NCBI GenBank assembly: GCA_965153355.1
Contig: OZ231126.1
Location: 35,278,001-35,342,000, forward strand
Length of the DNA stretch: 64,000 nt
Source of the DNA: Flaccisagitta enflata
Lineage: Eukaryota
Direction: 5' to 3'
The position numbers were made by a program, and so were the translations under genes. The notes under the pieces are model-generated. The model did not search any database. It was given only the letters and a program-made list of their open reading frames with translations, and had not been told where the DNA came from. Position 1 is the stretch's first letter, and every line of letters starts with the position of its first letter. Below, piece after piece: positions 1 to 64,000 of this stretch.

Positions 1-1
1 A

Positions 2-1377
2 AACTCGCAACATGACAACCAGCAACATGACAACATCGTGGACGGACCTTTTTGTCCATATGACTCCCACCTTCAACTTCGCAATATCGCTAACTCTCAT
101 AACAACTCTGACCATCGTCGTCGTTCTTCTCTTCTCGGTCATGCAGCAACTCATGCAGGCCCAACAAATTCTGCGCGTTATTCTTCACTATCCGCCGTTC
201 ACCACCCAAACTCATCAATGCGCGTGCTTTATCCATCGTCTTACGCATCATCAACATTGTCATCACCACCAACGAATGAATCAAGAACCAGTTTAACAAA
301 GCGAAACAGCCTCTCAACTGCTTCGAATGAGACAATTAAACTACCTCCTTCTCAAGTGCCTCCTCCTCCTGCTCCTCCTATACTACCTCCTCTTCCACCT
401 CTTCCTCCTCCTCCTCAAAAGCCGCCTCTTCCGCCTTTTCTTCCGCCTTTTCCTCTACCGCCTTTTTCTCTACCTCTACAGCCGCCTCTACAGCCGCCTC
501 TACAGCCGCCTCTACTAACTCAACAACCTCATCTGTCACTTCAACCTCTACCTTTCCTGGCCCCCGCTCCGCTTAATCCACCACCGCAAAATCGGGGACC
601 GGCGCCGTTAATCGACTTAACAGCAGCGGGGGCTTCCAACATCGAGTCTGGGACCAACAATTTCAATTCCAAAGTTGAGTCCGGGACCAACTATTTCAAA
701 AAGAAGGTTGAAAAAAAACCTTATGATACGCAGCGGAAGGAACGGTTAAAGGAAAGGTATCGGCGTGAATGGCAAAAATTGAACAACGTTAAAAAGAAAG
801 AGCCTATGCCATTGAAAAAAAAGTCGCAGCAGGAGGCGGAAGAGCGGTACCAGGCGCTTCTTCGAGATCAGAAATCTCATCAAGAACTTGAACAGGCTGC
901 AGCCTTCGCCATTCAAACAGACACGTTGGGCTTTACAGTGAACGTTGACATCGCTGCCAATCAAACTTTTGAGCTCCTTGCGGAGCTCGAAAGTATCGCG
1001 GAAATCTTCGACGACGCAAAAGACTACATACTAAGGCAAAAGAAACCAATCGCAAAAGAACAATGGATAGATGAAGAAGTACAGCAAGAGAATCTCCATG
1101 TTCTAGCCGACGATTTCGAGGATGCTGAATACCTCACCGAATCTGCAATTCCGTATTTACAACGACGCTACAACATTTCCGAAAGGTGTCTACGAAGATG
1201 GATCCAAAAGAAGCGGAACCGATTTTGCAACGAAAAGAAAATTTTCCTCGAAGAAAAAAACATTCGGCCCATTTATCAAAGGGTCGAATGCATCCTACTG
1301 TCGGTTTTCGAAAGATTCTCTCCAAGGCCACGTCCGCTTGAGATCGCGTGTATACAGCGTCACCTTACACTGAACAG
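2..1377 (+). CDS. Exon of a large Pro-rich protein with tandem divergent homeodomain-like repeats (5' end outside the window)
   Basis: Frame is open from nt 2. It contains ENLHVLADDFEDAEYLTESAIPYLQRRYNISERCLRRWIQKKRNR (homeodomain-like, helix-3 W) and the first part of a second repeat, and ends at a donor AG|GTAATT (1377/1378). Confidence 0.7.
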
Positions 1378-1681
1378 GTAATTCTTGTCGAAACCGTATT
1401 TGAGCTGCTGTTTACAGATTAATTTCTGTCAATCCTTGTCAAACATTGGCAATCATCTTTGTCAATCAATCAATAAAACAATCAGTCAATCAGTCAATCA
1501 TTTTCAATCAGTCAATCATTTTCAATCAATCACTTTCAATCAGTCAAGCGGTCAATCAATAAATCAATCAATCAATCAATCAGTCGATCAATCAATCAGT
1601 CGATCAGTCAAACATTTTGAATGACATCATTTTTGAATAACATCATTTTCAATTATCCCTCTTTTTTTTTATTGAAACAAG

Positions 1682-4600
1682 GCTGTACGTGGACAGCTGG
1701 TTCAGGGACCAACGGCAGCGTTGCCTGAGATGGATGCCTTACACGGGCCCTTCTCTTCTCCTGGCGTATGACAGGATTCTCACGCTGTGGCACCGTCAAT
1801 ACCCGTATCCGACGCCACAGCAAACTAGAGACATCGCAAAGAAAATTCAACACTCAATCGCCAGCGTGGAGAAATGGCGCGACCATAAGATAAGGTCGAC
1901 GCGCAGGGTAGGCGTGCCTCGGGAAATATTTCTTTCCACCCGATATTTATCTCCAGAGAGCGAGCGCCAGGAGCCCAATCAATCAACTAATCGATTCATT
2001 CTTCCCAACAACGTGACAAGCACCAGACCGGGAGAAAGAGAAATTGCGCCAAAACGATCAAACGAGACTCTGGAGTCTACCCCGAAGCGTCTGAAAGCAG
2101 CTACCCGCTCGTCATCAAAATGTCTGGAAACCATCATCCCCAGCTGCCATCATTCCCAGCTGCCATCATCCAACAGCCAACATCAGTCTCCATTCAAATC
2201 CCCGAGACAACAGATTCCAGACTCGTCAATCGAAATAATCCAGGAGGAAATAACTGTGAGGGATCTCTACGGCCTGAATGCCAACAACGTCAACAGCAAC
2301 AACGTCAACATCGAAAACGAAACCACGACATCAAAATCGTCGTTGTCGAACCCACAAAAGGGGAGCGACGACAATGTCGACGACAACAACGACGACGACG
2401 AGAACATGGAAAATCCTGCAGGAAACGCAGATTCGTCGAATTTGAATCATTGGACATCCGACATAGAGGCGGAGGAAGCGCCGGAGCCGCTGGTTTCAAC
2501 CACGACGACGATGGAGACGACGACGACGACGATGACGACGACGACGATGACAGCTACCTCGTTAACATCGACGACGACAACGACGACAATGATGACGACA
2601 ACGACGACGACGACGATGGCGACAACAGTTGCATCAACGACGAAAAACGACGATTTTACACCACCGCAGAATACTGTAAACGAGACCAACAAAATCTGTT
2701 CGTACTCTGGATCGTCCTCGTCGTCCTTGACCTATTCTCAATCGTTTTCTGCGTGTTCCTCTCGCTCGCACGTAAACCCAACAACAGCGAATAACGAACA
2801 ATCTAACAAAGCGAACAACAACCATCTCGTTGACACATCTTCGTTGCCACACGACCAAACAACCGCCACCACAGCCTCAACAACAACAGCGGCAACAGCA
2901 ACAACAGCAACTTTTACAAGCAACAGCAACTTCAACAGCTTCAACAGCTTCAACAGCAACTTCTACAAGCAACAGCAACTTCAACAGCTTCAACAGCTTC
3001 AACAGCAACTTCTACAAGCAACTTCGGCGATGGGATGCAACACAAGCCTCGTCGCCGATCCACCAGCGATAACACCCGACTCCTCTTCATCCCCCCTTTG
3101 CCCTCCACCGCCTTCTCTTTCTCCCGCCGCGTCCTCTCTTCACCTTCAACCGCCTCATCTTCAATCGCCTCATCTTCAACCGCCTCATCTTTCTCCCGTT
3201 TCCGAACTGCCTTCGTCTCCCGTTCCAATAGATTTAAGCGCTGGTACAACAACCCCAAGAAACCTCTATTTTCTTCGCGCTCCGTCTCCGACTCGGGAAT
3301 GCCCAACCTCACCACCGGTTTCAGTGGAAGCGGAAGTGGATGTCGGGACCCGATATTTATCTCCAGGATATTTATCTCCAGCAAGCGAGAGGGGGAAATG
3401 GGACGATCCCAAAGTCAAAGCCCACAATTCCGACATACTATGCTTATCAGCCAGCGCCAAAGAGGATTTAAATTCAATTATTAATTTGGCTCGTTTCCAT
3501 GCTCCTTCTGGATGGGTGGAAACGGTCGAAACTATTGCCCGGAGGACCTGCGGCACAGTGGACGAACTTGAAAAAAGGATACGGAAGGGCCCAGACGCGA
3601 CATCTATCCCCTTAGGCTCTCCGCTCATTGACGTCTGTGGAGAGGCGAGTGTCATTGATGAACCAATGACACCGGATAATCTTGTTTTCGCGCCAAACCT
3701 CTCGCCAAGAGAATCCGCTCCCGTTTCACCGATGATTGACAATCCCGCTTACGCGCCAGCCAATAACGCCGCCTCTTCTCACCCACGTCATCCTCTTCAT
3801 CCTCCTCCTCTTCCACCAAAAACAAACACTTACACATCTCCTCCTCCTCATCCTCCTCCCCCTCCTCCTCTTCCTCTGGCTCCTCCGCTACCCGACGATC
3901 GTCATCAACTTCCTCCTCCTCCTCATCCTCTTCTTCCTCTTCCCCCACTACCTTCCTCCTCATTGGAATCTCATTACGCGATACCCAACAACCCTCCTTC
4001 ATTTACCCCTCCTCCTCCTCAACGTCCTTCCTCCACTCAGCAGCCTTTACTGCGCCTTCCTCCACCACGTCCTTCCTCTACAATTCAATCTTCGTCACAG
4101 GTGTCCTTTCCTCCTTGTCCTTCTCCTTATCCCTCACACCTCATCCCTAGACACACGCCCCCTTATTCTCTTCCTATCCCCACAGCTCCTCCTATCTCTT
4201 CTCTTATCCATTCTACTCCTCCTACCGCAGGACATCTGTTGCACGCTCCTCCTATCCCTTTTTCTTTCCCCTCTGGTCCTTCCCTTATACAATACCCCAC
4301 CGACTTGACTACATCCCATCTCTCTCTTTCCGCGTCTTCTTCATCCTCTTCATCTTCACCGTCTCCTCCTCCTCCTCCTCCTCCTACCAATTTCTCCTTT
4401 GCGACTACAAACGCGATTCCGCCTAATCCGTATGCATCATATCCTTATATTTCAAGGACGACAACCTCTACAACCGCCTCGGTAACAATCTCGATAACGG
4501 CCTCCTCAACAACAGCCTCAACATCAGCATCTTATCCTTTTCCATCAACCGAGAATTCATACTCGGCTCTATTTCCGTATTACTATAATCTCCTTTACCC

Positions 4601-4700
4601 AACGCTTCCATCCATACTCGGCCGATGCCGACCAATCAAGCGCCCACAACGCCAACATCGACATTCCTGCCGCAACCGCAGCCACCACGTCGAAGGATAA
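1682..4700 (+). CDS. Next exon of the same gene: completes repeat 2, encodes repeat 3 and long Thr/Ser/Gln/Pro-rich regions
   Basis: Acceptor after a T-tract (AACAAG|G, 1681/1682). The phase-2 splice gives ...HLTLNR-LYVDSWFRDQRQR in the frame of ORF 1689-4700. Repeat 3 reads WHRQYPYPTPQQTRDIAKKIQHSIASVEKWRDHK. PIDLS lies at 3225-3239. Reading frame beyond about 4590 is ambiguous. Confidence 0.65.
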
Positions 4701-5137
4701 ATTGGGACTGGGAGAGAGTGAAAGAACAGCAAGCGGCGGCGTCGACACCAACACCAACATCTCTTCCGCAACCGCAGCCGCAACCACGGCAACTGCAATA
4801 GCAATTGCAACAACAAATACAACCGACGCCAATGACGCCAAAACCAACGCCTCCACCGAAGCCGCAGCAGCGACCAGGGCATGACTTGCAGGACCCGCAT
4901 CAACAGCAACAGCAGCAACAGCAGCAACTGCAGCAACTCCAGCAAATCGGGTAATTTCATTCTTTTCTCTCTTTACACACCTTGACTAACAGACTGACGG
5001 GGCAACAAAATCTTTTTTTCTTTGTCTCGCTTGTCTCGCTTGTCCCATTCTTTTCTCGCTTGTTCCATCTGTCCCACTCGTCTCATTTGTCTCACTTATC
5101 CACCATCTCTTTCGCTTATTTATCATTTTTTCTTCAG

Positions 5138-6179
5138 ATCATCGATATGCCCTGATCAGCAGCAAACTTCATCATTCACTGCAACAGCAGCAGCGCCAAC
5201 AGCAGCAATAACATCAGCCGCTTCCCGCTCATCGCATACATTTGCGTATCCATATACGTCTACACCGTCGTTGACGCCGGCGGAATCATCGCCGATTTCC
5301 TCATTAACGAATTTATCTCTTTCCGACCGGCACGGCGCCCACCTTGCCACTTTCATGAGTGACAACGAGATAACGCTTTCTTCGACAATCGACCACAGCG
5401 CCGGATTTCCGGCGGTCTACATGGACTTTGTAAAGCAAAAAGAACATGAAAAAATGAAGGAAAAAGAAGACCAAATACTTTTTGAAAAGAAAAAAAAAGA
5501 AGACGAAAAATTGAAGGAAGAAAAAGCCCAAATGCGTTTTGAACAAAAAATGCTTCGGTACAAAGAAAAGAGAAAAAAAGAGAAAGAGGAAAAAAGAGAA
5601 AATAAGCATCTACTGCAACAACATAAACAATGCGCGGATGCTTTCGCGCTGCTTGAGCAGCTGCGTCCGCTTTCGACGGATAATTTAACGCCCCCACAAC
5701 AACAAGAACAACAACAACAACAACAAGAACAACAACAAGAACAACAACAAGAACAACAACAAGAACAACAACAAGAACAAGAACAAGAACAACAACAAGA
5801 ACAAGAACAAGAACAAGAACAACAACAACAACAACAAGAGCGTCAACCGCAATCGAATCCACAACGCCGAGAGGAGATCCAAATCTATCTTCAGCAACAA
5901 CAGCAACAACAGCAACTACAGCAACAGCAACCACAATCCAACGAAAGTTCCCACGATGCACCCGCTGCGATATTACGACCCATACCGCTGCATCCGCTGC
6001 ATGCAAGAACACTGGCGCCAGCGCCGAGAATCGGATGTCATCGCATGCCTCCCGTGGTGACTTCGAGCGCCTCCGCCGCTTCGTGCGCCTCCGCCGCTAC
6101 CCTCAAACGCGCCTCTTCAAATGTGTGTCCATTTGTTTGCGTTTCACCGCCCCCACCGGAAGAGGATAAAACTGGTTAG
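5138..6179 (+). CDS. Probable terminal exon encoding a Lys/Glu coiled coil and a Gln/Glu-rich tract
   Basis: Donor GG|GTAATT at 4950/4951 and pyrimidine-rich acceptor TTCTTCAG| at 5137 are phase-compatible with ORF 5022-6179. Joining it to the upstream exon needs a frameshift and crosses a TAG at 4799. Confidence 0.4.
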
Positions 6180-6232
6180 CGGAACTTTATTTGTCGCGTC
6201 AACGTGTACATAGGAAGAGGCGGCGGCGTCTA

Positions 6233-6234
<2 letters not shown>

Positions 6235-6305
<71 letters not shown>

Positions 6306-6343
6306 AGCATAAAAGAGGGTGCAAGTGTTGTAGTGTAAAAGAT

Positions 6344-6380
<37 letters not shown>
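6235..6380. repeat. Two (GT)n microsatellites
   Basis: Direct observation. Confidence 0.95.
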
Positions 6381-6382
<2 letters not shown>

Positions 6383-9009
6383 GCAATTTCTTTTTTTTCT
6401 TAACAGTACCATTGTACGTAGTGTGTAAAAAAAAACACTCTCTAGGGGGCCCTTATAAGGCCCCGTAGATCTTTGAATGCTAATATAAAATGTAATAGTA
6501 CTTGATTTTTACATAAATGGTATCATTGGTGCTATTCAAAAGTAGTGTTACGTTGTATTTTGTAACTACCTAGTACGTAGTAGTACGTAGTATTATGTAA
6601 TTACCTTGTATTACGTTGTACTATAAATTGTATACATAAATGATATCATTCGTTATGTACAGAAGTAGTACTAACAATTATCATTAAGGTTGTGATTACC
6701 CTATATATGAAAGATGGACAATATTAACTACTCAACTATTACTACTACTACTCTTCTTTCAAAACTGACATTGACAGCAGTGTTGGTTGGCTTTTTGTCA
6801 TTAACCAAATGTCTTTATGCTACTTTTACATACGCAGTTCAATGGTACATGAGTCAAAAAGATCTTTTTTTCTTATGTGATAACCATGGTTATGTTTGAT
6901 GCAATATAAAAAAAAGGACAAAACGGGTTAGAGTTACAAATAAATCGCGGTGAAAGAATGATCAACAAGTGGTCATCAGGTTACAGTCTCGCATATTTAG
7001 AGGTGAAGGAATGGCGAAAGAATGATTTACTGGTAGATTCTTATAGATTCGTGCATATCATTTGAATATCTCAAGAGGAAACGCTTTAATAGATTTTGAC
7101 GAGAGCTTGGATTACATGTTAAAGCTTTTGTAATTCGGCTTGACTGCTTATCGTTAGAATGTTTTAAGAAAAAACACTTTTGTAGATTTTGACGAGAGCT
7201 TGGCTTACGTCTGTAAGCCGGCTTGACTGGTTCTTATAGATTCCCGCGTACCACAGCTTTTTTCATTAAACGTCTCAAGAGGAAACGCTTTCTATAGATT
7301 TTGACAAGAGCTTGGCTTATGTCTGTGGAATATCGCACTTAATTTTACTAATTTTGTGATTATTTGTATCTGCATATTTCTTTGATTCGCCCTGTTTGTT
7401 GCCCATTTTGTGGATTTATATTATTGCTGATTTTTCTTTCTTTAGATCAGTGATAATGTCATTCGCTCTTCATCCATGATCAATCTTGGGGTGCGTTTCC
7501 TTACCTGGTGAGTTGTGGTTGGACTCGGTTGGTTGGTTAGTTGGTCGGCTTGGTTGGTTGGTCAGTTGGTCGGTTGGTGATGTCTAGTTATTTAGTTATT
7601 TAGTTTTTGAGTACGTGAGTTATTGAGTTATTCAGATTGATAGGTTGTTAGGCTAACCCTTTTCTTCTCTTCTCCCCTCTCCCTTTTCCTATCTATTTCA
7701 GCGTTTTTATACCCCTTTCAACCATAGAAGATATTATTGATGGCGACGACGAAAGACTCAGTTCGCATGGATGCGCAATGACTTTCTTTGGGCTTCGTTG
7801 GAGTTGACGTGGTTGGCGTGGCGCGTGGCGTAGCATCGAGAGGATTGGCGCGGTCGTGACGCGGCGACCGACGGACCGATTCATCGTCATCGACGTTAGC
7901 GCATAGGTACTTTGACGGTTGGAGACAGTGTTTTACGCGGTTCTTTACAGTATAAAAACGGTACCAGAGATTGATCAAGATTTGTGTTTTATACCACCAC
8001 AATGAGCACAAAAAATACACAGGCCCCGGGTGGCGACGGAGAGCCGCCGGTGTGGAGGCTGCAATGTCGAGCGTAAGGCAGGTGGCACCTGGAGTCGCTG
8101 TGGGTCAATGGCGTTCAGCGTCGCTCCAGTCCCGGTAAAAGAAGGGCCGTGTTGATAAGAAGGCGAGCGATCGGCGAACAAATTCAAAGCTTCTAAAAGC
8201 GAGAAAATAGAACAATACAACGCGTGTGTGATAGACGATGTATCTGGCCGAGCATGGCGGCAAATGATTTGATGGTGGACATATCTGACATCACCGTGCC
8301 AGACGGAGCACCCTAAAGCCGTTAACATATAGGAAAGAGAAAGGCGAAAGGAAAGTGTCTTCGGCAGTTCTCCAATGTGAAAAGAAGCACAAGCTGGCGC
8401 GCTTGCGGTCGAACAGGGCAACGCCATGAGAATGCGGCATAATGGACAAAACAACGCATATCAGAAGCGAGGGCGCCAAGGTGAGGGAGGAGGGCACCAT
8501 CGAGGGGCTCCAAGCGGGAGGAGGAAGGGGAGCGGAGGCTGGAGCGGCGGGAAATAGCCGGCGCCGAGGCACCGAAGCCGCGCCGGCGAAATCAGGTCGT
8601 GAAATGGCGACAAGGCGGCGCCAGCGAGCAGGATAGCGGGAATGTTCAGAGGATGCGTCATAGCGCCTCAACAGGCGAATGCGGCTTGAAGCGGTATAGC
8701 GGCGGAAGCAGCGTCCACGTATTACCAGCAGCGCCGGCTGAGAAGGAATTGCCAAATCAGCCAAAGAAAGCGCCCGGATGATCGTGAGATCGATACAAGC
8801 GAAAGAACAGATGAGGAACAGAAAAGAAGAACGTATGGAAAGCGAACAGAAGAAGCAGAGTGAAATGGATGAGGCGGAAAGCATTGAGAAGTGGAGAATG
8901 AAGACAGAAGAACAAAAGCAAAACTCCACCAAATCAAAATAAAGGAATCGAAACGGATACATAGAACAACAACAAGCGGTGCGGCAGCGGTGAGCCGGGC
9001 GCCAAGTGC

Positions 9010-10596
9010 GTGAGGAGGCTCGAGCAGTCCGTCAACGGGGGCGAAGAGAGAGCTTTGAATCCCAACGCCGCGGTAGAGAGCTGGGCAAAAAACAATGCCA
9101 GCGGCTCTGTTCCGACGACGCCCGTGAGAGGAAAAGTGCCACTACAAAGGAAAGGAGAAAAGAAAGTGGCATTAAAACTCGACCTCGACAAAATTCAACT
9201 GACGCCAAAAGGAATCACTAAACCTATGGTTCCTCCAGCGAAGGCGGTTAAGAAGCCAATCGTTCCGTCGGTGAGACCCAAAAAGGTGAACAAACCAACG
9301 ATACAAAAACTACCACCAAGGGAAACAAAACAAGAAAAAGAAAAAGGAGACGCGAAAAACTTGAGAGAGAAAAAGGAAAGGATAGAGAAAGAAACGATGG
9401 AGCTCATGGCGAGGCTTCAAGAGTTGCACAATTCGGCGCAGCAGGTGGAGGAAGGGTTGGAAAGGGAGAAGGAGGAGGAAGAGGAGGAGGAGGAAGAAGA
9501 AGCGCCAAAAACACCAACCACACCGAGTTGCGCTGGAAGTGCAAATCAAGAAGAGTTTGTGCGAGTCCAAATTCAGATGTTTGCGATGGCCCAGCTAAAA
9601 GAAGCTCGCCCGGTGAAGAAATTTGCGGGAGTAGGCAAAGGAATGAGTTTTGCCAAGCATATGCTGAAGTTTGAAACTGCTTTGGAGATAGTCAGTCTGT
9701 CGGACAAAGCCAAATTAAACGAATTTCAGCATTACTTCGAGGGCGCAGCGTTCCAACTGATCGAGGCTGAAACATTGGAAAAAACAGACGCAGGAAAGGC
9801 GGTGAGAGCGGCAATTGAGAAGCTGAACAAAAAATTCGGCCTGCGAAAAGAATCGGCGATGGAAATGCTCGAGGAGTTGTTGCAAGGAAAACAAGTCGGT
9901 GAAAAGGACCATGGCGGCTTATTGATGTTTTACTATAAATTGCAGAGCATCTACACATTAGCAAAAAGCACCGGCAGAGGAGGAGAATTCGAGAATAAGA
10001 TGATCGTCGAGTCAATCCTCTCAAAAAAGACCCCCCACCTGACAGCGAAATGGTCAAAGAGAGTGGTGAAGAACATGATGTCAGATGGGGAGACGCTGGG
10101 CTTTGAGACGTTTCTCGAATTCCTTGACACCGAGCATACAATTGCTGAATTGTGCTACAGAAACTCGAGTCAGGCGCAGAATAGCAAGCCTGTAGGGGCG
10201 GCCAAAGTGGCGGCGACAACGGCAACAGCGCCGACAAAAAGCGGCGGCAAACCGACGGCAAACGCGACAGCGCCCAATACAGCGGCTGCAGCACCGACGG
10301 CCGGAAGCTGTGAACGTTGCGGAGGCCAGCATCGCATTCCAGCGTGCGACATTTTCAAAGGCCTGTCCAGCGCGGATAGGAGAAAATTTTGCATAAACAC
10401 TCGCATATGTTATTTGTGCCTTGAGACCGGACATATGGCGAGAAACTGCAAATCGACGGAAATGTGCGCCATCTGCGGCATAGGTCACCACACCTTGCTC
10501 CACCCAGACGAATCCTCAGGTGCCCCGCCTACCCCGGCGGGAGCCAATGGGGGAGGAGGAGGGGGAGGAGGAGGAGGAGGAGGCGGAAACGCATGA
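9010..10596 (+). CDS. gag: BEL/Pao Gag (true start uncertain)
   Basis: Three C-terminal Cys/His knuckles CERCGGQHRIPAC, CYLCLETGHMARNC and CAICGIGHHTLLH, typical of BEL/Pao. Confidence 0.88.
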   Translation: MRRLEQSVNGGEERALNPNAAVESWAKNNASGSVPTTPVRGKVPLQRKGEKKVALKLDLDKIQLTPKGITKPMVPPAKAVKKPIVPSVRPKKVNKPTIQKLPPRETKQEKEKGDAKNLREKKERIEKETMELMARLQELHNSAQQVEEGLEREKEEEEEEEEEEAPKTPTTPSCAGSANQEEFVRVQIQMFAMAQLKEARPVKKFAGVGKGMSFAKHMLKFETALEIVSLSDKAKLNEFQHYFEGAAFQLIEAETLEKTDAGKAVRAAIEKLNKKFGLRKESAMEMLEELLQGKQVGEKDHGGLLMFYYKLQSIYTLAKSTGRGGEFENKMIVESILSKKTPHLTAKWSKRVVKNMMSDGETLGFETFLEFLDTEHTIAELCYRNSSQAQNSKPVGAAKVAATTATAPTKSGGKPTANATAPNTAAAAPTAGSCERCGGQHRIPACDIFKGLSSADRRKFCINTRICYLCLETGHMARNCKSTEMCAICGIGHHTLLHPDESSGAPPTPAGANGGGGGGGGGGGGGNA

Positions 10597-10600
10597 CTAG
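10594..10600 (+). promoter_or_regulatory. Putative programmed stop-codon readthrough signal UGA-CUAG between gag and pol
   Basis: GCA TGA CTA GCC. The gag (9010) and pol (10669) ORFs share a frame and the 24 intervening codons are open. Confidence 0.65.
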
Positions 10601-12942
10601 CCGTACCTAAACAGAACTCAGTCTTTAAAGTCGGAGGAGATGATGGAGCATGGCGTCTGATTGTACCGTTGTATGTAGTGGGGGAAAATGGGGAAGAGAT
10701 TGGCACTTATGCCCTTCTCGATGGTGGTGCGAACCGGAATGTGGTGTCGGAGTCGATATGTTCGCGTTTGGGAATAGGAGGAAGAAATGTGAACATGAAA
10801 GTGACGACCTTGGACAAAACTGTGGAAGGCGTCAGAAAAGTAGCAGATGTGATGGTGAAGGGGACAAATGGTTTTGAACTGAAACTGAGCAACGCGATTT
10901 TTGGAGAAATAATAGCCACAGAGGGTGACAGACCCCCCCGAATTGCGGATGTGGAGGGGATTGAACACCTAAGCGACATCGAGTTTCCCGCTTTTCCGGA
11001 AGAAAATGACGCCGACAACCAAATAGGAGTGATTATCGGGGCTGAACACGCCCGAGTATGGAGCTCTGGCGAAAGGCGCATTGGCGATGAATCACTTCCG
11101 GTGGCGTTGGAGACGGGATTCGGCTATTGTCTGATAGGCCCCAAGAAAAACATTGACTCGCATTGTTTTGTTTGTAACCATGTTTCCTTTCAGAGTTATC
11201 CATCCAACACAGAGAAAGAGATGAAAAAATGTTTTGCGAGTGAATTCGAAAGAGCAAAAAACGACGAAGAAACAATGTCGGTGGAGGATAAATTTGCTCT
11301 TAGGCAACTCGAAGAATCGATTGTATGGGACTCTACAGTGGAAAGATATCGAGTGAGCCTACCCCACAAACGCGGAAGAAAAGCGACGGCAGAGAGGATA
11401 AACAAAGTGGATTCAAGCGGTATGGCGTTGGACCGCTTGTGGAGAACGGCACGACAAATGCGAAAGGACCCGGAGAGGAGAAGGGTCACATTTGAAACAA
11501 TGCGTCAATTCGAAGCGAAGGGCAGGGTCGTGAAACTTGATCCGAAAAAGCATGCAGCAACGCCATCGGACAGGCCAAAGTGGACAATCCCCATCCATGT
11601 CACAGATAAGCCAGGGAAACCTGGTCAAGTTCGTATCTGTCATGATTGTAGGGCATCTGTGGGGGGTGTATGTTTGAATGATTGTCTGTTAGATGGCCCC
11701 CAATTGGCATGTGACATTCGTGGCGTGTTGATGCGGTTTCGTGATGGGGGTGAAGTTGCGGTAGGGGCTGACATTAAAGATTTTTTCCATGAAATCTATA
11801 TTGCAGAGGAAGACGAAGGCGCCTTTACGTACTGGTGGTTTCCGACGGAGGAGATGGACGAAGCGGAATTGAATGGATTTTTGGGTCACGTGTTCGGCGC
11901 CAAAAGTTCCAACTTCGTCGCGATCTTCACGCAACGGTACCACATCAATCAGAGGGCGAGAGAATACGGTCCTCAAGTAGTGGAGGCGTCAAACCGCAAT
12001 CTGTATGTCGACGACCTATTGAAGTCTCTGCGCAATACGAAAATAGCGCGTGATTTCCGGATCGCGATTACTGCGGCGATGAAGGATGGCGGCTTCACTC
12101 TCTGCAAGTGGCGCTCGTCAAAACCGGAAGTGTTGGAGGAGGCTGATCCGACGCCGGAAATAAAGGACTTTCGAAATGCCGCAGCCCCCGGAGAGGATGT
12201 GGGGAAAGTTTTGGGAATGCGTTATTCGTTCTCCGCGGACAAGTTTTCATATGCCCCAGAGAAAGAAAAAGCGGAAATGAAAGTGGAAACGAAACGCCAG
12301 ATGCTACAAGTGATAGCGTCATTTTTCGACCCCCTCGGATTCTTGGACCCTTTCGTGATTTGGGCGAGATTCATTCTGCAACAAGTGATGAAGACTGCGA
12401 TCGGATGGGACGAGAAAAACATAGAGGAAGCGTTGCTGGAATCATTTGCGGTGTGGCAAGGAGACTTTGAATTTCTCAAAAAATTTGAAATTGAACGATG
12501 GACTGCGACGTTGGAAACTCAGGACGGTGAAAAACAATTGATGGTGTTCAGCGATGCGAGTAGCAAAGGATACGGCGTAGTGATATACGTGCGCCGGAAG
12601 ACGCCGGACGGGAAGATTCACGTCGCGATCGTATGCTCAAAGGCGCACGTGGTGCCGGTGAAAGACGCTGAGGCTGGGCACCACGATTCGATGCCGAGGC
12701 TGGAGTTGCAGGCCGCGCGATTGGCAGCAAGGATGAGATCGTCCGTAGAAAAAGAAACAGGGAGTTATGACAGTATCATTATGTGGACTGACTCTGAGTG
12801 TGTAATTAAGCAACTTAATGATACGGTCACCCGATTTAAAGTTTACTTTTCCAACCGCATCTCAGAAATACAGGCGTTGACGAGCGTGTCCGAGTGGAGA
12901 TGGGTGCCTTCGGGGGATAACCCGGCCGACGACTGCACCTAA
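10597..12942 (+). CDS. pol: BEL/Pao Pol: aspartic protease, reverse transcriptase and RNase H; truncated before integrase
   Basis: YALLDGGA (PR); GADIKDFF, VFGAKSS, LYVDDLL (RT); VFSDAS, PRLELQAA, WTDSE, NPADD (RNase H). Confidence 0.92.
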   Translation, partial: LAVPKQNSVFKVGGDDGAWRLIVPLYVVGENGEEIGTYALLDGGANRNVVSESICSRLGIGGRNVNMKVTTLDKTVEGVRKVADVMVKGTNGFELKLSNAIFGEIIATEGDRPPRIADVEGIEHLSDIEFPAFPEENDADNQIGVIIGAEHARVWSSGERRIGDESLPVALETGFGYCLIGPKKNIDSHCFVCNHVSFQSYPSNTEKEMKKCFASEFERAKNDEETMSVEDKFALRQLEESIVWDSTVERYRVSLPHKRGRKATAERINKVDSSGMALDRLWRTARQMRKDPERRRVTFETMRQFEAKGRVVKLDPKKHAATPSDRPKWTIPIHVTDKPGKPGQVRICHDCRASVGGVCLNDCLLDGPQLACDIRGVLMRFRDGGEVAVGADIKDFFHEIYIAEEDEGAFTYWWFPTEEMDEAELNGFLGHVFGAKSSNFVAIFTQRYHINQRAREYGPQVVEASNRNLYVDDLLKSLRNTKIARDFRIAITAAMKDGGFTLCKWRSSKPEVLEEADPTPEIKDFRNAAAPGEDVGKVLGMRYSFSADKFSYAPEKEKAEMKVETKRQMLQVIASFFDPLGFLDPFVIWARFILQQVMKTAIGWDEKNIEEALLESFAVWQGDFEFLKKFEIERWTATLETQDGEKQLMVFSDASSKGYGVVIYVRRKTPDGKIHVAIVCSKAHVVPVKDAEAGHHDSMPRLELQAARLAARMRSSVEKETGSYDSIIMWTDSECVIKQLNDTVTRFKVYFSNRISEIQALTSVSEWRWVPSGDNPADDCT

Positions 12943-14936
12943 TTCAAACACCTGAAGTACTAGGGGGGTTGAACGAGCAGTCATTTATTTTGGATGGTAT
13001 ACTCTACCGTACTTTTAAAACTATCCTACCCGTCGACCCTCAAGAGCTTTCAGTGCATTCTCGCTCGATTTCGTTTTATATATTGGATAAGGTTGCACTG
13101 CTTAATCCACATAGGTAACCGAATTTGACTTTCTTCAATAACCGCAAAAAAAACCAGTAACCCTTTTTTTTTTAGTAACCGATAACCCTCACACAAATTT
13201 TTTTCTAATCTATTATCTACAGGATTTATCTCTCGCTAACGGTGCAATACCAAAAAGAAGGAGATGCTGCAATAACAGCTGATGATAATATCACAGTGTC
13301 ATGCCCAATTATGTCCCATGGTTTGATTGACGATGTTTCTGTAAGTGAAAAATTTATCCTGGAAAAAATGTCTTTTTTGTTTATCTGGTCCATTTCATTT
13401 ATAATCATCATTTTTTTTTCCAAAGGTAACGATAGGCGAATCCACACTTGACCGCCAGTCACAGTATTTTGCGTTAATCACGTATCTTGAGATGCTTTTT
13501 GAAAGGACCCAAAAAGAAAAAGACAGCTACCTTCAATTTTTTGAAGGTTTGTTAAAAAAATACTGTAAACGATAAAACATTTCAGTTGCGGACACGCGAC
13601 TCTATAAAAGGCTTTGCCCGTCCGTCCGCCCGTCGGTCCGTTGGTCCCTTGCGGACACACCCCTACCCATGCAGAAAACGCCCTTAGCCGTCCGTCAACA
13701 ACTGGTGGCCATTTGTTTGTTTATTTGTCTGTTTAGGGTTTGAAGAAGACGAAGCAGAAAAGTATACAACGCCAGCACTGGCATTAATCGCCAAAACTGT
13801 GGACGGGGTAACAACCCACACAGGAAAGAATGGCAGGGGAAGGAGAACTTTAAAAATTCTTAAAAAACAAAAACAGGAATTTTTCATGTCCTTAAAAAGC
13901 GCATTCTTAAACTTCAACAGTTTATTACCATCGAATCTTGAAGTTGGAATTCGTATATATCTAACATCGCCTGAGAAGTATTTTACAACCACATCTGCGG
14001 CCAGTAAACCAACATTTAAGATTTTGGATGCTAAACTACTTGTTGAGTTCATTTTGTTAAAACCAGTTCTCCTTCAAGCCATGGAAAGTCGTTTGGCTAA
14101 ATCTTTCCTGCAAATTGACTTCCTAGCCAAATTTGTCAAGTCATTTAGGTACTCATGTGTGTCTTTTCCAATTTTTGTCTTTTAGCCAGCCAAGAGTACG
14201 ACTGGTATTGACATGTTTTTTTTTATCTTTTGTCTTTTTGTCTCTTGTCTTTTTTGTCTTATGTACCAGCATTGAGACTGGAATATTGGAGAAATCGTTT
14301 AACATTTCGACACGAGATCCGATATCAAACATCATAGTCTTTCTTTCTCCAAATACGGTAATAACTCTGTTATACATTGAGTTACGTTATCGACTGCTAT
14401 CGACATGGATTACATTAAATAACAATTTAACATTTTATTTTCAGACACACGTTGGTAGATACCAGGAAGATTTTTATCGGTTCCAAAGAAATGGTCTTGT
14501 TCATACTTACGTCTCAAGTGGAGTTTCCGCCGTTAAAATACCCAGCTTAGCTTATAGCAATAATGGGGGTCAACTGGAGGGTTATGATTTCTCGACAGAC
14601 GCTGGTAAAAAAGCTTCATATTTTTACGTACTGCAACAATTCGGCAAACTTAATGAAGAAGGTTCGGCCAGCTTGCCTTACAGTCTTTGGTTGGAGGACA
14701 AATTTTTGTTGCCTTTTTGTTTAAGCGCTAATAACAATGTTGGGGGGGCTAATGCAGGACTTATGAACAAAACACAACCACGGTCTATTTCACCAAGTAA
14801 TGATTTCAGTATCTACTGTAAGTTTGAAAATCCTGTTCAAAAAGTTTTGAGGCTCACGGTCGTTTATTCTCAATTGAGGTCTTTAGCTATTGAGCATGAT
14901 AGAACGACATTTAAAGGCTATGAAGCTGAACAATAA
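12939..14936 (+). CDS. Maverick/Polinton-type double-jelly-roll major capsid protein, 6 exons (12939-13114, 13223-13340, 13426-13546, 13737-14148, 14270-14357, 14445-14936); start codon missing at the BEL junction
   Basis: Five GT-AG introns with matching phases (2,0,1,2,0) give an open frame of about 468 aa. Its motifs are colinear with the Polinton capsid: IYLSLTVQ..HGLIDDVSVTIG..YFALITYLEMLF..LNFNSLLPSNLEVGIRIYL..FKILDAKLLV..VKSFSIETG..DFYRFQ..LLPFCLS..CKFENPVQKVLRLTVVYSQLRSLAIEHDRT. Confidence 0.85.
13581..13665 (+). repeat. Host HINE-like repeat fragment inside capsid intron 3
   Basis: AGTTGCGGACACGCGACTCTATAAAAGGCTTTG followed by GTCC-type repeats matches host copies at about 36815 and, in reverse, about 38280-38320. 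Confidence 0.8.
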
Positions 14937-14938
14937 AT

Positions 14939-15493
14939 ATGGCATTATTCACATCTGATGTACTCATTACCAGCGATTCAGATTTAATCCATTATTTGAG
15001 CAAGTTTAAAAGAGCCTATAACGCTATTGGAAAAGGAAGATTTGTAGTGAATTATGATAAGTTACCTCAACTGTCAAGAGTGTGTAAAAAACAAAAGTCG
15101 TTTGCCGTGATTATTAATACTATGCATAGTTCGGAAACTAGCACTGGCAAAGTTGGTCACTGGACTGTCCTTCTTATAGAGAGAATAACTGGTAAAACTG
15201 GTAGATGTATATACGTTGATGGATTATTATCAAACTATCGTTCAAATCAAGACTTGAAAAAGGGAATTGATAATTTTTGTAAATATAACGACTTATACCT
15301 TGATGTCTGGAATGTGAAGACGCAAAGAATTAACTCAAACTATTGTGGCTTTGAAATTGTTTATTTTGTGTGGTATTTTGCACATCATGGTTTGAAAGGT
15401 GTATATAAATTAAAAACATTACTAAAAAAATACAGCCTTTTTGGAATTGAAAACTATATTCTTAAAAGAGCTTACAAATTGTGCACGGTTTAA
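14939..15493 (+). CDS. Adenain-like cysteine maturation protease (Maverick/Polinton PRO)
   Basis: 184 aa with VIINT...GHWTVL...YVDGL...KTQ...NYCG, the H-D-Q-C catalytic order of adenovirus/Polinton proteases. ATG follows 2 nt after the capsid stop. Confidence 0.85.
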   Translation: MALFTSDVLITSDSDLIHYLSKFKRAYNAIGKGRFVVNYDKLPQLSRVCKKQKSFAVIINTMHSSETSTGKVGHWTVLLIERITGKTGRCIYVDGLLSNYRSNQDLKKGIDNFCKYNDLYLDVWNVKTQRINSNYCGFEIVYFVWYFAHHGLKGVYKLKTLLKKYSLFGIENYILKRAYKLCTV

Positions 15494-15529
15494 TTTCCTG
15501 TGCGTCATTGTGCTTTGTTTTTTCAGATA

Positions 15530-15745
15530 ATGGATGTTGATGAGAACATCCCATCTGTTTTTCTCAACATACGCACCACAATAACATCTAATACAAAGTA
15601 TTTAAAAGTACTTTTGATTATCATTGTGCTTGGGCTACTTGTGACGGACTTCTCCTTTGATAGACTTACTTCTTGCATGTTGAGAAATAACAATACTAAC
15701 GCCTTCATGGTCAACAACGAGACAAAAACACCCAATGTACTATGA
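15530..15745 (+). CDS. Small single-pass membrane protein (71 aa), unknown function
   Basis: Hydrophobic KVLLIIIVLGLLVTDF followed by NNT and NET sequons; preceded by TTTTTTCAG|ATA ATG. Confidence 0.5.
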   Translation: MDVDENIPSVFLNIRTTITSNTKYLKVLLIIIVLGLLVTDFSFDRLTSCMLRNNNTNAFMVNNETKTPNVL

Positions 15746-15881
15746 TAATTCTCTTCAGCTTCGTGCTTTAAACAGGTACTAAAAGATAAGTGGTCCTTTA
15801 AATAAATTTTTTGGACGGGCCACTAACAGATGTTTTTTTAAATTCATTAAAATAACAAGGGATCTTCTGAAAAACGAGAAA

Positions 15882-16010
15882 ATGGGACGGAAAAGAAGAA
15901 GAGGTCGAAGACGAAGAAAAGGGAGAAGACGTCGGCAACGAAAGCGGGGAGGAAAATACGTTAAAAGATTTCAAGCTAAAACAACAAAAACTCGTAAACG
16001 ACGGCGCTAA
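15882..16010 (+). CDS. 42-aa Arg/Lys-rich protamine-like peptide (candidate virion core protein)
   Basis: MGRKRRRGRRRRKGRRRRQRKRGGKYVKRFQAKTTKTRKRRR*, 27 of 42 residues R/K; AAAATGG start context; AATAAA signals downstream. Confidence 0.5.
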   Translation: MGRKRRRGRRRRKGRRRRQRKRGGKYVKRFQAKTTKTRKRRR

Positions 16011-16542
16011 ACTATGTTTTTTTATCCAGTTTATGTTGATTATAGCTATATACGGCTGTAATTATGTCTATGTAAATAAAAGAGCAGTTGCGAATAACAG
16101 TTGTAAATGATAATAATTGTAACCATTGTAAATAACAAAGAATTACTACCTAAATAAATAACATAAAAATGAATAACCTTTTTTTTCAGTCTATATAACG
16201 CCACTTTTTATGTATTTATTATCTAGCTATATCATGCATGGCAATGACAGACAAAATAGGAAATGATTTGAAAATTGAAACATTCTGAGCCCACAAAATT
16301 GTATAAACAATATCGAGGCAAAATGAATTCAGCGGTGGATAATTTTTCCGCCCCAAATGCCGCAGGCGGCTTTGAAATAATTAAAAAAATATAAAAAAAA
16401 ACCGAGGGTGTTCAGCGTACCATATCATACTACTTCCATCCATCCGTCCGCCCCCCCCAGGCCCTCTCAGGCCTGAAATCTGACCTCTCAGGCCTAAAAT
16501 GTGCCCTCTCAGGCCTGAAATCTGCCCTCTCAGGCCTTGAAT

Positions 16543-16552
16543 NNNNNNNNNN
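16543..16552. other. Assembly gap
   Basis: 10 N. Confidence 1.
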
Positions 16553-18314
16553 TTGGTAATCATCAATTTTTTGCATAGAAAAACGTTTTTCTGTATCATA
16601 TGCTTAGGAAATGTGAGGAAAAAGCATGCGAAATTGATGGATTTTTAAACAAAAATAGATTCTTGTGCATTGCATGTTCAGCGTAAAACTAAAATCTGTC
16701 TCTTAATTCAAAATTTTTACTTGAAAACATGGCATCAGTCTAAACACTTTAAATAAACACATGTGTTTGTAAATTGTAAAATTTTGCATTCAGAGCATTT
16801 GATTCGGTTTTTTACGTGGCAACATCTTAAGTTTTCCGTGCAATTTTTTTCCAAGAATTCTGTTGTTTCACTGAGTATCCTGCGACTTTACCAATGCGGA
16901 TCAATACCATTGGTCAGTTAACTGGTTTTTAGTTAATTTAGGGAGTATAAAGCATGCATAACACTTTAGTTTTTGCCACATTTCCCCTGCATAGCAGCAT
17001 ATTCTATCACAGTACAGAACAATTTGTCAAATTTGGCGCTGTACTGCACCACGACATAATCTCTCAAATGCAACAAATGGTTATTGTCAGCAAGTAAGGG
17101 GTATGAACAGCAAACACAAATTTATTGTCAGTGGAATGATCGTAATCATCTACTGAAACATAATTCAGAGCAAAAATTGGGCAGACATGTGTAACATAAA
17201 ATGTGATAAGTTTATCTTGCAAACAACAAATCTGTGGAATGGGTCAAAAATTGGCATTTTTTAAATCATGCGACTTTAGATAAACTAACTTACAAGAGTT
17301 GCACGTTCTTTGTTTTTGTAATCTTTGATTCCCTATGCAAATTTGTTTTTTTTTCAGTTTACACAAGTCAGGTTACAAAATAGAAAAATTCTGATCTCAA
17401 TATCTCTTATTTTCAAAAGAATATGGATAAAGACTGGCAGATTTCACCGATGGCTAAATCAAGGGATATATTTCTGTTTTCTTATCAGTTTTCAATGGAT
17501 GACTCTAAATTGATATTTATGAATTAATGTCTAGCAACAGCTAAAATATTCAAAATTATGAAAAAATTAAAACAAAATGAAAGTTGTAGGGGCAATTGAG
17601 CTTGCCAATATGCAAAATATGTCTTAACCTAAGGTGTTGAATGGCCTTATCAAAAATTTAAGAAAAAAGTCAGCAATCAAGTAGAATTTCTAACTTATGC
17701 ATGAATAAGAAATTCCGCCCTAAATTATTTCATGTCATAAGAAAATGAAAACCATGTTACTCTGGAATATGTGGAATAAGTGGAAGACTGATTTTGACTT
17801 CTTTCCCGACAATTCTTCTTATTCTTATTTCATTTTTATACAAATATCTTTATTCCCTATATGTATCTTTTTATTTCCTTTACATGGAAGAATAAAATTG
17901 CACTCACACAAGGTTCTCTCCTATGTCATCTGCACTCATTTGTAATCTTCTTTCATCTTGCAAGGAATCGGATGTCACATGTAACAATATGTGAGCCGTA
18001 GCCACAATCGCGATGGGAAGGAGAGTGGTGATGACCAAAATGTGCCAATCTCGGAAACTAAGTTAGAATGATTTAGAATGATGAGTTAAAATGCTTTATT
18101 CTTAAATGTGAAACTGTAAACCATCATTCAGATCGAGAGAAAGACTAGGTCAGAATGATGCACCGAAAGTATTTCTGGAAAAATATATCCAAGAGACAAG
18201 ATTTTTTAACATGCTGCTGTATTTTCATTGATTGATGTTTATCAAACCCACTCGACCAACCACATTCAACCACATTCAACCAACTATATTCAAACAACCT
18301 CACTTGACCAACCA

Positions 18315-20071
18315 TAGTGGGCCTTACCTGGATATGGGTTCAAAAAAATCCTCAGCAGTAATTTTATAAATAGGTACATTTTATAGTAAAGATTTAATAT
18401 TGACCCTTCAAAAAAATTTTCGCTTGGAAATTCTTCCAAAAATCATTAAAATGTGTCTGTTTTCTTATATATTTATATAAAGATCTCAATGATCTATCAA
18501 TCACAATTTTGAAATTCTGATTCATGATTCATATTCCTGGTAAACTTTTCCATCATTTGATAGGCCACACTGTATACTTTCATGGAAAAATAGAATTTTC
18601 ATATGTTAGGCCACCGTTGACTTTTGTATAAGTGGCATAGAATATGAAAATTGTCTTTTCACATAAAAGTAAATAGTGAGACCTATCAAATAATTGGAAC
18701 TTTTATCAGGAAATTGAATCTTAAATCAAAATTTCAAAATTGATAGATCATTGAGATCTATACATACAAATATAAGACATCATGAACCATATCTTGACAC
18801 TCTTGTTCCATCACTTTTTTGCACCATTTTTGTCAATAGAATTATCCATTTATGACCAAAAATCTGTTTTGACATGTGCCATGTGAGCCCTCCATACTAT
18901 TTTAAAGAATCAGTCTTCAAATTGCATGCTTTGTACAATAAAATGGTCTTAAAATTGCAAAATTTTCAAGCAAAATCTCAGAAAAGAGTAAGAATCGTTT
19001 TAAAGAGGTATCCATACTGCAATATTACCAACACAGTTTATATAACATGGTCAAAATTTTTTGAGGGGCTGTTCATATCTATCTGACATTAATATAAAAC
19101 TTTTATGCCACATCATTTTTGGCATTTTGGATGTCTTTTTCAGGTTCCTTTTTTAAAATGTCAGCTGACAATTGAATTTCAAAAAAAGGATATTTGATTT
19201 TGAAAAATTCATTTGGGGTACTTCCGCAAGGAACAAAGTCATGGAATTTCAATGGTAATCAAAGTAAGCACTGAACCTTAAGAATTCCAAATTTCATAAC
19301 AATTGGCTTATTTAAAGTATCAATTTTGTGAGTTTTTCTATTCCAAATTTTGAAATTTGAAATTTAGGAAAAAAACATTTCTCATCCTCTAAATATCAAA
19401 TCTTGATCATAGATGAATATTTTGCATTTTTAAAAACATCAGACCCAAGATAATAGAATTTACTAGTGTCTGAAATTTTGGTTTTTCCAATTTTTCAATT
19501 TTCTATGCAAATTTGTAATTTAGGGTGCACCCATGTCAGATTTAACAGAAATGTGAAAAAAAAGGATATTTTTTGCTTAGAATTTTTAATGGGGCACTTC
19601 CTGTTAAAGAAAACTCATGAAACTTTCATGGTAGTTAAATGAAGCACCAAACCACCTGCATGTCAATCTTTACCTTTTTTTTCACATTTCTGTTAAATCT
19701 GACATGGGTGCACCCTAAATTACACCTGCATGATCAGAAAATTTTTAGTGTCTTAGTCAATTGAAAAATCAACTTTTCTTTTTTGGAGATTTTGCATGAA
19801 TTTTTTCTGTTAACTGCCCAAAGTGACGTGCACTTTCCGGTGAATTGTTTGTTTTTGGTAAAAAAATGATTATTTTTTTGCTCCTGAAGCGTCACAATAA
19901 TTTTCAATATATCATGAGAAAATAGACAGATTTTAGTGATTTTTGCAAAAATCTCCAAGGACAATTTTTTTTTCAAGGATCAATATCAATTCTTCACTAG
20001 AAAATGTACTTTTTTGTACAAGTCACTACAGCTGAGGATTTTTTTGAACCCATATCCAATTAAGGCCAACT
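18315..20071. mobile_element. Non-autonomous DNA transposon with about 40-bp imperfect TIRs
   Basis: GGCCTTACCTGGATATGGGTTCAAAAAAATCCTCAGC versus GCTGAGGATTTTTTTGAACCCATATCCAATTAAGGCC; it interrupts a CACTTGACC tandem array. Confidence 0.65.
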
Positions 20072-22597
20072 GTGCGACCACACTTGACTGAGAACACTTG
20101 CCTGACTCAACTTAACTGACCACACCCAACCAACCACTCTCCACCGGCCACTCTCGACCAAAAAAATGTGAGGTTAAACCCCCATTCAAACCCAAACCAA
20201 CCCTGAGCAACCCCGGGGTTACTTGGGGTTGCTCTGGTTTGGCTTGGGGTTGGCTCAGAATTATCTCTAGTAAATAGTTGAAGGATTTCTGTCAACCCCG
20301 AGCAAACCCTGAGAAAACCCTGAACAACCCCGAGCAACCCCAAGCAAACCCCTAGCCTGGGTTGCTCAGGGTTCAATCCCGAGTAACCTGGGGTTTAATC
20401 TCACCCCAAATTACGGGGTGCAACCACACTTCACTAATCACACTTGACCAAATCCACACTCAAATGATCACACTCAACCGATCACAAATGAATCTCCATA
20501 CCATGTATCAACCAAATTGGCTGAAAAATACCTAAGTTATGAATCGCATATTTAGTTGAATCCCGCTCTAACGGATTTCAGAGGATAAACAAAATTATTA
20601 GTTATAAGCGGAATTTTTTTATAGCTTAGGAAATAGGAAGAGGACACGTTGAAGAGACCAAAAATTTGTACCTGTTGTAGGCGGAATTCCATCAAAAGTG
20701 GGTCGGTTGGAGCGGGGTTCAACTCTATATACTGAGTCCTTCCATTTAGAGTCTCCTTACAAAATCTAAACCAAATTGGTAAAAAATGCCGGAGTTATGT
20801 CCATTTTACACTTTTAGGCTGCTAAGCCGCTTAGGTGGTAGGCCGAATGGGCCTGTTAGCATGCTGAAATCTTCACAAATTACACACAAATGTTGTCTTT
20901 TAATTTTGGGCAGCGTCCCAAAGGAAACAAAGTCCTGTAGAACACAGGGGGACTTTTTTTGTTCATTTGTTCATTTGTTTGTTTGTTCGTTTGTTTGTCC
21001 CTCCTCCAAAGCAGCTAAGACCTCAAATCAGGCCTCTCATCTCTTAAAAAGACCTCTCAGGCCTAAAATAAGGACTCCAGGGCCATAAAGCAGCCCTCCC
21101 AGGCTTCAAACACACCTCTCAGGCCTCAAATCAGCCCTCTCAGGCCTCAAATTAGGCCTTTCAGACCTCTTACACCTCAACTAAATGTTCACAGGCCTCA
21201 AAACAGACCTCACAGGCTTCAAATCAGCCCTACCAGACCTCAAATCAGGCTTTGAGTCTCAAATGAGCCCTCCCAGGCTTCAAATCAACACTCTAAGACC
21301 TCTGATAACCTTCTCAGGCCTCTAATCATTCTCTTTTGGCTTCAACTTGCCCTCTCAGCCTTCAGTTCATGGATGGATGGATGGGCGAACTTCCCCTATG
21401 TTCTACAGGACTTTGTTCCCTTAGGGGCAGCTGTGCTACTTCTTCTGCTCAATCCCAGTCTCATGGCCTAAATTCCAGTCTTGAGGCCCAAATCCCATTC
21501 TCAAAGGCCAAATTCCAGCCTTGAGACCCAAATCCCAGCCTTGAGGTCCAAATCCCTGTCAAGAAGGAGAAGAAGAAAATTTTTCATATGTGTGAAAGCA
21601 TAGGTCAGCGACCCCTTTGGGGCCGCTGCCCTGCATCCCCTTCAACTTCAAGCACAACCTATGTAGGCAGGGCACAGGTACCGCTGACCATCTGACGCTT
21701 TTGCAATTATTTTAAGGCTGATACAACACTCAGGGCCATATTTTTTTGCACTCTTTACACTTCACTGAGGCTATATCCTAGAATATTTTTAAAAATTTCA
21801 TTATTTTCCATTAATTTTTGGATGCAGTGAAAGATGTTTTTAAGGCCTTTTTGGGCAGCAGCCCCAAAGGACACAGGGGGGAATTTCAAGACTTCCGTCC
21901 ATCCATCCATACATCCCCCCTTGTCAATCTGGGCCTCAAGTCTGCACTCTCAGGCCTGATTTTGGCCCTCTGAGCCCTCAAATTAGCCCTTTCAGACCTC
22001 AATTTAGCCCTTGAGAGCTCAAATCATCTCTCCAGACCTCATATCTGCCCTCAAGACCTTAAATCAGCCCTCCAGACCTCAAATCCGCCCTCCAGGCCTC
22101 AGTGTGTCCTCCAGGCCTCATGCCTGGCCCCAAACCTCAAATCTACTCTTTTGGAATAAATTCTGCTATCTGGACATCAAATCTGCCTTCATTGACCTCT
22201 ATCAAATTTCTCAGACCTGATTTACCTCAGGACGTCTCAAAATTCACCCCTGTGTCCAACAGGACATTGGCCATTTGATCACTCAATGCCGGGCATTGGG
22301 TACTGCTGACCATGTGCAATACTTGGATGACTAGTTTGTCGTTTTGAGCTCCTTGCACGCCCCCAATTGCATCCACTGGTTGTTTTTTGGCCAAACCCAT
22401 GTCTAGAGTTTACCTTTCTGCTTCTGCTTCTGGTACCTAATTGCAGATCTAGCTACTGAAACTCAAAAACGTTTTTAGCATCAAAATGAGTTTTGAGAAA
22501 GAGCTTTTTTTTTGAAAATAATAAAAAAATATATTTTAGTAAAATTTATATTTGGAATTAAATAAAATTGTAAATCTTCATAACAGGGTGTATAAAA

Positions 22598-22797
22598 AAC
22601 AAGGCCGGATACACGGCTACCAAAGTCGCGTGCGGGTGGGCAGGGGCCATTTTTGAGGTCACCAGACCATTTGGGCAAGAGCAGTGAGGTCAAAGAAATA
22701 AAATCATAAAAAAAAGTAAAGTGTGACGGACCAACCAACAGACCGACAGACCAACCAACGGACAAAGCGGGTTGTAGAGTCGCGTGCACGCGACTAA
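22598..22797 (-). mobile_element. Helentron-associated (DINE-1/HINE-like) repeat family 1, example copy; many copies in 20-64 kb (e.g. 31309-31504, 58337-58522)
   Basis: T-run flanks without TSD, sub-terminal IR AGTCGCGTGC/GCACGCGACT, GTCC/GTCG microsatellite core, 3' hairpin GCCGTGTATCCGGC. Confidence 0.7.
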
Positions 22798-23213
22798 AAA
22801 GAAAATAAGTGAAAGATAAGAAAAGGGAGAACAATAGTCATGGAGGGTATAAACAAAATTTTTAAGTGAAACTGACTGGCTAAGGCAGAAAGAGAGAGAG
22901 AAAAAATAAAGAGAAAAAAAAAATAAAGAGAAAGAAAAAAACAAAGAGAAAACGAAACAATGAGAAAAAAAAACAAAGAGAGAGAAAGAAACAAAAAAAT
23001 AATAAAAGAAAAAAAAATTTAATGATAGAGAAAGACATGCTAAAAATCACTAACAAAGAATAAAAATCCTTTATGAATGTGGTGCTTATTCAAAGTTTGA
23101 TCTTTAATTATTGAAAAATATCCAGTTTCAATCTCTAAATCCATAACTCATAAAAATATAGGTTATGCATGTTTTTGAGCAGCAGCCCCAAAGGTGTCTG
23201 CTTTCACTCATAT

Positions 23214-23455
23214 CACCTTGATCTGGGGGCTGAGAAAAACCCGAGATGAATCTCAGCAGCTTAAATTACATGAAAAGCATACTTCTAGTTGCCCCAGTGG
23301 GATGAAATTTTACATGAAGAATAGAAAGCCGATGGTTTTGCAGAGCTTCAGTTAAAATTTCATCTCACTGGGTTAACTAGAAGTATGCTTTTAAATTAAG
23401 CTATTGAAACACGCTAGATTCATCTCGGGTTTTTCTCAGCCCCCAGATCAAGGTG
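23214..23455. mobile_element. Palindromic MITE with CAC..GTG ends and 5-bp TSD CATAT (Transib-like ends)
   Basis: About 40-bp perfect TIR CACCTTGATCTGGGGGCTGAGAAAAACCCGAGATGAATCT; CATAT on both sides. Confidence 0.85.
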
Positions 23456-25307
23456 CATATGAGGAATTTTCCTTCTTGCATCTTGTTCTTTTTGGGCTGT
23501 GGCCCGGAAGGGGATGAAGTCCTGTAGAACACAGGGGACTTTTGTTTGTCTGTCCGTTTGTCCATTTGTTAGTCCCCCCCAGGCCCTCTCAGACCAAAAA
23601 TCTGCCCTCTCAGGCCTGAAATCTAACCTCTCAGGTCTGAAATCTGCCCTTTCAGGCCTGAAATCTGCCCTCTCAGGCCTGAAATCTGCCCTCTCAGGTC
23701 TGAAATCTACCCTTTCAGGCTATGAATCTGCTCTTTGAGGTATGAAATCAGCCCTCTCTGGACTGAAACCTGTCCTCTCAGATTTCAGGCCTGAGGGGGC
23801 AGATTTCAGACCTTAGAGGTTAGATTTCAGGCCTGAGAGGGCAGATTTCAGGCCTAAGAGGGCCTGGGGAGAGATTGACGGATGGACAGACGGATGAACG
23901 AAAGTCCCCTATGTTCTACAGGACTTTGTCCCCTTCAGGGCCGCTACCCTGCTTCCTCTCAGTTCAATTTACAACCATGCAAAGCAGGGCAACAGGTATC
24001 GCTGACCACATATTGCCATTGGGCGACCTGTTTGTCATCTTCTTTGTATCTCCCCCCCACCTCAAAGTCCATATCCCAACGTCAAGGCCAGAAATTCCAG
24101 TCTTGAGGCCCAAATCCCAACCTGGTGGCCCAAATCCCAGCCTTGATCCCAAATCGCCGCATTGAGGCCCAAATCACAGCGTTGAGGACCAAATCACAGC
24201 AAAGCCAAAAGGCCTAAATCCCGGCCTCAAGGCCTGAATCCCGGCCTCAAGGCCTAAATCCCAGCCTCAAGGCTCAAACATCAGTCCCATGGTCTAAATA
24301 TAAAAAAAAAGCCCAAATTTCAATCCCTGGAAGGCGAAGGAGAAAATTCCCCACTTGTGTTGTTGTTGTTATTTGCCGGGGAGTCTTACCCAGAAGGAAG
24401 GTGTACAGATTTGGCTTCTTCGAGAAGCTATACGGCCACGACATTGGGCTCATGAACTTTTGCCTGTTTGTATTTAGACTCAAGTTCAGGTGTGTCAGGG
24501 TGTCATTGTGTTGTTTTGTATTGTCATACGGTCTACCCTCCCCTCTGAGCTAGCTATTATTCTGGATGGAACATCCAGCGACCCCCTCAAACCCCACCTT
24601 GATGGCAGGTCTTCAAACCTCCCCTTGAAGGACTTGCCAAGAGCGATGCTTGAACCAGCTATCCAGTGGGTGACAAGCGGGCTCCCTACCACTGTGCTAT
24701 TCTCCCCCCCCACTTGTGTGAAAGCATGTGTCATCATCCTCTTGGGGCCACTGCCCTGCTCCCTCCCTCAATTTCAAACACAACCTACTAAGGGAGGGCA
24801 TGGGTATCGCTGGCCATCCAACGCCATAGGCTGATCTCCATATGTAAACCAAATTGGTTGAAAAATGCCTAAGTTACGCGCATTTTTGGGCAGCGGCCCC
24901 AAAGGGGACAAAGTCCTGGAGAACAGAGGGAGAATCTGTCCATTCATCCGTCAGTCTGTAAGTCCATCCTTTCCCCCCCTATCCTCATTGCTTTGTCTCC
25001 TTTGGGGCCTATTCTGACTCAAATTCTGCCAAATAGCCCAAATCCAAGCAATATGGCCCAAATCTATGCAAAATGGCCAAGCATCATGATCCAAATCCTC
25101 TGAGGGCTTTTCACTCGAGACCCTTAAGTGACCCTTGAGTGACCCTTAAGTGACCCTTAAGTGACCCTTAAGGGTCTTGTGTGAAAAGCCCTCTATATTG
25201 GCCACTCAGACCTATATTCTGGCCTTTGATACCTAGATTCTGACCAGATTTCGGTCATTTTGCTCAAATTTGGGCCATTATGCTAGGATTTGGGCTATTT
25301 TGCTTAG

Positions 25308-25646
25308 TGGGGGGGTCGGTATCAACCAACTTTTGAAATGCCAATCGGACATATCAACAGACCATACGCAATCACAAATCAACCTAATAACTAAAAGGAA
25401 AAGTTCATGAGACTTTATCATTTACAGTCGTGCCAACCCTACCTTTCCCATAGTAAAAATATAAGAGCTTCCTCTTCCTCTTCCTTCTCCCTATTCATGA
25501 TAATGTAAATAAGGGGTGTGGCACGACTGTAAATGATATGGTGTTACCCCTTTTTCCTTTCACATGTGTTTATATATTGTTTTTGTGCACACTTTGGCCA
25601 TGTGTCCGACTGGCATTTCCAAAGTTCGTTGTTACCGACCCCCCCA
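25308..25646. mobile_element. MITE with 8-bp TSD TTGCTTAG
   Basis: TIR TGGGGGGGTCGGTA.../...TTACCGACCCCCCCA flanked by duplicated TTGCTTAG. Confidence 0.8.
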
Positions 25647-26190
25647 TTGCTTAGATTTGGACCATGTTAGTTGTTACTTGGATTTGCACTTCTTGGCAGT
25701 ATTTGGGTCAGAATAGGACCCAAATGAGATGGAGCCCTGAGGATGGGGGGGACAAATGGACAAATGGACGGCGGGACTGACAGACAGATTCCCTCTGTGT
25801 TCTACAGGACTTTGGCCACTGCCACTGCCCTGCTACCCCTCCACTAGAATCACACATGACTTAAGCAGGGTATGGGTACCACTGAACAGTTACTGCCTTT
25901 GGGCTGCTATTCACTTTTGAGCCAGATGACATGAAACCCTTAAGTGACCCTAAAGGGTTTCGAGTGAGAAGCCCTCAGGTTGCAGTGGTTAGATCACAAA
26001 ACCCAGATAGGATGTAAAGCGCCTTACCCCAGTACAACCTCCCTCCAAATATGAAGAAAATCGGCCGAAGCATAAAAAGTTATCCATTTTTTTAAAATTA
26101 CAAGCGACAACGACGACAACGACGACAACACCCACCCAACTTGAATACAAAATGATAATCCGTCGCAGACAAAGATATCCGATTGCTAAC

Positions 26191-26261
26191 CTGGTGATCA
26201 TTCTTTTTAGAAACATAGCCCTGAGATGTTGGGTTACAAGCTGCCTACGTTTGTAAAGCAC
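26191..26261 (-). CDS. Probable ABCA exon at the start of the second transmembrane half
   Basis: TTTTTAG|VLYKRRQLVTQHLRAMFLKRMIT|GTTAG resembles the ABCA Q-F-x-A-x-F-x-KR motif. Confidence 0.5.
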
Positions 26262-27327
26262 CTAAAAACAAAGGAAAATCCGTGAAAACAAGCTCTACAA
26301 AGGGCAACAGTCGCGGGCGGTTGGGCAAGGGCAACTGATATGAATTCAAAAAAACAAATTCAAAAAGTAACGCGGGGTCAAAATATCGTTACGGACGCGT
26401 GGGCAGGGGCATCCAACCCAGATCCACACCTAAACTCCCACCCCACACACAAACATACACAAAAAGTATCCATAATGCTCGCATTCCCACTTTTTGCCTC
26501 AATCATTACGGACCAACGGACGAACCGACAGACGGACCGACGGACGGACAAAGCCTCTTATAGAGTTGCGTGTCCGCAACTAAAAAATGTTACAGACATA
26601 CAAATGGATCAACAGACGGACCGACCGACCGACAATTAAGCGCAGAGTTGCGTGTCAATGACTTACAAACGGTCCATTGTGCAATAGTCAATAACTGTAA
26701 AAGCAAATTTCCGCCCCTGCTCCCCCGTCCGCGATCATATTTCGAATTCGTAACCCCACGTTATTTTGCCAGAATAATTTCTGACAGTTTCTATTTCGTC
26801 TGTCCGACCATCTGTCCATACGCCAATTGGTTGGTCATTCCGTCCTTCGGTCAGTCCGCCCATTACGCCTTCGTTTTTTGGCCAAAGTGAGCTCCCAAAC
26901 AGAATTTCACGATCTACAAAGATGTTTTGAGAGCCTTTTTAGTCTGTCGTTTCATCTGTCCGTTCGTCCATTTGTCTCTCCATGTAGGTCACATGTTTAG
27001 CACGGTTGGTCTTGTTTCAAAGATGATTCATCATTTGCAAACCAATTGCAAGAATGTTGTACATTTGACTTTGCGGCTCGAAGATGACTTCGCCGGAATT
27101 TTGACATGGTCATTCCAATGTTTTCGGAAGCCGGCATCTTCAATTTACGAGGAGCTGGTCCAGCACTGTAAGTATTGGCGCAAAACCGGTACGCGGTGAT
27201 AAAGAGGGTCGTAAGGGCAGGTGATGTGAGGCCAAAAAGATTTTCAAAACCCCTATAGTGTAACAGACAGATGAACCACATTTATGTTGAAAGCACAAAC
27301 ACACACAGACACACACACAAACACACA

Positions 27328-27462
<135 letters not shown>

Positions 27463-27520
27463 ACACACACACACACACTGACACACACACACACACACTG
27501 ACACACACACACACACACAC

Positions 27521-28141
27521 TAGTAGGGGCCAGAAAAGTACCATTTTGAGAAAATTAGTGGTGGAAAAAGCGTTTCTGAACCCTTTTTTCGTGCTGAAGC
27601 CAGTGGTGATGGTCCCGAGGCTGTAAAATGATCGGGTACCCCACAACATTTGCCCTGAATGAGCATCCATACAAATTTTCACATATTTCAGCCATTTTCA
27701 ATCATATTTGTGGTGTTTTAACATACTAATCCATAAAAAGATATCAAACCAGTCAACATAACTAGTTCCAAGATGATCTGTGATGTATACAGACACAATC
27801 TATCCATATTTACCTCATTGTTTGAGGCTTAGGAGCCCTGGGGCCCTGTATCGAGCATAAATTGGGAATTTTCGGCGATTTGTTTGGTCATTGTGTTGTT
27901 GCTGTTGTTATTGTTTGTGTTGTTGTAGTTGATGCTGTTGTTTTTGTTGTTGTTGTTTTCGTTGTTGTTGTTGTTGTTGTTTTTGATGTTGTTTTTGTTG
28001 TTGTTGTTGTTGTTTTTGTAAGGGTTGTTGTTGTTTCATTGTTGTTATTTGATATCATTTGATTTTGAACAAATCAATATTTTCCATCTTTACACAGCAT
28101 CTCAGTAATCACAGTGCCTCTCAGTTATGAAGTTGTTTTAG

Positions 28142-28207
<66 letters not shown>

Positions 28208-31200
28208 CCATTATCATTTTATGTTCTCGTTCTTTTCTTCGCCATTGTAATTGTTTTTTATCTCATTCCAAGCGGTCAACTCATCCTTCAATCAGATCAT
28301 TTTTAGTTGCGTGCACGCAACTCTACAACCCGCTTTGTCGGTCCGTCGGTCCGTCACATTTTACTTTTTTATTATACTTTAAGTTATTTCTAGTCATTCT
28401 AAGTCACTCTAAGATATTTTAGGTCACTTAAGTCAAACAGGTCAAAGTAGTCATTTCAGTCATTTTAGGTCTTTTTAAGTCATTTAAAGTCATCTTAAGT
28501 TATTTATGTCTCGCACGCGACTTATAGGTGTTGGCCTTGTTCACTTAAAGTTTTATAAGTTAAAATTTAATCGTATGACAAAAAAAAACAATACACAGAA
28601 ACAGAACTTATTTTTATTTGCTTAATAATCAACTTTTATTTGCTTAATTCAATTCCAAACAAAAACGATATAGTCATATCTTTTCCTACTAAAAACCAAT
28701 CTCGGCTGACTTTTGTCCCAATTCTACAATTTTCGGCTGAAGAATGCGCCACTGCCAACACTCGGTGTGAATCGACTAGTGTCTGGTGTCTAGATTAGAT
28801 CCGACTGGAGTCCGCTCAGTTCAGTGTGTCTTCCACCTGAATCATGACTGAGCTTCGCAATAGAAGGGTTGACCCCTTTCCCCCAGCACCGCCAGCGCCA
28901 GAGCGTCCCAAACCTGCTCAAATTCAATCCCGGAGCTTCAAAATTTACTAAGCATAGGTCATCGGCCCCTTTGGGGCCGCTTCCCCTCTCACCATCACAC
29001 ACCTTCATATACTCACATAGGGGCAACGGGTACCGCTGACCATCTAACGCTTTTGCGAATATTTTACTCTGTCTGTCTGTTCGTTGATCTGTCTCACCAT
29101 ATATATCACATGTATTGCGCCTAATTCAATACACCCAGAGACACAGTCTGGATGCATCGTTAGATATGTTAGATGCGTGCTATGCAAGTTGTTTGTCAGT
29201 CTGTAGATAATACTTAGCAAAGGTGCAGAGAGATGAATACCAGAGGATTTTGATAATAAAATGCTTGTTCTCGGAAAGATGGGTTTTTAGTCGCGTGCTA
29301 CGCGACTCTATACCCCACTTTGTCCGTTCACGGTGGCCACTCGGGGTGGTTCAGGGCTCTCAGGGTGGCTGCTCTGCCTCCTCACACTTATGCATAGCTA
29401 GGCATTGGGTACCGCTGACCACATACATTGCCCTTGGTAATACCAAAAATTGTCTATAACAGATGAAATTTATTAGTCCCTTGGCATCTATTTGCATTAA
29501 AGTGGGGCTCAACTGTACTGATTTAAATAATCAATGATGATAGTCTGAGAGTCGATCATGAGGTCAAATTCAAATTTCAAAGTCGAGGACACGCAACTCT
29601 AAAAGCCACCTTTTGGTCCATTGGTCTGTCGGTCTATTACAAAGTAACTTATTAAGGTTATCCGCTCCTGCCAACCGCAACCGCAACCAAGGCCTGGTTA
29701 GACTGAGACAGCTTGGCTAGCTTTTCACCAGTTGATCAAGCCTGATGTCTAGACATCGATATGCAGCAAAAAAAAGAAAAAGAAAAAAAATTGACCAAGA
29801 GGCTTGACTTACAGTAAGAGGCAGATTTATAAGTTTAGAATGGTATTCTCAGTTGCGTCCACGCAATTCTATATCCCACTTATTTGGTCTGTCTGTCTGT
29901 CAAAATGTACCTGTCCCATGCAATTGGGCTGGGTAAATGCACAAACAGCAATAATTTGTCCCATGCCACCTCACCCAATAAGATAGCACCATTACCAACC
30001 CGACATAATGGAAATAGAAAAATAAACCATCAAGTATCATCACAAATCACGCGATTAACAATCCAAGAACCTGTTACACTATTGTTGCAAATGAACATGA
30101 TAGAAAATGGTGATGTTGATCTAATGATGTATCTTTTTGAACCTACGCAATTTTTAGTTGCTTGTTACGTGACTCTACACCTGCTCTGTCAGTCCGTCGG
30201 TGTGTCATTCCATCCGTCAGTCCGTTGGTCTGTCCATTGGTCGCACATATCTTTTTTTTTTTTTTTTTTTGTGGTTTTTGGCCTGTGCTACTGCCCAAAT
30301 GATCTGGTGACCTCAATTACTGTCCCTGCCCACCCGCACAAAACTGGGGTAGCTGTGGATCCGGCCTTGTTTGTTTTTGTAATATGCTGACGGATTTGGA
30401 TGTTATGGGTGGATGGTTGAATGGACATAGGATCGGATGGACAGATGGATTAACAGATAGATGTACTGACAGAAAAGACAAACAGACATTTGCCAAAGGC
30501 TAGTTGCAAGTTTACAATTCAACAACTGACATTTGCTATTTCAACATGTTACAAGAATACTGACAGGGGCAGAATTGAGATTTAAAACTTTAACATTACA
30601 TACCAATGATCAAATCTATCATGATTGTAGGGTTTGAGGGACAGAGGTACAGGTACGCTGATGGATGGATAGACAGTCAAAGTGTCTAATGGACAGACAG
30701 ACGGATGGATAAAGCTTCTAACAGAGTTGCTAATTTATAACTAAAAGACTCAATTGCCCATTAATGTGTTCTTCAATTTGCAGCATTTTTGGCCCAAATT
30801 ACCAAAGTACCCATAGCATTATGCAGCAACTTGCAGCAACTTACAGCGATTTTTAGTTTTGTTTTATTCATTAATCACCTGTTACATACCGTATCAGAAA
30901 TCACATGAAAAACCCTTAATATTGTGAAAATTAATCACGAATTAAAACTTTTTGTCGTAGAAAGCGGTAAAATTGCAGCGATTTCAATGGGAATTTTGAT
31001 CATTTACATAGATGATAAAGATGCTGGATGCGGGCCATTTTTTCAACATTTTTGGGTCCATCAAACATTTCAGATGGTTGAGAGAGATATTCCACCAGAC
31101 ATTGGTCGCCGTATGGGTGGTGTATCTCTCTTATTTGCCCCTTTGAAGCTCTGCAGTCCCTCCGCTACCATTAGCCCCTGTTCCACCATTGTCGCTTTAT

Positions 31201-31603
31201 TCTGTATTGGTATTTTTTTTTCCTCTCAGTTTAGGTTCCCAGCCTAAACTTACTTTTTGTTCTTCATTGTATTGGTCTTGCCCTGTCTCTTTATTGTGTA
31301 TAGTTTTTTGTCGCGTGCTACGCGACTCTACACCCCGCTTTGTCAGTCCGTCCGTCGGTCTGTTGGTCCGTCGGTCCGTCACACTTTACTTTTTCGGCGT
31401 TAATGGGGTTTTTGGCCTTACTGCTCCTGCCCTAATGCCCCACTGACCTCAATTATGGCCCCTGCCCACCCGCACGCGACTGGGGTAGCCGTGCATCCGC
31501 CCTTCATCGTCTCAATTACTGAATTAGTAAACAGAGAGATGATAAATTTTTAGTCAGGGATTTTTCAGATGTAACACCAGCAACTAACACTTAAAGCAAA
31601 AGC

Positions 31604-31665
<62 letters not shown>

Positions 31666-31865
31666 AAACAACAGCAACAACAACAGCAGTAACAACAGCA
31701 GCAACCAAAACAATATAAAGATCAGCAACAGCATTAACAACAGCTGCATTTCTGAAGATAAGAAAGGGGAAAAATACTGATATTTCAAGAATCAAGGAAC
31801 GATCTCTTTATAGCAACAGCAACAACAACAACAACAGCAGCAACAGCATAGACAACAACAAAAAT

Positions 31866-31929
<64 letters not shown>

Positions 31930-32332
31930 GCATCAACAGCAACAACAACAGTAACAGTAAAAAAAGAAATAAACGGCCAAAAATTCAAAATTTATGCTCG
32001 ATACAGGGCCCCAGGGCTTGAAAAACACACAATTTGATGTAAAAAATGTTTGGAACATGTATGAATATGTATTATACTACTGTCAAAATCAATCAGAGTG
32101 GCTTTGGTGCTTATTTTAAGAGAGAACGACATTAGAACACCACAAATATGTTCGAAAATGGCTCAAATATGTGAAAATTGGTATATATGCTCATTCAGGG
32201 CAAATGTTGTGGGGTACCCGATCATTTCACAGCCTCGGGACCATCACCACTGGCTTCAGCACGAAAAAAGGGTTCAGAAACGCTTTTTCCACCGCTGTTT
32301 TTCTCAAAATGGTACTTTTCTGGACCATACTA
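27521..32332. mobile_element. About 4.8-kb non-autonomous element with long inverted arms, inserted in a (CA)n array
   Basis: 27521-27900 is the reverse complement of about 31975-32332; (GTT)n and (AAC)n tracts mirror each other; (CA)n flanks both sides on the same strand. Confidence 0.75.
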
Positions 32333-32345
32333 ACACACACACACA

Positions 32346-32420
<75 letters not shown>

Positions 32421-32900
32421 ATTGTCAACCCGCTCGTTTTCTGACTAGGAAGTAAACAACAGGGTCAAAATTCGACAGGTCCTTTGTACTTTCTTCCTAC
32501 GACTGGGCTTGTTATCGCGCGCGCAAGAGAGGGGGTCCGTAAGTCACTTTTTAGGACGTTTTTTGGCTATTTGATCTCACTGCTCCTGCCCAAATGCCCT
32601 TGATCTTCTCTATCACGGCCCTTGCACACACGCATGGGACTGGGGTGGCCAACTGGCCATGTATCCGGCCTTGTAACAAGGACAGGTTACTCGCTGAGAT
32701 AAGCCAGCCATCATCAACATTAGGGATCGTATGCATCAAATATCAAAGTGGCCAGTTATTTTAGTAAGGGGATGCTTAATAATCAATAGTCACTTTTTAG
32801 GAAAATCTTTTTGAATTGGCTTAATTAAGTACTTTTAAAAGTAAATGTTCAATGAAATATTATCAAGGTTCATTTTTTATATATATTAGACAATGATTAC

Positions 32901-33116
32901 TAAACAGAAACTGGGTTTAAAAAATTGTTTGTTGCTGTTAACTTCGTTCTGAAGCTTCATAGCTGCGCATAAGTTTTTATGCTCATTAGCCATGAAAACA
33001 TGCAATTGGTAGAAGGGGAGCACAGCAGAGAAAATATTTTTTGAAACCAGAATCAGATAGTATTTGTTCTCTCCTATCATATATATTTGAATCGCGCAGA
33101 GTGATAAAAATAACAC
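32901..33116 (-). CDS. Candidate exon with hydrophobic segments (ABCA-like, order uncertain)
   Basis: TTTAACAG|VLFLSLCAIQIYM...KNIFSAVLPFYQL...FCL|GTAATC, 216 nt open. Confidence 0.35.
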
Positions 33117-33317
33117 CTGTTAAAGGAAAAACGTCACAGCAGCGCTCATATTTAATCTATGAAAAGCTTACTTCTAGTTGGCTCAGTAAGATGAAATTTT
33201 AACTGTATTTGCTTAAACTTTGAGTCAAAGATACTAGGACGTTTCAGCTAAAACTTCAGCTCACTGGGCCAACAAGAAGTATGCTTTTCATAGTTTTGTT
33301 TTAAGTGTTGCTGTGAC

Positions 33318-33637
33318 CAGGCCGGAGCTATATAGCATTTTTGTCAACAATACAATACCAATACAATACTTTCAAGTATTGGGACAATACAATACAATAC
33401 CAATACAATACAATATCCAATAAAACTGTATAGAATATATTATCATTGAATATAATACAATACAATATTCAATCACTTGTATATTTTTAATAATTAGTAT
33501 CAAGTATTGGAAAGTAATCTTTTTCTCTGTTTGTCAGTCTGTCTGTCTGTTTGTTTCTTTCTATCTCTTTTATATTTTCTCTTTCTTTCTCTCTCTCTTT
33601 CTCTTTCTCTCTCTCTTTCTCTCTCTTTCTCTCTCTC

Positions 33638-33677
<40 letters not shown>

Positions 33678-34909
33678 CATAATCTCTCTTCTCTCTCTCT
33701 ATTATGGATTTTTGAACTTCTTCTGTTCCTCCTCTTCATCCTCCTAGCTTCTAGCCACTAAATGTTACTGTCATAGATTCTTATTCTTCCTCTTCCTCTT
33801 TGTATATTCCAACCTACTTAAACTCTCATAAGTTACTCTTCCTCTTCCTCTTTTCGTCCCTCACCCACTTTTGAGCAAATCCTCTTCTTCTCCTTTTGGG
33901 CAGCGGCCCCGAAGGGGCCGATGACCCATGCTTTCACACAGGAGAAATTTCTCCTTCTTCTTCTCCTCCTCCGTCCGTCCACCCCCCTCGAAGCTCATAT
34001 TCTAGCTTAGAGGCTCAAATCCTAGTCTCGAGGCCCAAATTCTAGCCCCAAGGCCCAAATCCCAACTTTGAGGCTCAAATCCCAACCTCACGGCTCAAAT
34101 CCCAACCTCCAGGCTCAAATCTCAACCTTGAGGCTCAAATCCCGCCCTTAAGGATCAAATCCCAACTGAGAATGTCAAATTCCAGCCTCGAGGCTCAGAT
34201 CCCAGCCTCACGGCTCAAATCCCAGCCTCAAGGCTCAAATCCCAGCCTCGAGACTCAAATCCAAGTCTCAAGGCTCAACTCCCAGCCTTGAGGCTCAAAT
34301 CCCAGCTTTCAAGCTCAAATCCCAGCCACGAGGTTCATATCTCAACCTCAAGGCTCAAATCTCAACCTTGAGGCTCAAATCCCAACCTCGAGGCTCAAAT
34401 CCCAACCTCGAGGCTCAAATCCCAACCTTGAGGTTCAAATCCCAACCTCAAGGCTCTAATCCCCACCTTGAGGCTCAAATCCCAACCTTGAGGCTCAAAT
34501 CCTATTATTGATGCTCAATTTCAAGCCTAGATCCTCAAAAATTCCTGAGCACAGGTCATCGGCCCCTCCGGGGCCGCTGCCCCTCTCACTATCACACAAC
34601 ATATACTCACATAGAGGCAAGGGGTACCGCTGACCATCTAACGCTTTTGCGACTGATCTCTTACCTTCTCCATTTCTTTTGTTCTCCCTCAGACCTTTGA
34701 ATGCTTCTCCTCTTACTCCTCATCTCATTCAAGCTTTCTCTCATATATTTCACTCTCCTCAGATCAACTTTTCTATAATATTGTATTATATTGTATAATA
34801 TTGTATTGTATTGAAAAAATTACAAAATAAGCTTTATGTATTGGGAAAACCCAATACACAAGCATATTGTAAACCCAATACCAATACACAATACAATTGC
34901 TCAGGCCTG
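33318..34909. mobile_element. hAT-like non-autonomous element (CAGGCC ends, 8-bp TSD GCTGTGAC) with nested repeat and 21-bp minisatellite
   Basis: TIR CAGGCCGGAGC/GCTCAGGCCTG, duplicated GCTGTGAC, internal CAATA repeats. Confidence 0.8.
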
Positions 34910-35394
34910 GCTGTGACGTTTTCGGTGTTAGTGACCCTCTTCTTTAAAATCCAAGTTGAGAGAATTTCTGTCATTTTCTATGGATTGCGTTCCTTGTTTT
35001 TCATCGCTTTTTTTTACATTTCCTGATAGTTTCAGATGTGATTAAGCAGTTTTCTACCCCTATACATACATATATATATATTTGACTAAAACCCCAGTAA
35101 CCATCAATTAATACATGCACATCAAACTCATAAACGCGCGGAAATCAAGTGTTTTATGACGATAGATTTCATTGACTTGGAGAAGTTACGTAACTGCTTA
35201 CTAGTTATTTCTTAGTCCTGCATGTGTTTCCACAAGGCCGTATACACGGCAGCATTAGTGGCGGACGGGTAGGCAGGAGCGGAAAACCTCGAAAATCAAC
35301 TTTGTGACCGACGGATGGACCGACGGACCGACGGACCGAAAAGTGGCTTATAGAGTCTGCGACTAAAAAATAAAATCATAAGTTACTTATTCAC

Positions 35395-35483
35395 CTGATA
35401 TTAACGTTGGTGATCATTTTGGATGTACCCGCCTCGCATGGATCATAAGACCTGTTTGAAATGCTGATCGCATTTTCATTTGC
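35395..35483 (-). CDS. Candidate host exon (possibly ABCA linker)
   Basis: Strong acceptor CTTTCCCCTCTGCCCTCAG, open frame ANENAISISNRSYDPCEAGTSKMITNVNI, donor GTGAAT. Confidence 0.35.
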
Positions 35484-37916
35484 CTGAGGGCAGAGGGGAA
35501 AGTGTTTTTCGATCACTCCTGGAACTTCGGCGCAGCGAGGAAAGGATTACACTTTTTTTTAAAAGCACCTCGTTTATAAGCACGCCCAGCCTCAGATATT
35601 AGAAAAATTAAAGGACGTTCCAGGCTGAGATTTCTAACTCGAAAAAGCAGGCCGGATACACGCCAATCCAGTCGCAGGAGCAGTAATGCGAAAACCGCTC
35701 AGAAATCAAAAATGTGACGGACCGACGGACTGACCTACCAACCTACTGACCGACACGGCAAGGTGTAGAGTCGTGTGTCCGAGACTAAAAATGGTAAATT
35801 TCTAAATTTTTTTATCAATTTCTAGATATTCTTTTTTAGAATCTTGAAAATTATTAGTTTTTTTAATTGCATGCTACATGCTACATGCTACATGCTACGT
35901 GCTACATGACTCTACACCCCGCTTTGTCGATCTATCTGTCTGTCGGTCTGTTGGTCCATCACACTTTTCTATTTTTGGGTTTTTGCGGTCTTTGGCCTCA
36001 CTCCACCTGCCCAAATGATCAAGTGACTTCAAATACAGCCCCTGCCCATCGGCATGCGACTAGGGTAGCCATGTATCCGGCCTTGATTTAGTTAGAATTC
36101 AAAATTGTCGAAGATGTTTTTAATCTCATACTTCATTATTAACTGACCAAGCTCAACTTTCAGAATATTAAGGATTTTGATATCGATAGTATTCGAATTT
36201 CTAATAATTCTTGACATCATCGTATATTCCACATTCAGGCCAGCCCCTGAAAGGGTCATTTTTAAAAATCAGATTTGCACTTAAGCACATTTGAGCCTAA
36301 AAAATAAGATTTTGCCAAACACGCTCAGCCTCAGCTGAAAAAAGTGCGTGCTTATATAAAAAAAGTGTGTACACTCTCTCCCGACATTCAAAGAACAAAG
36401 GAAAACAAGGCCGGATACACGGCCATCAGTTGCGGACGGGTGGGCAGGGGCGGATATGCGCGTTTTACCACTTTTCGACTCGATGGTTACGGACGGACCG
36501 ACGGACCGACGGACCGACGGACCGACCGACGGACGGACAAAGCCTCTTATGGTTGCGTGTCCGCAACTAAAAAAACGATTTAAATGGCATTGCTATCAAA
36601 AAAGTTAGTACAATTGGGAAAAGCAACAAAATAGATTTTACCGCTGTTTCTCTGTTGACTGTTGGGCCCACTAAAATTACTACTGTTAAGAGCGGGCCTG
36701 ACTGGCCCTCTAGAGAAATGACGTCCGAGAAATGGCCTGCTCATCAAGTCATAACAATACTGAGAGGACTGATCGCTGGTGCATCAATCAAAACAGAATA
36801 ATTTTTACGTTTTTAGTTGCGGACACTCAACTCTATAGGAGGCTTTGTACGTTCGTTGGTCCTTTGGTCCTTCATGCTCGAGTTGAAAACGTGAAAAACG
36901 CGCTTATATGACGCTGCAGTTGTTATTGTGCGTGGGTAGGTGGGGAAGGGGGGGGGGTTGGGATGAGGCCGAGGTTGTATGCCCCTGCCCACCCATTTGC
37001 AACGATGTTACGTTCATAAGTGAATTGCTAATATGCAAGTTGAACAAATGTAATAATGAAACTGAAGAATATGAAAAAGTACAATTAGAGAAAATGAAAT
37101 AATGAAAGAAATTGTCCATCATTAGACATTACATCGACTTAAGTTAAAAGATAATAGTCGCAAAAGCATCAGATGGTCTGCAGTACCCGTGCCCCAGTAG
37201 TTTGTGATGAAAGTTAAGGGAGGGAGCAGGGCAGAAATGAACACATGCGGGTGGGCAGGGGCCATAATTGAGGTCACCTGATCATTAGGGGTGGAGCAAT
37301 GAGACCAATGACCGTAAAAGCCAAAGAATGAGGGACCGACAAAGCGTGGTGTAGAGTCGCGTAGCACGTGACTAGAAATGTTTACGTAAGGATGTACAGA
37401 ATGAGTTACATTGGGGATACAGAAAAAAATCGAGGAAACGTCTTTTGTGTTAAATTGAATAAACACCTCAGCTTGCAGCTTTTTTGAATTGACTAGGACT
37501 ACTACAGTCATATAGACAAAGAGTAAGTTTTTACTTTTTTTTGTTTTTTTTTTGTTTTTTTTTAATCCCATTTTTAATCTAGAATAGTAGTGTTGTGTGT
37601 ATGTATACTCTGTCTTCGTGACGAATAAAAGATCATTATAATGTAGAAAACAGTTCATTATAGTTCCATACTACTAGGCGGTATAGATATACCAGATTTT
37701 ATATTTTTAGTTGCGTGCACGTGACTCTACACCCCGCCATGTCCGTCCATCCATCCATCTGTCCATCCATCCATCCGTCTGACCTTCTGTCCGTCCCGCT
37801 ATGCGTACATGCGTCTGTCCGTCTGTATGTCGGTCCATCACGCTTTTACTTTTTTTTCAATTTATTTCTTCAAGTCATTCTAAGTCATTTAAGAGTATAC
37901 TAAGTCATTCTGAGTT

Positions 37917-40900
37917 CACACTGTCCCCGATAGCCCTATAAAGTTGGGCATCAATGTCCATGGATCAGACCATGTTTCTAATGTTTTATGAGGTATAAGG
38001 ACCTAGAAAAACATGGCGGCAAATTTTTTCTCACGCTGAAATTTTGTAAATATCATATTATAGGGGCTTATGATAAACTCATGATTGTAGGTTCAAAACA
38101 AATGTTTAGGGTCACACTCTTTCAAAGATATCTCTGCTTCTAGAAAAGCTAGGAAACTTTAAAAAACAAGGCTGGATACACGGCCATCAGTTGCGGACGG
38201 GTGGGCAGGGGCGGAAATGCGTGTTTTCCCACTTTTCGACTCGATGGTTACGGACGGACCGACGGACCGACGGACCGACGGACGGACAAAGCCTCTTATA
38301 GAGTTGCGTGTCCGCAACTAAAAAGCAAATTAATCTACATCGAAAAATCTACAAGATAAGCGCAATCTGGTTTTTGTAGCTTTAACCGTTTAGAAATGGC
38401 AAGCAAAAACGTGAAAACAGTCAATTTCAAAATGGTTGAAAAATGACATATTGTTACTACTGAAGCTTATTTTTTACTAGTTATCATAATTTTGGTCCAG
38501 TCACTCTATTGAACAGCCAAAAGCAATGAGTAGTTAGCAACACCCTTTGAGTGAGGGGATCAGGCTTGTGGCCTCAAAAGGGATGAGGTCTAGTAAGCCT
38601 AATGGGTAATCCAGCTTGGACTTACCTTTTATACAACTAACATCTGAGAAGGCTGATATGAGGCCCCCTAAAGGCTGATTTTAGACCAGCCAAGGCTGTT
38701 TCAAGGCCTGAGAGGACAAATCTAAGACCTGACTGGACTATTTGAGGCCTTAGGGGGAAGATTGGAGGCCTTAGAGGAATAATTCAAGGCCATAAAGAGC
38801 TGAGTTGAGACCTGATAGAGCTGATTTGAAGCTATAGTGGGCGGATTCATTGTTTTAGTTGGCTGATTTGGGGCTTGAAAGGGCTTAAGAGGCCTGATAC
38901 AATTGATTTAAGGCCTAATTTTGGGGCTGAGAGGGCAAATTTGAGTCCTGGGACACCTAACAGGGTGAGTTTGAGGTATGAGAGGGTGGATTCGAGATCT
39001 GAACCAGTGGCCCAAGGGCAATATGTGGTCAGCAATACTCGTTGCCCTGTTTTGCGTGTGCTTGATACGCAATGAGAGGAAGCAGGGATGCGGCCCCAAA
39101 GGAGACAAAGTTCTGTTCATCTATTTGTTTGTTTGTCCGTCTATCTGTCTGTCCCCCCAGGCCCTCTCAGGCCTGAAATCTGCACTCCCAGGCCTTGAAT
39201 CAGATAGGGCAGATTTCTGGCCTAAGAGAGCAGATTTCAGGCCTTAGAGGGCAGATTCAAGGCCTGAGAAGGCAGATTTCAAGCCTGAGAGGGCAGATTT
39301 CAAGCCTGATGGGGTCCCTGTGTTCTACTGGACTTTGTCCCCATTGAGGCTGTTGCCAAAAAAGGCTGATATGAGGTCTAAGAGGGCTGACTTGAAGATG
39401 GAAATGGCTGATTTAAGGCTTATTACGTCTAATTGGAGACCTGAGAAGGCTGATTTACAGCATGAAACGGCCAATTTTAGGCCTTGGGGAAGGGACAACC
39501 AGTTGCCCAAGAGCAATACCGTATTTTTTCTAATTAGCGCCCCGGGCGCTTTTGAAATTAAAAAAAAAATTTGTCATTTTACCCTCCAATTATCGCCCCC
39601 TTTTGATTTGTGAGCACTCTCTTTTCTTATGGCATTGCCAATGAGTGCTACTTAAAACGTCAAAAATGTAAGGTTAAATGTATAGATTTTATATTTTTTG
39701 CTTGCATTATATTCAAGCCCTGATAAAAACACTGAAATCTTCTCTCTTTTAAAGAATTTTTGCTTCCACATCTTTCCTTAAATATTGTTCTGAGGAGCAA
39801 AAAGAGGGGGGGGCGTTAATTGGAGGGGGGGCGATAAATGGAAAAAATACGGTATATGGTCAGCGATACCCCGTGCTCTGCTTTGCATAATTGTGAATTA
39901 GCCTCTCAGACCATAAATCAGCACTTACAAACACCAAATCAGGCATCTTAGACCCCAAATCAGGCTAGTCAGACACTAAATTAGACAACCCAGGGCTTTC
40001 CAACCCCAAGATAGGCCTCTCTCCCCAAATTAGGTCAGTCAGACCCCACATTAGGCCTCTCAGACCTCAAATCAGACCTCTTGGACCCCAAATTAGGTCA
40101 GCCAGACCCTATATTAGACCTCCCAGACCCCACATCAGGCCTCTGAGATCCCAAATCGATCCTCTCTCCTTAAATCAGGTCAGTCAGACTCAAAATAAGA
40201 CCTTCCAGATCCCAAATCAGGCTAAATTAGGCCTTTCTGACCTCAAATCTGCCCTTGCAAGCCTAGAGCTAAAACTGGTCCCTTCAATCTTATATCAAAG
40301 ACTCTCAGACTACATTTCTGCCCAATTAAGTTTCAAATATGCTCTCTCCAGACTCAAATATCCACTCTGTTTTCAAATCTATGCTCCAAGGCCTTTAATA
40401 AGCCCACTCAAGCTTTCAGTCTGTCCTCTACGGCCCCAAATTTGCTCTCTTGGGCTTCAAATCTGCTCTCTCAGGCTTAAAATTATATCTCCCAGGATTT
40501 GGGCCTTGAAACTGGGATTAGGGCCTCAAGACAAGGATTTGAGTTGGTGGAAAGGGGAGTCTGGACAGAGGGAGAAGGAGGAGAAGGAGAAAATTCCCCG
40601 TATATGTGAAAGCATATGTCATCAACCCTTTTGGGGCCACTGCCCAACAACTTGTCTTAGGCCTAAAATCAAAGAATTAGCCCTTAAATCTGCTCTTTCA
40701 AACCCTAAATCAACCCTATGTCTTAAATCTGCTCTCTCATGCACCAAATCAACCCTCTCAAACCTCCAATCTGCCTTCTCAGGCCCCTTACTTGCCCATT
40801 CAGGCTCCAAAAAATACTGTTAGGCCTAGAATCAAACCTCCAGAGCCCCAAAATCAGCCCTAATAAGCCACTCATGATTCAAAGTAGTAGATTAGTAGAC

Positions 40901-42242
40901 ACTTTCAGACCTCAATTGTGCCTTCTCAGATAACAAATCATCTGTCTTAAGCCTTTTGACCTCACAGCTGCCTCCTAAGACCTTGGCTCTTCCCTTTCAA
41001 AGCTAAAATTAGCCCTCTCATGCTTAAGATATGTTCTTTCAGGCTCCCAATCAGCCCTTTCAGGCCTCAAATTAAATTGCCAGACTTTAAATTTGGGGCC
41101 ACTGGTTCAGTATATTTTTTGGGCAGCAGCCCCAAAAGGGACAAATTCCTGTAAAACACAGGGGGACTTTTGTTTGTCCGTTTTTTTGACCGTTTGTCCC
41201 CCCTAAGCCTTCACAAGCCTGAAATTTGCACTCTCAGGCCTGAAATCTGCCCTTGCAGGCCTTCAATCTGCCTTCACAGGCCTGAAATCTGCCCTCTCAA
41301 ACCTGAAATCCATCCTCTCAGGCCCTAAACCTGCCCTCTCAAATTCAAGGCTTGAGAGGGCAAATTTCAGGCCTGTGAAGGCCTGGGGGGGACAGGCGGA
41401 TGGATAGATGGATGATCGAAAGTTCCCCTGTGTTCTACAGGACTTTGTTCCCTTTGGAGCCACTGCCCTGCTTGCTCTCACTCCAATTAATAATCATGCA
41501 TAGCAGAGTAAAGGAAATCATGCAAAACAATGACCATATATTCCCCTTGGGCGACCTGTTCTACAGGATTTTATCCCTTTTGGGCTGCTGCTTTGCTTCC
41601 CCTGACTCAATTCAAAAGTTGTGCAAAGCAGAAAATGGGATATGTTGCTGTTGGGCAACTGATTCAATCAAAATCAGCTTCCTCAGGCCTAGAATCAGCC
41701 TTCATACCAGGGGCCTTTTATCAGACTTCATCCCTTTGGGGCCACTACCCTGCTCCCCTCACTTAAAGGGTATTGCTAACTACTTATTGCTTTTGGCTGC
41801 TTAAGAGAGTGACTGGACCAAAATTATGATAACGAGTAAGAAATGAGCTTCAGTAGTAACAATGTATCATTTTTCAACAATTTTGATTTAGACTGTTTTC
41901 ACATTTTTGCTTGCCATTTCTAAACGGTTAAAGCTACAAAAACCAGATTACGCTCATCTTGTAGATTTTTGGATGTAGAATAATTTGCTTTTTTTAAAAA
42001 GTTTTTGTAGCTTTTCTAGAAGCAGAGATATCCTTGAAAGAGTGTCACCCTAAACATTTGTTTTAGACCTACAATCATGAGTTTATCATAAACCCCTAAA
42101 ATATGATATTTACAAAATTTCAGCGTGAGAAAAAATTTGCCGCCATGTTTTTCCAGGTCCTAATACCTCATAAAACATCAGAGACATGGTCTGATCCATG
42201 GACATTGATGCCCAACTTTATAGGGCTATCGGGGACAGTGTG
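37917..42242. mobile_element. About 4.3-kb fold-back element with CAC..GTG ends and 4-bp TSD AGTT (Chapaev-like)
   Basis: 37917 to about 38600 is inverted relative to about 41700-42242; AGTT|CACACTG...CAGTGTG|AGTT; it splits a HINE-like copy. Confidence 0.8.
39519..39852. mobile_element. Tc1/mariner (pogo-like) MITE with CCGTA ends and TA TSD
   Basis: TA|CCGTATTTTTTC...GAAAAAATACGG|TA; related inverted copy at 50398-50721. Confidence 0.8.
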
Positions 42243-44111
42243 AGTTATTATGTAAGTCTCGCATACGGCTTATAGGTGTTGACCTTGCTAAGAAGAAAAA
42301 GTAGCCAATTCTTTAGTTCACTAAACAAATATTGACCTAATTGTTATTCAGGCCTGTATATGATTGAGTTTCTCCCCCCCCCCTGGCGAGGGGGGGGAAT
42401 CAAAGGGTTTGGAGCTGGGGAAGGGAAAGGAAGGGGGAAAAAAGAGAAAAAAAGAAAATTTGGGGAAAATATAACTTTTGGCAGTACCAAATCATAAACC
42501 TTGATTAGCTAAACACAATTTAATTCAGGCCTGTACATTCTTGAGTTTTCCCCCCCCCCCTGGGGTCTGGAGATGGGGAAGGAAATCAAAGGGGGAAAAC
42601 AGAGAAAAAAAGGAAGTTTGGGGAAAATATAAGTTTTTACAGGACCAAATCATAAAAATCAATTAGTAAAACACAATTTAACACTATTTAAACCTTAACT
42701 ACATAGTTTTATTTCTTTATAGGGAAGAATCATGGATATAAAAATGCGACGCGACATGTCGCGGGGAAGAAAATCAAAGGCAGGGGGGGGGGGAAATCAA
42801 AAGCGACTCAAGAATATACACCCTTGTTGCTATTTTCTGCTACGATCCATGAAAGGTCAAGAACAATTGGCATGTCCGCTAATGCAGTAGCACTTTTAAG
42901 GTGTGTTGAATGAGTTAAAATTTGATTTCCTTTAAATATCTTTTCCTCGCAATAAAAATCTTCCTGTTCAATGCTTAGTAATTCTAGAAATCCGTTTTTT
43001 AGTCACATGCACGCGACGCTACAACCTGCTCTGTCCGTCTGTCCGTCCGTCCATCCGTCTGGTCGGCCGTCTGGCTGTCCATCCGTCGGTCCATTGGTCA
43101 AACTTTTCTTTTTCTATTAATTTAACTTATTCTTAGTCATTTTAGCTCATTTTTAGTCATTTCAAGTCATTCTTCTTTCTTTGTCGTTCTTGGTCATTCC
43201 AAAGCATTCTTAGCAATTTCATGTTAAATCAATTTAGTCAATTTAGTCAATTTAGTCATATAAGTCATCTAACATCGTTTTATGTCTTTTTAAGTCATCT
43301 TAAGTCATTTTAAGTCAATTTGAGTCAACCTAAGTTATCTATGTCCCGCGCGCTACTTAGAGGTGTTGGCCTTGTTTCTTTAAAATGAATCACGGCCTGA
43401 TGCTGTTTTTGTTCAAATGTTTATTTTTGGTTATTTTGGCAAAATAATTAAGCAACTCTGCTTTAGAAATTCAACTTAGGCCTTACGACATCCACCATCA
43501 TTTTGATTAAAAGACCCAATTTGTGGGGTGATTGCTGTGCATTGAATGTGACTACTTTCTTCAGGGGAATAAAAATTCAAATAAGAATAAAATCCTTTTA
43601 ATTGTTTGACATAAGTAAACAAGGCCAACACCTTACAGTCGCGTGCGGTTGTTAAGACCATAAGACTTAAAGACTAAAGGACTAAAAGACCAAAAGACCA
43701 AAAGACAAAAAGACTATATGTAAATTATGTCTGTCAGAGTGCCCAGAAAAGCCAAAATTGTACTCGCCTGGCAAAATTATTTTTCCTTTGCAAAAATGCT
43801 TTCAAATGAGCCATTGTGCAACTTTCAAACCATCTTTAGGGTGAGGTTGAAGTTTGCATTGCATCATCAATGGAATCTATCTTTCTATGATGCAAATTGT
43901 GTCATTTTCCTACAGATCTATGGAAACTAAAAAGTCATCCTAAGATGGTTCCTAATTGATTTGAAAATCGCGCAATGGCTCATTTAAGGCTATCGTTGCT
44001 TCAAAATGAAGTTACCCTGAAATTTTTTTTTCTTTTATAGAATGTCAAATACTAGTGTAAGAAACCCCTTCAAAAAATTTCAGAAAATTGAAAAAACCCA
44101 AATATAGGCAA

Positions 44112-44396
44112 TTTTTCAGACACTCGCTAGCCTGACTGGGGCAACGGAGGAATCTGAAATTTTTACTGAAGATAGACAAAACATGTGGCCAGGGTAGACC
44201 TGTAAAAAAAATTTAAATTTTATCAATTTACATACAATAAATCCAAGAAGAAATCTGTAAAATGTAACCATATAGAGGCTAGTAGCTTTTTTGGGAATTT
44301 GTTCCAGGTCTACCCTGGCCACATGTCTTCTCTATCTTCAGTAAAAATTTCAGCTTCCTATGTTGCCCCAGTCAGGTTAGCGAATGTCTAGAAAAT
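44112..44396. repeat. Palindromic hairpin segment (MITE-like)
   Basis: About 90-bp imperfect inverted arms (CCTGACTGGGGCAAC...GTTGCCCCAGTCAGG). Confidence 0.7.
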
Positions 44397-46659
44397 AACC
44401 ATCATTTTGTCATTCATTAAAGTGAAAAGCGAAAGAAACTACACGATAAAGAAACAATTCATGAACGATTTTTTTCATCAACTCTTTTTTAGCATCCCTA
44501 ACTATCAGTTTTAAAGCACAAATTCATGAAAGCAGTCAGCGTCTGTGGCTAGTGAGTAGATCGCCTAACATGAGCACTGTGATAATGCGCAAGGTGAGAA
44601 TAGAAATCAATTTTTTAAAACCTTGACATTGGAAGAGGAATTTGTGTTTAAGGAAGGACAGGCAGCCCCCTCTAGTCTGTTGTTCATATCCTGCACTGAT
44701 ACAGTAATGATTTTCATTTTTTCCCCTTTACTTAACCAAAGCATTCTTGATTTTGTTTTTGCTTTGTAAATTGGGTCAGGCCAGTGCTATACAGTCGAAA
44801 ATTGAAAGAGAGTCCCTCAGTACGCATATTAGTCCAATCATCATGAAAACAGAATTTTAATTTGTCGCCTATCTTGAGGAAATGTCAGCCTTAAAAGCAT
44901 TTTTGCAACAAACAGACGGACAGAGTGGGTCAAAGAGTTGCATGCACGCAACTAAAAATGCTACAGGATCAGTGGATCAGGGTCACCTAGTTGATGATGA
45001 GAAAAAGAATTGGCGGTTATCTCTTATGATTAGGAAATCTTCATACGACGGCGACTTTTCGAAGGAAAATTAAGTGTTTCACCATACTTTTTGCATCATT
45101 ATCAGCACAATAATGGTGTAGAAATGCTTTTAATAGACAAATTGTCTTTGAAGACACTTGGTGTATACATATTTATCATGTTCTGACCTCAAAAGAAATT
45201 TAAAATATGCAATTCACATCAAAAAAGACAAGAAAATCAAGGTTTTGATGAAATATTGCTTACATTTTTAGTCGCGTGAACCCGACTCTAGAAGCCGCTG
45301 TGTCGGTTGGTCCGTCCGTCCGCAACATAACTTTTTTGAAATATGGCTCTAATCTTCATTTTAAAGGTATTTAAGGGTACTTAGGGGTACTTAAGGGTAC
45401 TAAAATTAATTTCAGTCATTTAAGGTCACTTAAATCACCCCTTAAGTTATTTCAGTAATAATTAACATTTTTGAAATAGAGCTTAAATTTTCATTTTAAA
45501 GGAACTTTAGGGTGCTCTAGAGCACTTCAGGGTACTATAGGGTACTTCAGGGACTTTAGGTACTATTGGGTACTTTACGGTACTAAAAGGTACTTTAGGG
45601 TACTTTAGGGTACTTTAGCGTACTTTAGGTACTTAAGGGTACTTTAGGGTATATTAAGTACTTAAGGGTACTTTAGGTACTTAAGGGTACTTCAGGGTAC
45701 TTTAGGTAAAAAGATAGGTATTTTTTAGATAATTATTAGTAATTATGTAATTACCTTGATTACCTTAATTACCTTTATTACCTTTATTACCACGCGACTA
45801 AGGTTTGTTGACCTTGTTTTATCTTTTCTTGCTGTTTAGATTCTAAGACTTTCAAATGCAGGGAAATTTTGCATTTTCAAAAACATAGTTCTTTCAGTAA
45901 TTGTTTTTGGGAGAGAACTATGTTTTTTATTTTCTCATTTTTTAGTCGCGTGCACGCGACTCTATAACCTGCTCTGTCGGTCCGTCGGTCGGTCGGTTGG
46001 TCCGTCCGTCTGTAACACTTTGCTTTTTTTCGTCGTTTAATGTCATTTTAGGGTATTTTATGTCATTTTAAGTCATTTTAAGTTATTTCCAGTCATTTTC
46101 AGTTAATTTTAGTCACTTAAATCATTTTGTCATTTTTTGTCATTTTTGTCATTTTATGTTATTGTAAGTCATTTTAAGTCATTCTTAGTCATCCTAAGTT
46201 ATTTTAAGTCATTCTAAGTTATTTTTTGGCTTTTGAAGTTTTTGGTAACACTTTGCTTTTTTGCGTCGTTTTTGGTCAATTTTGGTCATCTGGAGTTATT
46301 TTGAGTTATTTTTTTGTTGTTTTTGGTCATTTTTGGTTGCTTTTGGTCATTTTTGGTTGCTTTTAGTCATTCTTGGTCATTTTTGATCATTTATGTCACT
46401 TTGTTCATTTGAGTCATTTGTGTCATTTATGGGCATTTCAAATAGTTTAAAGTATTTTTAAGTCATTTTGGAACATTTCAGGTCATTTTTGGTCATTTAA
46501 CATAGTTTTTTGGTTTTTGTTTTTTTTTTGTTTTTTTGTTTTTTGTTTTTTGGTTTTGGGTTATTGGGTTGTTTTTTTCTTTTTTTTGGTCATTTATGTT
46601 TTTTGATATGTTATGGTCATTTATGTTTTTTGGTATGTTTTTGTCATATTTGTCATTTC

Positions 46660-47720
46660 AAGTCTGCTGGTTTGAGTCTGCTGTTTTAAATCTGCTGTTT
46701 TAAGTCTGCTGTTTTAAGTCCGCTGATTTAAGTCCACTGATTTAAGTCCGCTGGTTTAAGTCCGCTGGTTTAAGTCCGCTGGTTTAAGTCCGCTGGTTTA
46801 AGTCCGCTGGTTTAAGTCAGCTTATTTAGGACTGCTGGTTAAGGTCTTCTGGTTAAGGTCTGCTGGTTTAGGTCTGCTGGTTTAAGTCTGCTGGTTTAAG
46901 TCTGCTAGTTTAAGTCTGCTGGTTTAAGTTTGCTGGTTTAAGTTGGCTGGTTAAAGTTGGCTGGTTAAAGTTGGCTGGTTAAAGTTGGCTGGTTTAAGTC
47001 GGCTGGTTTAAGTTGGCTGGTTTAAGTCGGCTGGTTTAAGTCGGCTGGTTTAAGTCGGCTGGTTTAAGTCGGCTGGTTTAAGTTGGCTGGTTTAAGTCGG
47101 CTGGTTTAAGTCGGCTGGTTTAAGTCGGCTGGTTTAAGTCGGCTGGTTTAAGTCGGCTGGTTTAAGTCGGCTGGTTTAAGTCTGCTGGTTTAAGTCTGCT
47201 GGTTTAAGTCTGCTGGTTTAAGTCTGCTGGTTTAAGTCTGCTGGTTTAAGTCTGCTGGTTTGGGTCTGGTTTAAGTCAGGTTTAAGTCTGGTTTAACTCA
47301 GTTTTAAGTCTGGTTTAAGTCTGGTTTAAGTCTGGTTTAAGTCTGGTTTAAGTCTGGTTTAAGTCTGGTTTAAGTCTGGTTTAAGTCTGGTTTAAGTCTG
47401 GTTTAAGTCTGGTTTAAGTCTGGTTTAAGTCTGGTTTGAGTCTGGTTTGAGTCTGGTTTGAGTCCGGCTTGAGTCTGGCTTGAGTCTGGCTTGAGTCTGG
47501 TTTAAGTCTGGTTAAAGTCTGGTTGAAGTCTGGTTAAGTCTGGTTCATGTCTGATTTATGTCCGGTTTAGGTCTGGTTTAGATCTGGTTTATGTCTGGTT
47601 TAGGTCTGGTTTAGGTCTGGTTTAGGTCTGGTTTAGGTCTGGTTTAATTCTGGTTTGAGTCTGGTTTGAGTCTGGTTTGAGTCTGGTTTGGGTCTGGTTT
47701 AAGTCTGGTTTAAGTCTGAT
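46660..47720. repeat. Compound minisatellite: 14-bp GGTTTAAGTCNGCT units changing to 11-bp GGTTTAAGTCT units
   Basis: Direct observation; lies inside a HINE-like copy (about 45943-47800). Confidence 0.9.
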
Positions 47721-48309
47721 TTTTGATAAAAAGATGAAATAAGGAGTCAGGTCAGTTCAGTCATTTTTGTCCTGCACGCGACTTATAGGTGTTGGCCTTG
47801 TTCATTTTCAATGCAATCTTAGAATTTAAACCGGCCCCTGTCAATAACCAAATATAAAATTTTCTGTAATTTGCAAAATATTTTCTTTATCAACTTTACC
47901 AATATTTGTTTCTATTTCATGATTTAATGCAAATTTTGCAATGAAATAATAACTGTGACATATTTTAATAATTATTTTGGTATCATCATTCAGTTTTATT
48001 TATTTTTAATTTTTGATTTTAGCACCCGTTGAAACGCAAATGTTGCCTTTGGAAGTACGCCGTCATACAGTGGTAATCCAATGTAACGGTCTTGACAGGA
48101 CTGGGAAATTTTGATTGTTAAATGATTTAACTTAAATCTGAATGTTGTTAAATCGAATTATCAAGTTTTCTCATTTTTTTGAATATGCAAACATATGTGC
48201 TCAATGAATTGCAGTTGTTGAGCATGTGTGCATCTGACAGAGTAAAAGATTAACAGATAGAGCCTTTGATAAGCCAACTTTAAGAAAAGATTATCATCAG
48301 AACGAAACA

Positions 48310-50310
48310 TTGAAATCGCCGTCGCTTAGTTGGAGCAAAGTTTCCGACCACCATCGCAAATGCTACCAGGACAAACTGGATTCACTGTGCGCGCAAGGGG
48401 CTCACCAGAGTCCTGTCTGTCTCCAAGCGCACTGTGACAGCTCGTCGTGTCATTACCGTTTGCAGTGTGAATACAATGAAATAATTGCAGTGATTAAGGA
48501 GGCAGATGAAACGATTCCACGCAGAAATCCAGCAATTGAGAAAGATTGGTGGAATGAAACATTGTCTACTCTCAAATGGCAATCCATTGAAATTCATCAA
48601 TTGTGGAAGAGCCAGGGCCGACCAGGACAAGGTCCCATTCACTTGGAGCGCATGCGTGTGCGCGCTGACTATAGGCGGGCATTAAAAGCAGCTCAACTAG
48701 CACCAAAGCAAGCGATGTGGGATAAGATCCACACCTCGATGGAATCAAACGATACCCACCAGTTTTGGAATTCATGGAAGCAACTGTATGCAAAAAACAA
48801 AAGTCATTTTGCTCCCATGGTAGATGGAAAAACTGCCAAGTCTGATATTGCAGATGTTTTTAAAAATTGTTTCCAGAGCAATTCGGAGCCTAACAATGCA
48901 GAGAAGATGGAAGAGCTCAAGGCTCAGTTTGTGGTGCAATATGCCAATTACAGTCAATGTCACATGGAATCTTGTGATTGCAACAATTACTCCATCTCCG
49001 TTGAAGACGTGTTTGAGGCCATCAGCAGCATGAAGACGGGAAAATGTGCAGATGAGATGGGAGTTAATGCTGAGCATTTTCTGTATGCGCCTTTTTCTCT
49101 TCTCAAGCGACTCGCCACTCTCTTCAATCAAATGTTGAGACATGGATTCGTGCCCTCGCAATTTCGGTATGGCTTTATGCTCCCAATAGTCAAAGATAAC
49201 CAAGGTAATCATGGTGATAGTTCTAACTATCGGGGTATTACGATTTCCCCAATTGCCTCAAAAGTATTTGAGCATGTGCTTAAAAACAAGTTTTCTGACC
49301 ATCTCAAAACATCGCACTACCAATTTGGCTTCAAAAAGCGCAATTCAACAGTCCATGCGCTGCACTGCTTCCGTCAAACCGTTGAATACTATGTCAACAA
49401 TGGCAGCAAAGTTTATGCATCGTGTTTGGACGCTAGCAAAGCATTCGATCGGTTGGTGCATGCAGGGCTCTTCTCAAAGCTAATACAGCGCATAACACCG
49501 ATTTGTTTCATCAACATTCTAATGACGTGGCATGATGGACTGTGGTGCCGCGTTAAGTGGGACGACCACTTCAGCGAATGGTTTCCAATCATGGCTGGTG
49601 TCAGGCAAGGAGGAGTTCTGAGTCCTGATCTCTACAGCATCTATGTGGATGATCTCATTCATCTTCTTAAATCAAGTGGCATCGGATGTCACTTAAATTG
49701 GGCATTTGCAGCAGCTCTGTTTTACGCAGATGACATGGTCGTCATGTCTCCGTCATTGAAGGGGCTTCAACGACTTCTGAATCTCTGTAACGACTACTGC
49801 ATCCAGTGGGATATACGTCTTAACGCGAAAAAAACAAAAAACTTGTTCTTCGGATGTAAAACGGCACCCACCCATAGTCTTAAGCTTAATGACGCTGATA
49901 TCAAATGGGAAGCAAAGTGGAAATATCTCGGCATCAATCTGAAGTCGGGACTCAACTTTGACTGCTGCATTCAAGAAACCATCGCCAAATACTACCGAGC
50001 CCTCAATGCCATTCTGCGCGTCGAAGGTCGCTCAAACGACATTATCATGCTACAACTCCTCGAGGCGCACTGCATCCCCATACTCACATATGGAATCGAA
50101 GTCCTCCATGTCAGAGACAGAGATGAAAGGAGAAAACTCAGAGTCGCGTATAATGCAGCATATCGAAAGATCTTTGCTTACTCATACCGCGAAAGTGTCA
50201 CCGAACTTCAACACTGCTTGAATCGACAGACATGGGAAGAGCTGACCGAAAAAAGACAGTCAGTGTTCCGAGCTCGCCTCTACAGTGCCCATCCTGACTC
50301 TCTCGCTTGA
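48310..50310 (+). mobile_element. 5'-truncated non-LTR retrotransposon (LINE) ORF2, reverse transcriptase
   Basis: YRGITIS, QFGFKK, LDASKAFD, GVRQGGVLSP, FYADDM, KYLGI; 666 open codons; no endonuclease domain visible. Confidence 0.92.
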
Positions 50311-50397
50311 ATTGCATTGATGTGAGTTGTTCTCACTGAATGCCCAGTGTTCCCATACATTATTTCTGCTTTATTTTGCCTTGCTACAACTCATATA

Positions 50398-50721
50398 CCG
50401 TATTTCCTGCATTTATCGCCCCCCCTCTAATTAGCGCCCCCCCCTTTTTGAAGAAAGAGAGAGCTCCTAAGAAACTTATATTTTTGAAAAAAATCCTTTC
50501 AAAATTATTGTAAATCAAATCGATTCTTGACAAAAAAATATAAGAATGGTATGCAATGTATAAATATTCTTTGTTTTAATGTTTTATTTCACTGAAACAT
50601 TAAGTTTCATATAAAATCATTTATACATGAGTGTAGGAGGGGGCGCTAATTGCAGGTTGAAAACGGCAACGTTTCATTTCATTTTCAAAAGCGCCCGGGG
50701 CGCTAATTACAGGAAATACGG
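50398..50721. mobile_element. pogo-like MITE inserted just downstream of the LINE ORF (probable 3' UTR)
   Basis: TA|CCGTATTTCCTG...CAGGAAATACGG|TA. Confidence 0.82.
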
Positions 50722-51363
50722 TAGTCATATTTGTTGACGTTGTTTTTTCTGTGATTCTATTTGTGCGCTACACTTATCGTGTGAATAAACACCATATATA
50801 AACAAAATGCAAAAACTATTTAAAAAGAAATTAATCTTGATCAAAATCTCTCTAAACTGCTCTAAAAAGAAATAAATCTTTATTCAAATCTCGCTTAACT
50901 GCTGCTCAAATTTTTTTATTAATTTGATCAAATTATATACATACCTTAAAATTAGGAATGATTTTTCTACGGTACTGATTGAACTGGCATTTGAAAAGGC
51001 CAAGATTTATTGTAAACATTTTTAGCTTAAAACTTCTGGACCAAACATCAACATTTGAAATTGCGTCCGTCTGTCTGTGTTGGGTGGGGTATGGGTTGTG
51101 GATGGGGGTTGGCTGCCCCTGCCCACCCGTCCGCAACGATGGATCCGGTATCAACGATATTGTGATTAAGCAGCTTCGAAAAGGGTTTTTGAAGGGGCGG
51201 TCGAATTCGATCGATATAATCTATCTTTTCGTCCATCCAGTGGACGAAATGGTGATGCCATTTTTCGCCTGTTCGAAACAAAAAGTCGATACGATATAAG
51301 ACAATGAGCGGCAATAATCGTGTACAATGGTGCCGATCAATTCCATTATCTTTTTTCTCTTCC

Positions 51364-51425
<62 letters not shown>

Positions 51426-51681
51426 GAAAGACTGACCATTTCGACCTTACTCGAAAAACCCTGCCCAAAAGTCGATTCGAAACAAAGTCGAAAAATATCG
51501 AAGCTGCTTAATTGTGACCCTGCGCCACTTGATTATCTTTAGTCGCGTGCTACGCGACTCTGTATCCCGCTTTGTCGGTCCGTCGGTCCGTCCGTCGGTC
51601 CGTCGGTCCGTCCGTCGGTCCGTCGGTCCGTCCATCCATCTGTCTGTCGGTTTGTCGGTCGGTCCATCACACTTCACTTTT

Positions 51682-52400
51682 TGGGCAGCGGCCCCGAAGG
51701 GTACGAAGTCCTGTAGAACACAGGGGGACTTTCGTTCGTCCGTTCGTTTGTTCGTCCCCCCCCCCCGCCCCCTCATCAGGCCCATCAGGCCTCAAATCTG
51801 GCCTCTGAGACCTCAAATCTGGCCTCTCGGGCCTCAAATCCAGCCTCTCAGGCCTCAAATCCAGCCCCCCAGGCCTCAAATCTAGCCTCTTAGGCCTCAA
51901 ATCCAGCCTCTCAGGCCTCAAATTCAACCTCTCAGGCCTCAAATTCAACCTCTCAGGCCTCAAATTAGGCTTCTCAGGCCTCAAATCCAAATTCTCAGAC
52001 CTCAAACCTAGCCTCTCAGGCCTCAACTTAGGCCTCTCAGGCCTCAAATCCGCTCAATTTATTGCTCTCAGTGCTCTGACCTTTCAAGCCTCAATCCAGC
52101 TCTCTCAAGCCTCAAGTCAGACCTTTCAAGCCTCAATTCAGCCCTCTCAAGTTTCCAATTGGCATTCTCAGGCCTTACATCAGCCTTCTTAGACCTCAGT
52201 TTAGGCTCTTGAAGGCCTTCAGTCAGCCCTCTATAGCATCTCATCCACATCTTCAGGCAGGACGAACGAAAGTCCCCCTGTGTTCTACAGGACTTCGTCC
52301 CCTTTGGGGCCGCTGCCCTGCTTCCCCTCACTCGAATTCACAATCACTCAAAGCAGGGCAACGGGTATCGCTGACCTCATATTGCCCTTGGGCGACCTGT
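51682..52400 (+). mobile_element. HINE-like repeat family 2, example copy; many copies carrying 21-bp CTCAAATC..AGGC minisatellites
   Basis: Sub-terminal IR GGGCAGCGGCCCC/GGGGCCGCTGCCC, internal tandem 21-mers, conserved 3' end GCCCTTGGGCGACCTG, T-run flanks. Confidence 0.65.
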
Positions 52401-52739
52401 TTTGTTTTTTTTTGGCGGTCTTTGGCCTCACTGCTCCTGCCCAAGTGATCAATTGACCTAAAATACGGCCCCTGCCGCACCCGCACGCAACTGGGGTAGC
52501 CGTGTATTCGGCCTTGTTTTTTCTAAACAAAATCTATAAAAACTTATCACGGTGGTGTTAGTGAAAGGAAATGGTAATCAGCTATGTTACGGTAAGGTAT
52601 GTACTTCAACTATCCAAAGCCGGGACTTTTTAAAAACAACTTTAATATCAAAGTGACATTAATGATCTCAGATGTTTACCGAGTCAGTTTTTGAAGCTGA
52701 GAAAAAAATTACAACAAGGAACAAAATCTTATGCATCAC

Positions 52740-54891
52740 CTGTTCATCTTCAACCTCAAGGTCATCAGTTTCAGTTTCCCCAGCCCGTATGTACACATCC
52801 TCCATAGTATCCATGGAAGCACCATAACTTGTGACAGCTAACATTTCGCGATTTTTGTCCAAAAAGTCAAAAAGACCTATGAAGGCGTGATTATCGTAAC
52901 GATCCAATTACCTAATACTTGTAAGTTGAACCCCGCAATAAGGGATATCAAGGGCCAAAATTGATTATTTATAGTAGGCGGATTTCTGTTAATACCAATT
53001 TAGGAAAGGAAAAGAATATTATGAGGGAATCGAGGTTTCATATCCGCTATTCTGGAATCAAGCAACCTCGGGGTTAAATCTCACTGTTTCAAGTTACAGA
53101 TTACCTGGTGCGCTAATAAAAAGCAGTGGTGACCTGGTGCGCTAATAAAAAGCAATCAAGTAGGAAGGAAAAGGCAGCTAAAAAAAAAAAGAGTGAAATT
53201 GTCGCAAAAGCGTTAGATGTTCAACGGTACCCGTGTACGCTGTGCAGGGATCAGATTGTAAGAGTGGCAGTAAGCCCGAAGATACCAGGATCAATGCTTA
53301 AGCTCATTAAGACTCATCAAGCAATGATTTCAAATTTTTAGTCGCGTGCCACGCGACTCTATTTCAACCTGCTGTGTTGGTCCGTCCGTCACCATTAGCT
53401 TGTTTAGCGTTTTTGGGCGTCTTTTGCATTACTGATCCTGCCCAAACAATCAAGTTGGCCTTTTATCACCGCCCCTGCCCACCCGCACGCGACTTCGGTA
53501 GCCGTGTATCCTGCTTGTTCTTTACTTACGCGGCAGATCTCTGGTCTTTTCTTTTGGTATGACATATGTAGTTTCTCCAGGAATATCCCGTACAGCGTAT
53601 GAACCAGGAATAAATTCAGATATGACACTGCGAAGCTTTTCAGAATTACACTGAATACCTAAAACAAATCAAACAAGCCCGACCGGGCAACGATGCGTCC
53701 GGACTGTGTCTCTGCGTGTATTGATCATGTGACATATATAGAGAGACCTAGGGACGAACAGATGGGTGTAACGACTGAGGAAATAGGCTCTCAAAACACG
53801 TTTGTTGATCATGTGTTTCAGTATATGATCTCTTTATAGTCATAAACAGCCAAAAAACGCGGATTTTGCACAGGCGTTACGGACGGACGGACGGACGGAC
53901 GGACGGACGGACGGACGGACGAACGGACGGACGGACGGACGGACGGACGGACGGACGGACGGACGGACGGACGGACGGACGGACGGACGGACGGACGGAC
54001 CCATCTAAAAATCATTTGCTCAAACCAATCGCATTGCGTTTGCCTTCAAAATTTGTAGGACCCGAAGTAATCAAGGTTTTTAAATCAACTAGTTTGTAGC
54101 TAACTTAACTACTTTTTCAGTAGTTAACTACTAAAAGTTACATCCAATGAAATATTTTCATAAAGATTGGCCTTCCCATTGGATATTACAAAGGCAAATT
54201 TCCCCAATCAAATTCAAATCAAACATTAAAAAAAAATAAAGAAGATTCTTTCCCTTGCAAATTATCAGGAATTTTTCTTAAAATCCCTGAAATCTTGAGA
54301 AAAACAGCTGATTTTTATCATTTTGCACCCAGAAATTAGTCAATTAGTCGAATAGTTATTCTTGGTTGGTTAATTACCTGGGTTTTCAAAAACTAGTCTC
54401 ACTAACTAGTTAATGTTAACAACTTCGAATCCAAAAAAAATTTTGAATGGAAGCCTCTCTGGACGTCGGCAGACTCGGCAGAGCACAGTGAGCCAAAATC
54501 ATCACCCACGCTTACTGTCCATCCAATTACACTACCCTAACCCGCAAGCAACCTTCACCGCACGCACAATGAATAATCTACCATAATTCTGGCGCAGGAT
54601 TTGTGATCTATTTTTTGTCAAACTGTCTAAACCGCCCTAAGCCATAAACCTAGCAAATAGCAATGTCTTCCAAATATAGTCAATGGTAGTCTGTCGCCGA
54701 CAAAAGTAAGTGAAATAACCCAACCTTTTGCAATGGTCACATGGTAGCCAATTCCAAATTTTTGTTTTAGAAATGTCACAGATCCACAACAAATTAACTT
54801 CCCAGCTCCCATAATTGCAATTCGGTCTGCCAACGCTTCAGCCTCTTCCATGAAGTGTGTTGACAAGATAATTGCTCGACCAAACTTTTTA
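52740..54891 (-). CDS. ABCA: ABCA-subfamily transporter, three exons (54891-54725, 53658-53530, 52876-52740): end of NBD1 and regulatory domain
   Basis: GRAIILSTHFMEEAEALADRIAIMGAGKLICCGSVTFLKQKFGIGY joins in phase to IQCNSEKLRSVISEFIPG...TYVIPKE and then LFDFLDKNREMLAVTSYGASMDTMEDVYIR; all junctions GT-AG. Confidence 0.9.
53879..54000. repeat. (GGAC)n microsatellite
   Basis: Direct observation. Confidence 0.95.
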
Positions 54892-55256
54892 CTAGAAATG
54901 AACTGGTGAATAAACATTAGCATTAGGTATGACAACACGTTCGAGGTGACTAATTCATTGCAATACTGCCACAGAGATATTCAGGCAATTGATGTGAACT
55001 CAGAAGGGCTTGGTTCCCTGGGGTAAAATGAGTCACCCACTTTATTCTGCCCAAGTACCAATGCAGGCCGCTCTCGCCGTCGAAAAACAGTCATGAATAT
55101 GTCAGGTTTTGAAATTGCATGTGATTGTATTGTGTCTGATTGTTTGCCTCCATATCTTTTTTTTTCTGTTCGCTCTTTTTTCAACATGTCTATTTTTCTC
55201 TTTTCCTTCTCTACTTGTCTGTCTGTCTCTCTGATTTTCATCTCTGATTTTGTGAT

Positions 55257-55290
<34 letters not shown>

Positions 55291-58200
55291 CACACTGGCC
55301 AGTTGATCATTTTTAGTCGCGCGCTACATCGGTCGATCAGTCGGTCAGTCAGTCGGTCAGTTGGTTGGTTGGTCCCCTTTTTTGGGCAGCGGCCCCAAAG
55401 GGGCCGATGACCTATGTTTTCAACACATAGGGGAAATTTCTCCTTCTTCTTCTCCTCCTCCTCCTTCTCCTCCTCCTTCATCTCAGTCCCCCCCACTCGA
55501 GGCTCAAATCTCAGCCCCGAGGCTCAAATCCCAGCCCCAAAGCTCTTATCCCAGTCTCAAGGCTCAAATCCCAGTCTTTAGGCTCAGATACCAGCCTTGA
55601 AGCTCAAATCCCAGCCTTGAAGCTCAAATCCAAGCCGCAATGCTCAAATCCCAGTCTGGAGGCTCAAATCCCAGTCTTGAGGCTCAAATCCCGATCCTGA
55701 GGCTCAAATCTCAGCCTTTAGGCTGAAATACCAGCATTGCAGCTCAAATCCTAGTCTCCAGGCCAAAATCCTAGCCTCAAGGCTTTAATCTGAGCCTCAA
55801 CGCTCATATTCCAGCCTCGAGGTTCAAATCCCAGCCTCGAGGCTCAAATCCCAGCCTCAAGGCTCATATTCCAGCCTCGAGGCTCAAATCTCAGCCTCAA
55901 GGCCCCAATTACAGCCTCCAGGCCCTAATACCAGCCTTTAGACTCACATAATAGTCGCAAAAGTGTTAGATGGTCAGCGGTACTCGTGCCCTGCTTAAGA
56001 ATGTTGTGGTTGAAGTTGAGGGGGGAGCAGGGCAGTGGCCCCGATGGGATCGATGACCTATGCTTTCACACATATAGGGAATTTTCTCCTCCTCCTCCTT
56101 TTCCCCCTCCTTCTCCTCACCCCCCATCCCCAACCTCCAGGCCCATATCTCAACCTCAAGGCCAATATCCCAGCCTCAAGGCCCGAATCCCAGTCTTGAG
56201 GCCCAAATCCCTTGAGACTGGGAATCTGGCCTTGGGGTTGGGATTTGGTCCATGAGGTCGGGATTTGGGCCTCAAGACAGGGATTTGGGCTTAGAGGCTG
56301 GGATACGGGCCTCAAGGCTGAGATATAAGCCTGGAGGTTGGGGGAAGGGGGGTACGAAGAAGGAGAAGAGGAAGGAGAAGGAGGAGAAAATCCCCCATAT
56401 GTGTGAAAGCATAGATCATCGACCCCTTTGGGGCCGCTGCCCAAAAACAGCATAGGACAGCAACCACCTCACACCCACATACACTCACATGGGGGCAACG
56501 GGTACCGCTGAAGCACTGACCATCAAACGCTTTTGCGACTATTACTTTTTCAGCGTTTTTTAGCTTTTTGAGCCTACTGCTTCTGCCCAAATGCTCTAGT
56601 GACCTCCAGCACTGCTCCTGCCCACCCGCACGCAACTGGGGTAGCCGTTTATCTGGCCTTGTTTAAGAGGAAAAAAAACTTTTTTGTGACTATTTCACAC
56701 ATTTCAACGTCCTCTATTTCTCAGTCAAACAAGGCCGGTTACCCCAGTCGCGTGCGGGTAAGCAGGGCAGTGATAGAAAAAGTCATTTGGGCATTTGGGC
56801 AGGAGCAGTCAGCTCAAAAAGCTCAAAACACCAAAACAGTAAATCCACTAGTCATCTAAGGATCGCACATGGTCAGCGGTACCCAATGCCCTGCTTGGAG
56901 TGATCAGCTGAAGAAGTGGGTTAAGAGCAGGGCAGCGGCCCCAAAGGGCCAATGTCCTGTAGGACACAGGGATGAATTTCCAGACGTTCTGAGAAGGCCT
57001 TTGGGCTTTGGGGCTATTTTCCATGTTATTCAATGAGAACATTGCATTTTTTTCAATATTTTTGTCAATTTTCCATGCTATCAAAACTGAATTATGCATT
57101 TATTTCATAATTCTATCAATTTTCCATGTAATTTACTAAGGATTTCATATATTTTTAACTTTTGGTAAATGTCCCATGTAATTCAATGAGAATCTCGCAT
57201 TTTTGCATTTCTTGTCAATTTTCCATGTTATTCTATGGGAATTTTGCATTTCTTCAATTTTCCATGTTATTCAATGGAATTTGAGTCTCAGAAGCTTTAG
57301 CGGGGAGGGACGGACAGATGTACGGACATATGTACGGATGAACGGACGTCTGGAAATTCACCCCTGTGTCCTACAGGACATCGGCCCTTTGGGGCCGCTG
57401 CCTAAAAAGGACCAACCGACAGACGGATGGACAAAGCAGGGTGTAGAGCACAATGGTTTGTTTCCCTGATTTCGAGGAATTCACCTTTTTTCTGAATTTC
57501 TCTTATGCATATTTATGGCAGAAGAGGGCAGACCAATCAGATTGCAATGATTGCAAGAGGTTGCAATTATTGCAAGAGGTTGCAATGAAAAACATTTGAA
57601 CAATTTTGGAAAGGCTCCTGCAATCATTTTAGAAAATGATGAGCAAAAAAAAGAGATGAAATAATCTTGATTTGGTTCAATCGTAGGACTGGGAACTGCC
57701 ACTCATGAGGTAAGGGTTTGATTCTTGAGAAAACTTTTTTTTCTCTATTTAACGTTTCAAAAGAAATAAGGTGTGAATTTAGACTGAAACATTCTAAGAT
57801 GCTAATCTAAATTTGCAAAGTTGCTTTGGTTTGGTTTGGTTTGGTTTGGTTTGGTTTGTTTTGTTTTGTTTTGTCTTTGTTAAATACATTTTTTTCCCCT
57901 TTTTGGAGTTTCTAGAGATAAAAGTTTCGATAATGTCCAAAAGGTGAAAATTGATTTAAGATAAAAGCTATTTGTCTTTGTGTTTTCACTCAATGAAATT
58001 CTGTAATTTTTTTTTCATTCACTCATCCACTAAGGTAAATGATCGCTAAAATATGTACAAATTGGATGAGATGCATCCATCACACTTTTGAGTATCATGC
58101 TGCCATTTTCCCATACCCAGTAATGTAATAATACTGAAAACAGCCTATTCATCTTTGATGCTAAAAAAACTTTTTTCTTGGCTAGAAAAATTGTATATCT

Positions 58201-61200
58201 TTATAGACGCAGACACGCAACTACACCTTGCTGTGTCGGTTGGTCGGTTTGTCGGTCTGTCAGACCGTCTGTCCGTCCGACATATTTTTGAATTCCTATT
58301 GGTTGTTGCATTACTGCTCCTGCCTAACCGTCTGGGGCCGGATACACGGCTACCCCAGTCGCGTGCGGGTGGGCAGGGGCCATAATTGAGGTCACTCCAT
58401 CATTTGGGCAGGAGCAGTGAGGCCAAAAACCGCAAAAACCCAAAAAAAGTAAAGTGTGACGGACGGACGGACCGACGGACGGACCGACAAAGCGGGGTGT
58501 AGAGTCGCGTAGCACGCGACTAAACACAAGGCCAACACTTATAAGTTGTGTGTGAGACATATATCTAAAATGACATAGAATGACTTAGTATACCCTTAAA
58601 TAACCTAAAATGACTAAACGAAAAAAAATTGATAAAAAAGAAGTGGAAGTGTGATGGACCAACAGACAGATCAACCGACCAATTGATGGATGGACGGAAA
58701 AAGCGAAGTGTAGAGTTGCTTGCATGCGACTAAAAACATTGTTTTAAATTTTGATTATTTAAATAGTCCCTCATGCTGTTTTATTGAACAAGCACAGAAA
58801 AACATGGATAAAAACAGGGCAAACCATTGAATTGTACTTTTTAGTCGCGTGCTACGCGACTCTACACCCCGCTTTGTCCGTCGGTTGGTCGGTCGGTCAG
58901 TCGGTTGGTTGGTCGGTCACACTTTACTTTTTTTATTTGTTTTATTCCTACTATCTCATTTTAAGTCAATTGGGTCATTTAAAGTCAGATTAGATTATTT
59001 TAAGTCATTTTAGGTAATTTAAAGTCATTTTAAGTCAATTTAGGTCATTTGAGTTATTCTAATAGTTCTCATCATTTTAGTGATTTTAGGTCGATTTAAG
59101 TAAATTTAGATAAGTTAGGTTCAATCTAAGTTATTTTAGGTCAATTTAAGTCATTCAAAGTCATTTTAAGTCAATTTAAGTCAATTTAAGTCAATTTAAG
59201 TCATTTTAACCACTAAGTTATTTTAGTCAAGTCAATTTAGGTCATTTAAAGTCATTTTAGGTCATTTTGAATCATTTTTTATCATTTTTAAGTCATCTTT
59301 AGTCAATTAGATTCAATGACAGTCATTTTACTTATGTGGTTATGTAATAAGGTAATTATCAAAGTCTCGCACGCGACTTATAGGTGTTGGCCTTGTTTCA
59401 TTTGACTGTGAGGAGCCTTTACTATTTTCATTAAATTGCAGTATTTGAGATGAACCTATCAGGCTAACCATGGGTTGAATGAGTTATACATGACACTTAA
59501 TTTAAATTTGGACCCAAATTCACTTTCATAAAAAAATTATAAAGTGAGGCTTAATCCTCCAACCTCCACGTCGGAGGGGAGCACCTTATCATAAAGCTTA
59601 ATCAAAGAAAGTTTTGCACGTTTGCTTTACTATCTTGCTAAAAAGTATATAGACAAGATTATATGTAGTCCCTTTATTTATCAAGGAATACATTAGACAT
59701 TTGTATGACACAACTTGTATTTTGTCCGACCTTCCTGGGCATTAACCATGGCTATTGAGAGCCTCGGCATGATTCCACAAAGTGAATGGATGTAAGATGG
59801 TGTAACGTTCTCCTACACCTTGTGAACGATTTTCTTGAGCCTGGACATGCAGCAACAACTGAAGCTTCTGCATCAGAATCTGTGACAGGTTGATCGGACT
59901 GTTGTCTGGATTATTTGCAGGCCAAATTGACGCTTACTTGACAGCAATTTGTCACCCTGGTCTAATCAAAAAGGCTCATTCATAACTGACAATGTTGCAC
60001 TGGGAACTATGAAATTCTTTAATGCAATTTTTTGGCTATTTTCTGCTTGGGGTAGCAATTTTGTTTTGCTTGTCGTTTCTAAACGACTCATGTTGCTTAC
60101 AAGTGTCCGTTTCTAAATTGGCTTAGAGTCTAGTCAAATTAAAGCGCCAAACTTCAGGAATTCTTTTTTGTTTCAAAAATAAGTGGAATGATAATTGGAA
60201 AAGTATTATAGCCGGGCTTCAAGTTAACAGCGACATGTTTAAAAAACAACTACAACGTCACAGAAGATCTTGCGAAGGTATCTCTCTCAAGAACTAAGGT
60301 GGTCAGAAGGGTACTTTGACTGAAGCGGTTTTTTCCAACAAATTGTGCTCATCGATCCAATTTCCCTTTAATCATGGTCAATTTGCTAGATATAATGGCC
60401 AATGGTCATACGAGTTACGGTTTGTGAAAAAAAATTATAGAAACTAAGTTTTTCAGGGCTCTAGATTTATTTGTTTCACTGGCTTTTGATTTGGCTGCTT
60501 GAAATTTTTTTACCAGGATTGATTATGCTCAGAATACACTTTTTAATAATATAAACCTAAAATAAGAGTTTTGAAATTTCCTACCCAATAAATCCCTGAT
60601 GTAAACTTAAAGCATTGCTATTGGCGCCATTAACTCGGAAATTTGATGAAGTTTCCAGACATCACCAATTTTCTTATGTTTGCATCATTTTCTAGGTAGT
60701 TATGCCCCATAATGCTTGTCTATATACATATTAGCAAGATAGTACATCTAAAATTTCACTTTTTCATCATCCTTAGCTTGCCAATTGTTGATCCTCTTCC
60801 TCTTCCTCATTTTCCATTTCTGTTGATAGATTGATTAAGGATTCAACTGGACATTGTAAATAAAGGCCATAGCTGCCAGAACGATTTTCCATCTGTTCTC
60901 AATGCAAAACCAGCAAGGTTATACACATATGCTTATATATTTTGAATTGTTTGTTTCTCCTCTACACAATGGTGTAAAAATTTTTTTGATGAGGAATGAT
61001 GCGAGCATTGTCACTTTTTCTTGCAACAACAAGGCAAAAAAAAAAAAAAAACTTCTTAAGACTTTTTTTCTCACCCCCTTTTTTAATTCCTTTTAAAGTC
61101 TTTTCTTATTATAAGAATATGTTATTTTTTTCTGAGGCCTGATGTTCTTGTTTCTAAGGCGATTTGAGGCTCAAATTGTTCGTGAGATGTTTTCATTTTT

Positions 61201-64000
61201 CCAATCACCAGCTTATACAGGAATGTTCTTTTTTTTGTTATTTAACTCTGATGGCCAATTGGAAGAATAAGAATACTATAATATTAATCGCAAACAGGTC
61301 AAATCAAAGTGTTGAATTACTATCTTGGAAATGAATATACGGACACCTAACCATGATTATAGCAGCTAAACTTCCAAATCCAATAAAACAATGAAAGCAG
61401 ATCCATAAACTATGACAAAGAATCTTCCATTCAAGACCAAGCAGAGCTTGGTAGCTCAATGCCTTTCCAAATGAAAGCGTTTTGAAGAAAACTGTTATTC
61501 TACCAAAATCTAATTTAGAGGTTTTCAGTTCATATCTTCAAAAGACAACCGACATTGAAATAGCTCTCAAATCTAAATGGATAGAGCAAAATCATTCTGC
61601 TTGATCTCAATTGATCACATTTTAATTGTTGAAAATTTGAGGACTGCAGTCAATCATAATGCCCTAAAATCATCTAGTAATAAAAGAAAACAAAAAATAT
61701 TCTTTGTTTTTTTTTGTTGCTCTTTGAGAGGCAAGGGATACACGGATTCAAGATGAAAAATCATAGACGAATCCTATGAAAAGTCAGAACAGAAGCTCTT
61801 GATAGATCAAAATACCATATAATGACTAGGAATTTAATATTTTGGGCATATACTTCATTCAATGAGTGAAAAGGTTTACTTTTCTCCAGCTGTCCGTATA
61901 TCTATTTCCAAGGTAGTATTTGAAATCAACTATCATAATAATGCAGTCAGTCCAGTCACAATTGTTTTTGTTTGCACAGTTCCTTTATAAGTCTAAAGCA
62001 AAAGAAGGAAAAATCTTTTAATCCTCCTGTTGTGAGGCTGACAATGTTCTAATGATTGTTCTTATTTTTTTCCACATCTTACCCTCAATGTTCTTATAAA
62101 CAAGGTTCTTAGTCAAAGAATAAAGTGTAACAGAATTTAATTTTTTCTCCTCTCCTCACTGTAAAAGATATTAAAGAAAAAAACTTCGTGAAAAATCCCA
62201 CATTTTTTCCCCGGAATCGGCAATTTAAACTAATGCGTAGAGCCACGATGCACGCAACTCAAAATTGTTTTTGTCGCGTGCTACGCAACTCTACACCCCG
62301 CTATGTCTGTCTGTCTGTCGGTTGGTCGATCGGTCTGTGGGTTGGTTGGTCAGTCAGTCGGTCGGTCGGTCTTTCCCCTATTTACTTTCTTGGCGTTTTT
62401 GGGCAGCGGCGCCAAAGGGCCGATGTCCTGTAGGACACAGGGGGGAATTTCTGTCCGTCCGTCCCCCCATTGACCATCGAGGCCTCAAATCCATCAGACC
62501 TGATTTAGGCCCTCTAACCTAAGCCCTCAAATCAGCCCTCCAGGCCTCAAATCAGCCCTCCAGGCCTAAAATCAGCTCTCCAGGCCTCATATCAGCTCTC
62601 CAGGCCTCAAATCAGCTCTCAAGGCCTCAAATCAGCTCTCCAGGCCTCAAATCTGCCGTCCAGACCTCAATTCAACGTTATGGGCTCAAATCAGCCCTCC
62701 AGGCCTCAAATCTGGCCCTAAGACCTCAAGCCTGCCCCCAGACCTTGAATCTAATCTTCAGGCCTAAAATCTTCCCTCCAGACCTCAAATCCCACTTCAA
62801 TTACCCCTTAGGCCTGATATATTCCCCCTCAGGACGTCAGGAAATTCCCCCCTGTGTCCTACAGGACGTCGGTCCTTTGGAGCAGCTGCCCTGCTCTTAC
62901 TGCACTACTTTACTAGATCACTTCAAGCAGGGCATCGGCCATCGGGTTCCGCTGACCATGTGCAAACCTTGGATGACTATTTGAGGTCTTTGGGCTTAAT
63001 GCCCCTGCCCAGATGCCCAAGTGACCCTCTCCAGCACTGCTCCTATTCACCCGCACGCGACTGGGGTAGCCGTATATCCGGGCTTATTCATTTTCTAAAC
63101 ACTTTAAGCCTGAATTAAAACTGGTCAAATTCAATTCAATTCAATTCAACAGTCTATTTCGGGCATTAAGTTTACACAGCAGCGTCAATATGATGGGTGG
63201 GGGAGGACCATACAAAAGCCTTGATGGTCAGGGGCAGAATCAGTTTGCGTCAGAATAGACGAGCGGGCGACTGGCTTGTCCCCGTTGGCCCTCATAATGT
63301 AGGGCTCGTTATAGGTTAAAGGCACAACAATAATAACACATATTTAAGGAGAGCAACGTAAGAGTACGTTTAACAGTAAAAACATCACAAAACAAATGAT
63401 ACCAGTACAAACGAACACGAGAGTAACGTACGAGTTACGTTCAATAGTATAAACATCAAAAACGAAAATCACTGCATGGTATGTCACTACCATTGCGGAC
63501 ACGCAACTCTTTAAGAGGCTATGTTCATCCGTTGGTCCATTGGATCATAGGTCCGTTGGTCCATTGGTCCATCAGTCCGTTCGTCCGTCCGTCACACTCG
63601 AGTTGTCACGCTTGAGTTGAAAACGCAAAAAAAAAAAAAAAAACGCGTATTTAGGATGCTGCATTTGGCATTGTTTGTGTGTGAGTGTCTTGGAGGGGGG
63701 GTTCGAGGTGTGGTTGGGGTGGGGCTGGGGGTTGGATGCCCCTGCCCACCCATCCGCGACGATATTGTGACCCCGCGTCACTTGTTATATAAAACAGATC
63801 GTGGCTCCAAGGGTTTACGCCTTTATCAAAAATTGCATTCACGCGACTAAAAACACTGATAGCGGGAAACGCAAATGGATGTACAGCTGAACTCCGCTCT
63901 AACTGACCCGCCAGCGACGAAATATCACTTAAGACAGATGCAAGTTTTTGGTCCTTTTAACTTTTTTTCTTTTGTTACCTTTGTTGTCTAGTACAAAATT

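Follow-up and report, generated by a model that had tools for sequence, protein, structure and literature searches.

The gene and its Maverick/Polinton element

The window, the whole 64,000-nucleotide stretch of Flaccisagitta enflata DNA analyzed here, opens with copy A of a predicted three-exon gene that encodes three homeodomain-like units (Table 1). Exon 1 runs from a Pro-rich N-terminal part through a conserved helical stretch and unit 1 to helices 1 and 2 of unit 2. In P0006, a natural homologue without the interruption, the three units follow one another in the same order; this protein was the reference for scoring splice-site pairs. The stretch before the units, which P0006 shares, is probably helical or coiled-coil.

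Table 1. Positions in the window of the gene, its units and motifs, and the surrounding element.
Feature	Position	Strand	Remarks
Exon 1, copy A	1..1377	+	ATG just upstream of the window, G000:C1:35277972
Putative LIDLT motif	608..622	+	resembles the EVIDLT motif of adenovirus E1A
Stretch before homeodomains	827..1057	+	common to window protein and P0006
Homeodomain-like unit 1	1058..1237	+	W48 I49 Q50 K51 R53
Homeodomain-like unit 2	1250..1736	+	W48 F49 R50 D51 R53; loop 1 with one extra residue
Predicted intron 1	1378..1681	+	GT..AG, phase 2
Predicted exon 2	1682..4950	+	unit 2 end, unit 3, long Ser/Thr/Pro-rich low-complexity tail
Homeodomain-like unit 3	1734..1913	+	W48 R49 D50 H51; Trp19 and YPYP loop
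Putative PIDLS motif	3225..3239	+	matches the PxDLS CtBP-binding motif; in both copies
Predicted intron 2	4951..5137	+	GT..AG, phase 2
Predicted exon 3	5138..6179	+	Lys/Glu-rich and Gln-rich stretches
Truncated BEL/Pao retrotransposon interrupting element copy	8965..12942	+	Peptidase_A17 E 2.2e-36, zf-CCHC E 0.001
Inverted second copy of element left arm	12939..16434	+	capsid-like exons, AGTAGT terminus at 16434
Protease gene in inverted second copy	14930-15493

The junction from 1377 to 1682, proposed in an earlier note on this DNA, is borne out as a prediction: the pair 1378/1681 gave the top score among 286 donor/acceptor GT-AG pairs compared with P0006, and the alignment is ungapped across it. 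The intron (304 nt) preserves the frame and interrupts unit 2 at codon 42, in the turn before helix 3. Its donor reads CAG/GTAATT at 1377/1378, and its acceptor is a polypyrimidine tract followed by AAG/G at 1681/1682. Copy A has a frameshift near 4620, so that reading ends at a stop at 4698-4700, and a further stop lies near 4800. Both gene copies are broken, and the full protein is probably no longer made. Reads of the raw-read run X4 matched nothing in the gene but simple repeats; the run likewise missed the homeobox of a Hox locus, so that its blank does not bear on expression.

A Maverick/Polinton element surrounds the gene, which is placed between an ATPase-like gene and the orf168-orf1005-PolB block, ∼2 kb ahead of that block. 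The neighboring polymerase ORF is placed with protein-primed PolB by its matches to PF03175 clusters (Atlas score 0.95, 29 of 30 matches); Pfam, PHROGs and PDB sequence searches with it were blank. In the protease, His77, Gln132 and Cys139 are invariant in 10/10 rows. Its profile matches clan CE proteases at E 0.033, and we class it as adenain-type, adenain being presumably a member of that clan; adenain itself was not among the matches. An integrase-like ORF with visible D-D-E-like residues matches rve at E 0.02, with 15.6 bits against a cut-off of 32.6, and has homologues in related elements. The ATPase-like gene carries a Walker-A-like GK[ST] at its N-terminus, here (GKT) and in relatives, with no family match. 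Conserved ORFs between integrase and protease also gave no family match; from their position they are probably capsid-like. Introns also appear to interrupt the capsid-like and ATPase-like genes and, in several relatives, PolB.

Three termini begin with AGTAGT, a start that we take to be typical of Polintons. They share ∼32-50 bp and are oriented as expected of terminal inverted repeats; their three different flanks indicate different or rearranged insertions. Copy A is contiguous, with no gap, with a left terminus, and copy B with a right terminus. Copies A and B may be alleles or separate insertions; host genes, too, commonly have inverted near-copies in this assembly (4/4 pairs checked, 72-99% identical, no N gaps). 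The earlier note's overall picture of an unusual multi-homeodomain protein holds, although it missed the Maverick/Polinton setting, the second, inverted copy and the damage to both copies.

The same element order without the homeodomain gene was found at C5:66.1 Mb, C9:63.8 Mb and C1:62.6 Mb, and genome searches that scored the best candidates confined the gene to a single element family. A C2H2 zinc-finger ORF occupies the slot, on the same strand and ∼2 kb before orf168, in 7 of 14 related elements, belonging to two families; these ORFs are mostly long and of low complexity, with Pfam C2H2 scores below the cut-off. No homeodomain was detected in 14 stretches near PolB (14 of 94 matches), nor downstream of proteases in 10 stretches (10 of 59 matches), the best matches being partial and at most 10.9 bits. 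Note that these relatives were searched with low sensitivity: even the units of the window reach no more than 8-15 bits with the canonical profile.

Homeodomain likeness of the three units

Three units with recognizable helix-3 motifs had been described from the letters of the window, and all three are confirmed; their Trp48 codons start at 1199, 1698 and 1875. The Trp48-to-Trp48 spacing is 65 residues between units 1 and 2 and 59 residues between units 2 and 3. With a profile of 24 canonical homeodomains from the same genome, each unit beat 500/500 shuffles. With a second homeodomain profile, unit 1 was equaled by 1/500 shuffles and units 2 and 3 by 0/500. Register over the ∼60 residues was judged at L16, F/Y20, W48 and R53, and all six units, three from the window protein and three from P0006, outscored their shuffles in the correct register. 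As judged from sequence, the homeodomain likeness of the three units is thus confirmed beyond chance.

The HMMER comparison suggested by the earlier note gave marginal scores. Unit 1 reached 18.8 bits with Pfam Homeodomain, under the 22.9 cut-off, and unit 3 reached 25.3 bits with Homeobox_KN when searched alone (cut-off 24), but 16.9 within the whole ORF and 22.9 in a six-frame search. Profile matches were marginal for window units 1 and 2, whereas unit 3 searched alone and P0006 exceeded the cut-off. The best PDB sequence match of unit 1 was ZHX1, which was weak (E 0.033). The model of unit 1 has three helices, and all 41 Foldseek rows shown for it are homeodomains, with 0 matches at E <= 0.001; in a VIA comparison of the same model, homeodomains reached a Z of at most 6.0, behind three unrelated chains. 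In the single-sequence model of the exon-2 piece, helices 2 and 3 ran together and the matches were helical bundles, not homeodomains.

Asn51 occurs in 24/24 canonical host domains and in none of the three window units, which have Lys, Asp and His there; unit 3 also lacks Phe49 and Arg53. The canonical DNA-binding signature (Asn51 with Trp48, Phe49 and Arg53) is incomplete in each window unit. The loss of Asn51 noted earlier is correct for this protein but is not a rule of the family, since unit 3 of P0006, alone among the units of that protein, has Asn51 (Ile50-Asn51). In unit 1 of P0006, Tyr replaces Trp48. Because of these degenerate helix-3 positions, DNA binding is not assured. Helix 3 remains basic, and both the window protein and P0006 retain Arg53 in their first two units.

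The term “repeats”, used for the units in the earlier note, proved too strong. The units score 20-45 among themselves, below their best host homeodomain matches (64-65), and a recent internal triplication was rejected.

Relatives, selection and candidate motifs

P0006 scores 37.7 bits with Pfam Homeodomain over two stretches and passes both Pfam cut-offs, and 8/8 of its PDB matches are homeodomain proteins. Its unit 3 reads W-W-I-N-A and matches PKNOX1 at E 5.8e-4; the protein ends ∼20 residues past this unit. A search for further homologues returned P0006 itself alone, and a search for shorter homologues, covering proteins of 30-46 aa, was blank. No P0006-related loci were found in viral_contigs or metagenome_contigs, and the element protease had no match in viral_contigs. 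Two other candidate homologues, P0007 and P0008, were dropped: one is a repeat protein with no relation to the gene, and the other is an HTH repeat of bacterial type. The Atlas score for the three-unit region, 0.79, should be considered a lead only.

In a quick tree (95 rows, 62 columns), each unit paired with its own P0006 counterpart alone, and deeper placement was unsupported. The absence of a supported clade agrees with the earlier note, which could assign the multi-homeodomain protein to no known class. A homeodomain array of the host genome resembles the units at position 51: 34 of its 56 members also lack Asn51 and have the same kinds of residue there. Units 2 and 3 score highest with the profile of this array (14.4 and 24.3 bits, versus 9.7-10.8 and 8.3-23.0).

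Over 178 codons, comparison of copy A with copy B shows 8 synonymous changes against 2 non-synonymous ones (p = 1.3e-4), and the unit region is under purifying selection between the two copies. The differences in unit 1 are not assembly errors, because both sequence types occur in environmental proteins. Across 8 environmental exon 1 variants the unit-2 part is unchanged. The tail is not conserved (dN/dS ∼0.5, not significant), and no selection was evident in predicted exon 3. In the environmental relatives P0001-P0003 the reading frame is lost at a 49-nt repeat, and these proteins stop short of PIDLS.

Two short motifs were considered as candidates. PxDLS appeared in 120/2000 shuffles and a stricter pattern in 24/2000. 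A LIDLT-type motif was as common in 5/2000 block shuffles, the pattern having been picked after sight, and it lies in a disturbed stretch of copy B. According to passages of PMC5930299, EVIDLT is the UBC9-binding motif of adenovirus E1A, and E1A competes for CtBP through PxDLS. A scan of the window protein for LxCxE found none.

Interpretation and known systems

We lean, at somewhat better than even confidence, toward an accessory, predicted-spliced Maverick/Polinton gene whose three homeodomains likely bind DNA jointly and which likely served as the element's own early transcription regulator. The host spliceosome would join the three exons, and the three closely spaced domains might read an extended site cooperatively, which would offset the missing Asn51 in each unit. 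The Pro/Ser/Thr/Gln-rich tail may draw host co-regulators, with the CtBP-type PIDLS and the E1A-like LIDLT as candidates, and such recruitment could activate or silence element genes and might also dampen host genes. The position would then be a “regulator slot” that sister elements fill with C2H2 zinc fingers. A broader proposal is held more tentatively, at rather less than even confidence: that animal Mavericks have a dedicated early-regulator slot before the polymerase block, with interchangeable host-type DNA-binding modules, filled in one old lineage by a triple homeodomain with a non-Asn51 code and with CtBP/SUMO recruitment as in E1A. The gene would then be a homeobox transcription factor of an integrating animal DNA virus.

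It is unlikely, in our estimate, that the protein is instead an element-borne decoy whose folds do not bind DNA but serve as surfaces for protein interaction, tying up host homeodomain partners or co-repressors. The degenerate positions 49-53 of the three window units fit such a role, as does HOPX, which, as described in part of PMC9179269, keeps the fold and carries one inserted residue between helices 1 and 2, like unit 2, but does not bind DNA; the competition of E1A for CtBP would be a parallel. A decoy accounts poorly for the basic helix 3 with its retained Arg53, for Ile50-Asn51 in P0006 and for the DNA-binding-type C2H2 fingers in the same slot of sister elements. Passive cargo, that is, a fast-evolving host multi-homeobox gene captured with its intron, with selection reflecting a host role or recent capture, is judged slightly less likely still. 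Passages of bioRxiv 10.1101/2022.07.12.499685 describe intron-bearing, host-derived cargo in nematode Mavericks, and both the restriction of the gene to one element family and the large, divergent host array, with its similar position-51 residues and its best scores for units 2 and 3, would suit a capture. Searches that score best candidates found no host parent gene outside the element, however, and it is between the element's own two copies that selection is seen; the gene also sits internally, in the slot where relatives have regulator-like ORFs.

A reading of the units as generic helix-turn-helix or helical segments, resembling homeodomains by chance or convergence, is highly improbable. 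Such segments would explain the sub-threshold Pfam score of unit 1, a weak HTH_28 match that the Pfam scan also returned, the lack of a significant Foldseek match and the non-homeodomain model of the exon-2 piece, but not the in-register success of all six units against shuffles or the Pfam and PDB results for P0006.

Homeodomain proteins are classic regulators of animal development. A gene of this kind kept under selection inside an integrating, virus-like element suggests that such elements can carry sequence-specific regulators of their own, or decoys of host ones, into germ-line genomes. Little is known of how Maverick expression is controlled, and the zinc-finger/homeodomain slot is a concrete candidate for an early switch. 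Surveys of “orphan” homeobox genes in invertebrates may be counting element genes.

Several animal genes, namely Zhx/Homez, Zfhx, Hdx, dve/Compass, Muxa/Muxb, Dux and TALE-IV, encode several homeodomains per protein, as here (passages of PMC6118893 list multi-homeobox genes including amphioxus Muxa/Muxb, mammalian Dux and spiralian TALE-IV). Compared with these, the window protein lacks zinc fingers and a CUT or POU domain, and it combines three unlike units, 59-65 residues apart, on a mobile element. Against TALE/SINE proteins (PKNOX1, Meis, Pbx, Six), the likeness is confined to unit 3, which has Trp19 and a PYP loop, and to W-W-I-N-A of P0006 unit 3, which resembles TALE WFINA. The three-residue TALE insertion between helices 1 and 2 is absent, P0006 unit 3 having a 3-residue gap against PKNOX1/Meis and window unit 3 being of equal length; no SIX domain was seen, and units 1 and 2 lack the TALE/SINE signature.

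Searches of the non-subscription literature returned no combination of Maverick, Polinton or adintovirus with homeobox. We found no precedent there for a Maverick homeodomain; other spliced Maverick cargo is known. Nematode Maverick cargo (wasp proteases and krma kinases, in passages of bioRxiv 10.1101/2022.07.12.499685) likewise consists of host-like, intron-bearing genes beside PolB, integrase, ATPase and protease, whereas here the cargo encodes a homeodomain protein; the main text of that preprint contains “homeo” 0 times. The adintovirus “Oncoid” genes, which are E1A-like, also lie upstream of PolB (PMC8502044, section 3.2, main text with 0 occurrences of “homeo”). The gene resembles Oncoid genes and E1A as a low-complexity, regulator-like gene with short PxDLS- and EVIDLT-like motifs; it differs in being far longer, in having its own homeodomain-type modules, and in that neither LxCxE nor a paired CXXC module was found. 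A dsDNA-virus homeodomain gene does exist in Acanthamoeba polyphaga mimivirus, whose putative homeobox protein is immediate-early according to part of PMC11998528; mimivirus is a giant lytic virus of amoebae, whereas the gene described here belongs to an integrating animal Maverick.

Gene structure and the three units

The triple-homeodomain gene is a real gene, and the exons of copy A, the copy in the window, are strongly predicted from sequence comparison to be spliced. The open reading frame ending at 1381 is joined in frame to that of 1641-4700 through a predicted GT-AG intron, with the start codon lying just upstream of the window edge. A protein search with the exon-1 piece, covering 1.84 billion representatives, returned four matches. 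Among these were P0005, which is this gene, and P0006, an uninterrupted homologue from outside this genome (ENA, 349 aa, from a 2050 bp contig) with its three units in the same order and with 35% identity to the window protein over the exon-1 part and 42% over the exon-2 part. P0006 served as the reference for scoring every open GT-AG pair, 286 in all from 15 donors and 24 acceptors. The pair 1378/1681 came out at the top (score 369; runner-up 345), with the frame kept and the junction ungapped, bearing out the splice from 1377 to 1682 by which an earlier note had joined the two reading frames.

Units of the window protein and of P0006 were compared with 500 shuffles using profiles built from homeodomains of this genome. 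All six outscored the shuffles, the sole exception being one shuffle that reached window unit 1 with one profile. P0006 is above Pfam cut-offs (Homeodomain, 37.7 bits over two stretches, and also Homeobox_KN) and the window protein's own pieces score marginally. Unit 1 is predicted to form three helices, and all 41 Foldseek neighbours listed for this model are homeodomains, none of them significant. The exon-2 piece modelled alone gave no homeodomain fold.

The units had been described as tandem repeats. They are consecutive, but they are not recent repeats of one another, since unit-to-unit scores within the window protein are 20-45 and those against the P0006 counterparts are 116-156. The three-unit arrangement is therefore old, and recent triplication is ruled out. 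A tree placed none of the three units in a homeobox class, in keeping with the earlier note, which could assign the multi-homeodomain protein to no known class. The reported lack of Asn51 holds for the window units (Lys, Asp and His) and fails for P0006, whose units 1-3 have Arg, Glu and Asn.

Locations of features in the window, G000:C1:35278001-35342000, and elsewhere in this genome (G000)
Feature	Location	Details
Homeodomain-like unit 1	window 1058..1237 (+)	
Homeodomain-like unit 2	window 1250..1736 (+)	split by intron 1
Homeodomain-like unit 3	window 1734..1913 (+)	
Intron 1 (predicted)	window 1378-1681 (+)	304 nt
Exon 2 (predicted)	window 1682..4950 (+)	
Exon 3 (predicted)	window 5138..6179 (+)	
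LIDLT	window 608..622 (+)	exon 1
PIDLS	window 3225..3239 (+)	exon 2
49-nt repeat	window 2915-3022	inside exon 2; two units and a partial copy
Overlapping +1 frame	window 1991-2794	267 codons open in both copies; Asp-rich; probably a by-product of triplet repeats
Non-LTR reverse transcriptase ORF	window 48238-50310 (minus)	690 aa; RVT_1 E 8.6e-32
Gln-rich ORF and several short ORFs that look spliced	G000:C1:35221242-35228700	between PolB and the element's right terminus
Long C2H2 zinc-finger slot ORFs	L084:7571 onward; L123-L132	two families; one with AT-hook-like RGRPRGRP
IAP gene in related Mavericks	L057:3282-3995 (G000:C3:27.748 Mb)	BIR E 7.7e-17; RING E 4.5e-9; few kb from protease; similar ORFs in L055 and L061
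Homeobox exon array (L043-L047)	G000:C1:95183530-95218400	one strand
Candidate shared exons of the array	C1, about 95177800-95180300	upstream of the array; one without Pfam match
Inverted near-copies of homeobox genes	G000:C2:24.09-24.12 Mb, C1:20.95-20.98 Mb, C4:89.29-89.32 Mb, C3:31.17-31.21 Mb	among many
Partial copies of helices 1-2 in tandem, ahead of Six-type homeobox exons	G000:C8:55521074-55570615	many copies, 114-120 bp apart
Four divergent TALE-like homeoboxes	G000:C7:6033338-6039316	one strand, within 6 kb

Position within a Maverick/Polinton element

Genomic context, a check raised in the earlier note, places the gene inside an element of the Maverick/Polinton family with PolB, protease and AGTAGT termini, and also revealed a second, inverted copy (copy B) ∼36 kb upstream of copy A. 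Upstream of copy A, the gap-free assembly contains an ATPase-like gene, several ORFs without label, an integrase-like gene, capsid-like ORFs, the protease gene and an AGTAGT terminus. Copy B has downstream of it, again gap-free, a 168-aa ORF (orf168), one of 1005 aa, a PolB that is split and a further AGTAGT terminus. PolB matches PF03175 clusters (score 0.95) and the protease, with an invariant His/Gln/Cys set, matches clan CE; labels for integrase, ATPase and capsid are weaker than these two. Genome-wide there are 59 protease-like and 94 PolB-like matches, and the gene order is repeated in related elements, each within a single stretch. The three AGTAGT termini have different flanks, which points to either multiple insertions or a rearrangement. 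Copy A is cut off after about 7324; a truncated BEL/Pao element comes next, and then an inverted left arm.

In copy B the gene, which is on the PolB strand, ends ∼1.9 kb before orf168. Fourteen related stretches near PolB were examined, and in seven of them a C2H2 ORF occupies this slot, ∼2 kb ahead of orf168; in the remaining seven, ORFs were short or absent, or the slot was outside the stretch. These ORFs fall into two families, reach 1000-2000 codons, are Gln-rich in four cases and have 2-4 C2H2 motifs each (one full motif was seen in the broken copy at C1:43.46 Mb). A homeodomain was found in none of the 14 stretches by a search of limited sensitivity. The gene is Maverick cargo that encodes a homeodomain protein, placed where sister elements have zinc fingers. 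The protein is long, like the C2H2 ORFs, with a high content of Pro, Ser, Thr and Gln.

Selection, the tail and possible function

Copy B sits in a 12.7-kb block that is 89-97% identical to the surroundings of copy A. The homeodomain region is under selection, with 8 synonymous and 2 non-synonymous changes between the copies across 178 homeodomain codons (ratio 0.07, p = 1.3e-4). In predicted intron 1, 14 of 286 sites differ and length changes are not multiples of three, with both splice sites retained; in exon 2, from 2227 to 4362, all ten length changes are multiples of three, several within triplet repeats. For the tail and exon 3 the selection test was not significant. Both copies are broken: a frameshift near 4620 and a stop near 4800 disrupt copy A, and the damage in copy B falls in the part that matches about 550-670. 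A-type and B-type residues both occur among eight environmental exon-1 proteins.

PIDLS and LIDLT are similar to the CtBP- and UBC9-binding motifs of E1A described in PMC5930299. Note that these patterns were picked after the fact, and that among 2000 shuffles PxDLS arose in 120, a stricter pattern in 24 and LIDLT in 5. Two findings speak against a role of the tail: P0006 terminates soon after unit 3, and P0001-P0003, which are environmental proteins, leave the frame at the 49-nt repeat, before PIDLS. Copy number of this repeat decides the reading frame, and P0001-P0003 read as though one unit shorter, which may reflect short-read collapse or a real allele.

We lean, by a modest degree, towards an element-encoded transcription regulator acting early, whose three closely packed homeodomains would bind one extended DNA site and whose tail would recruit host co-regulators. 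An element-borne decoy that does not bind DNA, a reading that the residues at position 51 in the window units favour and the Asn of P0006 unit 3 opposes, is unlikely. Slightly less probable again is passive capture of a host gene, a reading opposed by selection on the homeodomain codons and by the position in the slot. A chance likeness to homeodomains, given the scores of all six units against shuffles, is very improbable.

Host homeobox genes and known systems

The host is an animal with a genome of 794 Mb in 9 contigs. Hox genes are present, and one locus (L028) looks like a posterior-class gene. Another (L024) pairs the central-class LTRRRRI with Tyr20. According to the preprint 10.1101/2025.01.31.635887, chaetognaths and rotifers are the sole groups with known genes of this medpost type, and posterior Hox genes are absent from rotifers. 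Together, these Hox features make an arrow worm the likely host. The L043-L047 array contains at least 56 homeobox exons within 35 kb, most of them beginning with an FGIR-like motif; the best upstream AG acceptor is in a common phase for 50 of 56, a stop follows 8-19 codons after Trp48 in 54, and Asn is at position 51 in only 22. Their sequences suggest alternative last exons belonging to a single gene, in an arrangement that is presumably lola/mod(mdg4)-style, and not one multi-homeodomain protein. Inverted near-copies, separated by 25-120 kb, are seen for many host homeobox genes. All four that were checked are 72-99% identical across multi-kb arms, without N gaps. Such pairs reflect either true fold-back duplication or a tendency of the assembly.

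Among the papers listed by literature searches, none combines a Maverick with a homeodomain, and the supplementary maps of PMC8502044 could bear on novelty; “homeodomain” matches in PMC2836005 are PHD fingers. Multi-homeobox genes in animals are described as rare yet known (PMC6118893), a putative homeobox gene of a mimivirus as immediate-early (PMC11998528), and Maverick cargo genes with introns are already on record (bioRxiv 10.1101/2022.07.12.499685). Adintoviruses are described as having E1A-like genes upstream of PolB and also IAP/Bcl2 genes (PMC8502044); IAP cargo, seen in related Mavericks of this genome, is thus on record for that group.

Follow-up and report, generated by a model that had tools for sequence, protein, structure and literature searches.

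Right-hand end of a probable endogenous Maverick/Polinton-type element in the genome of the marine animal Flaccisagitta enflata

What kind of element contributes a set of virion-type genes that runs up to a host dispersed repeat, and does it end there? The question is raised by a stretch of 64,000 nucleotides (the window) of the F. enflata genome. We consider that an endogenous Maverick/Polinton-type (adintovirus-like) element has its right-hand end at positions 12939-16434, with a probability of roughly 0.78. The late (virion) genes of this segment are all on the + strand and all point toward the element end. Their order is the major capsid protein (MCP) gene, 2 bases, a protease gene, an ORF of 71 aa, an ORF of 42 aa, 424 non-coding bases and ACTACT. 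The G+C content is 34-39% at 13001-17000 vs. 49-54% in the retrotransposon to the left. The features on either side of the capsid gene are as follows.

8965..12938, + strand: BEL/Pao retrotransposon gag and pol, context only (Peptidase_A17, 2.2e-36; zf-CCHC, 9.8e-4)
14939..15493, + strand: clan-CE (adenain-like) cysteine protease, 184 aa, intact, as supported by modelled fold and catalytic residues
15530..15745, + strand: small ORF, 71 aa, with one hydrophobic helix (YLKVLLIIIVLGLLV), from the translation
15882..16010, + strand: small Arg/Lys-rich ORF, 42 aa, from the translation
16011..16434, + strand: non-coding AT-rich terminal region without an ORF, 424 bp, putative right terminal repeat; (ACT)2 at 16429-16434
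16435..16543, no strand assigned: host dispersed repeat of (TCCR)n, a C-run and 21-bp tandem units, entered part-way (alignment A2, four other copies in the window)

The right boundary is sharp. The terminal region closes with the letters ...CATACTACT, ending at 16434. Homology to the other window copies of the host repeat begins at 16435 or 16439 (blastn), and repeat contigs that carry their own repeat sequence before this point fit exactly from 16435 (184 contigs in the public run X1, 17 in X4 and 19 in X7; Logan contigs). The original prediction had placed ...TACTACT at 16434, followed by the middle of a host repeat, and had taken this for a Maverick-type terminus; the first statement holds, and the second is supported by the end motif. 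In the available part of PMC8097293, the commonest end motif of vertebrate Mavericks is 5'-(AGT)2//(ACT)2-3'. Of the end pairs that mark Mavericks, (AGT)2//(ACT)2 or (AG)3//(CT)3, the first is the one present here, seen at the 3' end only. Since the published 3' ends of vertebrate Mavericks are most commonly (ACT)2, 16434 is very probably the true element terminus. The + strand of the 64,000 bases contains ACTACT 17 times (~2.7e-4 per position) and the junction is defined independently of it; an exact coincidence of the two by chance is therefore unlikely.

It is conceivable that ...ACTACT meets the host repeat only through misassembly at a contig end, and that the true element continues. The contig does end 110 bases past the junction in a gap of 10 N (16544-16553), the depth of the flanking repeat in X1 exceeds 1,000,000, and the junction 16434/16435 is bridged by no listed Logan contig, the X1 contig that comes near it (record 8) stopping at 16401. 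Moreover, the other junction, at 12938/12939, already conflicts with the contigs of two runs. However, unique sequence that enters a repeat and then stops is how a true junction looks in a short-read assembly, and a chance break right after the canonical six-base Maverick end motif is expected at ~3e-4 per position. We consider an artefact very improbable.

With a true terminus at 16434, the last non-coding stretch would most likely be the right terminal repeat of a linear, protein-primed genome. Its 424 bp are inside the range of vertebrate Maverick terminal inverted repeats (TIRs; 46-1447 bp, mean 402, in the available part of PMC8097293). The doubled trinucleotide at the terminus may let the primed polymerase slide back. 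The integrase of the element would then join the right end to host DNA, in this case within a dispersed repeat. TCCATC (16435-16440) would be the candidate target-site duplication (TSD) if the insertion was made by an integrase. Within the 64-kb window, there is no inverted copy of 16402-16434 (up to 3 mismatches), no second copy of 16011-16434 on either strand (blastn), and, at positions 1-16434, no 5' half of the host repeat. Exact searches with the terminal 33-mer in JGI metagenomes and a 28-mer in IMG/VR returned 0 matches each. The locus adds an invertebrate Maverick end with the same (ACT)2 motif as the vertebrate elements, which supports terminal reiteration as a general feature of the replication of the group.

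The protease gene follows the capsid gene almost without a gap: the capsid-like ORF stops with TAA at 14934-14936, two bases (AT) intervene, and the protease ATG is at 14939. Four residues, H74, D94, Q129 and C136, are invariant in 6/6 aligned sequences (the window protein and five relatives, 63-96% identity). The close spacing and the full H/D/Q/C set had both been predicted, and are borne out. In the protease model, Cys136 starts a long helix and His74 and Asp94 are on neighboring strands; the confidence is low (pLDDT 51.9) and the residue positions are therefore approximate. The order of catalytic His, Asp/Glu, (Gln) and Cys on an Ulp1/adenain fold, which defines clan CE, is thus seen in the model. 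In the fold search, 27 of the first 29 rows are clan-CE proteins by title (Z 9.5-5.4), including monkeypox I7L (8.9), the adenovirus-8 protease (8.6), ASFV pS273R (7.5) and Ulp1 (6.8). The language-model neighbors of the protease carry Peptidase_C5/C48.

Sequence searches with the protease were negative. Neither Pfam Peptidase_C5 (adenain) nor C48 (Ulp1) matched the window protein or the five relatives, even at E<=10. Against PDB sequences, the single sequence gave one match (E 1.3) and the profile five (E 0.18-0.96), of which four or more are antibody heavy chains. Pattern matches were found in IMG/VR (8) and, with the alignment, in JGI metagenomes (204), and 0 were confirmed in either. The fold and the catalytic residues nevertheless support a clan-CE, adenain-like protease, which by its modelled fold resembles Peptidase_C5/C48 and by the Pfam criterion is not a member. 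Like the viral enzymes adenain (4wx4), monkeypox I7L (9lik) and ASFV pS273R (6lj9), which superpose over 150-158 residues at Z 8.6, 8.9 and 7.5, it has the catalytic order His, Asp, Gln, Cys with the Cys at the start of a helix, and its gene adjoins the capsid gene. The identity to them is only 7-15%, and activity is predicted from the fold. Adenain has Glu where the window protease has Asp. In related viruses, clan-CE cysteine proteases cleave capsid and core precursors at maturation, and the adenain-like protease of this element would be of that kind.

The ORF before the protease encodes, by its fold, a double-jelly-roll-type capsid protein, the second jelly roll of which was modelled. A search of 1.84 billion representatives with its last exon (exon 5) found 51 relatives at E<=1e-3, of which 21 reach E<=1e-10; a model of one relative (P0008), built on 53 sequences, reached pLDDT 80.9 and pTM 0.79. 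Pfam gave nothing meaningful on the window proteins and 11 capsid relatives. In IMG/VR, neither the capsid pair alignment (A5; 11 pattern matches) nor the exon-1 alignment (A7; 9 pattern matches) had a confirmed match; two further capsid alignments (A3 and A4) diverge too strongly to yield a search pattern. A capsid family without a Pfam model has come to light, consisting of 51 clusters each known only as short ORF pieces.

The model of the C-terminal part was aligned against 48,161 PDB representatives. The first 11 rows are all double-jelly-roll capsid or scaffold proteins (Z 9.6-7.2), each matched over its C-terminal half: among them are EhV-201 MCP (9.6), hexon (9.4), Sputnik (9.2), faustovirus, ASFV p72 and PBCV-1 (9.1), mavirus MCP (8.0) and PRD1 P3 (7.2). 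Unrelated beta-sandwiches follow (Z<=6.8). PDB Foldseek agrees with the double-jelly-roll match. In BFVD, 26 matches were found at E<=1e-3: 14 named capsid or hexon proteins, one adomavirus LO7, nine unnamed and two uncharacterised. The C-terminal jelly rolls of mavirus MCP (6g45) and Sputnik MCP (3j26) superpose over 155 and 165 residues, respectively, at 6-8% identity. Since the giant-virus MCPs and hexon score equally high, the fold assigns the capsid to no single virus group.

This breadth bears on another origin, that the segment is a fragment of a different double-jelly-roll DNA virus (polinton-like or 'MELD', without an integrase), end-joined at a chromosome break rather than inserted by an integrase. 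The leading BFVD matches come from many different virus groups, and the adintovirus capsid is only at rank 31 there. The capsid, protease and small ORFs stand alone in the window, which showed neither an integrase nor pPolB, a TIR or a TSD, and the copy is single, at an X1 depth of ~406. Yet the last six bases before the host junction are precisely the Maverick-type (ACT)2, the order of capsid and then protease is that of the Maverick module, and in X1 contigs 1110 or more bases of the element precede the capsid start. We judge such a fragment unlikely. A Maverick/Polinton-type element is the preferred reading, and the genes found agree with it as far as the capsid (second jelly roll, double-jelly-roll MCP) and the adenain-like protease are concerned.

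The two small ORFs and the AATAAA signals of the original prediction are also present. The 71-aa ORF has two differences from the X4 allele, both synonymous, and we infer from its helix that it is a putative membrane-type protein. The 42-aa ORF is possibly a candidate DNA-condensing core protein, by analogy with pX, which it resembles in composition alone. AATAAA is found on the + strand at four sites (14932, 15801, 16075 and 16153). As the hexamer is not enriched in the window (84 occurrences vs. 86.5 expected), these sites are weak evidence.

To the left, the locus is more complex. The cassette had been predicted to be compact. This is not true of its left side, where the capsid gene appears to extend over five exons from 12939, its first 14 codons lost to BEL/Pao. 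The gene spans 12939-14936 (+) and would comprise ~435 codons including the 14 lost.

12939..13114, + strand: MCP exon 1, without the first 14 codons including the ATG (8/8 candidates match, 68-98% identity)
13115..13222, + strand: putative intron 1, GTAACC...CTACAG, 108 nt, read from the sequence
13223..13320, + strand: putative MCP exon 2, an open frame; donor uncertain
13321..13736, + strand: putative intron 2; a high-copy host repeat lies within it at ~13580-13650
13737..14148, + strand: MCP exon 3 (tblastn with P0014 residues 1-147, 36% identity, E 2e-22)
14149..14269, + strand: putative intron 3, GT...AG, 121 nt
14270..14357, + strand: MCP exon 4, aligning to relatives P0008, P0014 and P0023
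14358..14444, + strand: putative intron 4, GTAATA...TTTTCAG, 87 nt
14445..14936, + strand: MCP exon 5, the C-terminal jelly roll and stop codon, from relatives and fold

An N-terminus of the type MA(D/E/G) is found in 7/8 exon-1 candidates (MA[ED]TRAPPTFHAPKL- in P0060 and P0061; P0062 opens otherwise) and is absent from the window, and the fit of X1 and X4 contigs to the window begins only at 12939. In this assembly, a truncated BEL/Pao retrotransposon stands in place of the first 14 MCP codons. At the other end of exon 1, all seven relatives that reach it stop at NPH[RKQ], their ORFs ending at the donor of intron 1 (P0067 ends early). If the donor of intron 2 is placed at 13320/13321, joining the five exons gives an uninterrupted frame of 421 codons (1263 nt). 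The repeat in intron 2 has other copies in the window (26514-26585, 38256-38323 and elsewhere), and its bins reach an X1 depth of 112,000-695,000 vs. ~406-440 on either side. The homology of both P0014 and P0058 begins at the same exon-3 boundary. Removal of intron 3 restores the frame (...FVKSF-S-IETGILEK), and the stretch is unbroken in P0014, P0008 and P0037. At the site of intron 4, P0006 reads FLQPNTTHCGRY without a break, whereas the window has ...FLSPNT, 29 extra codons and THVGRY; P0008 and P0014 are also uninterrupted there. An alternative start of the insert at ~13734, inside the same host repeat (a fragment of 2.7 kb), was dropped, because the 'joints' of 13729-13733 to 16453 are only 20-23 letters of TTTG-type microsatellite and because 13737 is a conserved exon start with a further conserved exon upstream.

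Four GT...AG interruptions in a capsid gene depart from the intronless core genes that are usual in intact Mavericks. Such genes are described as intronless for intact vertebrate Mavericks in the available part of PMC8097293, and likewise for nematode Mavericks in the available text; on introns, PMC3671162 mentions only those of the self-splicing type in giant viruses. Relatives with as little as 68% identity share one of the intron positions, and the presence of introns varies by lineage: P0014 is without introns 3 and 4, P0006 and P0008 without intron 4. That there is a Maverick lineage of marine animals with spliceosomal introns in the major capsid gene is a tentative proposal, somewhat more doubtful than probable. 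In a public RNA run (X24, ~6% of the reads examined), 31 reads fit, all with less than 95% likeness, and they lie at the host repeat near 13600 or at (AGA)n near 15900.

If the introns are true, the virus may use host splicing for its late genes in the manner of adenoviruses, or the module may have gained introns in host germ lines, perhaps with a host function. The late genes of adenoviruses use host splicing. Maverick late genes could then be spliced, or persist as intron-bearing host loci, and this touches the question of what such elements are: viruses, fossils or domesticated genes.

The strongest form of the last possibility is that capsid and protease are domesticated host genes with gained spliceosomal introns, inherited vertically among related marine animals. 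It would account for the four intron-like interruptions with GT...AG ends that restore frame and homology, and for the exon-1 end kept at 68-98% identity in the seven relatives reaching it. Both genes are open in the window, the protease also in an X4-type allele (P0001), and the capsid gene and small ORF together differ from the X4 allele by three non-synonymous to seven synonymous changes. Against this, the listed differences in the protease comprise six non-synonymous vs. two synonymous codon changes, with a seventh, T84P, from P0001, and therefore indicate no constraint on the protease. Coding and non-coding DNA have similar substitution densities (19 vs. 10 of 29 listed differences), the capsid start codon is absent from this assembly, and the viral end motif is intact with 424 non-coding bases still joined. 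Domestication is, in our estimate, improbable.

As a Maverick/Polinton-type element, the copy looks like a resident fossil or a dormant one rather than an active one. It is single, common to different populations and without clear selective constraint; bins 14478-15874 have an X1 depth of ~406, which corresponds to one contig (Logan contigs), and the locus is also present in marine metagenomes at ~98.8% identity. The element seems ordinary for its kind, the one unusual trait being its apparently intron-bearing capsid gene.

Comparison with known elements shows both likenesses and departures. As far as the available part of PMC8097293 describes them, vertebrate Mavericks have a module of int, minor capsid, pw, Mcp and pro. 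They share with the window the (ACT)2 3' end, an MCP gene followed directly by a protease gene on one strand, and integration into the host. They differ in being intronless, in contrast to the four apparent introns of the window capsid gene, and in orientation: most vertebrate modules point to the center, whereas the window pair points outward and adjoins the terminus. Adintoviruses, in the available part of PMC8502044, likewise have animal hosts, a hexon-like double-jelly-roll capsid with an adenain-type protease, and common endogenised copies. Adenovirus pX-type basic domains are reported there for adintoviruses, and the 42-aa Arg-rich ORF is like these domains by composition only. As described there, they differ in having PolB, an integrase and an FtsK-type ATPase, none of which is in the window, and their capsid is only at rank 31 in BFVD.

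By Pfam, pPolB, rve integrase, packaging ATPase and penton (minor capsid) were found in 0/121 window ORFs of at least 90 aa. The packaging ATPase and penton genes are expected upstream of the capsid gene, in the part missing from the window. There the BEL/Pao element, broken off at the boundary of RNase H and integrase, abuts the capsid gene; no direct repeat pair that could be its LTRs lies in 6400-14000. The junction 12938/12939 is absent from the contigs of X1 and X4, which have other letters upstream of 12939 (1110 in X1 record 4, 354 in X4 record 13). Because the X1 element runs at least 1110 bases above the capsid start, the shortness of the fragment in the window may stem from the BEL/Pao junction. 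It should be noted that the assembly is weak at two points of this locus, namely where BEL/Pao meets the capsid gene (12938/12939) and at the gap that starts at 16544.

By function and layout, the sequence at 12939-16434 is supported as the late-gene module of a Maverick/Polinton together with its terminus, the support for membership coming from the capsid fold, the protease fold and the end motif. We regard it as a sound and largely ordinary endogenous Maverick end, the interesting part of the finding being the question of introns. Every feature that the original prediction listed as seen is in the sequence: the stop of a capsid-like ORF (TAA, 14934-14936), a 184-codon protease ORF that starts 2 bases on, at 14939, small ORFs, AATAAA signals and the terminus. 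For AATAAA the window shows no enrichment (84 observed vs. 86.5 expected).

Features of the element and retrotransposons of the window, one per line
8965-12938: BEL/Pao retrotransposon; gag 8965-10596 with zinc knuckle, pol 10597-12942 with Peptidase_A17 (2.2e-36)
12939-13114, 13223-13320, 13737-14148, 14270-14357 and 14445-14936: capsid gene, putative exons
15530-15745 and 15882-16010, + strand: small ORFs
14932, 15801, 16075 and 16153, + strand: AATAAA
48238-50307: LINE-type retrotransposon ORF of 690 codons; reverse transcriptase RVT_1 (8.6e-32)

The element terminates ...CATACTACT at 16434, and from 16435 a host repeat is entered part-way. Four other copies of the repeat in the window align from there, their 5′ parts all being different, and local blastn homology to the copies starts at 16435 or 16439. 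In three public runs (Logan), 184, 17 and 19 repeat contigs fit from exactly 16435. ACTACT, which occurs at 17 of 64,000 + strand positions, ends the element precisely at this independently defined host junction. For vertebrate Mavericks, the commonest end motif is reported to be 5′-(AGT)2//(ACT)2-3′ with 6-bp TSDs, the TIRs are 46-1447 bp long (mean 402), and the module order is int, minor capsid, pw, Mcp, pro (PMC8097293). Given the ACTACT at the host junction, the position of pro after Mcp and the 424 non-coding bases before the end, 16434 is very probably the true terminus of the element. The 424-base terminal region is a putative TIR, and TCCATC, directly past the junction (16435-16440), the predicted TSD. 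Within the window the terminal region has no second copy. Neither the JGI metagenomes nor IMG/VR gave a match to the terminal sequence, and a search upstream of the element within the window did not turn up the 5′ half of the host repeat (...AGAACACAGGGGAC...). Polymerase, integrase and ATPase families were found in none of the 121 ORFs of at least 90 aa in the whole window, and the first 12.9 kb holds nothing viral-looking.

That the ORF before the protease encodes a capsid protein, as had been predicted, is borne out at the level of fold. For the last exon (14445-14933), a search of 1.84 billion representatives gave 51 relatives at E ≤ 1e-3; save for one low-complexity match, they are short pieces of 49-305 aa, and no Pfam family was found in the 11 capsid relatives scanned. 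A model of one of them (P0008), built from 53 sequences, reached a pLDDT of 80.9 and a pTM of 0.79. In BFVD it gave 26 matches at E ≤ 1e-3, of which 14 are named as capsid or hexon, one is adomavirus LO7, nine are unnamed and two uncharacterised. Foldseek against the PDB brought up PBCV-1, PRD1/PR772 P3, EhV-201, SGIV, STIV, PM2 and hexon (E 5e-4 to 1.4e-2), interspersed with some single-jelly-roll coats. In a Foldseek-independent search, rows 1-11 (Z 9.6-7.2) were without exception capsid or scaffold proteins of the double-jelly-roll type, each aligned over its C-terminal half, and generic sandwiches came next (Z ≤ 6.8). These searches identify the modelled part, on its predicted structure, as the second jelly roll of a double-jelly-roll major capsid protein.

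Among 5.8 billion clustered proteins, the 184-aa ORF has no more than five close relatives (63-96% identity). The full H/D/Q/C set claimed for it is invariant in all six aligned sequences (H74, D94, Q129, C136). The ORF has no Pfam match and no meaningful PDB sequence match. Its AlphaFold model rests on a shallow alignment, and confidence in it is low (pLDDT 51.9); in the model His74 and Asp94 lie on adjacent strands and Cys136 starts a long helix. The model was compared, without Foldseek, with 48,161 PDB representatives, and the rows were classed by their titles. The best 29 rows, at Z 9.5-5.4, comprise Ulp1/SENP, adenain, poxvirus I7L, ASFV pS273R and bacterial proteins of the CE-clan deubiquitinase or YopJ type; two among them, RavZ and Lpg1148, could not be placed by title. 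The row that follows is unrelated (Z 5.1). Language-model neighbours are viral clusters, part of them with Peptidase_C5 or C48 (scores 0.93-0.95). We conclude that the product is a clan-CE, adenain-like protease; by HMM it is not a member of Pfam C5/C48.

The capsid ORF ends where the original prediction had it, but tblastn with relatives extends the gene upstream of the coordinates first given. Its frame shifts at points flanked by GT...AG. Removal of 14149-14269 gives ...FVKSF-S-IETGILEK, uninterrupted in the relatives P0014, P0008 and P0037, and removal of 14358-14444 gives ...FLSPNT-THVGRY, uninterrupted in P0006, P0008 and P0014. The homology of P0014 and P0058 starts at the start of exon 3 in the window, in each case preceded by a pyrimidine-rich translation. 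In a search with the exon 1 stretch 12945-13115, all eight candidates match (68-98% identity). Seven of the eight have an MA(D/E/G)-type N-terminus (in P0060 and P0061, MA[ED]TRAPPTFHAPKL-), P0062 having a different start; the window lacks the first 14 codons found in the relatives. All seven relatives that reach the end of the exon terminate in NPH[RKQ], at the point where AG|GTAA stands in the window. Exon 2 we infer at 13223-13320, with a weak donor. With exon 2 so placed, the five exons total 1263 bases, or 421 codons with no stop, and the full spliced capsid protein would have about 435 residues. One poly(A) RNA run of the species, of which about 6% was read, placed only spurious, low-likeness reads on the locus.

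Two repeats lie within the putative introns. Intron 2 contains, at 13580-13650, one copy of a very high-copy repeat end (GCGGACACGCGACTCTATAAAAGGCTTTG, then (CCGT)n); others lie at 26514-26585, 36495-36572 and 38256-38323. Intron 3 holds a (TTTTGTC)n-like microsatellite (14220-14260), with length variants at 14244, which attracts many unrelated contigs (depth 409-700 vs. 9-440 in its surroundings).

Set beside published elements, capsid and protease are here oriented outward beside the terminus, and the capsid gene has apparent introns, whereas intact vertebrate Mavericks (PMC8097293) and nematode core genes are reported to be intronless. The passages found of the adintovirus paper do not mention splicing of capsid- or protease-type genes (PMC8502044).

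On the left, the capsid gene adjoins the BEL/Pao pol at 12938/12939. There pol is truncated at its RNase H/integrase boundary, and a search for paired LTRs of the BEL/Pao element found none. Contigs of X1, a run of the same species, and of X4, a marine metagenome run, fit the window from exactly 12939, and upstream of it carry 1110 (X1) and 354 (X4) other letters. The element thus extends further left in both data sets. Because of this divergence, the junction may be private to the sequenced individual, as a private rearrangement, or may be an assembly mis-join through a high-copy repeat, the depth at the repeat being 4800-7400 vs. about 406-440.

The locus is single-copy in X1, since the bins at 14478-15874 have the depth of one contig (406.3) and no other X1 contig there reaches 85% likeness. 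The stretch 13737-16434 is present at 0.94 and 0.86 of sampled words in two runs of the source organism, at 0.64-0.65 in the marine metagenomes of a single study (dated 2013-2020), and partly in other studies; seawater samples thus commonly contain the host or a close relative. One X4 contig spans 13618-16108, repeat-bearing intron included, with 31 differences (about 98.8% identity over 2.5 kb); P0001 is the protease of this allele. Of 29 listed differences, 19 are coding and 10 non-coding. Non-synonymous vs. synonymous counts are 3 vs. 5 in the capsid exons, 6 codon changes vs. 2 in the protease (plus T84P in P0001) and 0 vs. 2 in a small ORF, too few to show constraint or its absence.

The surrounding DNA is eukaryotic, with many microsatellites and dispersed repeats, and its G+C content is 34-39% in 13001-17000 vs. 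49-54% in 8001-13000. A 10-N assembly gap lies at 16544-16553, 110 bases past the element end; the next 3.4 kb are AT-rich (29-34% G+C) and lack any ORF of at least 100 aa. A 1019-codon open frame at 1641-4697, largely low-complexity (Pro-, Ser-, Thr- and Gln-rich), matches Homeobox_KN weakly at residues 51-79 (E 0.006, under the cut-off) and is possibly a TALE-homeobox host gene. A T/G-rich stretch at 46545-47700 carries long tandem arrays, with a 14-base period (about 41 copies) and an 11-base period (about 39 copies). The dispersed host repeat family (16435-16543, 23500-23945, 39080-39314, 41148-41465, 51720-52200 and others) runs from a conserved 5′ part (...AAAGTCCTGTAGAACACAGGGGAC...) through a (TCCG/TTTG)n microsatellite and a C-run to tandem 21-bp units (CCCTCTCAGGCCTGAAATCTG). 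Its copies frequently stand in facing inverted pairs (23575+/23871-, 39153+/41390-), and its k-mer depth in X1 exceeds 1,000,000.
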